In this document: positions 1-42,409 of the stretch, piece by piece | How positions within the stretch are numbered: the first letter of the stretch is position 1 | Layout of the letters: every line of letters begins with the position of its first letter | Assembly (NCBI GenBank): GCA_902481965.1 | Contig: CABSYH010000001.1 | Coordinates: 1-42,409, forward strand | Length of the DNA stretch: 42,409 nt | From: an uncultured Collinsella sp. | GTDB lineage: Bacteria > Actinomycetota > Coriobacteriia > Coriobacteriales > Coriobacteriaceae | Reading direction: 5' to 3' | Position numbers and translations under genes: made by a program | Notes under the pieces: generated by a model | What the model was told of the DNA's origin: nothing | Database searches by the model: none | The model's input: only the letters and a program-made list of their open reading frames with translations

Positions 1-296
1 GATCCGGTCCGACCGGGCCGCGCGGCAAGGAGATATATTGCCAGACCGGAGGGGCCCCGGGGGCGGGAATCTGGTACTCCATATTTTGTTCACAAATAAA
101 TAGGTCCCTCAGTCGCGTCACTGAGGTTAATAACTGAAGCATCAGCTTCTGGTATTGGCGACGACCAGCTGTTTTATGTGTATTGAGGCATCGGTCATCT
201 CTGGAGCGCCACTTTACTCCAAAAGCATCAGCCATTTGTTTCCCGTCGGTAAAAGGCAGGTTTTGTTCGCCAAGCGTTCTTATATGTAGAGAAGTT

Positions 297-541
297 CGGG
301 TTCGAACCCGTGAAAGGGCGACAAAAAAGACGGCCAACCGAAGTTGACCGTCTCAACAATCTTTGGGTGGGCCGTCAGGGGTTCAGCCTGCTCCGCAGGC
401 GGCCGCTGTGGCGCTTCACGCCTTGCGCGCTGCGCTGACAAACGTTCACGCGTTTCCTCAGCCCCGCGCCCCGACGGGTTCGAACCCACGTCGCGGCAAC
501 AAAAAAGCGGCCGGCATCTGCCAGTCGCTTTTCTATTCTAT
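297..541 (-). repeat. tRNA-Lys-linked repeat units: 19-bp copy of the tRNA 3' end, T-arm-like hairpins and terminators
   Basis: ggtgggccgtcaggggttc at 366-384 equals 542-560; gggttcgaaccc at 298-309 and 476-487, each followed on the plus strand by an A-tract plus hairpin (323-353, 501-532). Confidence 0.8.
501..532 (-). terminator. Intrinsic terminator downstream of tRNA-Lys
   Basis: aaaaaagcggccggc-atct-gccagtcgctttt hairpin; gives a U-tract on the minus strand. Confidence 0.7.
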
Positions 542-616
542 GGTGGGCCGTCAGGGGTTCGAACCCTGGACCTTGGGATTAAAAGTCCCCTGCTCTGCCA
601 GCTGAGCTAACGGCCC
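541..616 (-). tRNA. tRNA-Lys (anticodon TTT)
   Basis: Reverse complement GGGCCGTTAGCTCAGCTGGCAGAGCAGGGGACTTTTAATCCCAAGGTCCAGGGTTCGAACCCCTGACGGCCCACCA forms a 76-nt cloverleaf with encoded CCA. Confidence 0.97.
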
Positions 617-644
617 GCGGGTGGCATTGTACCACGGTCTGGGA

Positions 645-1937
645 CTATTCCCAACTCCATTGGCCGTTCTGGAAAATCACAACTTCACGTCCATCGGACG
701 TAATGCCCGTAATATCGATGTCGTCCGTACCGATCATAAAGTCGACATGCGTGCTCGAAACGTTAACGCCATGCTCCAGGAGTTCCTCTTTGGACATGTC
801 GTACCCGCCTTCGATGCATTCAGGGAAACCAACACCCAACGCAAGGTGACAGCTGGCGTTCTCGTCATAGAGTGTGTCATAGAACAGAACACCGCTTTCG
901 CGAATCGGCGTATTTTTGGAGATAAGCGCGACCTCACCCAGATGAGCAGCGCCTTCATCGGTGTCAATAATGCTCGCAAGTGTTGCCTTGCCCACGCGAG
1001 CGTCGTAGTCCACCACGCGGCCGCCCTCGAACTTAATCCAAAAATCGTCAACCTTGTTACCGTGATGAATGAGCGGCATAGCCGAATACACGATACCGTC
1101 GGCACGCATACGATCGGGCGAGGTGAAGACTTCCTCGGTGGGAATGTTGGGGAAGAAGGGGTGTCCATCGGGCGTCTTGCCCTTGCCGCCGGCCCACTCG
1201 TGACCCTTCGTCATGCCAATCGTCAGATCGGTTCCATTTGCCGCGGTGTAATGCAGGTAGTCGAAACGATTGTCGTTCAGGAAACGCAGGTTCTTTTCGA
1301 ATGCGGCGTCATGGAGTTCCCAGTCGCTCTCCGGGTCCTGGCCATCGGCGCGCGCGGTGTGCAGAATCGCATTCCACAGTTTATAGATTGCAACCTCATC
1401 GGCGTCTCCTGGGAACACCTCGTGCGCCCAAGCCACGACCGGAGCGCCGGCGATGCACCACGGATTGATGTTGTAATCCAGTCCACGGCGGAAAACTTTG
1501 CACTGCGTATTCCTCGCCTTTGATGCCGCGGCCGGCTTGGCTGGATCGATGCCCTTGAGGGCCGCAGGATCCGCACCTTCGATAAAGACAAAGCAGGCAC
1601 CATCCTGGGCCAAGGAATCCAGCTGCATGCGCTTCCACTCGGGTGTCTGCTCAAAATAGCTTTTCTCGACATGCTCGTACGTGAGCCTCGTCACGGCATC
1701 ATCGGCCCAAATGACCGTCACGTGGCCGGCGCCGGCAGCATAGGCCTCCGCGACCACCACGCGCGCAAACGGCGCGCACTCGACCGGAGACTGAACGACG
1801 ACTTCCTGGCCGGGCTTAACGTTTACGCCCTTGCGGACGACCAGGCGCGCGTAGTTTTTAATCTTGGGCTCCAGGGCCTTCATGCCCTCCAGAGCCTCTT
1901 CGACCGTCAGGGCAGCTCGAATCATGTGCCACTCCAT
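645..1937 (-). CDS. Aminopeptidase, M29 family (PepS/AmpS-like)
   Basis: Motifs NIPTEEVFTSP, GEVAL, TLYDENASCHLALG and HVDFMIG are typical of M29 peptidases; start may be a few codons downstream. Confidence 0.92.
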   Translation of the reverse strand: MEWHMIRAALTVEEALEGMKALEPKIKNYARLVVRKGVNVKPGQEVVVQSPVECAPFARVVVAEAYAAGAGHVTVIWADDAVTRLTYEHVEKSYFEQTPEWKRMQLDSLAQDGACFVFIEGADPAALKGIDPAKPAAASKARNTQCKVFRRGLDYNINPWCIAGAPVVAWAHEVFPGDADEVAIYKLWNAILHTARADGQDPESDWELHDAAFEKNLRFLNDNRFDYLHYTAANGTDLTIGMTKGHEWAGGKGKTPDGHPFFPNIPTEEVFTSPDRMRADGIVYSAMPLIHHGNKVDDFWIKFEGGRVVDYDARVGKATLASIIDTDEGAAHLGEVALISKNTPIRESGVLFYDTLYDENASCHLALGVGFPECIEGGYDMSKEELLEHGVNVSSTHVDFMIGTDDIDITGITSDGREVVIFQNGQWSWE

Positions 1938-1953
1938 CTATCTATAGAACAGT

Positions 1954-1984
1954 AAAAAGGCGCGCCGCAAAAACGACGCGCCTT
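1954..1984 (-). terminator. Intrinsic terminator of the purC transcription unit
   Basis: aaaaaggcgcg...cgcgcctt hairpin with a minus-strand U-tract. Confidence 0.6.
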
Positions 1985-2014
1985 ATATCTTAGCGATAAG
2001 TATGTATACAAACG

Positions 2015-2590
2015 CTACTTCTTCTTGGAGTCCTTCTTGTCCTCCTCGGCAGCCGCGCGCTCAATAAGAGCGTTGAGCTTGTTCTCGGACATGCCCTCGG
2101 CCTGCGCGCGGTACATGTTGCGCAAGGGACGAATACGAGCGAAGTCATAGATAAAGTCGCCCAAAATGATGACATAGGACAAAACAATGCCGACCATCTG
2201 GACAGGGCTGGACACCATGCCAGCGGGAGCGAAGTACAGCGAGGCCCAAATTGCCACGACGAGCACCATGCCAATGGCGAGCACAATCCACCAGATGCGA
2301 CGGCGCTTGGTGTAGTCCTCGTCCTGCTTGAGGAGGATATTCGACACCGTATAGATGCGGTCCTCCTTGGCACGCTGCTTAGCCTTGCGGGCGCGCTTCT
2401 CCTCTTTAGAGAGGCCCTCGAGGTTCTCGCCCTTCTCGAGCTCTTTGCGGCGTGCCTTAGACGAAGCCGGCACGACGCGAACGGAGCTCGCTGCTTGGCG
2501 GGCGGGCTTAGCAGATGCGGCAGACTTGCGCGCAACCCCGGTAACTTCGTGGGATTGCGTGCGCTTGTTCGTGGCGCTACGGGTACTCAC
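2015..2590 (-). CDS. Hypothetical membrane protein: basic N-terminus, two TM helices
   Basis: 191-aa ORF; GTG start abuts the purC stop; hydrophobic segments IWWIVLAIGMVLVVAIWASLYF and MVGIVLSYVIILG. Confidence 0.8.
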   Translation of the reverse strand: MSTRSATNKRTQSHEVTGVARKSAASAKPARQAASSVRVVPASSKARRKELEKGENLEGLSKEEKRARKAKQRAKEDRIYTVSNILLKQDEDYTKRRRIWWIVLAIGMVLVVAIWASLYFAPAGMVSSPVQMVGIVLSYVIILGDFIYDFARIRPLRNMYRAQAEGMSENKLNALIERAAAEEDKKDSKKK

Positions 2591-3478
2591 TTATGCGTTC
2601 TCCTTCATGCTTGTGAACTGGGAGCCCGTGATGATCTGGAAGGCCTCGCGATAGCGCTCGGACGTGCCATCGATGACCTCGGCGGGCAGGTGCGGGGTCT
2701 CCCCCGTCATATCCCAGTTGGCCTTGAGCCAATTGCGGACGAATTGCTTGTCGTAGCTAGGCTGGATCTTGCCCTCCTCGTAGCTGGCAGCAGGCCAGAA
2801 ACGGCTGGAGTCGGGCGTGAGGCACTCGTCGATCAGCGTGACCTTGCCATCAATAACACCAAACTCGAACTTGGTGTCGGCAATGATGATGCCACGGGTC
2901 GCGGCGTACTCGGCAGCGGCCTTGTAGATCTTGAGGGAAAGGTCACGAATCTGCGTGGCGATGTCCTCGCCCACGATCTCGCAGCAACGCTCGAACGAGA
3001 TGTTCTCGTCGTGGTCACCGATCTCGGCCTTCGTGGACGGCGTGAACAGCGGCTCAGGAAGCTTGGAAGCCTCGGTCAGGCCCTCAGGCAGCTGGATGCC
3101 GCAGACGGTGCCGTTCTCGTCGTAGGTCTTCTTGCCCGAACCGGTCAGATAGCCGCGGACGATGCACTCGATAGGAATCGTCTGGGCCTTCTTAACCAGC
3201 ATGGCGCGGCCAGCGAGGTAGTCACGATACTCAGCAAACTCCTCGGGGAAATCCGCCGGGTCGATGGAAACGAGATGGTTGGGGACGATGTCGGCAAACT
3301 TATCGAACCAGAATGCCGAGATGCGATTGAGTACCTCTCCCTTAAACGGAATCTCGTCGGGAAGAATGAAGTCGAACGCAGAAATGCGGTCGGTGGCAAC
3401 CATCAGCAGGTTTTCACCGGCATCGTAAATATCACGAACCTTGCCACGGGAATCCGGACGACGCTCCATCGTTGTCAC
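2591..3478 (-). CDS. purC: Phosphoribosylaminoimidazole-succinocarboxamide synthase
   Basis: GKVRDIY, ATDRISAFD, ECIVRGYLTGS, IIADTKFEFG, LTPDSSRFW, DKQFVR; GTG at 3478 is suitably spaced from AGGAG. Confidence 0.96.
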   Translation of the reverse strand: MTTMERRPDSRGKVRDIYDAGENLLMVATDRISAFDFILPDEIPFKGEVLNRISAFWFDKFADIVPNHLVSIDPADFPEEFAEYRDYLAGRAMLVKKAQTIPIECIVRGYLTGSGKKTYDENGTVCGIQLPEGLTEASKLPEPLFTPSTKAEIGDHDENISFERCCEIVGEDIATQIRDLSLKIYKAAAEYAATRGIIIADTKFEFGVIDGKVTLIDECLTPDSSRFWPAASYEEGKIQPSYDKQFVRNWLKANWDMTGETPHLPAEVIDGTSERYREAFQIITGSQFTSMKENA

Positions 3479-3587
3479 GTGAGTCACTCCTTACCTAAAT
3501 ACGACAGAAATGCGGGTTCTTTCCCGCATGTTTTCGCAAACTCGGAGCGGCAGGGACGCGGCCCCTCCTTCACCGAATAGCGAAAAG

Positions 3588-5153
3588 CTAGTGCTCCATT
3601 GTAGTAGATGCCGCGTCTGCCGTGTGCTCGCGGGGCAGATGAATTGTAAAAGTCGTACCCTTTCCAAGCTCCGACTCCACGGATATGTAGCCATGGTGAC
3701 GCTCGACGATCTGCTTGGTCACGGCGAGGCCAACGCCCAGGCCGCCGGCTTCGCGGGCGCGGCTGGCATCGGCGCGCCAAAATCGTCCGAAGATACGCGA
3801 CAGATCGTCCTTGGCAATACCGATACCGGTATCAGAAACGGCAATGCTGACGTGCTTGCGGTCACTGAGCACCGACACCACGACCCAACCGCCCTCGGGG
3901 GTGTAGCGCATGGCGTTGCTCATGAGGTTGATAACACATTGCGTGATCATGTCGGGATCGGCCTCGACGACATCGTCGTGACCCTGGGTCTCGTCCGCAA
4001 AACGCAGGCGCAGATCGCGGTCGACAAACAGGCGCTCCTGGGCATTGACGATGGAACGCACGAAAGGAACCATGTCCACCGGCTCAAGGTTGAGCGGAGC
4101 CGTGCTGTTTTCCATGCGCGACAGGTCGAGCATCTTCTGCACCAGACGAGCCAAGCGGCGCGTCTCGGAAGCAACGGTCTCTAAATGCTCATCGTCGGTG
4201 GGATACACGCCATCCTGCATGGCCTCGACCGTTGCGAGCATGGCCATAAGCGGCGTGCGAAGCTCGTGTGCAACGTCTGAGGTCAGGCGCTTCTCGTGTT
4301 TCATATCCTTCTCGAGCGAAGTGGCCATCTCGTCGAAGGTCTCTCCCAGCTGATCGATTTCGTCATCGCCGCGCAAGCCCGTACGAGCGGACAAATCGCC
4401 GTCGCGAATCTGCTTGGCGGTGCTGGTAATACGATGAATCGGCTTGGTGAGCATGCGCGACACGAGCGATCCGATAATGACCGAAATGCAGATTGCAACA
4501 ACCGCGGCGAGGGCCATGGCGTTAAAGGTCTTCTCTCTGAATGCTGAATCTGCCCTGGTGAGCAGGGCATCGGAGCCAATCGCCCACAATTTGACCTGGC
4601 CCACGTGCTCGCCGGAGGACGTCACGATCTCAACGTTGGCAACACTATTGGAATCGGTGGGAGCAGACGAGACTGGGCTGTGCGATGCCCTCTTGCCGCT
4701 CGTGTCGTCGGTCGTCGCCTGATTTTCGCGTACATCGGCAGTAGCGCTTGCCGAGGGCCAGGAATCGTCATAAACGATCACGCCCTTTTTATTGACGACC
4801 TGCATGCCCAGATCGTCGGAAACCAAACTCGACGTTGCGACCGTGCGCAGTTCTCCCGCGGTCCAAGAGCCGTTTTCCTCATATGAGGTTGCCAACTTCT
4901 CGGCAGCGGAATTTGCGATTTCGACGATATTGGAGCGTGTGTAATCCGAAAAGACCGTGCCCCACACAACAGAGACAACGCCCACCAGCACCAATACCGT
5001 CATGAGCGATGTCAGAGCAAAAGCAAGTGCCATGCGCGAGGGATAGCTCATCGTTGGCCGTGAATCGGAACGAGGCGTGTTCCAACTAGCCTTGGAACCC
5101 GCCTCGCTCTCCTGCTTGTGCTTTTGTCCGATTTCAAAGCGCGCAGGTGTCAT
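3588..5153 (-). CDS. Membrane sensor histidine kinase (HAMP-HisKA-HATPase, BaeS-like)
   Basis: Two TM helices, HAMP (DEIDQLGETFDEMA), H-box AHELRTPL, N-box NLMSNAMRY, DTGIGI, GLGVGL. Confidence 0.95.
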   Translation of the reverse strand: MTPARFEIGQKHKQESEAGSKASWNTPRSDSRPTMSYPSRMALAFALTSLMTVLVLVGVVSVVWGTVFSDYTRSNIVEIANSAAEKLATSYEENGSWTAGELRTVATSSLVSDDLGMQVVNKKGVIVYDDSWPSASATADVRENQATTDDTSGKRASHSPVSSAPTDSNSVANVEIVTSSGEHVGQVKLWAIGSDALLTRADSAFREKTFNAMALAAVVAICISVIIGSLVSRMLTKPIHRITSTAKQIRDGDLSARTGLRGDDEIDQLGETFDEMATSLEKDMKHEKRLTSDVAHELRTPLMAMLATVEAMQDGVYPTDDEHLETVASETRRLARLVQKMLDLSRMENSTAPLNLEPVDMVPFVRSIVNAQERLFVDRDLRLRFADETQGHDDVVEADPDMITQCVINLMSNAMRYTPEGGWVVVSVLSDRKHVSIAVSDTGIGIAKDDLSRIFGRFWRADASRAREAGGLGVGLAVTKQIVERHHGYISVESELGKGTTFTIHLPREHTADAASTTMEH

Positions 5154-5164
5154 ATGTGATTTCC

Positions 5165-5887
5165 CTATTTCTCGTCCGACTTATCGGTCTTGGCCGGAGC
5201 CTCGAAGCGATAGCCGACACCATGGACGGTGTAGAGCCACTTGGGCTTCTTGGGATCATCGCCCAGCTTGGCGCGAAGGTTCTTCACGTGGCTATCGATG
5301 GTGCGCTCATAACCCTCAAAGTCATACCCGAGCACCTTCTCGACCAGCTCCATGCGGTTATACACACGGCCGGGATGGCGGGCAAGCGTGGTGAGCAGCT
5401 TGAACTCGGAAGCCGTCAGGTCGACTTCCTTGCCCTCGACCAAGATCTTGTGGCCCGAGATATCGATGACCAGATCGCCGAAGTCGAGTACCTCGACGGC
5501 GGGCTCGTCGGCCTGATGGGCACGGCGGAACAGAGCGCGAACGCGGGCGACGAGCTCGCGCGGCGAGAACGGCTTAATCAGATAGTCGTCGGCGCCGAGC
5601 TCAAGACCGATAATACGGTCCTCGATCTCACCCTTGGCAGTCAGCATGATGATGGGGACATCCGAGGTATCGCGAATGGTGCGGCAAACGCGCTCGCCGG
5701 GGATCTTGGGAAGCATAAGGTCGAGCACGACCAGGTCGAACTGATGCTTCTCGAACTCCTCGATCGCGGACTGGCCGTCGCCGACGCCCACAACCCAGTA
5801 GCCTTCGCGCTCGAGATAGGCAGCGACGGCGTCACGGATTGCCTTCTCATCCTCGACCAGCAGAATCTTTTTTGCATCTGAAGCCAT
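5165..5887 (-). CDS. OmpR/PhoB-family response regulator
   Basis: ILLVEDE, VLDLMLP, MLTAK, GADDYLIKPF, wHTH with RTIDSHVKNLR and TVHGVGYRF; ATG at 5887 preferred. Confidence 0.95.
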   Translation of the reverse strand: MASDAKKILLVEDEKAIRDAVAAYLEREGYWVVGVGDGQSAIEEFEKHQFDLVVLDLMLPKIPGERVCRTIRDTSDVPIIMLTAKGEIEDRIIGLELGADDYLIKPFSPRELVARVRALFRRAHQADEPAVEVLDFGDLVIDISGHKILVEGKEVDLTASEFKLLTTLARHPGRVYNRMELVEKVLGYDFEGYERTIDSHVKNLRAKLGDDPKKPKWLYTVHGVGYRFEAPAKTDKSDEK

Positions 5888-6040
5888 AACACGGCCCCCC
5901 TGTCTCAATTAGCTAAGAACAAGCCCATTTTAACGCACCTGAGCCCGCCGGATGCCGCTATGACGCGGCAGCTCGGCGGGCGGTACTCACAATTACAACG
6001 CGTTTATTCCCCTGTTGGCGCCTTTTTAACCCCTCTAAGC

Positions 6041-7252
6041 TTAAAGAGAGAATAGGCGTGCAGTGACCGTCTCGGGTATACCCTGGCTGTTGCGTACCGT
6101 GGCGTACGTAAGAAATGAGTCCGACTTTCCCGCCGTAGCTGGATAATCGCCATACTCTAAAGCGCGGTCGGGCGACAGCAGCGAGCCATAGGTCTTGGCA
6201 GAGGTGTCGATCAGGAAATGCGACGCCTGTACCTTAACAAGGTATTTATTCTTCTTGCCAGCCGCACATGCGAGCGGCTCGCGGGACAGGAAGAGATACG
6301 GCCCTCCCTCATTACCGATATACGTGCCCATGTTGCCCAGGCTGCCCACGCCACTATAGGTCGCCTCGATAGAAAACACGAAGGTATCGCCCATGTATAC
6401 GGCCTCGAAAGGCGAGACTGACGAGGGAAGAACTAGCTGGGCACGTTTGGTGTTGTTGCCGTCGGTCAGATCGATTGCCGTTATGCCGTAGTAGACGCCT
6501 TCGTCGTTGCGGACACGCGGCGAGATGGTCAAAATGCCGTCGCACGCGCGCGGGGCCGATGCAAAGCGGCCCGTCGATTTCCAAATTACCCCGGCCTTGG
6601 ATTCATCAAGCGAGCGACGATAGCAAAACGAATCGCTACTCGTTTTATTGCCGCCTGCCGAAGGCATTTTATACCAGATGACTGATGACCCGAACGCCGT
6701 AAACAGCGGCGGATCATAGTCCTTGCCACCTCGATCGAGCTCAACCACGTCGCCAGAGAGCGAAGCGCCCGACAGATTTTGACCGTAGAGCTTCCACGAT
6801 GAATTGGCAAAGTTCATCTCAACCCACGCGAATACGCTGTCGCCGGCACGGACATCGTAGAATGCATATCCCGTGCCCTCGATAGGATCCTCGATTAATG
6901 TGGTAAGCGAGCCATCGCCCAGGTTGAGCACACCGAGTGTGTTGGCGTGCAGTGCCGATGCGGGCGCCATCATCGCCGCGGCGTAATCGCCGTCGCAGTA
7001 GTACAGCAGCGTACCCAGAGGCAGCGTCCATGACGCCGCCGGCTCAAGATCGATGTCGACTGCCTCGTACTCATCCGTAATCGAGATAATTTTGGAATCG
7101 TCCTTGATAACCTGCGGCTCGCCGGCGGCATCATCGCTGGTGCCCGTTTTTTTCGAGCATCCGGCAAGCACCGTGGCAGCGCCCGCGGCAGCCCCACCGA
7201 GTACAAAGCCGCGACGCGATATTCCGTTCTTGATGTGATCGGCGATACCCAT
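6041..7252 (-). CDS. Tat-exported lipoprotein of unknown function
   Basis: Twin-arginine motif SRRGFV followed by lipobox LAGC; beta-rich body. Confidence 0.8.
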   Translation of the reverse strand: MGIADHIKNGISRRGFVLGGAAAGAATVLAGCSKKTGTSDDAAGEPQVIKDDSKIISITDEYEAVDIDLEPAASWTLPLGTLLYYCDGDYAAAMMAPASALHANTLGVLNLGDGSLTTLIEDPIEGTGYAFYDVRAGDSVFAWVEMNFANSSWKLYGQNLSGASLSGDVVELDRGGKDYDPPLFTAFGSSVIWYKMPSAGGNKTSSDSFCYRRSLDESKAGVIWKSTGRFASAPRACDGILTISPRVRNDEGVYYGITAIDLTDGNNTKRAQLVLPSSVSPFEAVYMGDTFVFSIEATYSGVGSLGNMGTYIGNEGGPYLFLSREPLACAAGKKNKYLVKVQASHFLIDTSAKTYGSLLSPDRALEYGDYPATAGKSDSFLTYATVRNSQGIPETVTARLFSL

Positions 7253-7515
7253 TAGGCGATCTCGGCGCGAGCGGCCTCGATAGCGCGTGTAAGCTGGTCG
7301 GCGCAGGAGGTCTTTTTCATACCGCAGGTATTACCGGCGAGAACCTCGATTACGCGATCGGCAGGAGCGCCCTCGACCAGCTTGGAGATAGCCTTGAGAT
7401 TGCCGTCGCAGCCGCCGGTAAACTCAACGCCCATCACCTTGTTGCCGTCATCGGAAAGGTCAAGGTGAATATTGCGAGCACACACGCCCTGAGGCTTGTA
7501 ATCAAACGAAATCAT
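7252..7515 (-). CDS. Small 4-Cys TSCPD-domain protein (TIGR03905-like)
   Basis: GVCAR, FTGGCDGNLKAISKLVEG and CGMKKTSCADQL match this family's pattern as I recall it. Confidence 0.85.
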   Translation of the reverse strand: MISFDYKPQGVCARNIHLDLSDDGNKVMGVEFTGGCDGNLKAISKLVEGAPADRVIEVLAGNTCGMKKTSCADQLTRAIEAARAEIA

Positions 7516-7643
7516 GCGATCCCCTCTCAGAATGTTATTCGAGACGACTATTATCCCCGTCTTTCCCTAAATGCAACGAGGCGCTTTGCCGGCAACACAC
7601 ATTACCAGCAAAGCGCCCTAAAAATCTAACGTTATGCCCGAAC

Positions 7644-8990
7644 CTACTCGAAGCTCAGCTGCTCCAGACGATCAAAGACCGTATCAATGCGGGTGAGGAA
7701 GTCCCACGGATCAAAGATCTCGTCGAGCTTCTCCTGACTGACGGTGCAGCGCGGGTCGGCCTCGAGACGCTCCTTAAAGGTGGGGCCGGAGACGCAATCC
7801 TGTACCTCGTGCCAGGTTGCCATGGCGTTCTCTTGCACAATGGCGTACGCGTCCTCGCGGGTGATGCCCGTATCGACGAGGGCGAGCAGCACCTTGGAGG
7901 AGAAGATGAGGCCGCGCGTCTTGTTGAGGTTGGCCATCATGCGAGCGGGATACAGCTGCAGGCCGTCGATAACGCGGATGAGGCACTGGAACATGTGGTC
8001 GAGGGCGATGAAGCTGTCGGCCTGGGCGACGCGCTCGGCGGAGGAGTGCGAAATGTCACGCTCGTGCCACAGGGCGACGTTATCGAAGGCAACCTGGGCG
8101 TTGGACTTCACGACGCGCGACAGACCGCAGACTTTCTCCATGGTGATGGGGTTGCGCTTGTGCGGCATGGCGGAGCTGCCCTTTTGGCCCTTACGGAACG
8201 GCTCCTCGGCCTCGAGCGTATCAGTCTTCTGCAGGTTGCGGACCTCGGTAGCGATGCGCTCGCAGGTGGCCGCGGTGGTGGCGAGAACGCCGGCGAGATA
8301 GGCGTGATGGTCGCGGCTGATAACCTGCGTGGACAGCGGGTCGTGAACCAGGCCCAGGTGCTCGCAGACATACTCCTCGACAAACGGCTCGATGGAGCTG
8401 TACGTGCCGACAGCGCCCGAGATGGCACCGAAGGCAACATTCTTGCGAGCGTCCTCAAGACGATCCAGATCGCGCTTGAGCTCCCAGGCCCAAGAGCCAA
8501 ACTTCATGCCGAAGGTCATCGGCTCGGCGTGGATGCCATGAGTGCGGCCGGCACAGAGCGTGTTGCGCTCCTCGAAGGCACGACGCTTGCAAATCTCGCC
8601 GAGCTTCTTGACATCCTCGATGATCAGGTCGCAGGCCTGGGTGAGCTGGTAGCACAGGGCCGTGTCGCCCAGATCGGAGCTGGTCATGCCATAGTGAACC
8701 CAGCGGCTGGGCTTGGGGTCGCCCTCGGGAACATCGGCATCGATGTATTCCTTCATGTTGGTCAGGAAGGCAATGACGTCGTGGCGCGTGACTTCCTCGA
8801 TCTCATCGACCTTCGCCTTCTCAAAGTTGGCATGGTCGCGGATCCACTGGGCCTCGTCTTTGGAAATACCGATCTTGCCGAGCTCCGCCTGGGCCTCGCA
8901 GGCCAGAACCTCGATCTCCTGCCAAATGGCGTACTTGTTCTCGAGGGAGAAGATGTGTCCCATCTCCGGGCGGGTATAGCGATCGATCAT
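7644..8990 (-). CDS. purB: Adenylosuccinate lyase
   Basis: MIDRY start after AGGAG; RHDVIAF, HYGMTSSD, GRTHGIHAEP, GSSAMPHKRNP. Confidence 0.97.
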   Translation of the reverse strand: MIDRYTRPEMGHIFSLENKYAIWQEIEVLACEAQAELGKIGISKDEAQWIRDHANFEKAKVDEIEEVTRHDVIAFLTNMKEYIDADVPEGDPKPSRWVHYGMTSSDLGDTALCYQLTQACDLIIEDVKKLGEICKRRAFEERNTLCAGRTHGIHAEPMTFGMKFGSWAWELKRDLDRLEDARKNVAFGAISGAVGTYSSIEPFVEEYVCEHLGLVHDPLSTQVISRDHHAYLAGVLATTAATCERIATEVRNLQKTDTLEAEEPFRKGQKGSSAMPHKRNPITMEKVCGLSRVVKSNAQVAFDNVALWHERDISHSSAERVAQADSFIALDHMFQCLIRVIDGLQLYPARMMANLNKTRGLIFSSKVLLALVDTGITREDAYAIVQENAMATWHEVQDCVSGPTFKERLEADPRCTVSQEKLDEIFDPWDFLTRIDTVFDRLEQLSFE

Positions 8991-9092
8991 AGCGGCTCCT
9001 TTTTGGTTATTGGCACGTTGGTCGTAACCCAACCATTGTACCGTGCGCAGGTGCAAGTATGGGCAGCAGGCATTAACCTAACATTTTGGAAT

Positions 9093-9415
9093 TGGAGCGG
9101 GCATGGGGACGTCCGCGTATTCGCTTCGCAAATCCGCACCGGCTTCAGGCGAGCCCCTCAGCCTCACGAAGCCGCGGGGGAAGACTTTGTTGAATTGGCC
9201 GTCCCCATGTCTCCCGCACTCGATGGAGCGGGCAACGGGACATCCGCGTATTTGCTTCGCAAATCCGCACCGGCTTCAGGCGCCTGTCGGCGCCTTCGCC
9301 TGCTCGCTACAAACGCTTCGCGTTTGCTTTACGCTCGCACCCTGTCGGGTTCGAGTCCCGGCGCTTTATTGAAAAAAGCACGGCACCGTAATGGTGCCGT
9401 GCTTGTGCTTCTAGC
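9093..9415 (-). repeat. tRNA-Gly-linked tandem repeat units (131 bp and 192 bp)
   Basis: tggagcgggca at 9093, 9224 and 9416; 40-bp core at 9112-9151 vs 9243-9282 is 39/40 identical. Confidence 0.85.
9372..9404 (-). terminator. Intrinsic terminator downstream of tRNA-Gly
   Basis: aaaaaagcacggcacc-gtaat-ggtgccgtgctt perfect stem with a minus-strand U-tract. Confidence 0.8.
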
Positions 9416-9490
9416 TGGAGCGGGCAACGGGACTCGAACCCGCGAGTGTCAGCTTGGGAAGCTGATGCCTTACCACTTGGCGATGCCCGC
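9416..9490 (-). tRNA. tRNA-Gly (anticodon CCC)
   Basis: Reverse complement GCGGGCATCGCCAAGTGGTAAGGCATCAGCTTCCCAAGCTGACACTCGCGGGTTCGAGTCCCGTTGCCCGCTCCA, 75 nt with CCA. Confidence 0.96.
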
Positions 9491-9787
9491 TTGTGTGTTG
9501 GCTAGTATAACGCGGTTGTCTTGTTCGATACAAGGGTGGCGATGCTTGTTTTAGCTGTGGAGAATCGTTTGAAAACCGCGCCAATTGTGGAGATGAGGAC
9601 CTTTGACCTCCTGTTCTCCCTATCTTCTACCTGCACTTTTGCTTGATTGTTATATTTGAGCTCAATTTGTCAGGAATTGGGCAAGCTTTTGGTCAGCCTT
9701 TGGTACTTACCCGCATGAAGCTCGGGGGTAGCCTCATCCTACGCGTCGCAACCTCCCCATGCGGCGCACGAGGGATAAGGAGCAGCC

Positions 9788-12700
9788 ATGTCCAACGCAC
9801 CCACGCACTCTGTCCACAGCGCAATCGCAACAGGTCCGCTGCTCCTGCTCCTCTTCCTGCTTTTCGGCTGCCTGGCACCGGGAGCCGCATTTGCCGTCGA
9901 TGGCTACGACCAGCTCGGCTTCCGCACTATTAGCGATGATTGTGGGCCCTTCTTCATCGGCAAGTATGAAGCTCAAGACACCTCGATTGCCTACTGCATG
10001 AACCAGGAGCGCCCCGGCCCCACCAAACCGGGCGGCCCATGGCTCAACTTTGATCAAGGCTGGGTGTGGCTCGACGACGAGTTCGCGGCAATCGTTTGTC
10101 ACGGATATCCCACCACCACGTCGTTTGGCGGTTACCATCTTTCACCCGATCGCGCCCGCGCCGCCACCCAGCTTGCCGTATGGATGCTCAACGGCACTAC
10201 CCATGTCGACGGCACCTACTCCTACACGACCGCTCAGGGTAAAACCAAGAGCGGACACTTTACCGCCGACAATGAAGTCGTGGCGGCTGCGCGGTGGCTC
10301 CACGACAGCGCAAAATCAGGAAGCATCGAAGCCGCTCCGCACCGCGCGCGACGCTATCTAGGGGCCGTATCGGGCGGCAGCAAACGTCAAGACATGCTCT
10401 ATGTACTGCCGGCGGTCTCTGTTTCCTTCCAAAAGCAGTCTGCTAACACCGTTATTACCAGCGGAAACAATACCTATCAGTTTACCGGGGCAACATTCGA
10501 TATTTTTGAGAGCGCCAGCGGCGCGCGTGTCGGCACCATCAAGATGGACAGCAACGGTCGAGCGCAAGCAACACTTCTGCCCAACACGGCATACTACCTA
10601 GTTGAAACGAAGGCGCCGGCCGGCTATGTCCCCCGCCACGATCGTATTGCCTTTACCACGGGGAATGACGGCGGGCGGGTCGCCATTGATGAACAGCCCG
10701 GCACCATCAATCTGCGTATCGTAAAACTCGATGCCGCGACGAATGCCGGCCCCCAGGTGGGATCTTCACTCGCAGGAGCAGAGTTCACGTGTGTGTCGCA
10801 ATCAACCCCTGGATGGGCACAAATCCTCACGACCGACGAAAGCGGTCGGGCCACCCTCGCCGATGTCCCCTTAGGAACCTTTACCATCTACGAATCAAAA
10901 ACCCCCGAGGGCTACCTGCCATCCAACGACAGCTGGACCTATACCGTTGGAGCCGACCAGCTCGGCGATTCAGGCGTGGTCGAGATCGAATCTCGCGTTT
11001 CCGATATCCCCATTGCGTTTAACCTTGAGATTTCCAAATTCAAGGATTACGGCAATAGCGACCAATCCGGCCTGGAGCAGCCGGCGGAAGGTGTTGTCTT
11101 TGAGGTTGTCAGCAACAGCTCTCAGCAGGTTGTTGGCACACTGACCACAAACGTCTATGGCTTTGCCTCCACCAAAGATCAGCCCGAAGCATGGTTCGGC
11201 GCAGGCAAGCGACCCGCCGGTGTCCACGGAGCCGTCCCATACGACCGTGCCGGCTACACGGTTCGCGAGGTTCCGGAAACCGTCCCCGAGGGTTTTAAAC
11301 GTGCAGGGGAATGGACCGTCGGGGCCAATCAGATTTCCAACGGCGCCGAGCTTCAATATATCGTGGACAACCACGCTCTGTCGACGCATCTCCAGATTGT
11401 AAAACGCGATGCCCAAACAGGCGCTTCTGTTCCACTAGCCGGATTCACCTTCCAACTCCTCGACAGCAATCACGAACCTGTCTCACAAACTTGCTGGTAT
11501 CCAACACATAACGTAATGGACACCTTTACGACTGACGCGACCGGGACCGTCACACTGCCCGAATCGCTCGTGCCGGGCACCTATTATGTACGCGAAACCT
11601 CGGCCAAAGAGCCCTATCTTGTCGGCGAGGAGATCGAGGTAAACATACCCGCCGACATGAACCTAACGCCCGTTGCAATCGCCTCGTATTATGACCACGC
11701 CGCGACCGGAAACATCAGGATCGTTAAAACCGATGCCATAGACGGCAGCAGCCTCGCGGGCGCCGTCTTTGAGATCCGTGCCTCGAGTGATATCGTGCGC
11801 CCCGACGGTAGCATTGCCGCGCTCGACGGTGAGACTGTCGCTACCATCACGACGGATGAAACTGGAGAAGCACGCGCGGACAACCTCCCGCTGGGACTTG
11901 GCACCGCACGCTACGAGGTTGTCGAGACTCAAGCGCCGGCAGGCTTCTTGCTCGATCGGACAACCCATATTGTCGACCTTACTTATGCCGACCAGAAAAC
12001 ACCCGTTGTAGAAGCACGGCTTAACGTATCCGACGATTACACCAAGGTTGATATCTCCAAGGTCGATGCAAGCGGTGAGCAGGAAGTGGAAGGCGCACAA
12101 CTCACCTTATATGGTCCCGATAAAACCGAAATAGACTCCTGGACCTCATCCGACAAGCCACACCGCGTCGAACATCTTGCACCCGGCACCTACTCGTTGC
12201 GCGAAATGATGTCTCCGCGGACCTATGACCTTGCCGAGGAAATAACGTTTGAAATAAAGGATACGAGAGAAGTCCAATCCGTCGCGATGAAGGATGCGCC
12301 CATCGAGATCAAGGGACAGGTCGACAAGCGTCAGGAACTTGTCCAACCTATCGAAAAGGGCCTGTTGGCTAACGGCGATGGTAAAAATCGCGCCGCGACG
12401 CAAACTAATACGGATGGACTTTTCTCCTATACCATCGACGCTCGAAACGATTCCGCTACTTGGGTTGATGAGTTTACGATTACCGATGATCTTGAGTGCG
12501 CCAAAGACGGCACGGCGAGATTCATCTCAATCGAAACCCCCGTCGCCATCGGCGACCTCAACGGTCTGTGCAACGTGTGGTATCGCACGACGCCGTTGGA
12601 CTCGACAGACGTCGATGAGCCGGCGAACGCGACACTTGACGATGGACACGAAAATCCTTGGCTTGAGTCCGGCGAAGTAAAAGAGAGCCTTGGTGAGGAC

Positions 12701-13219
12701 TGCCGCCTCGTCGATTACGACGGCTGGCGCCTCTGGAAGGCGGATGTCTCGACCACGGAATCCACCACACTCGAGGCGGAAGAGCTCGACCTTACACCCA
12801 ATACCGTCGTAACGGGCATTCGAATTGAATACGGTGCGGTAGCCGCCGACTTTACGACTCGAAGCGATGCGGATTCTTGGACCCGCGATGATCTCAAAGA
12901 TGAGCACGACGACCTTGACGATGCCAAAGCAATCCTTGGCACAGACGCTCGGGGCGCAATCGTGCACATGCAGGCGACGTCGGCTTATACGCCCCAAACC
13001 GCACTCACCAACAGCGCACGCGTCGATCTTTGCCGCAACGGCGGCGGCGATAAACTTGAGTCACATGACGAGGACCGTGTCATTCAACGCTGTACCCTAC
13101 CGCAGGACCTACCGGCAACAGGATCAGTTCCCATCGTCGCTTGCATCACCGCGCTCCTGACCTCGGGTGCCGCAGCCCTATGGTTCGCTCGCCTTAGGTC
13201 TATCCCAAAGAACCGCTAG
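9788..13219 (+). CDS. Sortase-anchored surface adhesin: N-terminal thioester (TED/TQXA) domain, multiple SpaA/CnaB-type repeats, LPXTG anchor
   Basis: Signal peptide; AYCMNQ and TQLAVW; repeated K-x-D...L-x-GA-x-F...E-x-x-AP-x-GY units; LPATG followed by a TM helix and basic tail. Confidence 0.88.
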   Translation: MSNAPTHSVHSAIATGPLLLLLFLLFGCLAPGAAFAVDGYDQLGFRTISDDCGPFFIGKYEAQDTSIAYCMNQERPGPTKPGGPWLNFDQGWVWLDDEFAAIVCHGYPTTTSFGGYHLSPDRARAATQLAVWMLNGTTHVDGTYSYTTAQGKTKSGHFTADNEVVAAARWLHDSAKSGSIEAAPHRARRYLGAVSGGSKRQDMLYVLPAVSVSFQKQSANTVITSGNNTYQFTGATFDIFESASGARVGTIKMDSNGRAQATLLPNTAYYLVETKAPAGYVPRHDRIAFTTGNDGGRVAIDEQPGTINLRIVKLDAATNAGPQVGSSLAGAEFTCVSQSTPGWAQILTTDESGRATLADVPLGTFTIYESKTPEGYLPSNDSWTYTVGADQLGDSGVVEIESRVSDIPIAFNLEISKFKDYGNSDQSGLEQPAEGVVFEVVSNSSQQVVGTLTTNVYGFASTKDQPEAWFGAGKRPAGVHGAVPYDRAGYTVREVPETVPEGFKRAGEWTVGANQISNGAELQYIVDNHALSTHLQIVKRDAQTGASVPLAGFTFQLLDSNHEPVSQTCWYPTHNVMDTFTTDATGTVTLPESLVPGTYYVRETSAKEPYLVGEEIEVNIPADMNLTPVAIASYYDHAATGNIRIVKTDAIDGSSLAGAVFEIRASSDIVRPDGSIAALDGETVATITTDETGEARADNLPLGLGTARYEVVETQAPAGFLLDRTTHIVDLTYADQKTPVVEARLNVSDDYTKVDISKVDASGEQEVEGAQLTLYGPDKTEIDSWTSSDKPHRVEHLAPGTYSLREMMSPRTYDLAEEITFEIKDTREVQSVAMKDAPIEIKGQVDKRQELVQPIEKGLLANGDGKNRAATQTNTDGLFSYTIDARNDSATWVDEFTITDDLECAKDGTARFISIETPVAIGDLNGLCNVWYRTTPLDSTDVDEPANATLDDGHENPWLESGEVKESLGEDCRLVDYDGWRLWKADVSTTESTTLEAEELDLTPNTVVTGIRIEYGAVAADFTTRSDADSWTRDDLKDEHDDLDDAKAILGTDARGAIVHMQATSAYTPQTALTNSARVDLCRNGGGDKLESHDEDRVIQRCTLPQDLPATGSVPIVACITALLTSGAAALWFARLRSIPKNR

Positions 13220-13226
13220 CGCGATG

Positions 13227-13264
13227 AAAAAGCGGGCGAGCCAGTCCCCTGGCTCGCCCGCTTT
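13227..13264. terminator. Bidirectional intrinsic terminator
   Basis: aaaaagcgggcgagcca...tggctcgcccgcttt between convergent genes. Confidence 0.75.
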
Positions 13265-13285
13265 CAATCATGTAAATCGCCGTAT

Positions 13286-13504
13286 CTACTCTGCAGACGA
13301 AGATCCACCATCAACGATTGCCTGCTCGGACTCAGGAATCCCATCGGCACCCGTACTCTGTTCTTGCTCCACCTCTTCGCTGATTGCGGAGGCGGGGGTC
13401 GAGCCCTTTGCACCCACGATGTAGGCAGCCCCAAATCCTAACGCAATGGCAATCAAGGTCAAAATCACGTAGACAGGCCAATGGCGCTTAATATACGAAA
13501 ACAC
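13286..13504 (-). CDS. Small single-TM hypothetical protein
   Basis: GTG after AGGAG; N-terminal TM helix and acidic tail; 72 aa. Confidence 0.7.
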   Translation of the reverse strand: MFSYIKRHWPVYVILTLIAIALGFGAAYIVGAKGSTPASAISEEVEQEQSTGADGIPESEQAIVDGGSSSAE

Positions 13505-13525
13505 GTTGACTCCTTAGAGCTCCGT

Positions 13526-16500
13526 CTACGAACGGCGGATAACCTCGGTCACGACCTCGGATACCGTGGCAATGTTCGTCGGGTTGACATTGTGGGGCAG
13601 GTCGTCCTCGGTACGAGCGCAAGCCAGACGCGTGCCGTCCACGCCGGCGATGGTGAGGGCTCGGCGGCTCGCCTCGAGCGCGGCATAGGCATCGGTCTTG
13701 GCATAGGGCATCTCGAGCGCGCCACAATCGACATGGAACGACTTGCACACCTTGCTGACCAGGTTCATGATGCGGCGATCGCCCTTGAGCAGCTGTTGTT
13801 CGCCCTCGACCGTCACAACCGAAAGCCTACCGGCGCCGACGGATTCAAGATTGATAAAGAATACGCCGCGGAGCTTATCGCGATGCGAAGCCAAGAAGGC
13901 CTTCATGCCGGCGCCATCACAATCCGAGGCGCCCGTTGCCACAAACCAGATATCGTGACCGAGCAGCTCATCATCGCCCATAGAGGCGACAGCCGAGAGC
14001 ATATCTTCGGAAGAAGCGCCATCGGAAGACGTAGCGCCACCCTTCCAGCCATCGTTATCGTCCTCGAAGTTATCCCACGAACCGATACCGCGACCGGACT
14101 TCTTGGCATCGTAATCGTCTTCGACGCCCAGCCAGTCACTCATGCTGTCCTGCTCGTTTTTCTTTTTACGGCCGAACAGACCACCCAGGCCGCGCTTACG
14201 AGACTTGGGTGCCGCCGGGGCGGGAGCCGAAATGGTCTCGATCGGCTGCGCGCCCGACGCAACGGGCATAGGAGGCGCAACGGGTGCCGATGTGGGTTCG
14301 GGACCTTGGGCGGTAGCAAAGGGGTCGTTGACCTGGGCAGAGGGATCGGGAAGGTCGAACAGCGACGTGCGAGACGCAACGTTTGCCTGCTTCATAGACG
14401 GCAGCGACGGATCGGGGACCGAAGCCAGCGGAGACGAGGAGGGTGCAGGCGACGGTGCCGACGCCGGATCGGGAACATTCATCTGCGGACGCGGCGATGC
14501 CTGGGAGGAAATCTGGGCCATAAGGGAATCGACCGTTTCGTCCTGGGTGGGAGCGACATTGGCAACCGTGGCACCGGAACCACTCGGGGTCGGCATGGTG
14601 AAAATCTGCGTGGAATAAGGCCTCGACTCATCCGTCTCGGGAGTCTCGGAAACCGCAGGCATTTCCTCCTGCTCGACCTCGGTCGAATCACCTTGATCGG
14701 CTGCCGCGTATTGCTCTTCGTCAGAGTTGGCCTCGACGGACTCGTCCTCGGCGGCATCCTGAATTTCGGCAGCATCAATAGGCTCGTCATCGTCTGCCGC
14801 GTCGCCCTGCTCATCGGAAACAGGAAGGGGCTCGGCAATCGCGGTGCCTTGCTTTTCAAACGTTATCGTGGAATCGAACTGCGCGGCATCAAACGACATG
14901 GTGCTATCGACGTGCTGCTGAGCCTCGAAAGACGTCGTCGCCTCAACAACATCCGTGGACGCCGGTTGCTGGGACTCAAAGGACGTTGTAGCTTCGGCGG
15001 CGTCGACGGGCGCGGACTGCATAGCCTCGTTCTGCTCGAACTCTTGCGCCGCGTGCTCACGTGCCGCCCCGGCTGCCTGCTGCTGAGCGATAGCCTCCTG
15101 CTCGGCAGCCTCGCGTGCGGCAGCGCGCTTCTCCTCGAAATCGTCGACAAATTTCTTGCCCTTTGCAAGCGCACCCTTAAAGAAGTTGGAAGCGCTGGCG
15201 CCAATCGACGAGAACGCGGATGCAATGTCGGCATGGGGCGTTGCCGCGGGAATCTCGGCCGAGAAATCAGTATCGCTCTCGTAAGACACGCGCCTCGGCT
15301 GTTCAACGTAATCGTCGTCAGACTCGTCCGCAACGTCTTGCGCCGGCGCGGCGGGAGCCAAAACGTCCAGTCCTGCCGCGGGATCGATCGCGGACACCGC
15401 CTCGGGCTCGGCAACGGCAGCGGCAACCGCGGCAGACTCATCATCCGCAGCGACAACGGGCGCAGGCTCGGGCTCAAACGTCGGCTCCTCGCCCTCCTCG
15501 TAATCGAGCGTGCAGGACTCGGGAAGCATTCCGAGCGCACGGATGGCATCCGAACCAAAGCGGATGTTGCCGGCGGCATTGCGATAGAGCTTGGACTCGG
15601 GCTCGACCGCGACAGGCTCCTCCACCGGCTCGGCAGCGGAAACCTCGTTATTGAACTCTTCAGCCTGGACAGCCTGATTCTGATCCTCGGGCACGATGGC
15701 GCCGATCAGCGTCTCGTCGGCAGACGCACCCTCAAAGCCCTCGATCTGCTCGTCGAAAGCCTCACCCTGTTCGGGCTCGGTCTGAGTGTCGGGAGCAATC
15801 GGCTGACCGAACTCGTCCTCGGCGTAGGTAGGCTCTTCGTACTCGATGGTGTTGCCGTAGTCGTTTTGCTGCTGGGCCGCGGCATACTCCGCCGCTGCAC
15901 GCGCCATTTCCTCGGCACGACGCTTCTGCTCCCCAAAATAGGTATCGAACGGAACATCGTCGGGAAACTCGTTTTCGCCCTGGAAGGGAGCAACGTTGTC
16001 CATAACGCCGAGCATAGCGGCGACAGAAGACTTGTTGCACACCGCGCCGGACGTATAGGGAAGAATGTGGCGGTTAGAGATGATGTTTGCCGCGTTGGCA
16101 AGTGCAACGAGGGAAGCGAGGATCGCGACAATCCACAGCAGAACCTTGAGCGCGCCGGGGAGCGGCAGGATGCGCAGGATGGCAACGGCAGCAGGGGCAA
16201 CCGTGGCAACAGGCAACAGCTTGGCAATGAGCGCACGATACGAAGCATAGGGCTCGCGGGCGAGTAGCTCAGCACGGGGAGAGTCGTAGTGTGCGACAAC
16301 GACCACCGGGCGGTTACGCGGGGACGCGAGCGGGCCCGAGGCCTTGTGGTAGGCGATGACATTTTGGCTCACGCCCGTCTTGCCCAGGCGCGAAACCACG
16401 GGGTGCCCTGTGCGCTCGAGCACGTAAAGAACGGCGCCGACAATGGCCAGCAAGGTGCCGACCAAGCCGATACCGCCGCCGATGCCCATCAGCAGGGCAC

Positions 16501-16702
16501 CGGTAAACGCAAGAATACCGGTAACGGCAAATGCCAACCTACTGGGCGCCGGGGCATTGAACTCCTGAACCTCGGGATCAAAGCCGTGGTTGCGGAAGAT
16601 CTGAGCGATATCCTCGGCAGCCAAGCGCTCTTCTTCGCTGCACGCCGGCGTAATGCCGGTGTTCTGCAGCAGGTGGTTAATATAGTTCTGGGTGTTCGCC
16701 AT
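13526..16702 (-). CDS. Membrane M28-peptidase-like protein split by a very long acidic low-complexity insert; probably catalytically degenerate
   Basis: NVIA...VVVVAHYDS and GAVCNKSSVAAML in the N-part; DIWFVATGAS, FFINLESVG and TDA in the C-part; TM helices; ATG at 16702 after GGAG. Confidence 0.75.
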   Translation of the reverse strand: MANTQNYINHLLQNTGITPACSEEERLAAEDIAQIFRNHGFDPEVQEFNAPAPSRLAFAVTGILAFTGALLMGIGGGIGLVGTLLAIVGAVLYVLERTGHPVVSRLGKTGVSQNVIAYHKASGPLASPRNRPVVVVAHYDSPRAELLAREPYASYRALIAKLLPVATVAPAAVAILRILPLPGALKVLLWIVAILASLVALANAANIISNRHILPYTSGAVCNKSSVAAMLGVMDNVAPFQGENEFPDDVPFDTYFGEQKRRAEEMARAAAEYAAAQQQNDYGNTIEYEEPTYAEDEFGQPIAPDTQTEPEQGEAFDEQIEGFEGASADETLIGAIVPEDQNQAVQAEEFNNEVSAAEPVEEPVAVEPESKLYRNAAGNIRFGSDAIRALGMLPESCTLDYEEGEEPTFEPEPAPVVAADDESAAVAAAVAEPEAVSAIDPAAGLDVLAPAAPAQDVADESDDDYVEQPRRVSYESDTDFSAEIPAATPHADIASAFSSIGASASNFFKGALAKGKKFVDDFEEKRAAAREAAEQEAIAQQQAAGAAREHAAQEFEQNEAMQSAPVDAAEATTSFESQQPASTDVVEATTSFEAQQHVDSTMSFDAAQFDSTITFEKQGTAIAEPLPVSDEQGDAADDDEPIDAAEIQDAAEDESVEANSDEEQYAAADQGDSTEVEQEEMPAVSETPETDESRPYSTQIFTMPTPSGSGATVANVAPTQDETVDSLMAQISSQASPRPQMNVPDPASAPSPAPSSSPLASVPDPSLPSMKQANVASRTSLFDLPDPSAQVNDPFATAQGPEPTSAPVAPPMPVASGAQPIETISAPAPAAPKSRKRGLGGLFGRKKKNEQDSMSDWLGVEDDYDAKKSGRGIGSWDNFEDDNDGWKGGATSSDGASSEDMLSAVASMGDDELLGHDIWFVATGASDCDGAGMKAFLASHRDKLRGVFFINLESVGAGRLSVVTVEGEQQLLKGDRRIMNLVSKVCKSFHVDCGALEMPYAKTDAYAALEASRRALTIAGVDGTRLACARTEDDLPHNVNPTNIATVSEVVTEVIRRS

Positions 16703-16900
16703 GTGCGCTCCACATCCATAATCCGACAAATAGGCCCAATGCATGCACATTAGAACCGTATATAGTCGAAAGTATACCCCGAGCAAGCGCAAACGACCGA
16801 ATTCGGGCCATCTTAACGCCCCGAGCGGACAAGGATATAGCCTAATCTCCATATCGGACTAAAATCATGGCAGCAAACCACCTTCTCATGCGAGGACTCT

Positions 16901-17923
16901 ATGACGGCAAGCGACACGACCGAGACAATTAAAAAGGGGAATTCGGAGCCCAGTTTCGATAAAACGGCTCAGCGCATCCTCAATCTTTTCTTTGTGCTCA
17001 ATAGCTCCCCCGAACCGCTGACGACCGAGCAGATCGTCTTGGATTCTGACCTGGGATATGGCTCGGGCAACATCGACTCGGATAAGCGCAAGTTTCGGCG
17101 CGATCGTGACAAACTGCTCGAGCGTGGCATCTTAATCAAGGAGGTTCGCCCCGCCGGCGCGCAGGAGACCGAGGAAAGCTCGTGGACAATTGACCGCGAG
17201 CACACCTTTGCAGCAGGCGGCCTCATCACCGCAGACGACGCCGATATCCTGCTCAACGCCATCGACCAGACACTAGCGGCCGGCTCATCCACTTTTGCCG
17301 CACCGCTTGCCGATATTCGATCAAAGATTGCCTACCTCACCGGTAGGACGACGGCGGACGAAGCACCGATCCGCCGCTCTCCCACCGTCGATGCGGTATG
17401 GAGCGCCTTTGCCGAGCGATGCGCGCTGCGATTTTTATATCAGAACGGACGCGGCGAGCAGAAAGAGCGCACCGTCTGCGTCTACGGCATGTTCGAGCGC
17501 GAGGGCGTGGCGTACTTCTGCGGCCTCGACAACGTCACCGACGACATCAGGACATTCCGCTGCGACCGTATCGTACGCGCTTGGCGTCCTTCGAAGGCCT
17601 ACGTCATCCCCGCGAACTTCAATCTCAACGACTATCTGTTCTTTGAATTCGATTTTGCCGACCGACCGCCCGTTGCAGCCACGTTCTCGTTCGCCCCTCA
17701 GACGCAGATCGATATGATCAACGGCCTCACGCGCGGGCGAGGTGAGCTCGCACACACCGATGCGGGATGGACCTGGACCGTTGACGTGCGCGATCTTGAA
17801 GCCGCCGCCTCATTTTGCATGGCCCACGCCATGGACGGCATGAGGCCCATGGCCCCCAAATCGCTCAAGCAGGCGTGGAACCACCTCATTGAAAGGACGG
17901 TGCACGAGTATGCCCGTGCGTAA
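16901..17923 (+). CDS. WYL-domain transcriptional regulator, PafB-like
   Basis: wHTH (RILNL...KRKFRRDRDKL) and WYL domain (RTVCVYG...DIRTFRCDRI). Confidence 0.88.
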   Translation: MTASDTTETIKKGNSEPSFDKTAQRILNLFFVLNSSPEPLTTEQIVLDSDLGYGSGNIDSDKRKFRRDRDKLLERGILIKEVRPAGAQETEESSWTIDREHTFAAGGLITADDADILLNAIDQTLAAGSSTFAAPLADIRSKIAYLTGRTTADEAPIRRSPTVDAVWSAFAERCALRFLYQNGRGEQKERTVCVYGMFEREGVAYFCGLDNVTDDIRTFRCDRIVRAWRPSKAYVIPANFNLNDYLFFEFDFADRPPVAATFSFAPQTQIDMINGLTRGRGELAHTDAGWTWTVDVRDLEAAASFCMAHAMDGMRPMAPKSLKQAWNHLIERTVHEYARA

Positions 17924-18827
17924 ACTCACCAGCGAGCAGAGGTTCTCGCGCGCCATCGACATCATGGAGGCCCTCTACGCCGCCGGCGAGAGCGGCATGA
18001 CACGAACCGAGATTTGCAGTCGCTTTGACATCACAGGGGTATCGCTCGACGAGATTCTCGAGATCGTCTCGACGCTCGCGGACCGAGAATCGGGCGCGCG
18101 CATCATCTGCGAATGCCGCGGCGAGCGTGTGGTCCTCACCGGTGACGCCGGGCGTGTGCTACCGCTGCGCTTGAGTGCCGCTGAGGGCGCTGTGCTCAAC
18201 CATGAACTTGAATCGTTGGGGATCGAGCCGCATACGGCAGCTCGGATTCGACATGCCCTTCTACCCGAAGAGCTTGGCTATAACCAGCGCGTCTTTGACA
18301 CCGTCAACCACGGGTCGCACTGGCAGCAGCTGAGCTGCGCCATTCAGGACGGCGTTCGCTGCCGCATCTCGTATCGCTCGATGGACGATGCACGGCCACG
18401 CGAGCGTCTGGTCGACCCCTTGCGCATTACGGCAAACGGCGACCAAACATACCTGATTGCCTGGGACATCGCAGTCGATGAGCAGCGCACCTATCGCATG
18501 GATAAAATCGAGGGACTCGCCTTGACGGAAGACTCCGTCGTGCCTCACGCACCGGACGTCGCATCCCTCCACGATTCCCTTGCCCGGACGCAGCGTAGTG
18601 CAAAACTCTTGATGCCATTCGATATGGCGGAGCATCTGGACTGGGCCGGCATCACCCTAATCGAGCGCAGCGGAGCAGACATGGCAACGGTAACCGTGCA
18701 TTACGGCTCCGAGCGTTGGCTACTGAGCCAGATAATTGCAGCGGGCGGAGCCATCCACATCTTGGATGACCCCGCCCTGTCAAAGCGTCTGTGCGATATG
18801 GCAAAAACCCTCGTCTGTCCGCTTTAA
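17910..18827 (+). CDS. WYL-domain transcriptional regulator, PafC-like
   Basis: ATG overlaps the upstream stop; PLRLSAAEG, RLVDPLRI, YLIAW, RTYRMDKI; WCX-like C-terminus. Confidence 0.88.
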   Translation: MPVRKLTSEQRFSRAIDIMEALYAAGESGMTRTEICSRFDITGVSLDEILEIVSTLADRESGARIICECRGERVVLTGDAGRVLPLRLSAAEGAVLNHELESLGIEPHTAARIRHALLPEELGYNQRVFDTVNHGSHWQQLSCAIQDGVRCRISYRSMDDARPRERLVDPLRITANGDQTYLIAWDIAVDEQRTYRMDKIEGLALTEDSVVPHAPDVASLHDSLARTQRSAKLLMPFDMAEHLDWAGITLIERSGADMATVTVHYGSERWLLSQIIAAGGAIHILDDPALSKRLCDMAKTLVCPL

Positions 18828-21718
18828 CGCCGCCGCTCGTGGCGTGCGCGCCACAGTTGCAGATAGTGCCCGATCTGCGCCGATTCGATGCGCTGGTAGG
18901 AGCTCGTGGGCAGCGACGTTAAGAACTTCTTTCCGTAGCCCTTCGTCACCAGGCGCGGGTCGGCCAGAATCAGCACGCCGCAATCGGTCGACGAGCGGAT
19001 AAGGCGTCCGGCCGCCTGCTTGACCTCGAGCACCGCCTCGGGCAGCGAATAGCGCGCCCAAGCGCGGTCTTCGCGCAGGTTGCGCTCGCACGAGAGCGGG
19101 TCCGTGGGACTCGAGAACGGCAGCTTGGGAATGATGACGCAGCGCAGCGTCTCGCCGCTGGCGTCGAATCCCTCCCAGAAGGCCTTAAGAGCAAAAAGCG
19201 ACGAGGTCGGCTCGTTGATAAACCGGTCGCGCAGGCGACGAGGAGATGAGTTGCGCTGCTGGCAGTTGAGCTCCAGACCCGCACGGGCCATCTTGGGCTC
19301 AACGCGGGCGTACAGGTCTTCCATGTCGCGCCGATTGGTGAACAGTGTGAGCACCGATCCGCCCATGGCAAGATGGGCGTCGACCAGCACGCGCTCGAGC
19401 GCCGTAAGATAGCTCTCACGATCGCGCGGATCGGGGATATCGCCCGCAACGACTACAGCCATGTTCGAATCGAAGTCGTAACTCGAGTCCAAGTGCAACG
19501 ATGAGGATGTTGAAGCACCAATGCGATCGAGGCCGACCGCGTGGTTAAAGTGTTCAAAGCTTTTGGACACCGTCATGGTCGCCGAGGCAAAGATAGCCGT
19601 GTGAACCTCGGGCAGCCACTCGGTTGCCAAGGCCTCGCCAATGTCGATGCGCTCTGCGGTCATTGACTCTCCGCCGGCACGCAGCCTGCGATTGACCTGC
19701 AGCGAATACACGTAGTGTTCATCGGTGCCGTCAATGATGAGTTTGAGGTTCTCGGCCAGCTCGTGCAGGCGGCGCGAAATATCACCCAGGTCGACAACAA
19801 CCTCGGGCTTGTCGGCGGCGACGGCTTGCACCAGCGCGTCGACGCTCTTGTCAGCTCGTTCCAATGCATCGATGGCAGCGTAGGCCGACGGTAAGAAATC
19901 ATGCCAGTCGTCAGATTCGCGCAGCTCGGGGCCAATCCATAGATTGGCATTGTCATAACCCCCACGGGCACGGCGGCCGAGCTCGCGAACGTCATCGAAC
20001 ACGTCGGCGATTGCCATGCTCGCGCGCGCAACCGTCGACGTCGCCTTGGCAGTAAGGCCCAGATAGAGCGTAGAGCCCTCGGAGGTTGCCAAATCACGGG
20101 AAACCTGGCTTAGCGCACCGGTGCTCGAGCCACCCAGGCGCTCAAACAGAACGCGTGATTCGTCCGCCGACACCACGCGCGCCCACTGACGGCGCGCCTC
20201 GCGCTCGATAGAATGGGCCTCGTCGATTACCCAATGACGAATCGGAGGCAAAATCCTGCCCTCGGCCGCAACATTGCGGAACAGCAGGGAATGGTTGGTG
20301 ACCACCACATCGGCATGCGCCGCACGACGGCGAGCGCCGTGGACCAAACATTTATCAGGGAAAAACGGGCAGAGGCGACGAGCACACTCGCGCGAGGCCG
20401 TCGTAAAGTCGGGGCGGTTGACGCTGCGCCACCGAATGCCAAGTGAGTCGAGGTCGCCATCGGCTGATTGGCAAACGTACGCCATAATGACCGCGACCGC
20501 CGTGAGCGTGTCCGCCGGATCGCGCTTGGTGGTAATCTCGACCTGGCCGCGGCTCATGCGCTCAAGCTTGCGCAGGCACGGATAGTGGTCATACCCCTTG
20601 AGAGCGCAAAATGACAGACCACCTTCCAGTTGCTCGGCAAGTTTTGGAAGCTCATGGTACATGAGCTGGTCGGCTAGATTGTTCGATTTGGTCGCAATAC
20701 CAACCGTGATGTTGTTACGGCGTGCTGCCTCGGCAAAAGGCACCAGATAGGCCATCGATTTGCCGACGCCTGTGCCCGCCTCAATTACACGATGAGTGCC
20801 CGTGACCAGCGCATCGCGGACCTCGAGCGCCATCGCGATCTGCTCATCACGCGGCTCGTAAGTGGGATACATGCGATTGACCAGGCCACCCGGCGCATAG
20901 TCTGCCTCAATCTCCTCACGACTCGGCATCTTGAGGACCGGTAGTTCGTCGGCGTCCACCCGATCGTCGGCGCGATCGGCCTTGAGAACGTCAGCACGAG
21001 CGGCGCTGAGAGAGAAGATAGAACCAGGGTTCTGCCCTGCCAAGAATGAGAAGATAGGACGATAGGACCAAGGCACGCCCGGATGCATGTCGGCTAGGCG
21101 CGCCATGAGGCCCTGGGGCAAGTCGGTGAGTGCCACAAGCAACACGCGCCATACGCCACACAGGGCGTCGACGTCGGCATTGGCACGGTGTGATACCGAG
21201 TCACAGCCAAACAGATCGGCCATAAAAGACAGCTTGTGCGAGGCCAGGCGCGGAAGCGCGATTCGCGACAGCGCCAGCGAATCGATCCAAATATCGCTCA
21301 CGTTGACACCGCCTTTGACCGACTCGATAAACGAGCGGTCGAACGTGGCGTTATGTGCAATCACCGGGCAACCACCGACAAAATCGGCGAGAGCGGCGAC
21401 GGCCTCAACGGCCGACGGGGCATCTGCCACATCGGCATTTGTAATGCTCGTGAGCTCGGTAATCTCGGCGGGAATCAGCTGCTTGGGATGCACGAAGGTA
21501 TCGAAGCGGTCGACGATCTCGCGGCCCGAAAGACGGGCCGCCGAGATCTCGATCAGCTCGTTGTCCTGCACCGAAAGACCTGTGGTCTCGGTATCGAGGA
21601 CAATCACATCTTCCTCGATGAGGCCGAAGGACTGCGTTTTGGCACGTTCGGCAAGCGTGGCATAGGAGTCGATGACAAACTGCGGCGTTCCTGACGAAAC
21701 CGCGTCCTCGATTAGCAT
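18824..21718 (-). CDS. dinG: DEDDh 3'-5' exonuclease (DnaQ-like) fused to a DinG/XPD-family helicase
   Basis: VLDTETTG, AHNATFD, HRANADV; Walker A EAGTGVGKS, DEAH, SAT, FWEGFD, KLPF, QAAGRLIR; Cys cluster compatible with an Fe-S site. Confidence 0.92.
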   Translation of the reverse strand: MLIEDAVSSGTPQFVIDSYATLAERAKTQSFGLIEEDVIVLDTETTGLSVQDNELIEISAARLSGREIVDRFDTFVHPKQLIPAEITELTSITNADVADAPSAVEAVAALADFVGGCPVIAHNATFDRSFIESVKGGVNVSDIWIDSLALSRIALPRLASHKLSFMADLFGCDSVSHRANADVDALCGVWRVLLVALTDLPQGLMARLADMHPGVPWSYRPIFSFLAGQNPGSIFSLSAARADVLKADRADDRVDADELPVLKMPSREEIEADYAPGGLVNRMYPTYEPRDEQIAMALEVRDALVTGTHRVIEAGTGVGKSMAYLVPFAEAARRNNITVGIATKSNNLADQLMYHELPKLAEQLEGGLSFCALKGYDHYPCLRKLERMSRGQVEITTKRDPADTLTAVAVIMAYVCQSADGDLDSLGIRWRSVNRPDFTTASRECARRLCPFFPDKCLVHGARRRAAHADVVVTNHSLLFRNVAAEGRILPPIRHWVIDEAHSIEREARRQWARVVSADESRVLFERLGGSSTGALSQVSRDLATSEGSTLYLGLTAKATSTVARASMAIADVFDDVRELGRRARGGYDNANLWIGPELRESDDWHDFLPSAYAAIDALERADKSVDALVQAVAADKPEVVVDLGDISRRLHELAENLKLIIDGTDEHYVYSLQVNRRLRAGGESMTAERIDIGEALATEWLPEVHTAIFASATMTVSKSFEHFNHAVGLDRIGASTSSSLHLDSSYDFDSNMAVVVAGDIPDPRDRESYLTALERVLVDAHLAMGGSVLTLFTNRRDMEDLYARVEPKMARAGLELNCQQRNSSPRRLRDRFINEPTSSLFALKAFWEGFDASGETLRCVIIPKLPFSSPTDPLSCERNLREDRAWARYSLPEAVLEVKQAAGRLIRSSTDCGVLILADPRLVTKGYGKKFLTSLPTSSYQRIESAQIGHYLQLWRARHERRR

Positions 21719-22677
21719 GCAATGCCCGCCCGACGAAGACCCATACGGATCAGGCTGTCACAGACCTGCGGGAACGTCATGTCGTCGGTGTGGCGGATCT
21801 CATCCGGATACAGCGACGTATCGGTCATGCCGGGAATGGTATTGGTCTCGAGGATAACGGGGCCGTCCTCGCTCACGATAAAATCGCTGCGCGAGATGCC
21901 CAGGCAACCGAGCGCCTTGTGAGCGGCACAGGCAAGCTCTTGGGCACGAGCGTAGTTCTCGGGTGAAATCTGCGCCGGAATGCGATGGATGTCCGTAGGG
22001 TCGACATATTTCACGTCCAGATCGTAGAACTCGCAGTCCTCGGGCTTACGAATCTCGACAATCGGCAGGGCGTGCACGTCATCTTCACCGTATACGCCGA
22101 CGGTGATCTCGGTACCCTCGATGCACTTCTCGACCAGCACTTTGTCGCCGTACTCAAACGCCTTGGCGATTGCCGCGGGCAGCTCGGAGGGCTCATGGAC
22201 CAGGGAAATGCCATAGCTGGAACCGTTGACGGCCGGCTTCACAAAGCAGCGCTCGCCACAGACCTCGACGATATGATCGATATCGACTTCATCGCCCACC
22301 TCGAGCGCAAGGCCGGGGGCAATGGGAATGCCCGCCTTGGCGTACAGGAGCTTAGAGACCTCCTTGTCGGCACCGCAGGCGCTGGCAAGCACGCCCGAGG
22401 CCGTGTAGGGGATACCCAGGGTCTCCATGGCGCCTTGCATGGCGCCATCCTCGCCGCCGGCACCGTGCATGGCGATAAACGCCACGTCAAAGCCGCCGGT
22501 CGCCATGGTTACCATAAAGTCATCAGCGGCCGTGTCGAGCAGCTCCACCGAAGTGTAGCCGGCCTCCTTCAAGGCAACCACGACGTTCTTTCCCGAATTG
22601 AGCGAGATCTCGCGCTCGGCGGAATGACCGCCCGCCAAGACCGCTACGTGCATGTTCTCTAGGCTTTTACCCGGCAT
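21712..22677 (-). CDS. ddl: D-alanine--D-alanine ligase
   Basis: GGHSAEREISL, HGAGGEDG, VKPAVNGSSYG, FYDLDVKY, ETNTIPGMTDTSLYP. Confidence 0.93.
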   Translation of the reverse strand: MPGKSLENMHVAVLAGGHSAEREISLNSGKNVVVALKEAGYTSVELLDTAADDFMVTMATGGFDVAFIAMHGAGGEDGAMQGAMETLGIPYTASGVLASACGADKEVSKLLYAKAGIPIAPGLALEVGDEVDIDHIVEVCGERCFVKPAVNGSSYGISLVHEPSELPAAIAKAFEYGDKVLVEKCIEGTEITVGVYGEDDVHALPIVEIRKPEDCEFYDLDVKYVDPTDIHRIPAQISPENYARAQELACAAHKALGCLGISRSDFIVSEDGPVILETNTIPGMTDTSLYPDEIRHTDDMTFPQVCDSLIRMGLRRAGIAC

Positions 22678-22762
22678 GGGCAGACTCCTCCTCTATAATT
22701 TCTGCAGCTGATACCATATTGTAGCGATACCCTCTACGTTTCCCCAAAATCGAAAGGCTTCC

Positions 22763-23815
22763 ATGAATCCCAGGACTAAATCTCAGGACATTCGCGACTT
22801 GAGCCAAAACGATATTCGCGAGCTCGTGGCCGAGCTTGGCCAGCCCGCCTTCCGCGCGAAGCAGCTCATCGAATGGGTCTTTGAGAAGAACGTTTGTTCG
22901 TTTGACGATATGACCAACCTTCCCAAGGCTTTCCGCGAGCAGCTTAAAGAGGCTTTTGCCTTTGACACGCCGACTGAACTCACCAAGCAGGTTTCCAAAG
23001 ATGGCTCTCGCAAGTATCTGCTCGAGTACCACGACGGCGTTTCCGTCGAGACCGTCGGCATGCCCCGTCGCAACAAGCTTTCCGTCTGCGTTTCCACCCA
23101 GGCAGGCTGTGGCATGGGCTGTGCCTTTTGCGCTACCGGTCTCAACGGCCTCAAGCGCTCTCTGACCGCTCAAGAGATCGTCGACCAGGTACTTCATGTA
23201 TCCAACGACTTTGGCGAACGTGCCACGAGCGTTGTCTTCATGGGGCAGGGCGAGCCGTTTGCCAACTACGACGAGGTTCTCAAGGCGCTGCGAATCCTCA
23301 ACGACCCCGATGGCATCGGTATCGGCGCTCGTCACCTCACTGTCTCTACCAGTGGCGTTATTCCCGGTATTCGCAAATTTGCCGACATCCCTGAGCAGTT
23401 CACGCTTGCCGTTTCCTTGCATTCCGCCATCCAGTCGACGCGCAATAAGCTCATGCCCGGTGTTAAGAAGTACACGCTGCTTCGCCTTCACGAGGCGCTT
23501 CAACTCTACACCGAGAAGACTGGCCGCCGCCCGACCTATGAGTATGCCATGATCGAAGGCGTCAACGATACGAATCCCGAGATGCAGGCGCTCTGCGACT
23601 TCTGCGAGGGAACGTTGTGCCACGTCAACCTGATTCAGCTTAACGACATCGAGGGCAGCCCGCTCAAGCCGTCGCCGATTCATAAGGTTGAGGATCTTCA
23701 GCGTCGTCTTGAGTCCCGTGGCATCGAGACCACGATTCGTAACTCCCGTGGTAACGATATTGACGCCGCTTGCGGACAGCTGAAGCAGCGCTTCAAAGTT
23801 CAGAAGAACGCATAG
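22763..23815 (+). CDS. rlmN: Radical SAM dual-specificity rRNA/tRNA methyltransferase
   Basis: CVSTQAGCGMGCAFC, MGQGEP, AVSLH, DIDAACGQL. Confidence 0.96.
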   Translation: MNPRTKSQDIRDLSQNDIRELVAELGQPAFRAKQLIEWVFEKNVCSFDDMTNLPKAFREQLKEAFAFDTPTELTKQVSKDGSRKYLLEYHDGVSVETVGMPRRNKLSVCVSTQAGCGMGCAFCATGLNGLKRSLTAQEIVDQVLHVSNDFGERATSVVFMGQGEPFANYDEVLKALRILNDPDGIGIGARHLTVSTSGVIPGIRKFADIPEQFTLAVSLHSAIQSTRNKLMPGVKKYTLLRLHEALQLYTEKTGRRPTYEYAMIEGVNDTNPEMQALCDFCEGTLCHVNLIQLNDIEGSPLKPSPIHKVEDLQRRLESRGIETTIRNSRGNDIDAACGQLKQRFKVQKNA

Positions 23816-23833
23816 GGGAGTCGCACCCCAAAA

Positions 23834-23849
23834 CGTTTCATGTGAAACA
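23834..23849. promoter_or_regulatory. parS site
   Basis: CGTTTCATGTGAAACA vs consensus TGTTTCACGTGAAACA. Confidence 0.8.
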
Positions 23850-23852
23850 TCG

Positions 23853-23983
23853 AACGGCCACGGTTGCAGGAAATGCAACCGTGGCCGTTTCATTTATTGA
23901 CCTTAATTTTGAATCAGCTGCTACCTGTCCCATTTTTTACGGCCAAAATACGGGGTCCTTGTCTCGTGAATCAGACAAGGACC
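23853..23983. terminator. Two terminator-like hairpins between convergent rlmN and parB units
   Basis: aacggccacggttgca/tgcaaccgtggccgtt and gggtccttgtct/agacaaggaccc. Confidence 0.7.
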
Positions 23984-24014
23984 CATCAAAATATACTAAG
24001 TAATTGTTAGGTAC

Positions 24015-24269
24015 CTAATAGCCTACATTTTCCCATTGGTTGCTAACCCAACCTTGATTAATCTTAGGATTCTTCGTTACCTGAGCTGTACGCATGGCAA
24101 CATCTTCTGTCATAACATTCATTTTCTTCTTGGAAGTATCGACGATATCTTGCGCGCCTCGAAGCAGACGACCTCGAAGCTCATCGTCTGTCGCGATCTT
24201 ATATCCAGCAAAGGCACCAGCTGCGACAGTCGTCGCCAATGCAATCGCAGTTAAAATCTTATTCCTCAT
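24015..24269 (-). CDS. Small membrane-anchored hypothetical protein coupled to parB
   Basis: ATG at 24269 with AGGAGG lies inside the parB 3' end; N-terminal hydrophobic helix. Confidence 0.7.
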   Translation of the reverse strand: MRNKILTAIALATTVAAGAFAGYKIATDDELRGRLLRGAQDIVDTSKKKMNVMTEDVAMRTAQVTKNPKINQGWVSNQWENVGY

Positions 24270-25164
24270 CTTGGCCTCCTTGATCAAACTGAATCATTTC
24301 GCCAAGAATACGAGAGAGCTCTTCCTCGTCTTTAAACTCAATCTCAATCTTATTCTTTCCACGCGAGCTCTTCACACGCACGTTGGTATTAAAAACCTGA
24401 CGAAGCACGCGGGCAGCCTTTTTAAAAGACTGAGGCGTTGCAGGCCTCGGCTTCTTAGGTGTCTCTCCGGCAGAAAACAACGGAGCGAGATTTTCTGTCG
24501 CTCTTACGGAAAGGCCCTCTGCAACAACCTTCTCTGCAAGTCGAATTCGAGCGTCCTCATAGGGAACTGCAAGAATAGCACGCGCATGACCAGCAGTAAG
24601 TTTGCCCTCAAAAATCATCTGCTGAACAACTTCAGGGAGATCGAGAAGGCGCAGCGAGTTTGTAATTGCAGAGCGTGACTTGCTTACCGCCCTCGACAAT
24701 GCCTCCTGGGTCATACCGCTGGCATCGATGAGCTGTCGATAGCCCTTAGCCTCTTCGACGGGATTCAGATCAGAACGTTGAAGGTTTTCGATAAGAGCAA
24801 GAGCCAGCATCTCTTCATCGTTAACATCTTTAATGATGACAGGCAGTTCCTCAAGACCAGCAAGCTTTGAAGCTTGGTAACGACGCTCACCAGCAATGAT
24901 CACATAGCCGTTTCCATGCTTGCGAACCAAAAGCGGCTGCAAAACGCCATGTTCTTGGATTGACTCGCTCAACTCGCGAAGTTCAGTTTCGTTAAAGTGA
25001 ATTCGCGGCTGATTAGGGTTGGGAACGATATCCTCAATAGGTAGTTTTGTTTCAGATGCAGCATTCGAAGCCGATGCAGCCGAACCACCGGTCTCATACT
25101 CGGCCTCTGAGACCAAAGCATTGAGTCCACGTCCCAATCCGCCACGTTTCTTTACACTAGGCAC
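24259..25164 (-). CDS. parB: Chromosome partitioning protein ParB/Spo0J
   Basis: GLGRGLNAL, PNPNQPR, IIAGERRYQA, ENLQRSDLNPVEEA, HTH, GHARAIL. Confidence 0.97.
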   Translation of the reverse strand: MPSVKKRGGLGRGLNALVSEAEYETGGSAASASNAASETKLPIEDIVPNPNQPRIHFNETELRELSESIQEHGVLQPLLVRKHGNGYVIIAGERRYQASKLAGLEELPVIIKDVNDEEMLALALIENLQRSDLNPVEEAKGYRQLIDASGMTQEALSRAVSKSRSAITNSLRLLDLPEVVQQMIFEGKLTAGHARAILAVPYEDARIRLAEKVVAEGLSVRATENLAPLFSAGETPKKPRPATPQSFKKAARVLRQVFNTNVRVKSSRGKNKIEIEFKDEEELSRILGEMIQFDQGGQDEE

Positions 25165-25957
25165 GCTTGATCACCTCTTTTGCAAGGTTCATATATGCTT
25201 TTGCACCCTTATTTTGAGGTGCATAGGTAATTACCGGTTCCCCAAAAGACGGAGCTTCGGAGATTTTAACCGTACGGGGGATCAACGTCTTAAATGCCTT
25301 ATCACCAAAGTACGATTGAACCTCCTCAACAACCTGATTCGATAGAGAAGTACGCGAGTCATACATGGTCATAAGCACACCGTAGGTGTCTAAGCCCTTG
25401 TTCAGACGAGATTTGACCATCTTCATTGACTCAAGCAGCTTCGTAACGCCCTCGAGTGCGTAATACTCGCACTGGATCGGAATCAAAACGCTGTCTGCTG
25501 CGGTCAAAGCGTTGATAGTAAGCAGGCCGAGCGAAGGAGGGCAGTCAATGAAAATAAAATCGAACTCGTCCTGAATCGGCTCAAGCAAATCTTTGAGACG
25601 GGTTTCACGAGCAATTGCGCTTACGAGTTCAATTTCCGCGCCTGCAAGCTGAATTGTAGCCGGAATTACGAATACCTTTTTGCAATTTGTATCAAGAACA
25701 AGCGATTCTGCCGGCACATCATTCAACAATGCATCATAGATGCAGTGATCAAGGTCTTCTTTTTGAATTCCGAATCCACTGGTGCTGTTTCCCTGCGGAT
25801 CAAAATCGACAATCAGTGTCTTACGACCCTGCTCACCCAGTGCTGCTGCAAGGTTTACAGCCGTCGTTGACTTACCGACGCCGCCTTTTTGATTGATGAT
25901 TGCAATCATACGCGTGTCTTTTGCGCTCTTAGAACGCTTAACGTCGCGAAATCCCAC
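25157..25957 (-). CDS. parA: Chromosome partitioning ATPase ParA/Soj
   Basis: NQKGGVGKSTT, DFDPQGN, DCPPSLGLLT, PIQCEYYALEG, EAPSFG. Confidence 0.97.
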   Translation of the reverse strand: MGFRDVKRSKSAKDTRMIAIINQKGGVGKSTTAVNLAAALGEQGRKTLIVDFDPQGNSTSGFGIQKEDLDHCIYDALLNDVPAESLVLDTNCKKVFVIPATIQLAGAEIELVSAIARETRLKDLLEPIQDEFDFIFIDCPPSLGLLTINALTAADSVLIPIQCEYYALEGVTKLLESMKMVKSRLNKGLDTYGVLMTMYDSRTSLSNQVVEEVQSYFGDKAFKTLIPRTVKISEAPSFGEPVITYAPQNKGAKAYMNLAKEVIKRA

Positions 25958-25996
25958 GGTCCCTCCTGGTGTGTATTAAAGCTGTCAAACGGAGGA

Positions 25997-26090
25997 TGTC
26001 TCACGTGAAACATTCCGAATCGATAGCAACTGCTATGTTTCACGTGAAACACTGCAAGCTGTTAGTATCCATTATGTTTCACGTGAAACA
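25997..26090. promoter_or_regulatory. Cluster of three parS sites
   Basis: TGTCTCACGTGAAACA at 25997-26012; TGTTTCACGTGAAACA at 26036-26051 and 26075-26090. Confidence 0.93.
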
Positions 26091-26091
26091 T

Positions 26092-26829
26092 CTAGGCAAG
26101 CGGATTCTTCTTTGCCATGCCATTTGCACGAGGCAATGAAACGGATGCTGAATGACTCTTCTTAAGAACAATGAACTCCCTGTGACCCAAGCCTTCAGGC
26201 AAATCAATTGCGTCATTCAGAAGCAAAGTGAAGCCGCAAATCTTAGCTGCTGACATGCCGGAAGCAAGCTCCTCATCCGAAGGATTGCCCTTGGTGATAA
26301 CAAATAGCCCTCCATCCTTGAGGTACGGAGCCGCATACTCAACAAGAATCGGTAGAGGGGCCAGTGCGCGGGCGGTTACAACGGAGAACTGCTTCTTATG
26401 GCTTCGAGCATATTCTTCAAGACGATCATGAACCGCATGAGCATGTTTCAGTCCAAGAGCATGGACAAAGGAATTAACCGCATCAACCTTCTTGCCAACG
26501 GAGTCAATATAAGTAGCTTTACGATGCGTGGTTATGGTTAATGGAATACCAGGGAAGCCCGCACCTGTTCCCATATCGAGCAAAGCTCCCTCAGGAGCCT
26601 TATTGATATAGTGGAGCAAAACAAGTGAGTCGAGGACATGAAGTACGGCAGCATCTTCTACGTTAAGAATACGGGTGAGATTGGTTGTCTTATTTGTTTC
26701 TAGAACCAAATCCAAATGCTGGATACATTTCCTCAGCTCAATATCAGTTACGCTCAAGGAATATTCTTTGCAATAGGAAGTTAGGCGACTCAACATCTCG
26801 TCAGCCTGCTGATCGGTAAGTACAAACAA
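26092..26829 (-). CDS. rsmG: 16S rRNA m7G methyltransferase
   Basis: NLTRI, HVLDSL, DMGTGAGFPGIPL, VTARALA; TTG at 26829 after AGGAG is the likely start. Confidence 0.95.
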   Translation of the reverse strand: MFVLTDQQADEMLSRLTSYCKEYSLSVTDIELRKCIQHLDLVLETNKTTNLTRILNVEDAAVLHVLDSLVLLHYINKAPEGALLDMGTGAGFPGIPLTITTHRKATYIDSVGKKVDAVNSFVHALGLKHAHAVHDRLEEYARSHKKQFSVVTARALAPLPILVEYAAPYLKDGGLFVITKGNPSDEELASGMSAAKICGFTLLLNDAIDLPEGLGHREFIVLKKSHSASVSLPRANGMAKKNPLA

Positions 26830-26875
26830 CAGAAGCTCCTTTCTGACAAAAATCAGCGTATCGAGAACTTTTGAC

Positions 26876-26907
26876 AAAAAAGGGGGACGTGGAAACCACG
26901 TCCCCCT
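26876..26907 (-). terminator. Intrinsic terminator after jag
   Basis: aaaaaagggggacgtgg-aaa-ccacgtccccct. Confidence 0.75.
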
Positions 26908-26925
26908 AGCATAAGCTCGAGTAGA

Positions 26926-27495
26926 TTATCGAGCAACAATCACCACATGGCGATCAGGGTCAGAACCCTCAGAATGAGTATCGACTGCATCGTTGCCACG
27001 AAGTGCAATGTGAACCAGTCGGCGCTCGTAGGCATTCATGGGCGGAAGCGAAACACTCTTATGAGTGCGGATGGCACGCTCGGCAGCAGACTGAGCCATG
27101 GAGGCGACCTTATCCTGACGGCGACTCTTGTATCCCTCGACGTCCACTACAACCGGATACCTAAAGCCAAGCTTGCGGCTCACCAGCAAAGAGAACATAA
27201 CCTGAAGAGCATCAAGAGTGCGACCATGACGGCCAATGAGAACAGCAAGGTCGGGAGCCGTTACATCCAAAATCAGCTCACCCTCGTCGCCCTCATACTC
27301 ATCGATAGGAGAGTTGGCGGCATCGAAGTGCGAAAGGATGGAACGCAGGATGGAAATCGCAACATCGGCAATGGTGTCGAGCTCCTCATCGGTCAGCTCT
27401 TCACCAGCCTTGTAGCGCTGTGCAATCTCGGGATAATCGCCCGCGACCTGCGGGGCAACCTCCTCAAGCATATCCTCGATGATCTCTTCAGACAT
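26926..27495 (-). CDS. jag: Jag/EloR/KhpB RNA-binding protein (KH + R3H)
   Basis: LIGRHGRTLDALQ (KH) and MNAYERRLVH (R3H); position after yidC. Confidence 0.92.
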   Translation of the reverse strand: MSEEIIEDMLEEVAPQVAGDYPEIAQRYKAGEELTDEELDTIADVAISILRSILSHFDAANSPIDEYEGDEGELILDVTAPDLAVLIGRHGRTLDALQVMFSLLVSRKLGFRYPVVVDVEGYKSRRQDKVASMAQSAAERAIRTHKSVSLPPMNAYERRLVHIALRGNDAVDTHSEGSDPDRHVVIVAR

Positions 27496-27539
27496 AACGT
27501 ACTCCAAAAGTTAGGTACCTAAATAAGATTGATATCCCA

Positions 27540-28310
27540 CTACTTCTTCTTGTGCGGGCGCGGCTTCTTCTCGCGACGAGTGACCTCAACCTGCAGCGGA
27601 GCGTTCTTAAGACGCTCCTCCTCATCGGCCTTCGCCTTGTCGATGACCTTCTGCGTCACAAAAATCTGCTGGATAACCTGCCAAGCAGACGAGACGTCGT
27701 AGTACAGCAGAACACCAACGGGAAGGCTCCAGCCCATCCAAAGCATCATGACCGTCATGACAACGGCCATCATACGCATGCTCTGAGCCTGCTGGCCGGT
27801 CTGGTTGCGCGACATATAGAGCTGCGGAATCAGGGTCAGGACGGCGAACAGGATCAGGCAAACCAGCGCAGGCAGTGCAACCATAAAGCCATCGGCAAAG
27901 GAAGCGCTCGGCGTGGTGGTCAGGTCGGGCAGGATGTTGAAGAACGAGAACGTGCCGTCGTTAAAGTACTGCGGCAGGTTGCGCAGCAATGTAAACAGGG
28001 CGAACAGGATAGGCATCTGAATCAGCAGCGGCAGACAGCCAGCCATGGGGTTGAACTTGTTCTCGCTGTAGAACTTCTGCATCTCCTCGGCCTGACGCTG
28101 GGGATCGTCGGCATAGCGCTCCTGGATCTCGAGCATCTTGGGCTGCAGCACCTGCATGCGAGCCGTCGACTTGGTCGACTTGAGCATGAGCGGCGTCAGC
28201 AGCAGACGGATGATGACCACCAGGATGATGATGGACAGGCCCCAGTCGACCGCAAAGGTCTGGATGAGCTTGAGCAGCTCGAAAAGGATGTTAACGATCC
28301 AATCCCACAT
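27540..28310 (-). CDS. yidC: Membrane protein insertase YidC/Oxa1
   Basis: WGLSIIILVVIIRLLL, GCLPLLIQMPI, GVLLYY. Confidence 0.95.
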   Translation of the reverse strand: MWDWIVNILFELLKLIQTFAVDWGLSIIILVVIIRLLLTPLMLKSTKSTARMQVLQPKMLEIQERYADDPQRQAEEMQKFYSENKFNPMAGCLPLLIQMPILFALFTLLRNLPQYFNDGTFSFFNILPDLTTTPSASFADGFMVALPALVCLILFAVLTLIPQLYMSRNQTGQQAQSMRMMAVVMTVMMLWMGWSLPVGVLLYYDVSSAWQVIQQIFVTQKVIDKAKADEEERLKNAPLQVEVTRREKKPRPHKKK

Positions 28311-28339
28311 GTAAGTTTTCCTCCGATAGCGAGTGCCCG

Positions 28340-28564
28340 CTAGGGCACAGGGTCATAACCGCCGACGTGCAGGGGATTGCAGCGAGCGATGCGCCTCACG
28401 GCAAGCCAGCAGCCTCTCAAAACACCGTGCTTCTCAATCGCCTGGACGGCGTATTGCGAGCACGTTGGGTAATAAATGCAGGCGTCAGGCAATAAGGGCG
28501 AAATAACCTGTTGATATATGCGAATAGGAGCGATGGCAACACGTCGCAAAACGTGATTGCTCAT
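28340..28564 (-). CDS. yidD: Membrane protein insertion efficiency factor
   Basis: [29 protein letters not shown]. Confidence 0.95.
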
Positions 28565-28899
28565 CGCTCCTCCCCGGCAACGCCGGCGCGCTTCATAAGC
28601 GAACGCAACGCCTTGTCCATCTCCTGCGGCGAGGAAACCCTCGTCTTGGGAGTTGCAAACAAGATGATGTCATAACCCGCAACGGGAAATCCGCAGCTGC
28701 GGGCGGCCTCGCGCATCACACGCTTAGATCGGTTGCGCACGACGGCACAACCGAGTCGCTTAGCACCAACGAAGGCGACCCTTCCGGAGTCGCCTTCGCC
28801 AACCGATTCACATATGGTCATTCGAATCAGAGGGTGATTGAAACGACGCCCCTGACTGAACACATGCTCGAAATCTTGCCGAGACTTAATAGTCTTCAT
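28561..28899 (-). CDS. rnpA: Ribonuclease P protein component
   Basis: RNR motif AVVRNRSKR; position after rpmH. Confidence 0.93.
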
Positions 28900-28919
28900 G
28901 CGAGATGTGTGTATCGCTG

Positions 28920-29054
28920 CTAGACAGTGAGACGCTTGCGGCCCTTGGCGCGACGACGGGCGAGCACGGCACGACCACCCTTAGTGGCCATACGGGCACG
29001 GAAGCCATGGGTCTTGGCACGCTTACGCTTATTAGGCTGATACGTACGCTTCAT
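28920..29054 (-). CDS. rpmH: 50S ribosomal protein L34
   Basis: [44 protein letters not shown]. Confidence 0.98.
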
Positions 29055-29199
29055 CTTAAGTTCCTCCTGCTGCATTTCGAGTGTCCGCGGGGACGCGGAC
29101 GCAGATATAGACACGTGAGCTTGAAGATTGTAGGGAAATCAATGTTCAAATGTCAAGAAATCAAAGGTAAAAGGTTGCGCAGTTCACACGGTTCCCCCA

Positions 29200-29395
29200 T
29201 AAGCACAACCGAAATTTGCGCCTCATGGCAACCTTTCACGATATTTCATCAAGTTTTCAACAGGTCATGTTGGCAATGTTGAGAACTTTTCACCCGTTTT
29301 CCAAAGTTTTCAACAAGTTTTGAAAAGTTGTCGAAAGATGAGAAACGTTGCACGGTGAGCTACTATTTGTTCGAAACCTTTTGAAAGATTGCGAG
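29200..29395. promoter_or_regulatory. Upstream oriC sub-region with putative variant DnaA boxes
   Basis: AT-rich; TTTTCAACA at 29254 and 29307; reverse-strand TTCTCAACA (29277) and TTGCCAACA (29268), plus further degenerate copies. Confidence 0.65.
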
Positions 29396-29399
29396 CGGC

Positions 29400-30728
29400 A
29401 TGTCTGACGACTTTTACACCATGGTCGATTCCGGAGACCCGGCACCCGACAACGAGCACATCACCGGCGTGCGCGAAGAGCGTGCGGAAGGCGAGCAGAC
29501 GACCACGCAGGCGCCAAAAGCCATGTACGCCGCGCGCATCGCCGTCTATGACGACATGCTGTCGACACCGCGGGTGATCGTCATTGATCCGCAAGATGTC
29601 CGCACGTATTTGGAAGAGACGACCAACACCGTCTACCAGTGCATGAAAGAACAAGGTGGCCATATCTCGCTCATGGTCATCCGCGAGATTGTCGAAAACT
29701 TTATCCACGCACACTTTGCCGAGCCCATCATCTCGATTCTGGACGGCGGAGACACCATCCGCTTTGCTGACCAAGGACCCGGCATCGACGACAAGGAACG
29801 TGCTTTCGACTTTGGCGTTACCAGCGCAAACAGCAAGATGAAGCGCTATATCCGTGGAACCGGAGCAGGGTTTCCCATGGTGCAGGAGTATTTGGAAAAC
29901 GCCGGCGGTGCCGTATCCATCGAGGACAACATGGGCAACGGCACCGTGGTTACGGTAAGCCTGAACCCTAAACGCGTGCAGGAAATCGAGCGTGCCGGCG
30001 GACGCGGCGCTGCCGTGCGGCCCGAGACGGAGCAGCCCACATATCCCCTGCCGGGAGCTTTTGCGCAGCAGCCCGTGGCAACGCAGCAGATGCAGCCCCC
30101 CGTGGGACAGATGCAGCAGCCCGGAATGCTTCCCACACAAGAACCCCAGGCGGCATCTATGTCGATGCCGCCAAACATGCCAGAGGCCATGCCGCTGGCT
30201 GATCAGGATGCAGCAGCAATGCAGCAGGCGACGGGGGCGCCGGGTGGCCAGCAAATGGGCTATCAGCCGTACCAACAGGGATATCCATATCAGCAGATGC
30301 CGCCACTGGGGTATGGCCAGCAGTTCCCGCAGCAGTACCAGCAGATGCCGCAGCAGCAGTACAACCCCTGGGCCCAGCAGACGCCTCCGCAGCCTTACCA
30401 ACAGTGGCCTCAAAGTTTTCAACAGCAAATGCCGCCGACGCAGAGTTCTCAACAACCAGCAGCTCAAATGATGTATCCTAATGCAGTAAATCAGTATGCA
30501 CAGCCACAACCGGACGTGTTCGTAAGCGATCGCGGCAACGCCGCGCTGGGCTATCTGGCGCAAAATCAAGCGTGCGGCGCAACCGATCTTGCGAGGGCGT
30601 TTGGAAACTCGGCCCCCACTTGGTCACGCACGCTCAATGACTTGGCGCAGGCCGGCTTGGTCATCAAGCATGGCCAGAAATACCATCTGACCGAACTCGG
30701 CGCCGCTCGCGTGCGAGCTCAGAGCTAA
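29400..30728 (+). CDS. GHKL/HATPase_c-type ATPase with Gln/Pro-rich linker and C-terminal winged-helix domain; function unknown
   Basis: N-box REIVENFIHA, G1 DQGPGI, G2 GTGAGF, G3 GTVVTV; Q/P-rich segment; ATDLARAFGNSAPTWSRTLNDLAQAGLV HTH. Confidence 0.85.
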   Translation: MSDDFYTMVDSGDPAPDNEHITGVREERAEGEQTTTQAPKAMYAARIAVYDDMLSTPRVIVIDPQDVRTYLEETTNTVYQCMKEQGGHISLMVIREIVENFIHAHFAEPIISILDGGDTIRFADQGPGIDDKERAFDFGVTSANSKMKRYIRGTGAGFPMVQEYLENAGGAVSIEDNMGNGTVVTVSLNPKRVQEIERAGGRGAAVRPETEQPTYPLPGAFAQQPVATQQMQPPVGQMQQPGMLPTQEPQAASMSMPPNMPEAMPLADQDAAAMQQATGAPGGQQMGYQPYQQGYPYQQMPPLGYGQQFPQQYQQMPQQQYNPWAQQTPPQPYQQWPQSFQQQMPPTQSSQQPAAQMMYPNAVNQYAQPQPDVFVSDRGNAALGYLAQNQACGATDLARAFGNSAPTWSRTLNDLAQAGLVIKHGQKYHLTELGAARVRAQS

Positions 30729-30743
30729 AGAACGGGAGAGACA

Positions 30744-32468
30744 GTGGACGAGGAAGCAAGCATCATCCTGGGGGATGCCATCGCCTTTTGCCAGCGCGAC
30801 GGCCAAGATGCACGCCTCATCAACATGCTGGGGCAATCGCGCGCCATAAGCCTGACCGAAGATACGCTCACGATCGAGGCCCCCTCGCGCTTTGCCATCG
30901 CGCAGCTCAAAAAGCATCAGCCGACTATTGAGGCCTATCTGGAAGAAATCGCCTTTGCACCGATTGCTCTCGACATCGTGGCACCGCAAGGCGCCGCGAC
31001 GGAATCCGCTGCCGCCACGGCGCCCGCCACGGCTCCCGCTGCTTCCCCGGCGGTGCCGGCCTCCGCAGGCGATGTGCCGACAATCGAGCACCAGCACAGC
31101 GATGTTTCCCGTGAAACAATGGCACCGTTGACGAGCGCGGCGGCGACGTCAACGAACGCACCCGTCACGCACATGCCCATCGCTCACGACGCAGCGGCGG
31201 GCGCGGATTCGGGCATTGCAATCAAGAACACGCTCTCGGCCGACGATTTTCGTCGCATGATGAACCAGATGAAGGGCGGAGCGCCGACTAAATCCACGCA
31301 AGCTGCGGCCCCCGCTTCACCCATGCCAGCACCGACCGTGCCGGCCGAGCAGAATACGGATGGAGCCCCGCTTGCCGCGAACTCAAAATTTACCTTTGAG
31401 AACTTTGTCTACGGCCCCGAGAACAGCCATGCCTATCGCTCGGCACTCAAGTTTGCCGCCCTCGCGGACGAGCGCGGCACATGCACATCCCTGTTCATCT
31501 ATGGCAAATCGGGGCTGGGCAAGACCCATCTGCTGCTCGCCATCAAAAACGAGCTCGCCGAGAAGTCGCCCGAGATCAAGGTCAAGTATGCCAACTCCCA
31601 GGCATATCTGGACGACCTGATGACCGAGTTCGACCGTCAAAAGAAGAGCAACGCCCCCATCATGCAGGCGTACCACGGCGTGGACGTGCTCATCATCGAT
31701 GACATCCAAAACATCATCGGCAAGCGCGCGAGCGTGGACTACTTCTTCCAGCTCATGGACGAGTTCATCCGCAACAACAAGAAGGTCGTCATCGCGGCAG
31801 ACCGCGCCCCCAAGGACCTGAGCATGGACGAGCGTCTGACCAGCCGCTTCAACGCCGGCATGCTCTGCCTGGTCGCAGAGCCCAGCTACGAGATGAAATA
31901 CAAGATCTTGCAGCGCTATTACGAGAACACCATCGTCGCCGCTCCCGAGGCGGGCGACGACTCGCTGCTGGCGGCCTATGGGGGCGACGGCGGGCACCTG
32001 ACCGACGAACACTTTAAACACATGGCCGAGGTCTCGGGCACCAACATCCGCGAACTCGAGAGCTTTTGCGAGCGCTGCGCCGGCGAGGCGGGCGACCGCG
32101 AGCGCGAGGGCGGAGAGCTCACCTTTGACGATATCGACGCCATCGCCAGCCAGTACTTCGACACATCGGCCAAAAAGATCAACGTCCAGACGGTTCAGTC
32201 CGTCATCGAAGAGCAGTACGGCGTGACACACGAGGAGCTCATCGGCCCGCGTCGCAACGCCAATATCGCCAAAGCACGCCATATCGCTATCTACCTGGCC
32301 ATCGAGATGTGCGAAATGACGACCACGGCGGTGGGCGCCGAATTTGGCAACCGCAACCACTCGACCGTCAGCACGAGCTACAAAAAGGTCCAGAAGATGA
32401 TCCAGGAAGACCGCACCGTCACCGAAGACCTCAAGTCGCTGCGCGATAAAATTACACTGCGTTCGTAG
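30744..32468 (+). CDS. dnaA: Chromosomal replication initiator
   Basis: FTFENFV, YGKSGLGKTHLL, LIIDDIQ, RLTSRF, NIRELES; domain IV ARHIAIYL...FGNRNHSTV; directly upstream of dnaN. Confidence 0.95.
   Translation: MDEEASIILGDAIAFCQRDGQDARLINMLGQSRAISLTEDTLTIEAPSRFAIAQLKKHQPTIEAYLEEIAFAPIALDIVAPQGAATESAAATAPATAPAASPAVPASAGDVPTIEHQHSDVSRETMAPLTSAAATSTNAPVTHMPIAHDAAAGADSGIAIKNTLSADDFRRMMNQMKGGAPTKSTQAAAPASPMPAPTVPAEQNTDGAPLAANSKFTFENFVYGPENSHAYRSALKFAALADERGTCTSLFIYGKSGLGKTHLLLAIKNELAEKSPEIKVKYANSQAYLDDLMTEFDRQKKSNAPIMQAYHGVDVLIIDDIQNIIGKRASVDYFFQLMDEFIRNNKKVVIAADRAPKDLSMDERLTSRFNAGMLCLVAEPSYEMKYKILQRYYENTIVAAPEAGDDSLLAAYGGDGGHLTDEHFKHMAEVSGTNIRELESFCERCAGEAGDREREGGELTFDDIDAIASQYFDTSAKKINVQTVQSVIEEQYGVTHEELIGPRRNANIAKARHIAIYLAIEMCEMTTTAVGAEFGNRNHSTVSTSYKKVQKMIQEDRTVTEDLKSLRDKITLRS
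31103..31118. promoter_or_regulatory. parS site inside the dnaA coding sequence
   Basis: TGTTTCCCGTGAAACA, 15/16 match to consensus. Confidence 0.75.
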
Positions 32469-32706
32469 GGAAATAGAGACACCTGTTGAAAACTTGTCGA
32501 AACCACGGGCATAAGGTGTCTAAAACCCAACCCGCGGTGATGAAAAGTTTTGCGCAGGTTTTGAACGTGGAAAACCACCCCCGTTGCACACAGGTTGCTG
32601 TCGATTCTCTTTCTGGGTCTGACCTGCGTCTTTGGGAGTAATCAACGGTTTCGTCAGTGCTATTACTATTATTAAGATATTTATATCTATAGAAAGGTAT
32701 TAAAAG
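32469..32706. other. oriC, dnaA-dnaN sub-region: variant DnaA boxes, DnaA-trios and AT-rich unwinding element
   Basis: TGTTGAAAA at 32484, TGTCGAAAC at 32495, TGATGAAAA at 32538, CGTGGAAAA at 32566; CTATTACTATTATTA at 32660-32674 then an AT-rich run. Confidence 0.8.
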
Positions 32707-33810
32707 ATGAAGTTCACCGTCAGCCAGAGCTCGCTTACACAAGCCATCGGCGTCGTAATGAAGGGTGTCGCTTCGGCATCCACCCTTCCCATCCTGTCGG
32801 GCGTGCTCGTCAAGGCGCAAGACGGCATCTTGGAATTCCAGACCTCTAACTACACCATCTCGATCCGTCATCGCATCGCGGCGCATGTCGAAGAAGAGGG
32901 CGAGATGGTTATCCCCTGTAAGATGCTCTCCAATATCACCAAGACCCTCCCCGATGCCCCGGTCACCTTTGAGCTGTCCGAGCGCCAGGTGCTGATTGGT
33001 TGCGAGAAGAGCTCTTTTAGGCTGAACACGCTCGATGCTAATGACTTCCCCGAGTTTCCGGCCTATGCCATCGAGAGCGCCGTGGAACTGCCGACCGATA
33101 TCTTGTCCGAGATGGTCGGCCGCGTGTGGCGCGTCACCTCGACCGACAAGGCCCGCCCCATCCTGGGTGGCGTGCACATGAAGGTCGAGAACAACACCGT
33201 GCGCCTGGTGGCGACCGATTCCTTCCGCTTGGCCGTGTGCGATACGCAGGTCGAGACCTCAACCCTCGAGGGCTCCTTTGAACTCAACGTTCCGGCCGAC
33301 GCCTTTAACGACGCGCTGAACATCATGGCCAGCCAGGCGACCATCATGATCGGGGCTACCGACACCCAGGTCGTCTTTGAGGCCGGCAACACCACCTACG
33401 TGTCGCGCCGCATCGAGGGCGTGTACCCCAACTACAAGCAGCTCATCCCCGATTCGTGCGTGACGAGCGTCAAGATCGACGTCGCCGCCTTTAACGCCGC
33501 CCTCAAGCGCGTGGCCGTTATCGCGAGCGCCAACCCCGCCGTCAAGTTCGAGATCGATGTCGAGAACGGGCAGATGGGCCTGTCCTCCATTTCCAATGAC
33601 CAGGACCTTGCGCAGGAGACGATCGATGTCGAGGCCGAGGGCGAGTCGGGCACCATCGCCTTCAACTACCACTACATCTTCGGCTGCCTCAATGCCCTAT
33701 CCAAGGAGAAGGAGATCACGCTGGAGCTCAAGAGCTACTCGCAGGCGGGCATCTTCAAGTCCTACGACAAGATCAACTACCTGTACCTGGTCATGCCGGT
33801 CCGCATCTAG
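32707..33810 (+). CDS. dnaN: DNA polymerase III beta sliding clamp
   Basis: LPILSGVL, VATDSFRLA, SRRIEGVYPNY, YLVMPVRI. Confidence 0.97.
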   Translation: MKFTVSQSSLTQAIGVVMKGVASASTLPILSGVLVKAQDGILEFQTSNYTISIRHRIAAHVEEEGEMVIPCKMLSNITKTLPDAPVTFELSERQVLIGCEKSSFRLNTLDANDFPEFPAYAIESAVELPTDILSEMVGRVWRVTSTDKARPILGGVHMKVENNTVRLVATDSFRLAVCDTQVETSTLEGSFELNVPADAFNDALNIMASQATIMIGATDTQVVFEAGNTTYVSRRIEGVYPNYKQLIPDSCVTSVKIDVAAFNAALKRVAVIASANPAVKFEIDVENGQMGLSSISNDQDLAQETIDVEAEGESGTIAFNYHYIFGCLNALSKEKEITLELKSYSQAGIFKSYDKINYLYLVMPVRI

Positions 33811-33819
33811 CGTTGCGCC

Positions 33820-34926
33820 ATGACCATGTTCGCCCGCGATCTTTCCGTCGCGCACTACCGCAGCTTCGATAGCTATCGCCTTGCCCTAGACGACGGCGTG
33901 ACGATACTTGCGGGACCCAACGCGGCGGGAAAGACCAATCTCATAGAGGCGCTGCAGCTGCTGACGAGCGGCGCCTCGTTTAGGCATCCGACCGCAGCCG
34001 AGCTCGTTCATGACGGCGTGGGCTCGTGCAGGGTCGAGCTGAGGCTCGAGGGCGACGGCCGCGTGCTTGATATGGGATTGAGCGCGGAGGACGGTAAGCG
34101 CTCGTTTAGCCGCAACGGCAAGAGATGCTCTGCCGCCGGTGTGCGCGGGGTTCTGCCGAGCGTGCTGTTTTGCCCCGACCATCTGGACATGGTTAAGCGG
34201 GGCGCCAGTGTGCGCCGCGCCGCCCTCGATGACTTTGGCATGCAACTGAGCGCACGCTATGCCGATCTTGCGAGCGCCTATGGGCGCTGCGTGACCCAGC
34301 GCAACGCCTTGCTCAAGGAGACCTGGTGCTGCCGTGAGATGCTCGGCGCGTGGAACGATTCGATTGCCCGCGCGGGCGCGGCTCTGCTCGTGCACCGGTT
34401 GGCCCTGCTCGACCGGCTGGCGGGCCATGTGCGTACTGCCTACGGGCAAGTGGCGTCCGGTGAAGCCGCCAACGTGTCCTATGCGTCCACGCTGGGGGAT
34501 TTGCCCCAGGTCGAGGATCGCGAAGAGCTGAAGGGCTGGGCGTACGAGCGCACGCTGGCCGCCCTTGATGAGCACGCCGGCGAGGAAATTCGCCGCGGCG
34601 TGACGTTGGTGGGGCCGCATCGCGACGAGATTGAATTTACCGTGGCGGGTCGCTCCGCCCGTTCATTTGCCAGCCAAGGACAGCAGCGAACGTTGGTACT
34701 GTCCTGGAAGGTGGCCGAGGTGGCCGTGGCTCGCGATGTTCTGGGTACTGCTCCGCTGTTGCTTCTGGACGACGTGATGAGCGAGCTCGACGGCGAGCGT
34801 CGCGGCGCTTTCCTGCGGCTGATCGGCGATGATATCCAGACGGTCATAACCACGACCAACCTGGGGTACTTTACCGATGACCTGCTTGATCGAGCCAAGG
34901 TGGTGAGCATGGGTGAGACGTGCTAA
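33820..34926 (+). CDS. recF: DNA replication/repair protein RecF
   Basis: GPNAAGKTNLIEA, GPHRDE, SQGQQR, LLLDDVMSELD. Confidence 0.96.
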   Translation: MTMFARDLSVAHYRSFDSYRLALDDGVTILAGPNAAGKTNLIEALQLLTSGASFRHPTAAELVHDGVGSCRVELRLEGDGRVLDMGLSAEDGKRSFSRNGKRCSAAGVRGVLPSVLFCPDHLDMVKRGASVRRAALDDFGMQLSARYADLASAYGRCVTQRNALLKETWCCREMLGAWNDSIARAGAALLVHRLALLDRLAGHVRTAYGQVASGEAANVSYASTLGDLPQVEDREELKGWAYERTLAALDEHAGEEIRRGVTLVGPHRDEIEFTVAGRSARSFASQGQQRTLVLSWKVAEVAVARDVLGTAPLLLLDDVMSELDGERRGAFLRLIGDDIQTVITTTNLGYFTDDLLDRAKVVSMGETC

Positions 34927-35476
34927 TTACGAGCGCGAGAGCGAAACGGTCGCCTTCAGTGGCTTTTTGAACGCAGAGCGCCAGCGCATCCTGGCGGCTG
35001 CGACCCCTGAGCGCCGTGCGCAGATGGAGGCCGCCGAGGAGTCGCGCGCGGTCTATCGCGCGTGGAACGCGGTGTGCTCGGGCACGCGCGAGGGGCGGCA
35101 TGTGACGGGCCTGCGCTACCTGCCCGAGTCCAATGAGCTGCTGGTATATCTCGACTCGCCCTCGTGGACGCAGGAAATGACGTTGTTGCGCGAGATCATC
35201 CGCGCGCGCATGGAGCGCGCCGGTGCGCATGTGGACGGCCTGGTGTTCAAAACCACCGCGCCCGGTCACATGCCGCCCGCCGCCAAGGAGCGCCTTCGCC
35301 CAGCGACGACCGAGCGCCCGCCGGCCCCACACGCCGACCTCAGCGATGCCGAGCGCACCGAGATTGAGCGCCAAGTGGCGCCCATCGAAGACCAAAAACT
35401 GCGCGAGGCCCTCGAGAACGCCATGAGAGCCAGTGCCGAGTGGGCCAAGGGCGTGCAAAGCAAAAAAGAGCCTTAA
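34913..35476 (+). CDS. DUF721/DciA-like helicase-loading factor
   Basis: Lies between recF and gyrB as in Actinobacteria; LLVYLDSPSWTQEMTLLREII resembles the DUF721 core; start uncertain. Confidence 0.72.
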   Translation: MRRANYERESETVAFSGFLNAERQRILAAATPERRAQMEAAEESRAVYRAWNAVCSGTREGRHVTGLRYLPESNELLVYLDSPSWTQEMTLLREIIRARMERAGAHVDGLVFKTTAPGHMPPAAKERLRPATTERPPAPHADLSDAERTEIERQVAPIEDQKLREALENAMRASAEWAKGVQSKKEP

Positions 35477-35539
35477 ATCGCATCTGGTGGCCTTGTAGAG
35501 CCAAATACCCTCGTTCCCGAGGGTATTTTTTTACGATAA

Positions 35540-37612
<2,073 letters not shown>

Positions 37613-37623
37613 GAGGAGGTAAC

Positions 37624-40365
37624 GTGGCAGACGATATCAACAATAACGAGGGTATGGACGAGGCCGGCGATGCCGGTATGCCCGATGATCTGAAGCGCCT
37701 GCTTGCCCGTGCTGAGCAGGGCGAGGACGGCGATCCGGACGCCTATAACCCCGATGCCGATGATGATGAGGAGGAAGACGACGACGCCGAGCTCGAGGAG
37801 AGCTTTGGCGAAGTCGATCGCGGCGCCTCGGCCGGCGAGGATATCAACGGCGGCCAGCTCCAGATTTCGGAGTTCGGTCGCGAGATGAAGCAGTCGTTCA
37901 TCGAGTATTCGATGTCGGTTATCACGGCGCGCGCCCTGCCGGACGTGCGCGACGGCTTAAAGCCGGTGCACCGCCGCATCCTGTACGCGATGAACGAGAG
38001 CGGCATCTACCCCAACCGCCCGCACAAAAAGTCGGCCTGGACGGTCGGCGAAGTTATCGGTAAGTACCACCCGCACGGTGACTCTGCGGTCTACGAGGCC
38101 ATGGTCCGCCTGGCGCAGTGGTTCTCCATGCGCACGCCGCTCATCGACGGTCACGGCAACTTCGGCAACATCGATGGCGACGGCGCGGCGGCCATGCGTT
38201 ACACCGAGAGCCGCCTGGCCAAGCCCGCCATGGAACTGCTGCGTGACTTGCAGAAGGATACCGTCGACTGGCAGCCCAACTACGACGAATCGCTCGCCGA
38301 GCCCGTGGCACTGCCTGCGCGCTTCCCCAACCTGCTGGTCAACGGCAGCCAGGGCATCGCCGTCGGCATGGCCACCAACATCGCCCCGCATAACCTCACC
38401 GAGGCGATCGAGGCCACCTGCTACCTGATCGACAACCCCGACGCCACCGTCGACGAGCTCATGCAGATCATGCCCGGTCCGGACTTCCCCACCGGCGCCA
38501 TCATCATGGGCAGCGCCGGCATTAAGCAGAGCTACGAGACCGGCCGTGGCTCCATTACCGTGCGTGCCAAGGCACATGTGGAGTCCACCAAGACCGGCCG
38601 CAGCCGCCTGGTCTTTACCGAGATTCCCTACATGGTCAACAAGGGCACCCTGCAGGAGAAGATCGCCCAGCTCGTCAACGACAAGCGCATTGAGGGCATC
38701 TCGGATATGCGCGATGAGTCCAACCAGAAGGGCATCCGTCTGGTCATCGAGCTCAAGAAGGGCGTCATTCCGCAGGTCGTGCTCAACAACCTGTATAAGT
38801 ACACCTCGCTGCAGACGACCTTTGGCACCAACAACCTGGCACTCGTCAACGGCGTTCCCAAATGCCTGAGCCTGCGCGAGATGCTGCAGCACTACATCGA
38901 CCACCAGGTCGACGTCGTCACCCGCCGCACCCGCTTCGACCTTAAGAAGGCCCAGGCCCGCGCGCATATCCTCGAGGGCTACCTGATGGCCCTTGACCAT
39001 ATCGACGAGGTCATCAGCATCATCCGCTCCTCGCAGACCGACTCCGAGGCCAGCAGCCGACTGATCGAACGCTTTGGCTTTACGCCCGAGCAGACCACGG
39101 CCATCCTCGAGATGAAGCTGCGCCGCCTGACCGGCCTGGAGCGCGACAAGATCCAAGAAGAGTTGGACGGCCTGCGCCGCGCCATCGCCTACTACGAGGA
39201 CCTGCTGGCGCACGAGGAGAAGATTCTGGGCGTCATCAAGGAAGAGATGCGCGAGATCTCCAAGAAGTTTGGCGACAAGCGCCGTACCGAAATCAGCCAG
39301 GTTGAGAAGGACCTGGATGTCGAGGACCTCATCGCCGACGAGGATATGGTCGTGACCATCACCCACACCGGCTACGTTAAGCGTATCCCAGTGGCTGCCT
39401 ACCGTGCCCAGAAGCGCGGTGGCAAGGGCGTGTCGGGCGTCAACCTCAAAGAGGACGACGTTATCGATGAGATGTTCATCGCGTCCACGCACGAGTACGT
39501 GCTGTTCTTCTCGAGCAAGGGCAAGGTCTATCGCCTGAAGGTGCACGAGCTGCCGGTGGGTACGCGCCAGGCGCGCGGTACCGCGATCGTCAACCTGCTG
39601 CCCTTCGAGGAAGGCGAGAAGATCGCGAGCGTCATCAGCTGCCGCGAGTTCCCGGCCGACGAGTACCTGATGTTTGCCACCAAGAGCGGCATGGTCAAAA
39701 AGACCGTGATGAGCGCATATGACCGCAGCCGTCGCGACGGCCTGATCGCTATCAACCTGCGTGACGACGACGCGCTGCTGAACGTGCGCCGCGTGCGCGA
39801 GGGCGACAAGATTATCCTGGCCACCACCGCGGGCAAGGCGATCATGTTCTCCGAGGAGCAGGTGCGCGCCACCGGCCGCGATACCAGCGGCGTTCGCGGT
39901 ATCGGTCTGAAGGACGGCGTGAGCGTTCTGGGCATGGAAGTCACTAACGGCAACGGCGATCTATTCGTCATCACCGAGCGCGGCTACGGCAAGCGCACGC
40001 CGGTCGCGGACTACCCGGAGCAGAATCGCGGCGGCCAGGGCGTCTACACCATTCAAATGACCGAACGTAAGGGTAACCTCGCGGCCATGAAGACGGTGGG
40101 CCCGCAGCACGAGCTGTTCATCGTGACGGAGGGCGCGACGGTCATTCGCGTCAAGACCGACGAGATCAGCCAGACCGGCCGCGCCACCCAGGGCGTCAAG
40201 ATGATGACCGTCGACGACAACGACCGCGTATGCGCTGTCGCCCGCATGACGGCAGCCAAGGAAAAGCCCGAAGGCGAAGCTACAGAAAACGGCTCTGCTT
40301 CCGAAGAAACCCCTGTCGATCTAGGCGACGGCAACGACATGCCAGAAGATCTCCTCGACGAGTAA
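37624..40365 (+). CDS. gyrA: DNA gyrase subunit A
   Basis: [30 protein letters not shown], GyrA-box QKRGGKG, C-terminal pinwheel repeats. Confidence 0.97.
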
Positions 40366-40404
40366 GAGGCCCTGGCTGGTAGAAAATATCAGACCCCATA
40401 TATC

Positions 40405-40438
40405 GGCGGTCGGCGCACTGCGCGCCGACCGCTTTTTT
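40405..40438 (+). terminator. Intrinsic terminator after gyrA
   Basis: gcggtcggcgc...gcgccgaccgc followed by tttttt. Confidence 0.8.
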
Positions 40439-40617
40439 GAAAACCTTGGGACTCGTGTTCGCCCCGGTCGCACGGCGACATGTGAAGTCGATCGCGAGTT
40501 CCGCACGAGCCAGAGAGCACTTAATGTGCTCTCTGTGCGAGTCAGGACTGTCCGAGTAGGCGACTTCACATGCCGCCGTGCGACCGGGGCGAACACCCTT
40601 CAAAGATTTTCAAAAAA
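40433..40617. repeat. Long palindromic, MITE-like element
   Basis: 36-bp inverted repeats at 40455-40490 and 40561-40596 (35/36); central hairpin at 40511-40535; outer IR ttttttgaaaa/ttttcaaaaaa. Confidence 0.75.
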
Positions 40618-40622
40618 AGTTG

Positions 40623-40652
40623 TTGACGCGCGCGTAACGACTCGTCTAATAT
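40623..40652 (+). promoter_or_regulatory. Sigma-A-type promoter of tRNA-Ile
   Basis: TTGACG-N18-TAATAT ending 14 nt before the tRNA. Confidence 0.6.
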
Positions 40653-40666
40653 ATCCCTTGCGCGAT

Positions 40667-40743
40667 GGACCTGTAGCTCAGTTGGTTAGAGCGTCCGGCT
40701 GATAACCGGGAGGTCACAAGTTCGAATCTTGTCAGGTCCACCA
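40667..40743 (+). tRNA. tRNA-Ile (anticodon GAT)
   Basis: GGACCTGTAGCTCAGTTGGTTAGAGCGTCCGGCTGATAACCGGGAGGTCACAAGTTCGAATCTTGTCAGGTCCACCA, 77 nt. Confidence 0.97.
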
Positions 40744-40756
40744 TCAAAACTGTGAA

Positions 40757-40787
40757 GAGCCCTGGGGCGTTGCCTCGGGGCTTTTTT
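40757..40787 (+). terminator. Intrinsic terminator after tRNA-Ile
   Basis: agccctggggc-gtt-gcctcggggct followed by a T-tract. Confidence 0.75.
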
Positions 40788-40902
40788 CTTGTCTGCGATA
40801 AATCTCATTTTGGTTTTGTGTGCTGTGCGAAAGATTGGGTAGTATAGCTATTCAATGCGGCGACCTTGCCGCGTGTTAACCGCTACGTACCGGAGGTGTT
40901 CC

Positions 40903-41403
40903 ATGGTTCGTGTCGACATAGAGACCATCGTCATGGCCGCCGGTCCCGTGCCATCGCTTATCGTGCTTCGCGAGCGCTGCAGCAAATCGGACTCGCCCGC
41001 GCCACAGCGTTCCCTTTCCATTCAAACTGGTTCGTTTGAAGCCGCTGCCATCAGCCGCGGCATCGATAGCGGCCGCGCCGAGCGCCCGATTACCCATGAC
41101 CTGTTGCTCGATACTGTTGGCGCCCTGGGTGCCAAGCTCGAACGCATCGAAATCGTTCGCGCCGAGCCGCCCGTGTTTTACGCGACAGTTGTCGTGTTGG
41201 CCGATGGCAACGAGCATAAGATCGATGCGCGTCCCAGTGATGCCATCGCCCTTGCCGTGCGCAGCAATGCCCCCATGTTTGTGGAGGACGACATCATGAA
41301 TCGCCTGGGCACCGTTTCTGCCCATGCCGAGGAAGTTGACGACGAGCGGGAGTTCGAGAAGTTCGACGAGTTCGTCCATACGCTCTCCCCCGATGACTTC
41401 TAA
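40903..41403 (+). CDS. Bifunctional nuclease family protein (DUF151)
   Basis: FEAAAI, RPITHDLL, IDARPSDAIALAVR, terminal PDDF; ATG at 40903 after GGAGG. Confidence 0.9.
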   Translation: MVRVDIETIVMAAGPVPSLIVLRERCSKSDSPAPQRSLSIQTGSFEAAAISRGIDSGRAERPITHDLLLDTVGALGAKLERIEIVRAEPPVFYATVVVLADGNEHKIDARPSDAIALAVRSNAPMFVEDDIMNRLGTVSAHAEEVDDEREFEKFDEFVHTLSPDDF

Positions 41404-41793
41404 ATGTGGGGCGGCCAGGCTGCGGAGCGTTCGCTGATGGCCGGCGGTATGTCGGCTGAGGCGGCGGCCATTGCGCGCGAGGCCCAGATGCGCTCGGAGG
41501 CTTCTGAGGCGGCTCGCATTGCCTATGTGACGCAGGCCCGCACGCTTCGCGAACGCCGCGGCTCGTTTATCAAGATGGTTGTCGTCTCCGCCCTTGTCGC
41601 GGCAATCTGCTCGCGCCTTCGTGGTACAGTTGGTGCGCTTGGGTTTTCGATCTCTACGGGCCTCGTGATCTGGGGTGTGGTCGATGCGGTCATGCTGACT
41701 AGTCAGATCAAGGTGCTCGACAAGCGCGCGATGGATATGATGCGCACCCGCGACGCTGCCGCTAAGATCGCCGCCGAGGCACAAGAACTGTAA
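41404..41793 (+). CDS. Hypothetical two-TM membrane protein
   Basis: ATG directly follows the upstream stop; two hydrophobic segments. Confidence 0.7.
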   Translation: MWGGQAAERSLMAGGMSAEAAAIAREAQMRSEASEAARIAYVTQARTLRERRGSFIKMVVVSALVAAICSRLRGTVGALGFSISTGLVIWGVVDAVMLTSQIKVLDKRAMDMMRTRDAAAKIAAEAQEL

Positions 41794-41823
41794 TGACGCC
41801 AGACTCGATGGGAAGGTCTAAAG

Positions 41824-42273
41824 ATGGCACAGGATATGCAGGATGCCGGTAACGTCTCCGCCGAGCTCGACGCCATGGTGTGCGATCTGATCGGCGCGTT
41901 CTTGGACGACCTTGCCGCCGGCGAAAACCCCGGCGTGGTCGTGGCAATTGAGGACGCCGCTTCCAACCGTTATCTGGCGGCGCTCGATGAGGATGGCGAA
42001 GAGGCGTGCCTCGAGGCGGCCACCAACTTTATCTCCGAGCACAAGATGGGTCTTAAGGACGAGGGCCTGGGCCGTATCGCCCGCTATGCCATCGGCTATA
42101 CCGGCTGCGTCGAGATTGACGGAGGCTACCATGACGCTCTGCTCGTGAGCTTCTTTGAGACTACGCTCGAGAGCGGTTTTTCGGCATATGTGCTGTATGA
42201 GGGCATGGGCGCCGGCGATGGTTTTATGTGGAGCGACCCTGAACCTGCAGGTGAGGAAACCCCTCTCATCTAA
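41824..42273 (+). CDS. Acidic hypothetical protein
   Basis: 149-aa ORF with RBS-like ggaagg and host-like codon usage. Confidence 0.7.
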   Translation: MAQDMQDAGNVSAELDAMVCDLIGAFLDDLAAGENPGVVVAIEDAASNRYLAALDEDGEEACLEAATNFISEHKMGLKDEGLGRIARYAIGYTGCVEIDGGYHDALLVSFFETTLESGFSAYVLYEGMGAGDGFMWSDPEPAGEETPLI

Positions 42274-42367
42274 AATCGCTAAAATAAACGAGTTTTCGGT
42301 AAAAGGCTCAATATTCCCGCTGAGCGTTGTATCGCTGGGCGGGCCGCATACGCGTGCCGTTTGTATA

Positions 42368-42409
42368 CTGTCTCTTATACACATCTGACGCTGCCGACGA
42401 ATAGAGAGG
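42368..42409 (+). other. Nextera/Tn5 adapter read-through (assembly artefact)
   Basis: CTGTCTCTTATACACATCT (mosaic end) + GACGCTGCCGACGA + ATAGAGAG (index-like) at the window end. Confidence 0.97.

Follow-up and report, generated by a model that had tools for sequence, protein, structure and literature searches.

The window analyzed here is a stretch of 42,409 nt from an uncultured Collinsella sp. (contig CABSYH010000001.1), in which tRNA-Lys(ttt) and tRNA-Gly(ccc) are each trailed by folded repeat units on the tRNA strand (Table 1). Along this (minus) strand, the order of parts is tRNA, terminator, inverted T-arm copy, hairpin body and 3'-end copy. A unit starts with the reverse complement of the T-arm region of its host tRNA, the terminator lying between the tRNA and the first unit, continues with a body of three or four small hairpins (about 100 nt) and ends with a direct copy of the last 18-21 nt of the host tRNA (T loop, acceptor 3' strand and CCA). 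Units measure approximately 131-192 nt (129-134 nt for the short units), and one to several of them stand directly 3' of the tRNA gene. The inverted and direct copies share the T-loop/T-stem 3' segment, over which they are able to pair (CGGGAC/GUCCCG in Gly, GGGUUC/GAACCC in Lys(ttt), GGGGUC/GACCCU in Lys(ctt)), so the unit amounts to a T stem with a loop enlarged to about 100 nt, followed by a predicted single-stranded acceptor strand plus NCCA. The layout is common to three tRNAs, namely the two in the window and tRNA-Lys(ctt) in two further loci (L023 and L119). The parts and their order, as given in the original prediction, are present at both Lys and Gly when the minus strand is read, as is a T-arm copy at both units, but the Gly copy is inverted relative to its tRNA. 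tRNA-Ile, said to lack the element, has no extra 3'-end or T-arm copy in the window and no covariance-model match behind it.

Table 1. Features of the tRNA-Lys(ttt) and tRNA-Gly(ccc) loci in the window
Feature	Position	Strand	Basis
Second inverted T-arm copy CGGGTTCGAACCCG, start of truncated second Lys unit	297..320	-	
Second terminator behind L1, strong, 12 pairs and T run	321..354	-	
L1 3' end, direct copy of last ~20 nt of tRNA-Lys (T loop to CCA), one extra C	364..384	-	
L1 body: H1 (~440-455), H2 (~410-422), H3 (~386-400)	385..473	-	Folds, alignment
L1 5' end, degenerate inverted copy of tRNA-Lys T arm and 3' strand	474..500	-	
First terminator-like hairpin and T run behind tRNA-Lys, weak, 5 pairs counted	501..535	-	Stem 524-511
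tRNA-Lys(ttt), host of L1	541..616	-	ARAGORN; Rfam tRNA 67.6 bits
G2, second Gly unit, 131 nt, without own terminator	9093..9223	-	Gly-only model 37.7 bits, E 1.4e-6
G1 3' end, exact copy of the last 18 nt of tRNA-Gly	9224..9241	-	
G1 body: H1, H2, H3 with loops GAA, GACA, GAA	9242..9338	-	Covariance model 124.9 bits
G1 5' end, inverted copy of tRNA-Gly variable loop, T arm and shortened acceptor strand	9339..9369	-	
Strong terminator behind tRNA-Gly, 12 pairs, 8 G-C, T run	9370..9404	-	
tRNA-Gly(ccc), host of G1 and G2	9416..9490	-	ARAGORN; Rfam tRNA model

At the Lys locus, the 5' end of L1 forms an inverted repeat of 31 nt (71% complementary) with 536-566, and its T-arm copy (474-490) matches tRNA-Lys at 14 of 17 bases. 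The core of this end, GGGTTCGAACCC (476-487), is a perfect palindrome, so that the orientation of the Lys T-arm copy is unreadable in the window. The 3'-end copy (365-380) matches at 15 of 16 bases. A second terminator and inverted copy follow the unit (297-354) and were absent from the earlier reading; 297-329 is a direct repeat of 475-507 (79% identical), and the DNA beyond the truncated unit is unrelated and of lower G+C content. A weak first terminator and a strong one after the unit fit read-through into L1. The predicted fold of L1 is no better than that of shuffled sequences (z -0.15), and L1, like several of the short-unit types, has a weak closing stem.

Regarding the Gly locus, the T-arm copy (9344-9360) matches at 15 of 17 bases on the strand opposite to the tRNA, and the inverted repeat including the variable loop covers 22 nt (86%). 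The 3'-end copies match tRNA-Gly at 16 of 16 (G1, 9224-9239) and 14 of 16 bases (G2, 9093-9108). G2, also missing from the earlier reading, is 93% identical to G1 over its 3' 59 nt, and the closing stem of G2 is formed by its 5' strand and the diverged 3' copy of the same unit, with UCCA left as tail (fold, z -2.49). Promoter-like sites were not found in front of any unit on either strand and, with so strong a terminator behind tRNA-Gly, expression would presumably rest on read-through.

The hairpin loops on the tRNA strand are of the type G-N-N-A or G-N-A. Among the 79 distinct first units, the H2 loop has G at position 1 in all and A at position 4 in 75, while the two middle bases vary. The consensus helices favor the tRNA strand, with 109 G-U versus 9 A-C cells and 77 versus 8 (cells, not independent events; the first pair of counts is our own tally). 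C-GNA-G loops are a motif of unusually stable DNA mini-hairpins, so the strand bias would also fit single-stranded DNA, and the folds do not clearly separate the two strands. Six of 26 pairs are changed on both sides, a value reached by none of 500 shuffles and derived from two sequences only. U-A and C-G are swapped at three to four pairs of H3 between Lys and Gly units, and a long-range helix of the short units has A-U in 10 sequences and G-C in eight.

The bodies of L1 (385-474) and G1 (9242-9338) were compared by local alignment, excluding the tRNA-derived ends, against dinucleotide shuffles (n=2000). The score of 31 (shuffled 19.1 +/- 3.2) was reached by 15 of 2000 shuffles, as against 1725 of 2000 for the reverse orientation and none of 2000 for whole units. 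The shared body of the original prediction thus exceeds shuffled controls, though modestly on sequence alone. In the covariance-model check, a Gly-only model aligned L1 end to end (381-467) and made it the top non-Gly match in 85 kb of searched strand, in the homologous place and strand behind the tRNA, but at only 12.4 bits (E 0.34), with a chance match at 12.0 bits just below. Four hairpins occur in the same order with the same loop types in Lys and Gly units.

The match between unit ends and host is clearest at tRNA-Lys(ctt), whose T loop is TTCGACC and whose units carry the reverse complement, GGGGTCGAACCC, together with a 3' copy beginning GACCC. L1 aligns to these units with a score of 121, reached by none of 1000 shuffles. 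They align to G1 with a score of 44 (shuffled 18.1 +/- 3.2), having been found with a pattern shared with G1, so that model matches on them are partly circular. In two of 104 Gly loci (L029 and L103) a G-to-A difference in the T loop of the tRNA is mirrored in the inverted copy; the inverted copy of L052 agrees with its tRNA at all 22 nt, and at least nine loci have single changes inside the inverted T arm with the tRNA unchanged. With Lys(ctt) as a third host and the mirrored T-loop changes, the proposal of one family at different tRNAs with host-matched ends is borne out.

A scan with a pattern drawn from the body, without tRNA-derived bases, returned 119 loci. An intact tRNA ends 60-110 nt upstream on the same strand in 102 (tRNA-Gly(ccc)) and two (tRNA-Lys(ctt)) of these; six have the 3' part of tRNA-Gly upstream, two are cut by a contig end, and seven without a tRNA, all with non-Collinsella titles, look like chance matches. 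These aside, the scan found no copy away from a tRNA. In all, matches lie behind tRNA-Gly(ccc) in 108 Collinsella-like loci and behind tRNA-Lys(ctt) in two. The first Gly unit lies at a fixed distance in every locus with a callable tRNA, within near-identical chromosomal flanks. Among 98 Gly arrays, 17 have one unit, 74 two, six three and one four, and unit number (1-4) and type differ among close relatives whose flanks are 94-97% identical; either unequal crossing-over or site-specific turnover could be the cause. Identity to the tRNA is seen for 75 of 89 inner tRNA-end copies but for only 31 of 94 terminal ones, as expected for tandem arrays homogenized by unequal exchange. Spacer, terminator and first-unit alleles form a mosaic across loci; L112, for example, has two full long units, and the allele of the second unit of L112 is found in L001. 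The 5' halves of short units are very diverse. The mean pairwise difference over 53 loci was 0.036 for the G1 body (0.045 without the 20 scan-pattern positions), values biased downward because the loci were ascertained via the body pattern, compared with 0.136 at third codon positions of purB, 0.112 in the 200 nt upstream of the tRNA and 0.144 in spacer plus terminator. The first-unit body thus varies about three times less than synonymous sites.

Our tentative reading, with a probability of slightly under one half (about 0.48), is that the units are tRNA-trailer modules resembling the RtT repeats of Escherichia coli rather than transposon-like elements. The original prediction had offered both a miniature element mobilized in trans and a conserved structured module; the latter fits better because the distance of G1 is fixed, its flanks are near-identical, its body diversity is low, and neither an integrase, transposase or HUH nuclease among the 30 window ORFs scanned nor a copy away from a tRNA was found. 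Counting against the trailer-module reading are the strong terminator between tRNA-Gly and G1, the lack of promoter-like sites and the fold of L1; the weak closing stems and the diversity of the short-unit 5' halves argue against one strongly selected RNA.

An origin as cassettes or scars left by site-specific recombination at the T loop of the tRNA is unlikely. On this view each unit would be a remnant or miniature of an element with the tRNA 3' end as attachment site, and the tRNA-end copies would be the places where a recombinase with its gene elsewhere inserts, removes and exchanges units. The T loop is the crossover point of one class of tRNA-integrating elements, and the direct copies span T loop to CCA; the turnover between near-identical flanks and the allele mosaic (L112, L001) would also fit. 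tRNA-Gly is moreover a true integration site: four loci have other sequence in place of its 5' half, starting at the anticodon loop, the genes beside it in both such loci scanned include a tyrosine integrase and a CI-like repressor, and repeats just behind G1 in L073 resemble those beside the integrase in L037. However, that element uses the anticodon loop and not the T loop, and of the co-occurring integrase or HUH nuclease to be looked for in the original prediction there was no sign near the units scanned: none of 30 ORFs of the 42-kb window matched integrase, transposase or HUH nuclease families, and an integrase was likewise not found behind the Lys(ctt) array in L023. Phage records matching the unit bodies were not found either, 131 nt is very small for a recombination substrate, the fixed position of G1 in all evaluable loci and the threefold reduction in body diversity also weigh against it, and the diverged terminal copies fit unequal exchange equally well.

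Rather more doubtful is that the units are a functionless by-product of DNA mechanics, template switching at terminator and T-arm palindromes making inverted tail copies that unequal crossing-over multiplies. With the terminator between them, the tRNA and its inverted copy form a quasi-palindrome, and quasi-palindrome correction is expected to give mirrored changes and perfected copies such as those of L029, L103 and L052; the wide drift in short-unit 5' halves and the nine or more loci changed in the inverted T arm alone point the same way. Such a by-product accords poorly with a G1 body about three times less diverse than both synonymous sites and the adjoining spacer, with hairpin pairing kept through double changes, with the constancy of loop positions 1 and 4 beside a variable middle, and with a similar body at unrelated tRNAs.

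It is improbable that the units are REP/BIME-like hairpin repeats moving as single-stranded DNA with a preference for tRNA 3' ends, served by a RAYT or IS200/IS605-type HUH nuclease. Such movement would account for the small stacked hairpins and their C-GNA-G loops (the tRNA strand of G1 has GCGAAGC twice) and for unit ends that are inverse copies of each other, and the tRNA strand is probably the lagging-strand template, given dnaA at 30.7 kb and the negative GC skew at 1-10 kb; but the scanned window ORFs encode no HUH or transposase domain, all family matches lie behind two kinds of tRNA with none dispersed, and the ends are host-specific rather than element-specific. Least probable of all is that Lys and Gly units are unrelated and of local origin, alike by chance and GC-rich hairpin composition, since the weak model score of L1 beside its chance neighbor and a body alignment at P ~0.0075, not overwhelming, are outweighed by its top non-Gly rank in the homologous place and strand, the common hairpin order and loop types, and the clear homology of L1 to Lys(ctt) units that themselves align to G1.

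If the units are RtT-like trailer modules, transcripts reading through the tRNA terminator would carry them, and their tRNA-like end may allow the tRNA 3'-end machinery to trim them into discrete small RNAs, by analogy with the rtT RNA of the E. coli tyrT operon, for which such trimming is reported. Arrays would grow and shrink via unequal recombination between tRNA-end copies, and gene conversion or template switching across the inverted repeat would keep the copies host-matched, so that each unit would fit its own tRNA without a targeting enzyme. Local duplication of this kind explains the host match, not the arrival of a similar body at both Lys and Gly genes.

Several known systems share features with these units. 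REP/BIME sequences resemble the Collinsella units as small GC-rich hairpins that follow genes in intergenic DNA, frequently as tandem copies; the Collinsella units differ in not being dispersed, in ends specific to the adjoining tRNA and in being much longer and composite. Integron attC arrays likewise stand by one anchor, with one favored strand and imperfect palindromes (about 60-140 nt) bounded by inverse core sites; the Collinsella units have neither an IntI-type integrase nor cassette ORFs, their fold is multi-hairpin rather than single-hairpin, and their ends copy a tRNA. Att duplications of tRNA-integrating elements, such as tandem att scars and integrase-less remnants mobilizable in cis, also bracket inserted DNA with directly repeated copies of the 3' part of a tRNA, stand in tandem at its gene and vary in content between strains. 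The Collinsella units have no integrase in or beside them (window and L023), measure only 131-192 nt and contain an inverted host copy in every unit, and the one integrated element seen at tRNA-Gly has its crossover in the anticodon loop.

The closest known system is the RtT repeat (rttR small RNA, RF00391) behind E. coli tyrT/tyrV, which has the same architecture. The original prediction called the family possibly undescribed in this lineage; no earlier description turned up in the searches made, but the kind is not new, as the RtT repeats have the same layout. The Rfam RtT model gave no match to the Collinsella units at E up to 10, and body similarity was absent (317, 584 and 526 of 1000 shuffles reached the observed scores); the parallel is therefore one of architecture only. 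The hosts differ (tRNA-Tyr in Proteobacteria, tRNA-Gly and tRNA-Lys in Actinomycetota), the internal T-arm copy is inverted in Collinsella and in sense orientation in E. coli, and intrinsic terminators in front of long units occur in Collinsella, unlike RtT. A counterpart of the small ORF tpr was not found by eye in the units. A 14-codon ATG frame was seen by eye, in a single unit type. Expression of the rtT RNA in E. coli is reported (PMC3318445; bioRxiv 10.1101/2024.07.17.603846). An E. coli locus (L120) yielded four RtT matches (133-137 bits), three of them spaced 178 nt, each unit ending in the last 19 nt of tRNA-Tyr from the T loop and starting with the reverse complement of its own end, which forms the stem that closes the Rfam consensus and leaves ccaCCACCA as an unpaired tail. 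Both families thus lie directly 3' of a tRNA gene on the same strand and in tandem, with periods of 178 nt (RtT) and 131-192 nt (Collinsella), a model length of 130 nt compared with short units of 129-134 nt, and host-end copies from the T loop of 19 and 18-21 nt, and both combine a T-arm-derived motif and small GC-rich hairpins with an inverse start that closes the unit as a stem and leaves acceptor strand and CCA as the tail.

Behind the Lys and the Gly tRNA genes, read on the minus strand, follow in the same order a spacer, a terminator hairpin with a T run, a copy of the T-arm region, a stretch of about 90-100 nt composed of small hairpins, and a copy of the final 18-21 nt of the host tRNA, which run from the T loop to CCA, so that a unit consists of two tRNA-derived ends and a hairpin body. 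The unit behind tRNA-Lys(ttt) is called L1, and the first and second units behind tRNA-Gly(ccc) are called G1 and G2. Direct repeats of the tRNA 3' part bracket the inserted DNA at both genes. This layout, with host-matched copies at two tRNAs, had been described in the original prediction; it was confirmed, and is extended by G2 and by a second, stronger terminator with a second inverted copy 3' of the Lys unit, beyond which the DNA is unrelated. The Lys genes carry one full unit and the truncated start of a second one. Rfam found no RNA in the window besides the three tRNA genes, and tRNA-Ile, as had been stated, has no unit: the covariance model described below and the copy search were both blank there.

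The 3'-end copies are identical to the host tRNA at 15/16 bases (Lys) and at 16/16 and 14/16 bases (Gly). The Gly T-arm copy agrees with the host at 15/17 bases (86% over a 22-nt arm that includes the variable loop) on the strand opposite the tRNA and is therefore a reverse complement; the predicted host match of this copy stands, but its orientation had been missed. As the Lys core GGGTTCGAACCC is perfectly palindromic, its own orientation is not readable. The closing stem is clear in the folds of G1 and G2 (in the latter the 5' strand pairs with the unit's own 3' copy) and in the consensus of the short units, i.e., the later Gly units; in L1 it comprises only 6 bp, recognized by eye, and the L1 fold is no more stable than those of shuffled sequences. 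Single-sequence folds did not separate the two strands, and no promoter-like sites were found before any unit. The copy of the tRNA end in L1 reads ACCCA instead of ACCA, whereas in two loci with tRNA-Lys(ctt), L023 and L119, this variant is found on the tRNA gene adjoining the unit; the tRNA end and the copy thus seem to have exchanged sequence. The DNA behind the truncated second Lys unit is lower in G+C and has no convincing ORF, and positions 1-330 of the window had no match in the phage collection.

Features of the window and of related loci
Feature	Sequence	Position	Strand	Remark
tRNA-Lys(ttt)	window	541-616	(-)	ARAGORN
tRNA-Gly(ccc)	window	9416-9490	(-)	ARAGORN
tRNA-Ile(gat)	window	40667-40743	(+)	ARAGORN
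G2, second Gly unit	window	9093-9223	(-)	3' 59 nt 93% identical to G1
Gly-only model aligned to L1	window	381-467	(-)	end-to-end
tRNA-end copy of L1	window	364-384		compare tRNA end, 541-560
Second Lys terminator and inverted copy	window	297-354		
DNA behind truncated second Lys unit	window	1-296		
WYL/exonuclease-helicase genes	window	16901-21718		
Tandem tRNA-Lys(ctt)	L023	147-540		also L119
Gly unit with H3 loop TTC	L051	2236-2367		also second units of L074, L117
Element junction	L037	about 2100-4035		also L079, L088
Element junction	L051	1-1900		
Hairpin and repeat remnant	L073	about 2103-2300		
RtT match between tyrT and tyrV	L120 (E. coli K-12)	1564-1695		

Genomes were scanned with a pattern of body bases only, containing no tRNA-derived bases; at least 119 stretches were obtained and oriented, and their tRNAs were called by ARAGORN. 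Among the matches listed, 102 have an intact tRNA-Gly(ccc), two an intact tRNA-Lys(ctt) and six the 3' part of a tRNA-Gly, in each case 60-110 nt upstream on the same strand; two are cut by a contig end on the upstream side, with nothing readable; and seven, with no tRNA and non-Collinsella titles, look like chance matches, five of which lie inside long open frames when read by eye. All 110 evaluable family matches among those listed are thus located 3' of tRNA-Gly(ccc) or tRNA-Lys(ctt), in agreement with the adjacency to tRNAs that had been proposed, and the family matches listed are nearly all titled Collinsella. The matches titled Oscillospiraceae bacterium (L006) and uncultured Ruminococcus sp. 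(L057) share 96.9% and 94.5% identity with the window along their full length of 2-4 kb and hence represent the same kind of genome; judging from this identity, they are probably Collinsella DNA in the wrong bin. From the Collinsella acetigenes locus (L073) only the tRNA and the unit (268 nt, 90%) align to the window. The literature searches gave no description of such units in Collinsella.

The first Gly unit (191-192 nt) comprises terminator, inverted copy, three hairpins (H1 to H3) and tRNA-end copy. It is present in every locus because the loci were found through it, and the comparison of unit numbers covers only loci of this kind: among the matches listed, the 98 Gly arrays with both anchors have one (17), two (74), three (6) or four units (1). 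One locus, L112, has two long units in tandem. Later units follow with a period of about 131 nt (exactly 131 nt in 60/90 of those listed) and have the last ~55 nt, consisting of H3 and the tRNA end, in common, while their 5' halves belong to several sequence types of equal length. In the listed arrays the inner tRNA-end copies equal the tRNA in 75/89 cases, the terminal ones in only 31/94. An H3 loop TTC instead of GAA occurs in 3/74 distinct later units among the matches listed, which looks like an inversion of the hairpin tip.

The clearest test of the host match is provided by the Lys(ctt) units. The T loop of tRNA-Lys(ctt) is TTCGACC, the 5' end of the unit carries its reverse complement GGGGTCGAACCC and the 3' copy begins with GACCC; the Lys(ttt) unit of the window has TTCGAAC and GAACCC in their place. 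Unit ends are host-specific, not element-specific, in the Lys(ctt) as well as the Gly loci. Among the matches listed, 102/104 Gly loci have one and the same tRNA T arm. In the other two, L029 and L103, a G of the T loop is replaced by A, with the mirrored change in the inverted copy; in L052 the inverted copy equals the tRNA over all 22 nt, and in at least nine loci there is a single change inside the inverted T arm with the tRNA unchanged. Mirrored, perfected and unmatched copies together indicate that the host match is renewed now and then and not strictly kept; the terminator is bracketed by an inverted repeat, across which gene conversion or template switching may restore the match. In L023 and L119 the tRNA-Lys(ctt) gene is present in two tandem copies with a short hairpin spacer between them (in L023 with tRNA-His upstream), and only the second copy has a unit behind it.

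When the tRNA-derived ends were removed, the Lys and Gly bodies aligned with a score of 31 (19.1 +/- 3.2 for dinucleotide shuffles), which was reached by 15/2000 shuffles; in reverse orientation the score was reached by 1725/2000. The predicted similarity of the bodies thus exceeds chance, though it is modest on sequence alone. A covariance model built from 45 distinct Gly bodies only gave 124.9 bits for G1 and 37.7 bits (E 1.4e-6) for G2, only 12.4 bits for L1, and 12.0 bits for the next match, which is a chance one; the Lys unit is the best non-Gly match in the window, but is not significant (E 0.34). The link between the Lys and Gly bodies, modest as it is, gains weight from this rank on the corresponding strand and at the corresponding place behind the other tRNA, and from four hairpins with order and loop types in common. 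The same model matched the Lys(ctt) units with E 5.6e-4 and 2e-3, values that are partly circular because these loci were found with a pattern common to G1. The two Lys body forms, (ttt) and (ctt), are plainly homologous, judging from a score of 121 that was reached by 0/1000 shuffles.

Among 53 loci with full flanks, the mean pairwise difference was 0.0005 in the tRNA, 0.144 in spacer and terminator, 0.085 in the inverted copy, 0.112 in the 200 nt upstream of the tRNA and 0.136 at third codon positions of purB. The G1 body, with 0.036 (0.045 without the 20 scan-pattern positions), therefore shows about a third of the change seen at presumably neutral sites, a value biased downward by the ascertainment of the loci through the body itself. 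In the Gly alignment 99.4% of the cells pair; changes on both sides occur in 6/26 pairs, a number reached by 0/500 shuffles, and come from two sequences only (the second unit of L112, and L028). Three to four pairs of H3 are swapped between U-A and C-G when Lys and Gly units are compared, and in a long-range helix of the short units A-U in 10 sequences stands against G-C in 8. Loops on the tRNA strand are of the form G-N-N-A or G-N-A; in H2 the loop begins with G in 79/79 distinct first units and ends with A in 75/79, the middle bases being free. In the consensus helices G-U cells far outnumber A-C cells (109 vs 9 and 77 vs 8; cells are not independent events). Loop bias and G-U excess point to the tRNA strand as the strand that folds, either as RNA or as single-stranded DNA.

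We consider it slightly less than an even chance (about 0.48) that the Lys and Gly units are a tRNA-trailer module like the RtT repeats behind tyrT and tyrV of Escherichia coli (Rfam RF00391). Such a module would be a multi-hairpin unit closed by a T stem and ending in a tRNA tail; its units would probably lie on predicted read-through transcripts, would multiply by unequal exchange and would stay matched to their own tRNA by conversion. The main points that count against the RtT-like reading are the strong terminator before G1, the weak fold of L1, and the similar body at both Lys and Gly genes.

Rated lower is a reading in which the units are recombination cassettes anchored at tRNA genes, with a loose resemblance to integron attC sites. 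A single strand of such a unit would fold into the recombination site, its two ends being copies, one inverse to the other, of the T-stem and acceptor strand of the host; units would be inserted, excised and swapped at the tRNA 3' end by a recombinase whose gene lies elsewhere, and the family would have changed hosts between tRNA-Lys and tRNA-Gly when its ends were re-templated. The turnover of units among close relatives and the mosaic alleles of terminator and first unit would fit this reading, as would a repeat remnant right behind G1 in L073, but the units are very small, they have no linked recombinase and the array pattern is equally well explained by unequal exchange; moreover, in searches of the phage collection (blastn, distant mode) the tRNA parts were matched, the unit bodies never. 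We regard the cassette reading as unlikely. The window represents the chromosomal origin region (dnaA, dnaN, recF, gyrA, parAB, rnpA), with purB directly behind the Gly array, and the co-occurring integrase or HUH nuclease that was to be looked for did not appear: integrase, transposase and HUH nuclease families were absent from the 30 window ORFs scanned. An HUH nuclease gene, along with dispersed hairpin copies, would be expected for a REP/RAYT or IS200/IS605-type hairpin repeat. The same region encodes two adjacent WYL-domain proteins beside a 964-aa protein with an RNase T-type exonuclease and a DinG-like helicase, an arrangement that may be regulatory or defence-related.

Even so, tRNA-Gly(ccc) does serve as a true integration site. 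In L037, L051, L079 and L088 (4/110 Gly-type loci among the matches listed) foreign DNA carrying three direct repeats of the GTAGACCAAA or GCCGCAAAA types takes the place of the 5' half of this gene from the anticodon loop onward, and a tyrosine integrase and a CI-like repressor adjoin it in the two loci scanned (L037, L051). A prophage or similar element has thus integrated at this junction; as the element is located 5' of the units and crosses over at another point, it leaves the units unexplained, and the two integrases belong to the separate anticodon-loop insertion. The L037 integrase is at most 26% identical to the best 10 of its 49 relatives in the phage collection, and all 49 are below 60%. 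Behind the single Gly unit of L073 a terminator-like hairpin is followed by a remnant of GTAGACCA repeats, which also adjoin the L037 integrase. For L073 the idea that an integrated element had brought in the unit did not hold up: there is only this short remnant and the next gene encodes a gyrase/topoisomerase IV subunit A homologue, with no integrase there. Likewise, an island edge with an integrase at the truncated second Lys(ctt) unit can be dismissed, the next gene in L023 being a 527-aa ORF (flavoprotein-like by eye) that runs towards the array, and no integrase being seen behind that array in the ORF list read by eye. A MITE or other transposon-derived miniature does not agree with host-specific ends and the lack of dispersed copies among the matches listed. 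A pseudo-tRNA or tmRNA is out, neither having been found by ARAGORN or Rfam.

The closest known counterpart of the units is the RtT repeat of E. coli. The RtT repeats, reportedly first sequenced in the late 1970s, are usually taken as an enterobacterial oddity and are not known to have a settled function. The tyrT/tyrV region of strain K-12 (L120) has four Rfam RtT matches with 133-137 bits, three of them behind tyrV with 178-nt spacing; with the fourth, between tyrT and tyrV, each tRNA-Tyr gene of the operon has a unit behind it. Each unit ends with the last 19 nt of tRNA-Tyr, beginning in the T loop, and starts with the reverse complement of its own tRNA-Tyr end; in the Rfam consensus the two ends pair as a closing stem, with the acceptor strand and CCA unpaired. 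The Collinsella units likewise stand directly behind a tRNA gene on the same strand, end with a copy of its last ~19 nt including CCA and are repeated in tandem (1-4 units in the Gly arrays among the matches listed); a closing stem with a free tail is clear in G1, G2 and the short-unit consensus but comprises only 6 bp by eye in L1. The short units of 129-134 nt also resemble the Rfam model (130 nt) in size. The internal T-arm copy differs: it has the sense orientation in E. coli but is inverted in Collinsella. Together with this orientation, two results exclude membership in the RtT family itself. The RtT model had no match in window positions 1-10000 even at E up to 10, and the unit regions were blank in Rfam at gathering scores (whole window) and at E up to 10 (1-10000), the library that gave 133-137 bits for RtT on E. 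coli leaving the Collinsella units below gathering score. The RtT and Collinsella bodies also have no sequence similarity, their scores being reached by 317, 584 and 526 of 1000 shuffles.

In part of a preprint the rtT RNA is described as a processing product with unknown mode of action (bioRxiv 10.1101/2024.07.17.603846). Some Collinsella Gly units retain G1-C72, C2-G71, G3-C70 and U73 of tRNA-Gly, and processed units may be putative tRNA-end mimics, CCA-repaired or even charged. With more than 100 natural variants, the Collinsella units provide a second system for studying whether RNAs arise from units of this kind and how the match to the tRNA is maintained. Their copies of tRNA ends could be misread as integration scars by software for finding islands and att sites. 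On the RtT-like reading the units would belong to a known but obscure kind, with a new form in Collinsella. That a gut actinobacterium has a sequence-unrelated counterpart of RtT behind other tRNAs, with a first unit below neutral-site diversity and ends that follow the host tRNA, suggests that repeat modules with tRNA tails are recurrent and not an accident.

Follow-up and report, generated by a model that had tools for sequence, protein, structure and literature searches.

A gene for a predicted histidine-kinase-type ATPase and winged-helix protein directly upstream of dnaA in Collinsella

What is the function of a gene that lies between a cluster of DnaA-box-like repeats and dnaA, and could its product take part in the control of replication? 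We addressed this question for gene X of an uncultured Collinsella sp., which is located in a stretch of 42,409 nucleotides that was analysed as a whole (the window). Few Actinomycetota are as common in the human gut as Collinsella and, to our knowledge, the control of DnaA in Actinomycetota outside the mycobacteria and streptomycetes is largely unknown. Protein X is composed of three parts, a histidine-kinase-type ATP-binding (CA) domain, a Gln/Pro-rich linker and a MarR/Csa3-like winged helix, and it may help to control chromosome replication. According to the reading which we prefer, and to which we assign a probability of about 0.35, X would be an ATP-dependent DNA-binding regulator which is co-transcribed with DnaA and acts on DNA of the origin region. 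From the sequence we infer that X binds ATP and DNA and is co-transcribed with dnaA, and likewise which DNA it targets and whether it affects replication.

The features of the locus are listed in Table 1. On the rpmH side, the genes divergent from X are rpmH, rnpA, yidD, yidC, jag/khpB, rsmG, parA and parB; in the other direction, X is followed by dnaA, dnaN, recF, a DciA-like gene, gyrB and gyrA. The rpmH start is likely the ATG at 29054, since the Ribosomal_L34 match covers residues 21–64 of the listed ORF. DnaA was identified by Pfam (Bac_DnaA, 143 bits; Bac_DnaA_C, 74 bits), and its score against TIGR00362 (308.9 bits) was under the cut-off of 343.9. The TAA stop codon of X occupies 30726–30728 and is separated by 15 nt from the dnaA GTG at 30744. 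The ORF list and the sequence thus bear out the preliminary description, which had placed a gene at the head of dnaA, ending 15 nt before its GTG; the end coordinate given there (30743), however, takes in the 15-nt spacer, and the true end is 30728.

Table 1 Features of the rpmH–X–dnaA–dnaN region (positions in the window)
Feature	Position	Strand	Description or basis
rpmH (ribosomal protein L34)	28920..29054	-	Divergent from X; left edge of the interval; Pfam Ribosomal_L34, 85 bits
DnaA-box-like repeat array in the rpmH–X spacer: TTTTCAACA (twice), TTTTCCAAA, TTCTCAACA, TTTTCAAAA	29245..29391		Repeat and motif counts
17-nt composite motif TTGAAAA[G/C]TTGTCGAAA, upstream copy	29320..29336	+	Locus comparison
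Nearly invariant stretch of about 70 nt before the X start, presumed operon promoter and 5' leader	29328..29399	+	Locus variation
Gene X, ORF of 442 aa, ATG start	29400..30728	+	Between rpmH and dnaA; ORF list
N-terminal tail of X, residues 1–43	29400..29528	+	Conserved extreme-N-terminal motif, then variable, probably disordered spacer
Core domain of X, residues 44–195	29529..29984	+	Family-specific strand (ARIAVYDD..PRV), then complete, predicted histidine-kinase-type CA (Bergerat-fold) domain
Gln/Pro-rich low-complexity linker of X, residues 196–372	29985..30515	+	Composition
Predicted C-terminal winged helix-turn-helix (wHTH) of X, residues 373–442 (wHTH about 377–436), MarR/IclR/Csa3-like	30516..30725	+	Family profile
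X–dnaA spacer, 15 nt, agaacgggagagaca, with GGGAG Shine-Dalgarno-like run	30729..30743	+	X and dnaA in the same reading frame
dnaA, 574 aa from a GTG start; domain II long and rich in Ala, Pro and Thr	30744..32468	+	Pfam Bac_DnaA, Bac_DnaA_C
dnaA–dnaN spacer	32469..32706		Box-like motifs at 32484, 32538 and 32566; copy of the 17-nt motif; AT-rich stretch
dnaN (beta clamp), next gene of the presumed operon	32707..33810	+	Pfam DNA_pol3_beta, three domains

Related loci were collected by a profile search of genome contigs with a 33-member alignment. At least 572 of at least 599 pattern-matched contig stretches encode a relative, and the best 80 of these at least 572 loci were taken for comparison. 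All 80 are Collinsella or Collinsella-like, with 94–98% protein identity to X. Divergent rpmH, X and dnaA were found in the same order in all of them (rpmH was seen in 79), the X–dnaA spacing was identical in 80 of 80, and the RpmH protein was 100% identical in the 79 loci where rpmH was found. Since all the loci come from Collinsella at such high identity, the conserved order is uninformative on a deep linkage of X to dnaA. One of the 80 loci carries an Oscillospiraceae label and is probably a mis-binned contig. The comparison of the 80 Collinsella loci with the window gave pN/pS values of 0.021 for the core domain and 0.027 for the wHTH as opposed to 0.24 for the linker, which also shows an 8-aa indel relative to 79 of the 80 loci. 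Both folded domains are under strong purifying selection, and X is a real, selected gene. Rfam had no match within 28800–33000 at E ≤ 0.1. When X was compared by tblastn with plasmids, each of the 39 matching records matched only the generic kinase ATPase region at less than 60% identity; phages gave no match, and nothing here points to X having come from a mobile element or a phage.

Co-expression of X and DnaA is plausible because the two genes are on the same strand with a 15-nt spacer, no terminator-like site was found by a scan of the + strand, and the RNA at the junction is unstructured, with 199 of 200 shuffles showing more structure (z = +2.65). Variation upstream of X (50 distinct sequences in 80 loci) is concentrated at 29176–29230 and almost absent at 29328–29399. 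Within the latter part, a candidate weak −35 hexamer (ATGAGA, 29338–29343) and −10 hexamer (TACTAT, 29361–29366) were picked by eye. Since these hexamers match at only 8 of 12 positions and a consensus promoter scan gave no + strand site before X or dnaA, the operon promoter is one that we infer. The outcome of the scan also makes a separate, non-consensus dnaA promoter inside X possible.

The preliminary description had also placed a box cluster in front of X, and this corresponds to the repeat array of the rpmH–X spacer, which includes a 10-nt phased tandem array at 29296–29337. We take the repeats to be putative DnaA boxes from their likeness to the consensus TTATCCACA; they depart from the canonical box at two positions. 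The exact sequence TTTTCAACA occurs four times in the window (29254, 29307, 30416 and 32484), whereas 0.17 occurrences were expected from shuffling and none of 100 shuffles reached four. With up to one mismatch, TTWTCMACA has 35 matches in the window where 18.3 were expected, and 15 of them fall between 29254 and 32574. Six of these 15 are inside X. Functional boxes in the linker-coding region were considered and rejected: the share of CAA among the Gln codons of the linker (11 of 46) is like that of the other genes (57 of 260), and at least the matches in this region are therefore regarded as by-products of Gln codons. Peptides in the over-extended N-termini of three distant relatives (P0249, P0126 and P0205) that might be back-translated to boxes of the TTTTCCACA type were also set aside, the cases being too few and the reading too degenerate. 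A second copy of the 17-nt composite motif lies at 32486–32502, just past dnaA, so that the copies flank the X–dnaA pair. Of the 80 loci, 64 have the upstream copy; of the 73 that extend over the downstream site, 68 have the copy there. Both copies occur together in 56 loci.

Whether X lies inside the origin, as had been claimed, depends on how the origin is drawn. An oriC of the bipartite Bacillus type has clusters of DnaA boxes on both sides of dnaA. Similarly, box-like clusters are present here at 29245–29391 and 32484–32574, with an AT-rich stretch (about 32660–32706, about 17% GC as counted by eye) by the downstream one; in contrast to Bacillus, an additional coding gene, X, is located between the upstream cluster and dnaA. 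The AT-rich stretch is a candidate unwinding element, a role that background knowledge on Actinobacteria and Bacillus suggests. The claim holds only in the bipartite sense. Since the candidate unwinding site is in the dnaA–dnaN spacer, the upstream array may simply be the autoregulated promoter of the operon.

HATPase_c (PF02518) matched residues 93–189 of X with E = 1e-10 and 42.5 bits against a cut-off of 26.4, and the same family is present in all 100 aligned full-length members. The N box (E96/E99/N100), G1 (D124-G126-G128), G2 (G153-G155-G157) and G3 (G181/T185) can all be located in X. All of 100 members, whose selection had relied in part on the N and G1 motifs, have N100, D124, G126, G128, G153, G155, G157 and G181; T185 is shared by 99 and E96 by 97. 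Among 121 members picked by flanking anchors only, both D-x-G-P-G-I and E-N occur in 121 of 121; E-N-x-x-H-A occurs in 118 and E-N-x-x-H-S in the remaining three. An hhalign comparison of residues 60–195 with the CA domain of the window's own sensor kinase (HAMP-HisKA-HATPase_c) gave a probability of 97% and E = 9e-11, in contrast to 12% for the window's GyrB, which matched in the N-box/G1 region only. The family profile touches MutL only at residues 16–77, and the best PDB matches of X and the family profile are the solved kinases HK853 and KinB. The ATPase domain of X is thus of the histidine-kinase CA type, unlike the GyrB and MutL clamps. The suggestion that it acts as an ATP-gated clamp like these two proteins is disfavoured by the hhalign values and also because X has no transducer (S5-fold) domain, the low-complexity linker following directly after residue 195.

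X is nevertheless unlike a two-component sensor histidine kinase. It shares the HATPase_c fold family and the N, G1, G2 and G3 boxes with the CA domains of HK853 (PDB 3dge/2c2a) and KinB (PDB 3d36) but has no DHp/HisKA, sensor domain or membrane segment. Between helix 1 and the N box it lacks about 15 residues compared with the kinase, and it carries a strand peculiar to the family (ARIAVYDD) on the N-terminal side and a wHTH at the C-terminus. No HisKA-type Pfam family was matched at E ≤ 1, and the Pfam scan found no sensor input domain (PAS, HAMP, GAF and the like). On the kinase side, the hhalign match begins at the first CA strand (residue 354 of 521), and ahead of the matching part X has just a 16-residue strand region and the variable tail. 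Since the highest Kyte–Doolittle mean over 19 residues is only 1.0, X has no membrane segment. The preliminary description had reported intact GHKL boxes, a Gln/Pro-rich linker and a wHTH at the C-terminus, with neither a His-acceptor domain nor a membrane segment; Pfam, hydropathy, composition and profiles reproduced this anatomy.

The linker consists of 26% Gln, 18% Pro, 8% Met and 6% Tyr. Family members have linkers of 2 to 346 aa (median 114), and the median Q+P fraction is 0.30 among the 87 of 100 aligned members with a linker of at least 30 aa. The wHTH that follows was recognized mainly through the family. Taken alone, the wHTH of the window protein stays below every Pfam cut-off (HVO_A0261_N 31.8 bits against 35; MarR_2 21.7 against 27) and matches solved MarR proteins with E of about 0.2. 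The family profile, by contrast, matches the solved wHTH of Csa3 (E = 4.6e-6), a PhiH1 repressor-like protein, MntR, AdcR and MarR proteins, with E from 5e-6 to 1e-3. Most of the 100 members match a wHTH family: at E ≤ 1e-3, 69 matched HVO_A0261_N, 38 HTH_IclR and 32 MarR. By these profile matches, the C-terminus of X is predicted to be a wHTH domain of the DNA-binding type.

The family is large. Clustered at 50% identity, it comprises 813, 453 and 263 clusters at E ≤ 1e-3, 1e-10 and 1e-30, respectively, and the protein cluster closest to X holds 19,470 member sequences. Taxon labels were available for few members and name mostly Actinomycetota, from which most of the family apparently comes. 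The term lineage-specific, which had been applied to X, is hence not tenable in the narrow sense, given the 263 clusters at E ≤ 1e-30. That the family is uncharacterised agrees with our searches: none of Pfam, NCBIfam, PADLOC and PHROGs contains a family specific to X, the PADLOC and PHROGs matches being generic wHTH or kinase only, no solved relative beyond generic domains was found, and our literature search found no paper describing the family. Relatives bear generic public names such as 'ATP-binding protein' or 'histidine kinase family protein'.

Taken as an ATP-dependent regulator, X would be a soluble protein of two modules. The MarR/Csa3-like winged helix would bind DNA, and the flexible Gln/Pro-rich linker of variable length would connect it to the complete CA domain, which would have lost, or never had, the His-acceptor helices. 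In Collinsella, X would be the first cistron of the dnaA–dnaN operon, transcribed from the highly conserved leader that is embedded in the helically phased array of DnaA-box-like motifs. Through this proposed shared transcription from a leader within the box array, the dose of X would follow that of DnaA. Binding of ATP to the CA domain would switch the self-association of X or its grip on DNA. The targets would be the promoter of the dnaA operon, the box clusters flanking X–dnaA, or both, and X would thereby tune dnaA expression or initiation. What counts against this regulator is that the lone CA domain could equally be a kinase. A more far-reaching version makes X an Actinomycetota-specific initiation regulator, an ATP-driven kinase or nucleotide-gated switch that is produced from the autoregulated transcript of DnaA at a fixed ratio to it, is tethered by its wHTH at the boxes flanking X–dnaA, and directly gates or modifies DnaA assembly at oriC; we consider this version unlikely.

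It is possible, if rather doubtful, that X is an ordinary one-component transcription factor in which a nucleotide- or ligand-binding domain controls the wHTH and the regulon is unrelated to replication. The place before dnaA would then be an accident of gene order or a means to growth-rate-coupled, origin-proximal expression. The architecture of a sensor-like domain with a wHTH, the resemblance of this wHTH to MarR, IclR, TrmB and Csa3 regulators, the generic names of the relatives, and the size and diversity of a family whose linkage to dnaA was seen within one genus all fit such a factor. Neither X–DnaA nor other fused forms were found among longer proteins (831–2370 aa), which is weak evidence in the same direction. 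However, X is placed after the box array and only 15 nt ahead of dnaA, and it has taken over the conserved leader, so its expression is tied to DnaA whatever X does. Moreover, a recognition-helix signature, T-W-S/T-R, is kept across diverged members of the F-Y-P-F-V type (alignment inspected by eye), as would be expected of a conserved target rather than of a regulon that changes fast.

Less probable is a DNA-tethered protein kinase, in which the CA domain would phosphorylate a substrate in trans and the wHTH would only localise it. The substrate could be DnaA or some other protein bound at the origin, a His-acceptor protein encoded separately, or the tail or linker of X itself. Nothing is missing from the CA domain: the Mg-binding Asn and all Gly boxes are conserved, as is the Glu of catalytic type (E96, 97 of 100 members). 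The missing transducer domain makes X kinase-like rather than clamp-like. The conserved N-terminal motif on its flexible tether could serve as a docking or substrate element. Lone GHKL kinases also exist: X resembles the anti-sigma Ser kinases SpoIIAB and RsbW in that its GHKL domain, about 150 aa long, is cytoplasmic and stands alone, without a His-acceptor domain, and its N box E-x-x-x-N-x-x-x-H is, we assume, the same as theirs, but in contrast to them X carries a wHTH and a long linker. Such kinases usually have a cognate STAS-domain antagonist and a sigma factor encoded nearby. No STAS, sigma-factor or HisKA-only partner was found among the 33 window ORFs that were Pfam-scanned, a set mostly of 100 aa or more. 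HATPase_c_2 (PF13581), the SpoIIAB type, is absent from the 12 Pfam families listed for X at E ≤ 1 and from the best 25 of 30 families matched by the 100 members at E ≤ 1e-3. Furthermore, no acceptor-like His, Ser or Thr stands out as conserved in the alignment beyond the ATP-binding motifs.

A precedent for a tethered kinase is the CapK/CapS system. CapK is an HTH-STAS-GHKL kinase whose gene is immediately followed by that of the STAS-wHTH repressor CapS, the two proteins being encoded upstream of an immune operon; CapK phosphorylates CapS, and this ATP-dependent phosphorylation alters DNA binding (PMC13373217). In these terms, X is similar in combining a GHKL kinase-type domain with a (w)HTH directly upstream of an operon, whereas X is a single polypeptide without a STAS domain, and its next gene is dnaA, not a defence gene.

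A last alternative is highly improbable, namely that X is a chromatin or scaffold protein of the origin region whose wHTH-bound molecules self-associate, perhaps as a condensate, through the Gln/Pro/Tyr/Met-rich linker under the control of ATP: the low-complexity linker is a family trait by its median Q+P fraction and repeated sites lie on both sides of X–dnaA, but the linker is dispensable in many members (down to 2 aa), its constraint is relaxed (pN/pS and indels as above), and its high Pro content argues for a spacer.

The role proposed for the ATP-dependent regulator is comparable to that of the DnaA/oriC regulators Hda, YabA, SirA, Soj, DiaA/HobA, SeqA, MtrA, AdpA and CtrA, among which MtrA, AdpA and CtrA are DNA-binding regulators occupying oriC. 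We know of none among them that has a GHKL domain or is the first cistron of a dnaA operon. The NCBIfam models of these regulators were unmatched by X at E ≤ 1 among the best 25 of 42 families. If the more far-reaching version is true, this GHKL-based control of initiation would be without a counterpart among Hda, YabA, SirA, SeqA and the MtrA-type regulators. If the linkage to dnaA is general, an ATP-binding, DNA-binding protein made from the message of DnaA would be a candidate for a new class of initiation control. Even without a general linkage, the family is a large unnamed group of one-component-like regulators, in which a kinase-type CA domain that lacks a His-acceptor domain is fused to a wHTH, and it deserves a name.

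The N-terminal tail is less constrained than the folded domains (pN/pS 0.20 in the 80 Collinsella loci against the window), and its length in the family varies from 5 to 203 aa. At its extreme end it bears a motif with the family consensus M-x-x-D-F-Y-P-F-V-E/D, represented in X by DDFYTMV and found in F-Y-P-F-V-like form in 53 of 100 aligned members. The motif was considered as an Hda-like beta-clamp-binding peptide, but this idea was dropped because the motif fits the consensus of such peptides poorly. In the members without a tail spacer (18 of 100), a related aromatic motif directly abuts the first strand of the domain, which suggests that the F-Y-P-F-V motif packs onto the domain.

The X gene, which is located between rpmH and dnaA, encodes a protein of 442 aa. 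Its ORF ends with a TAA stop codon at 30726-30728, which is followed by 15 nt (agaacgggagagaca) and then by the dnaA GTG. The spacer holds a GGGAG ribosome-binding site 5 bases ahead of this GTG. The dnaA product (574 aa) was recognized by Pfam (Bac_DnaA, 143 bits; Bac_DnaA_C, 74 bits). The preliminary description of a 442-aa gene stopping 15 nt short of dnaA was thus confirmed by the ORF listing, the spacer sequence and the Pfam assignment. The surroundings of X are those of a textbook origin region. The score of DnaA is below the NCBIfam equivalog cut-off (308.9 vs 343.9 bits), presumably owing to the length of domain II, which is rich in Ala, Pro and Thr (~residues 80-210).

Coordinates of X and of other features of the window
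Feature	Position	Strand	Remarks
Two-component pair	3588-5908	-	HAMP-HisKA-HATPase_c kinase, OmpR-type response regulator
Unmatched ORF	6041-7252	-	403 aa
Surface protein	9788-13219	+	1,143 aa
Two adjacent WYL-domain proteins	16901-18827	+	
DinG-like exonuclease-helicase	18824-21718	-	RNase_T, DEAD and Helicase_C_2 domains
Unmatched ORF	22667-23893	-	408 aa
Unmatched ORF	24094-24678	+	194 aa
parB, parA, rsmG, jag/khpB, yidC, yidD, rnpA, rpmH		-	before X
Five 22-nt repeat copies	29245-29391		start-to-start spacings 43, 21, 10, 51 nt
10-nt unit GTTTTCAAAA, x4.1	29296-29337		Tandem Repeats Finder
17-nt motif, upstream copy	29320-29336		64-80 nt ahead of X start
X	29400-30728	+	ATG start
dnaA	30744-32468	+	GTG start, Pfam
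17-nt motif, downstream copy	32486-32502		~20 nt past dnaA stop
AT-rich stretch	~32660-32706		adjoins dnaN
dnaN, recF, DciA-like gene, gyrB, gyrA		+	after dnaA

Pfam detected HATPase_c in X (residues 93-189, E=1e-10, above the cut-off) and no HisKA-type family, and no membrane segment was predicted. In NCBIfam, many sensor kinases were matched at their ATPase ends, but weakly and with scores far under the cut-offs. In a profile-profile comparison with the window's own HAMP-HisKA-HATPase_c kinase (521 aa) as a reference, the X family profile aligned at X residues 60-195 with the whole catalytic ATP-binding (CA) domain of that kinase (354-513; probability 97%, E=9e-11), whereas the window GyrB reached a probability of 12%, in the N-box/G1 stretch alone. 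By these profiles, the ATPase domain of X is therefore a complete kinase-type CA domain. Ahead of it are a strand specific to the family (A-R-I-A-V-Y-D-D ... P-R-V) and a tail that varies, with no space for a hairpin of the His phospho-acceptor (DHp) domain. The linker (residues 196-372) consists of 26% Gln, 18% Pro, 11% Ala, 8% Met and 6% Tyr. For the C-terminal 70 residues, Pfam gave sub-threshold scores, and these residues alone gave E ~0.2 against MarR/MepR structures, although the family profile matched the winged helices (wHTH) of Csa3 (E=4.6e-6), a PhiH1 repressor-like protein, MntR and AdcR, as well as those of many proteins of the MarR/Lrp type. The earlier observations of intact GHKL boxes, a missing His acceptor and membrane segment, a Gln/Pro-rich linker also containing Met and Tyr, and a C-terminal wHTH are all in agreement with these data. 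The GyrB/MutL-like clamp, which had been offered as one option, is disfavoured by the 12% profile probability and by the lack of a transducer domain.

When 1.84 billion cluster representatives were searched exhaustively with HMMER, 813 X-like clusters scored E<=1e-3, 453 E<=1e-10 and 263 E<=1e-30; the weakest matches may be generic kinases. A word-indexed search gave 1,879 clusters at 90% identity among 7,998 scored candidates, the closest of those scored representing 19,470 sequences, and no name was attached to any of the 120 clusters listed. Among the few taxon labels of the ESM Atlas, Actinomycetota was the most frequent phylum, for close and distant clusters alike. Common to the relatives are the core (residues ~40-195) and the C-terminal wHTH. 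Of 100 full-length members that were aligned, all had HATPase_c, and most matched wHTH families (HVO_A0261_N 69, HTH_IclR 38, MarR 32, TrmB 25). The N-terminal tail ranged from 5 to 203 aa and the linker from 2 to 346 aa (median 114, median Q+P fraction 0.30). The Mg-ATP motifs were invariant in the aligned members. Since this set was pre-filtered on two of the motifs, they were recounted in representatives picked by flanking anchors only: D-x-G-P-G-I was found in 121/121 and E-N-x-x-H-A in 118/121, the remaining three having E-N-x-x-H-S.

A motif at the extreme N-terminus, M-x-x-D-F-Y-P-F-V-E/D, was found in 53 of the 100 members (DDFYTMV in the window X), and an aromatic-D-Y/F-x-x-V motif lies directly ahead of the first strand in 18. 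The motif at the extreme N-terminus could be either a docking peptide or an intramolecular strand. The family F-Y-P-F-V is F-Y-T-M-V in the species group of the window (29409-29423, X residues 4-8). The N-termini of three distant relatives (P0249, P0126 and P0205), over-extended by the gene caller, contain VFHNF..PFSTT, VVENP and VENP. Back-translation of these peptides could yield DnaA boxes of the TTTTCCACA type, an anecdotal hint at box clusters upstream of distant relatives.

The scan of species genomes matched at least 599 stretches, with at least 572 confirmed relatives. The best 80 of the 572 loci were all from Collinsella (C. aerofaciens and unnamed species), with X protein identities of 94-98%, which assigns the window to this group. 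Divergent rpmH was present in 79 of them and dnaA, at an identical distance from X, in all 80, so the arrangement is documented in one lineage only. One of the 80 loci is labelled 'Oscillospiraceae bacterium' but carries the Collinsella-type rpmH-X-dnaA region (X 95%, DnaA 99% identity) and is probably a mis-binned contig. No family member was found in the plasmid and phage collections. Within Collinsella, pN/pS was 0.021 (core), 0.027 (wHTH), 0.24 (linker) and 0.20 (tail); X is a real gene, with strong constraint on each of its two folded domains. X had 450 aa in 79/80 loci and 443 aa in one, and the window allele corresponds to an 8-aa linker deletion. The indel lies at ~30318-30335 (residues 307-312) amid 12/21-nt imperfect tandem repeats encoding the Gln-rich linker.

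The rpmH-X spacer (345 nt) bears a DnaA-box-like repeat array, which fits the putative box cluster noted in front of X. The 42-kb window has four exact copies of TTTTCAACA, all within 29254-32492 (expected 0.17; none of 100 shuffles gave four). TTWTCMACA with at most one mismatch gave 35 matches vs 18.3 expected, 15 of them within 29254-32574. Box-like 9-mers also occur within the X coding sequence (29690-29709 and 30395-30454); those in the linker derive from Phe/Ser-Gln-Gln codons, and Gln codon usage there equals that of other genes. The dnaA-dnaN spacer (238 nt) contains three box-like motifs and an AT-rich stretch (~17% GC by eye) with the TAN-triplet run TAT TAC TAT TAT TAA, which is reminiscent of DnaA-trio/unwinding elements. 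Going by Actinobacteria and Bacillus, this spacer is the likelier unwinding site; the array ahead of X then resembles a dnaA upstream box cluster with an autoregulated promoter. The final ~70 nt ahead of the X start are nearly invariant, and 29176-29230 is variable (50 distinct upstream sequences). A 17-nt composite motif, TTGAAAA[G/C]TTGTCGAAA, brackets X-dnaA in direct orientation. Its upstream copy was present in 64/80 loci, its downstream copy in 68 of the 73 loci covering that position, and both in 56. The two copies may represent a paired DnaA-box module, or else a site for the winged helix of X.

A consensus scan of 28800-33000 revealed no sigma-70-like promoter on the + strand; the only promoter-like site was that of rpmH on the - strand, where all three terminator-like sites also lie. 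The RNA of the X-dnaA junction was less structured than 199/200 shuffles. X and dnaA are therefore likely co-transcribed and translationally coupled. The two genes share a reading frame, with the TAA and five codons between them (30726-30746), so that X and DnaA would be fused if the stop were read through. The stop codon and the spacing were retained in 80/80 Collinsella loci, and the common frame is probably a coincidence. No fused form was found among longer proteins, which is weak evidence.

We tentatively prefer, with a probability of roughly 35%, the reading that X regulates events at origin-region DNA as an ATP-dependent DNA-binding protein, its target being the operon promoter and/or the two box clusters. 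Given the invariance of all ATP-contacting motifs, ATP is most likely bound by the CA domain. The wHTH most likely contacts DNA, and the linker would be a spacer of free length. X has taken over the conserved leader and box array, and only a ribosome-binding site parts it from dnaA, so its synthesis should follow that of DnaA. X may instead be a generic one-component transcription factor in an incidental position, which we consider only slightly less likely; the public names of its relatives are generic. A DNA-tethered protein kinase targeting DnaA or another protein is unlikely. The nearest working precedent for it is the recently described pair CapK/CapS, a GHKL kinase and a wHTH repressor whose genes precede the operon under their control, with activation by ssDNA (PMC13373217). 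X differs from CapK in lacking STAS. A scaffold driven by the linker is highly improbable.

X combines a GHKL/HATPase_c domain with a wHTH. In contrast to two-component histidine kinases it has neither DHp nor a sensor, unlike GHL clamps it has no transducer, and its profile separates it from SpoIIAB-type kinases. As the preliminary description stated, it is uncharacterised, being named by no curated family in Pfam, NCBIfam, PADLOC or PHROGs. Neither an rpmH-dnaA gene in Coriobacteriia nor this domain combination at dnaA was described in the full-text literature searched outside subscription journals. The domains of X are thus known ones, but they occur in a combination and a genomic setting that are undescribed; X would be much more significant if the linkage to dnaA proves general.

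Elsewhere in the window, three ORFs went unmatched in Pfam and NCBIfam at E<=1e-5, of which the 408-aa one sits between ddl and parB. The two-component pair is of the classical type. The WYL-domain proteins, which adjoin the DinG-like gene, look like a PafBC-like pair of DNA-damage regulators. The surface protein combines a thioester domain with five prealbumin-fold repeats of the SpaA type and is likely an adhesin or pilin-like protein.
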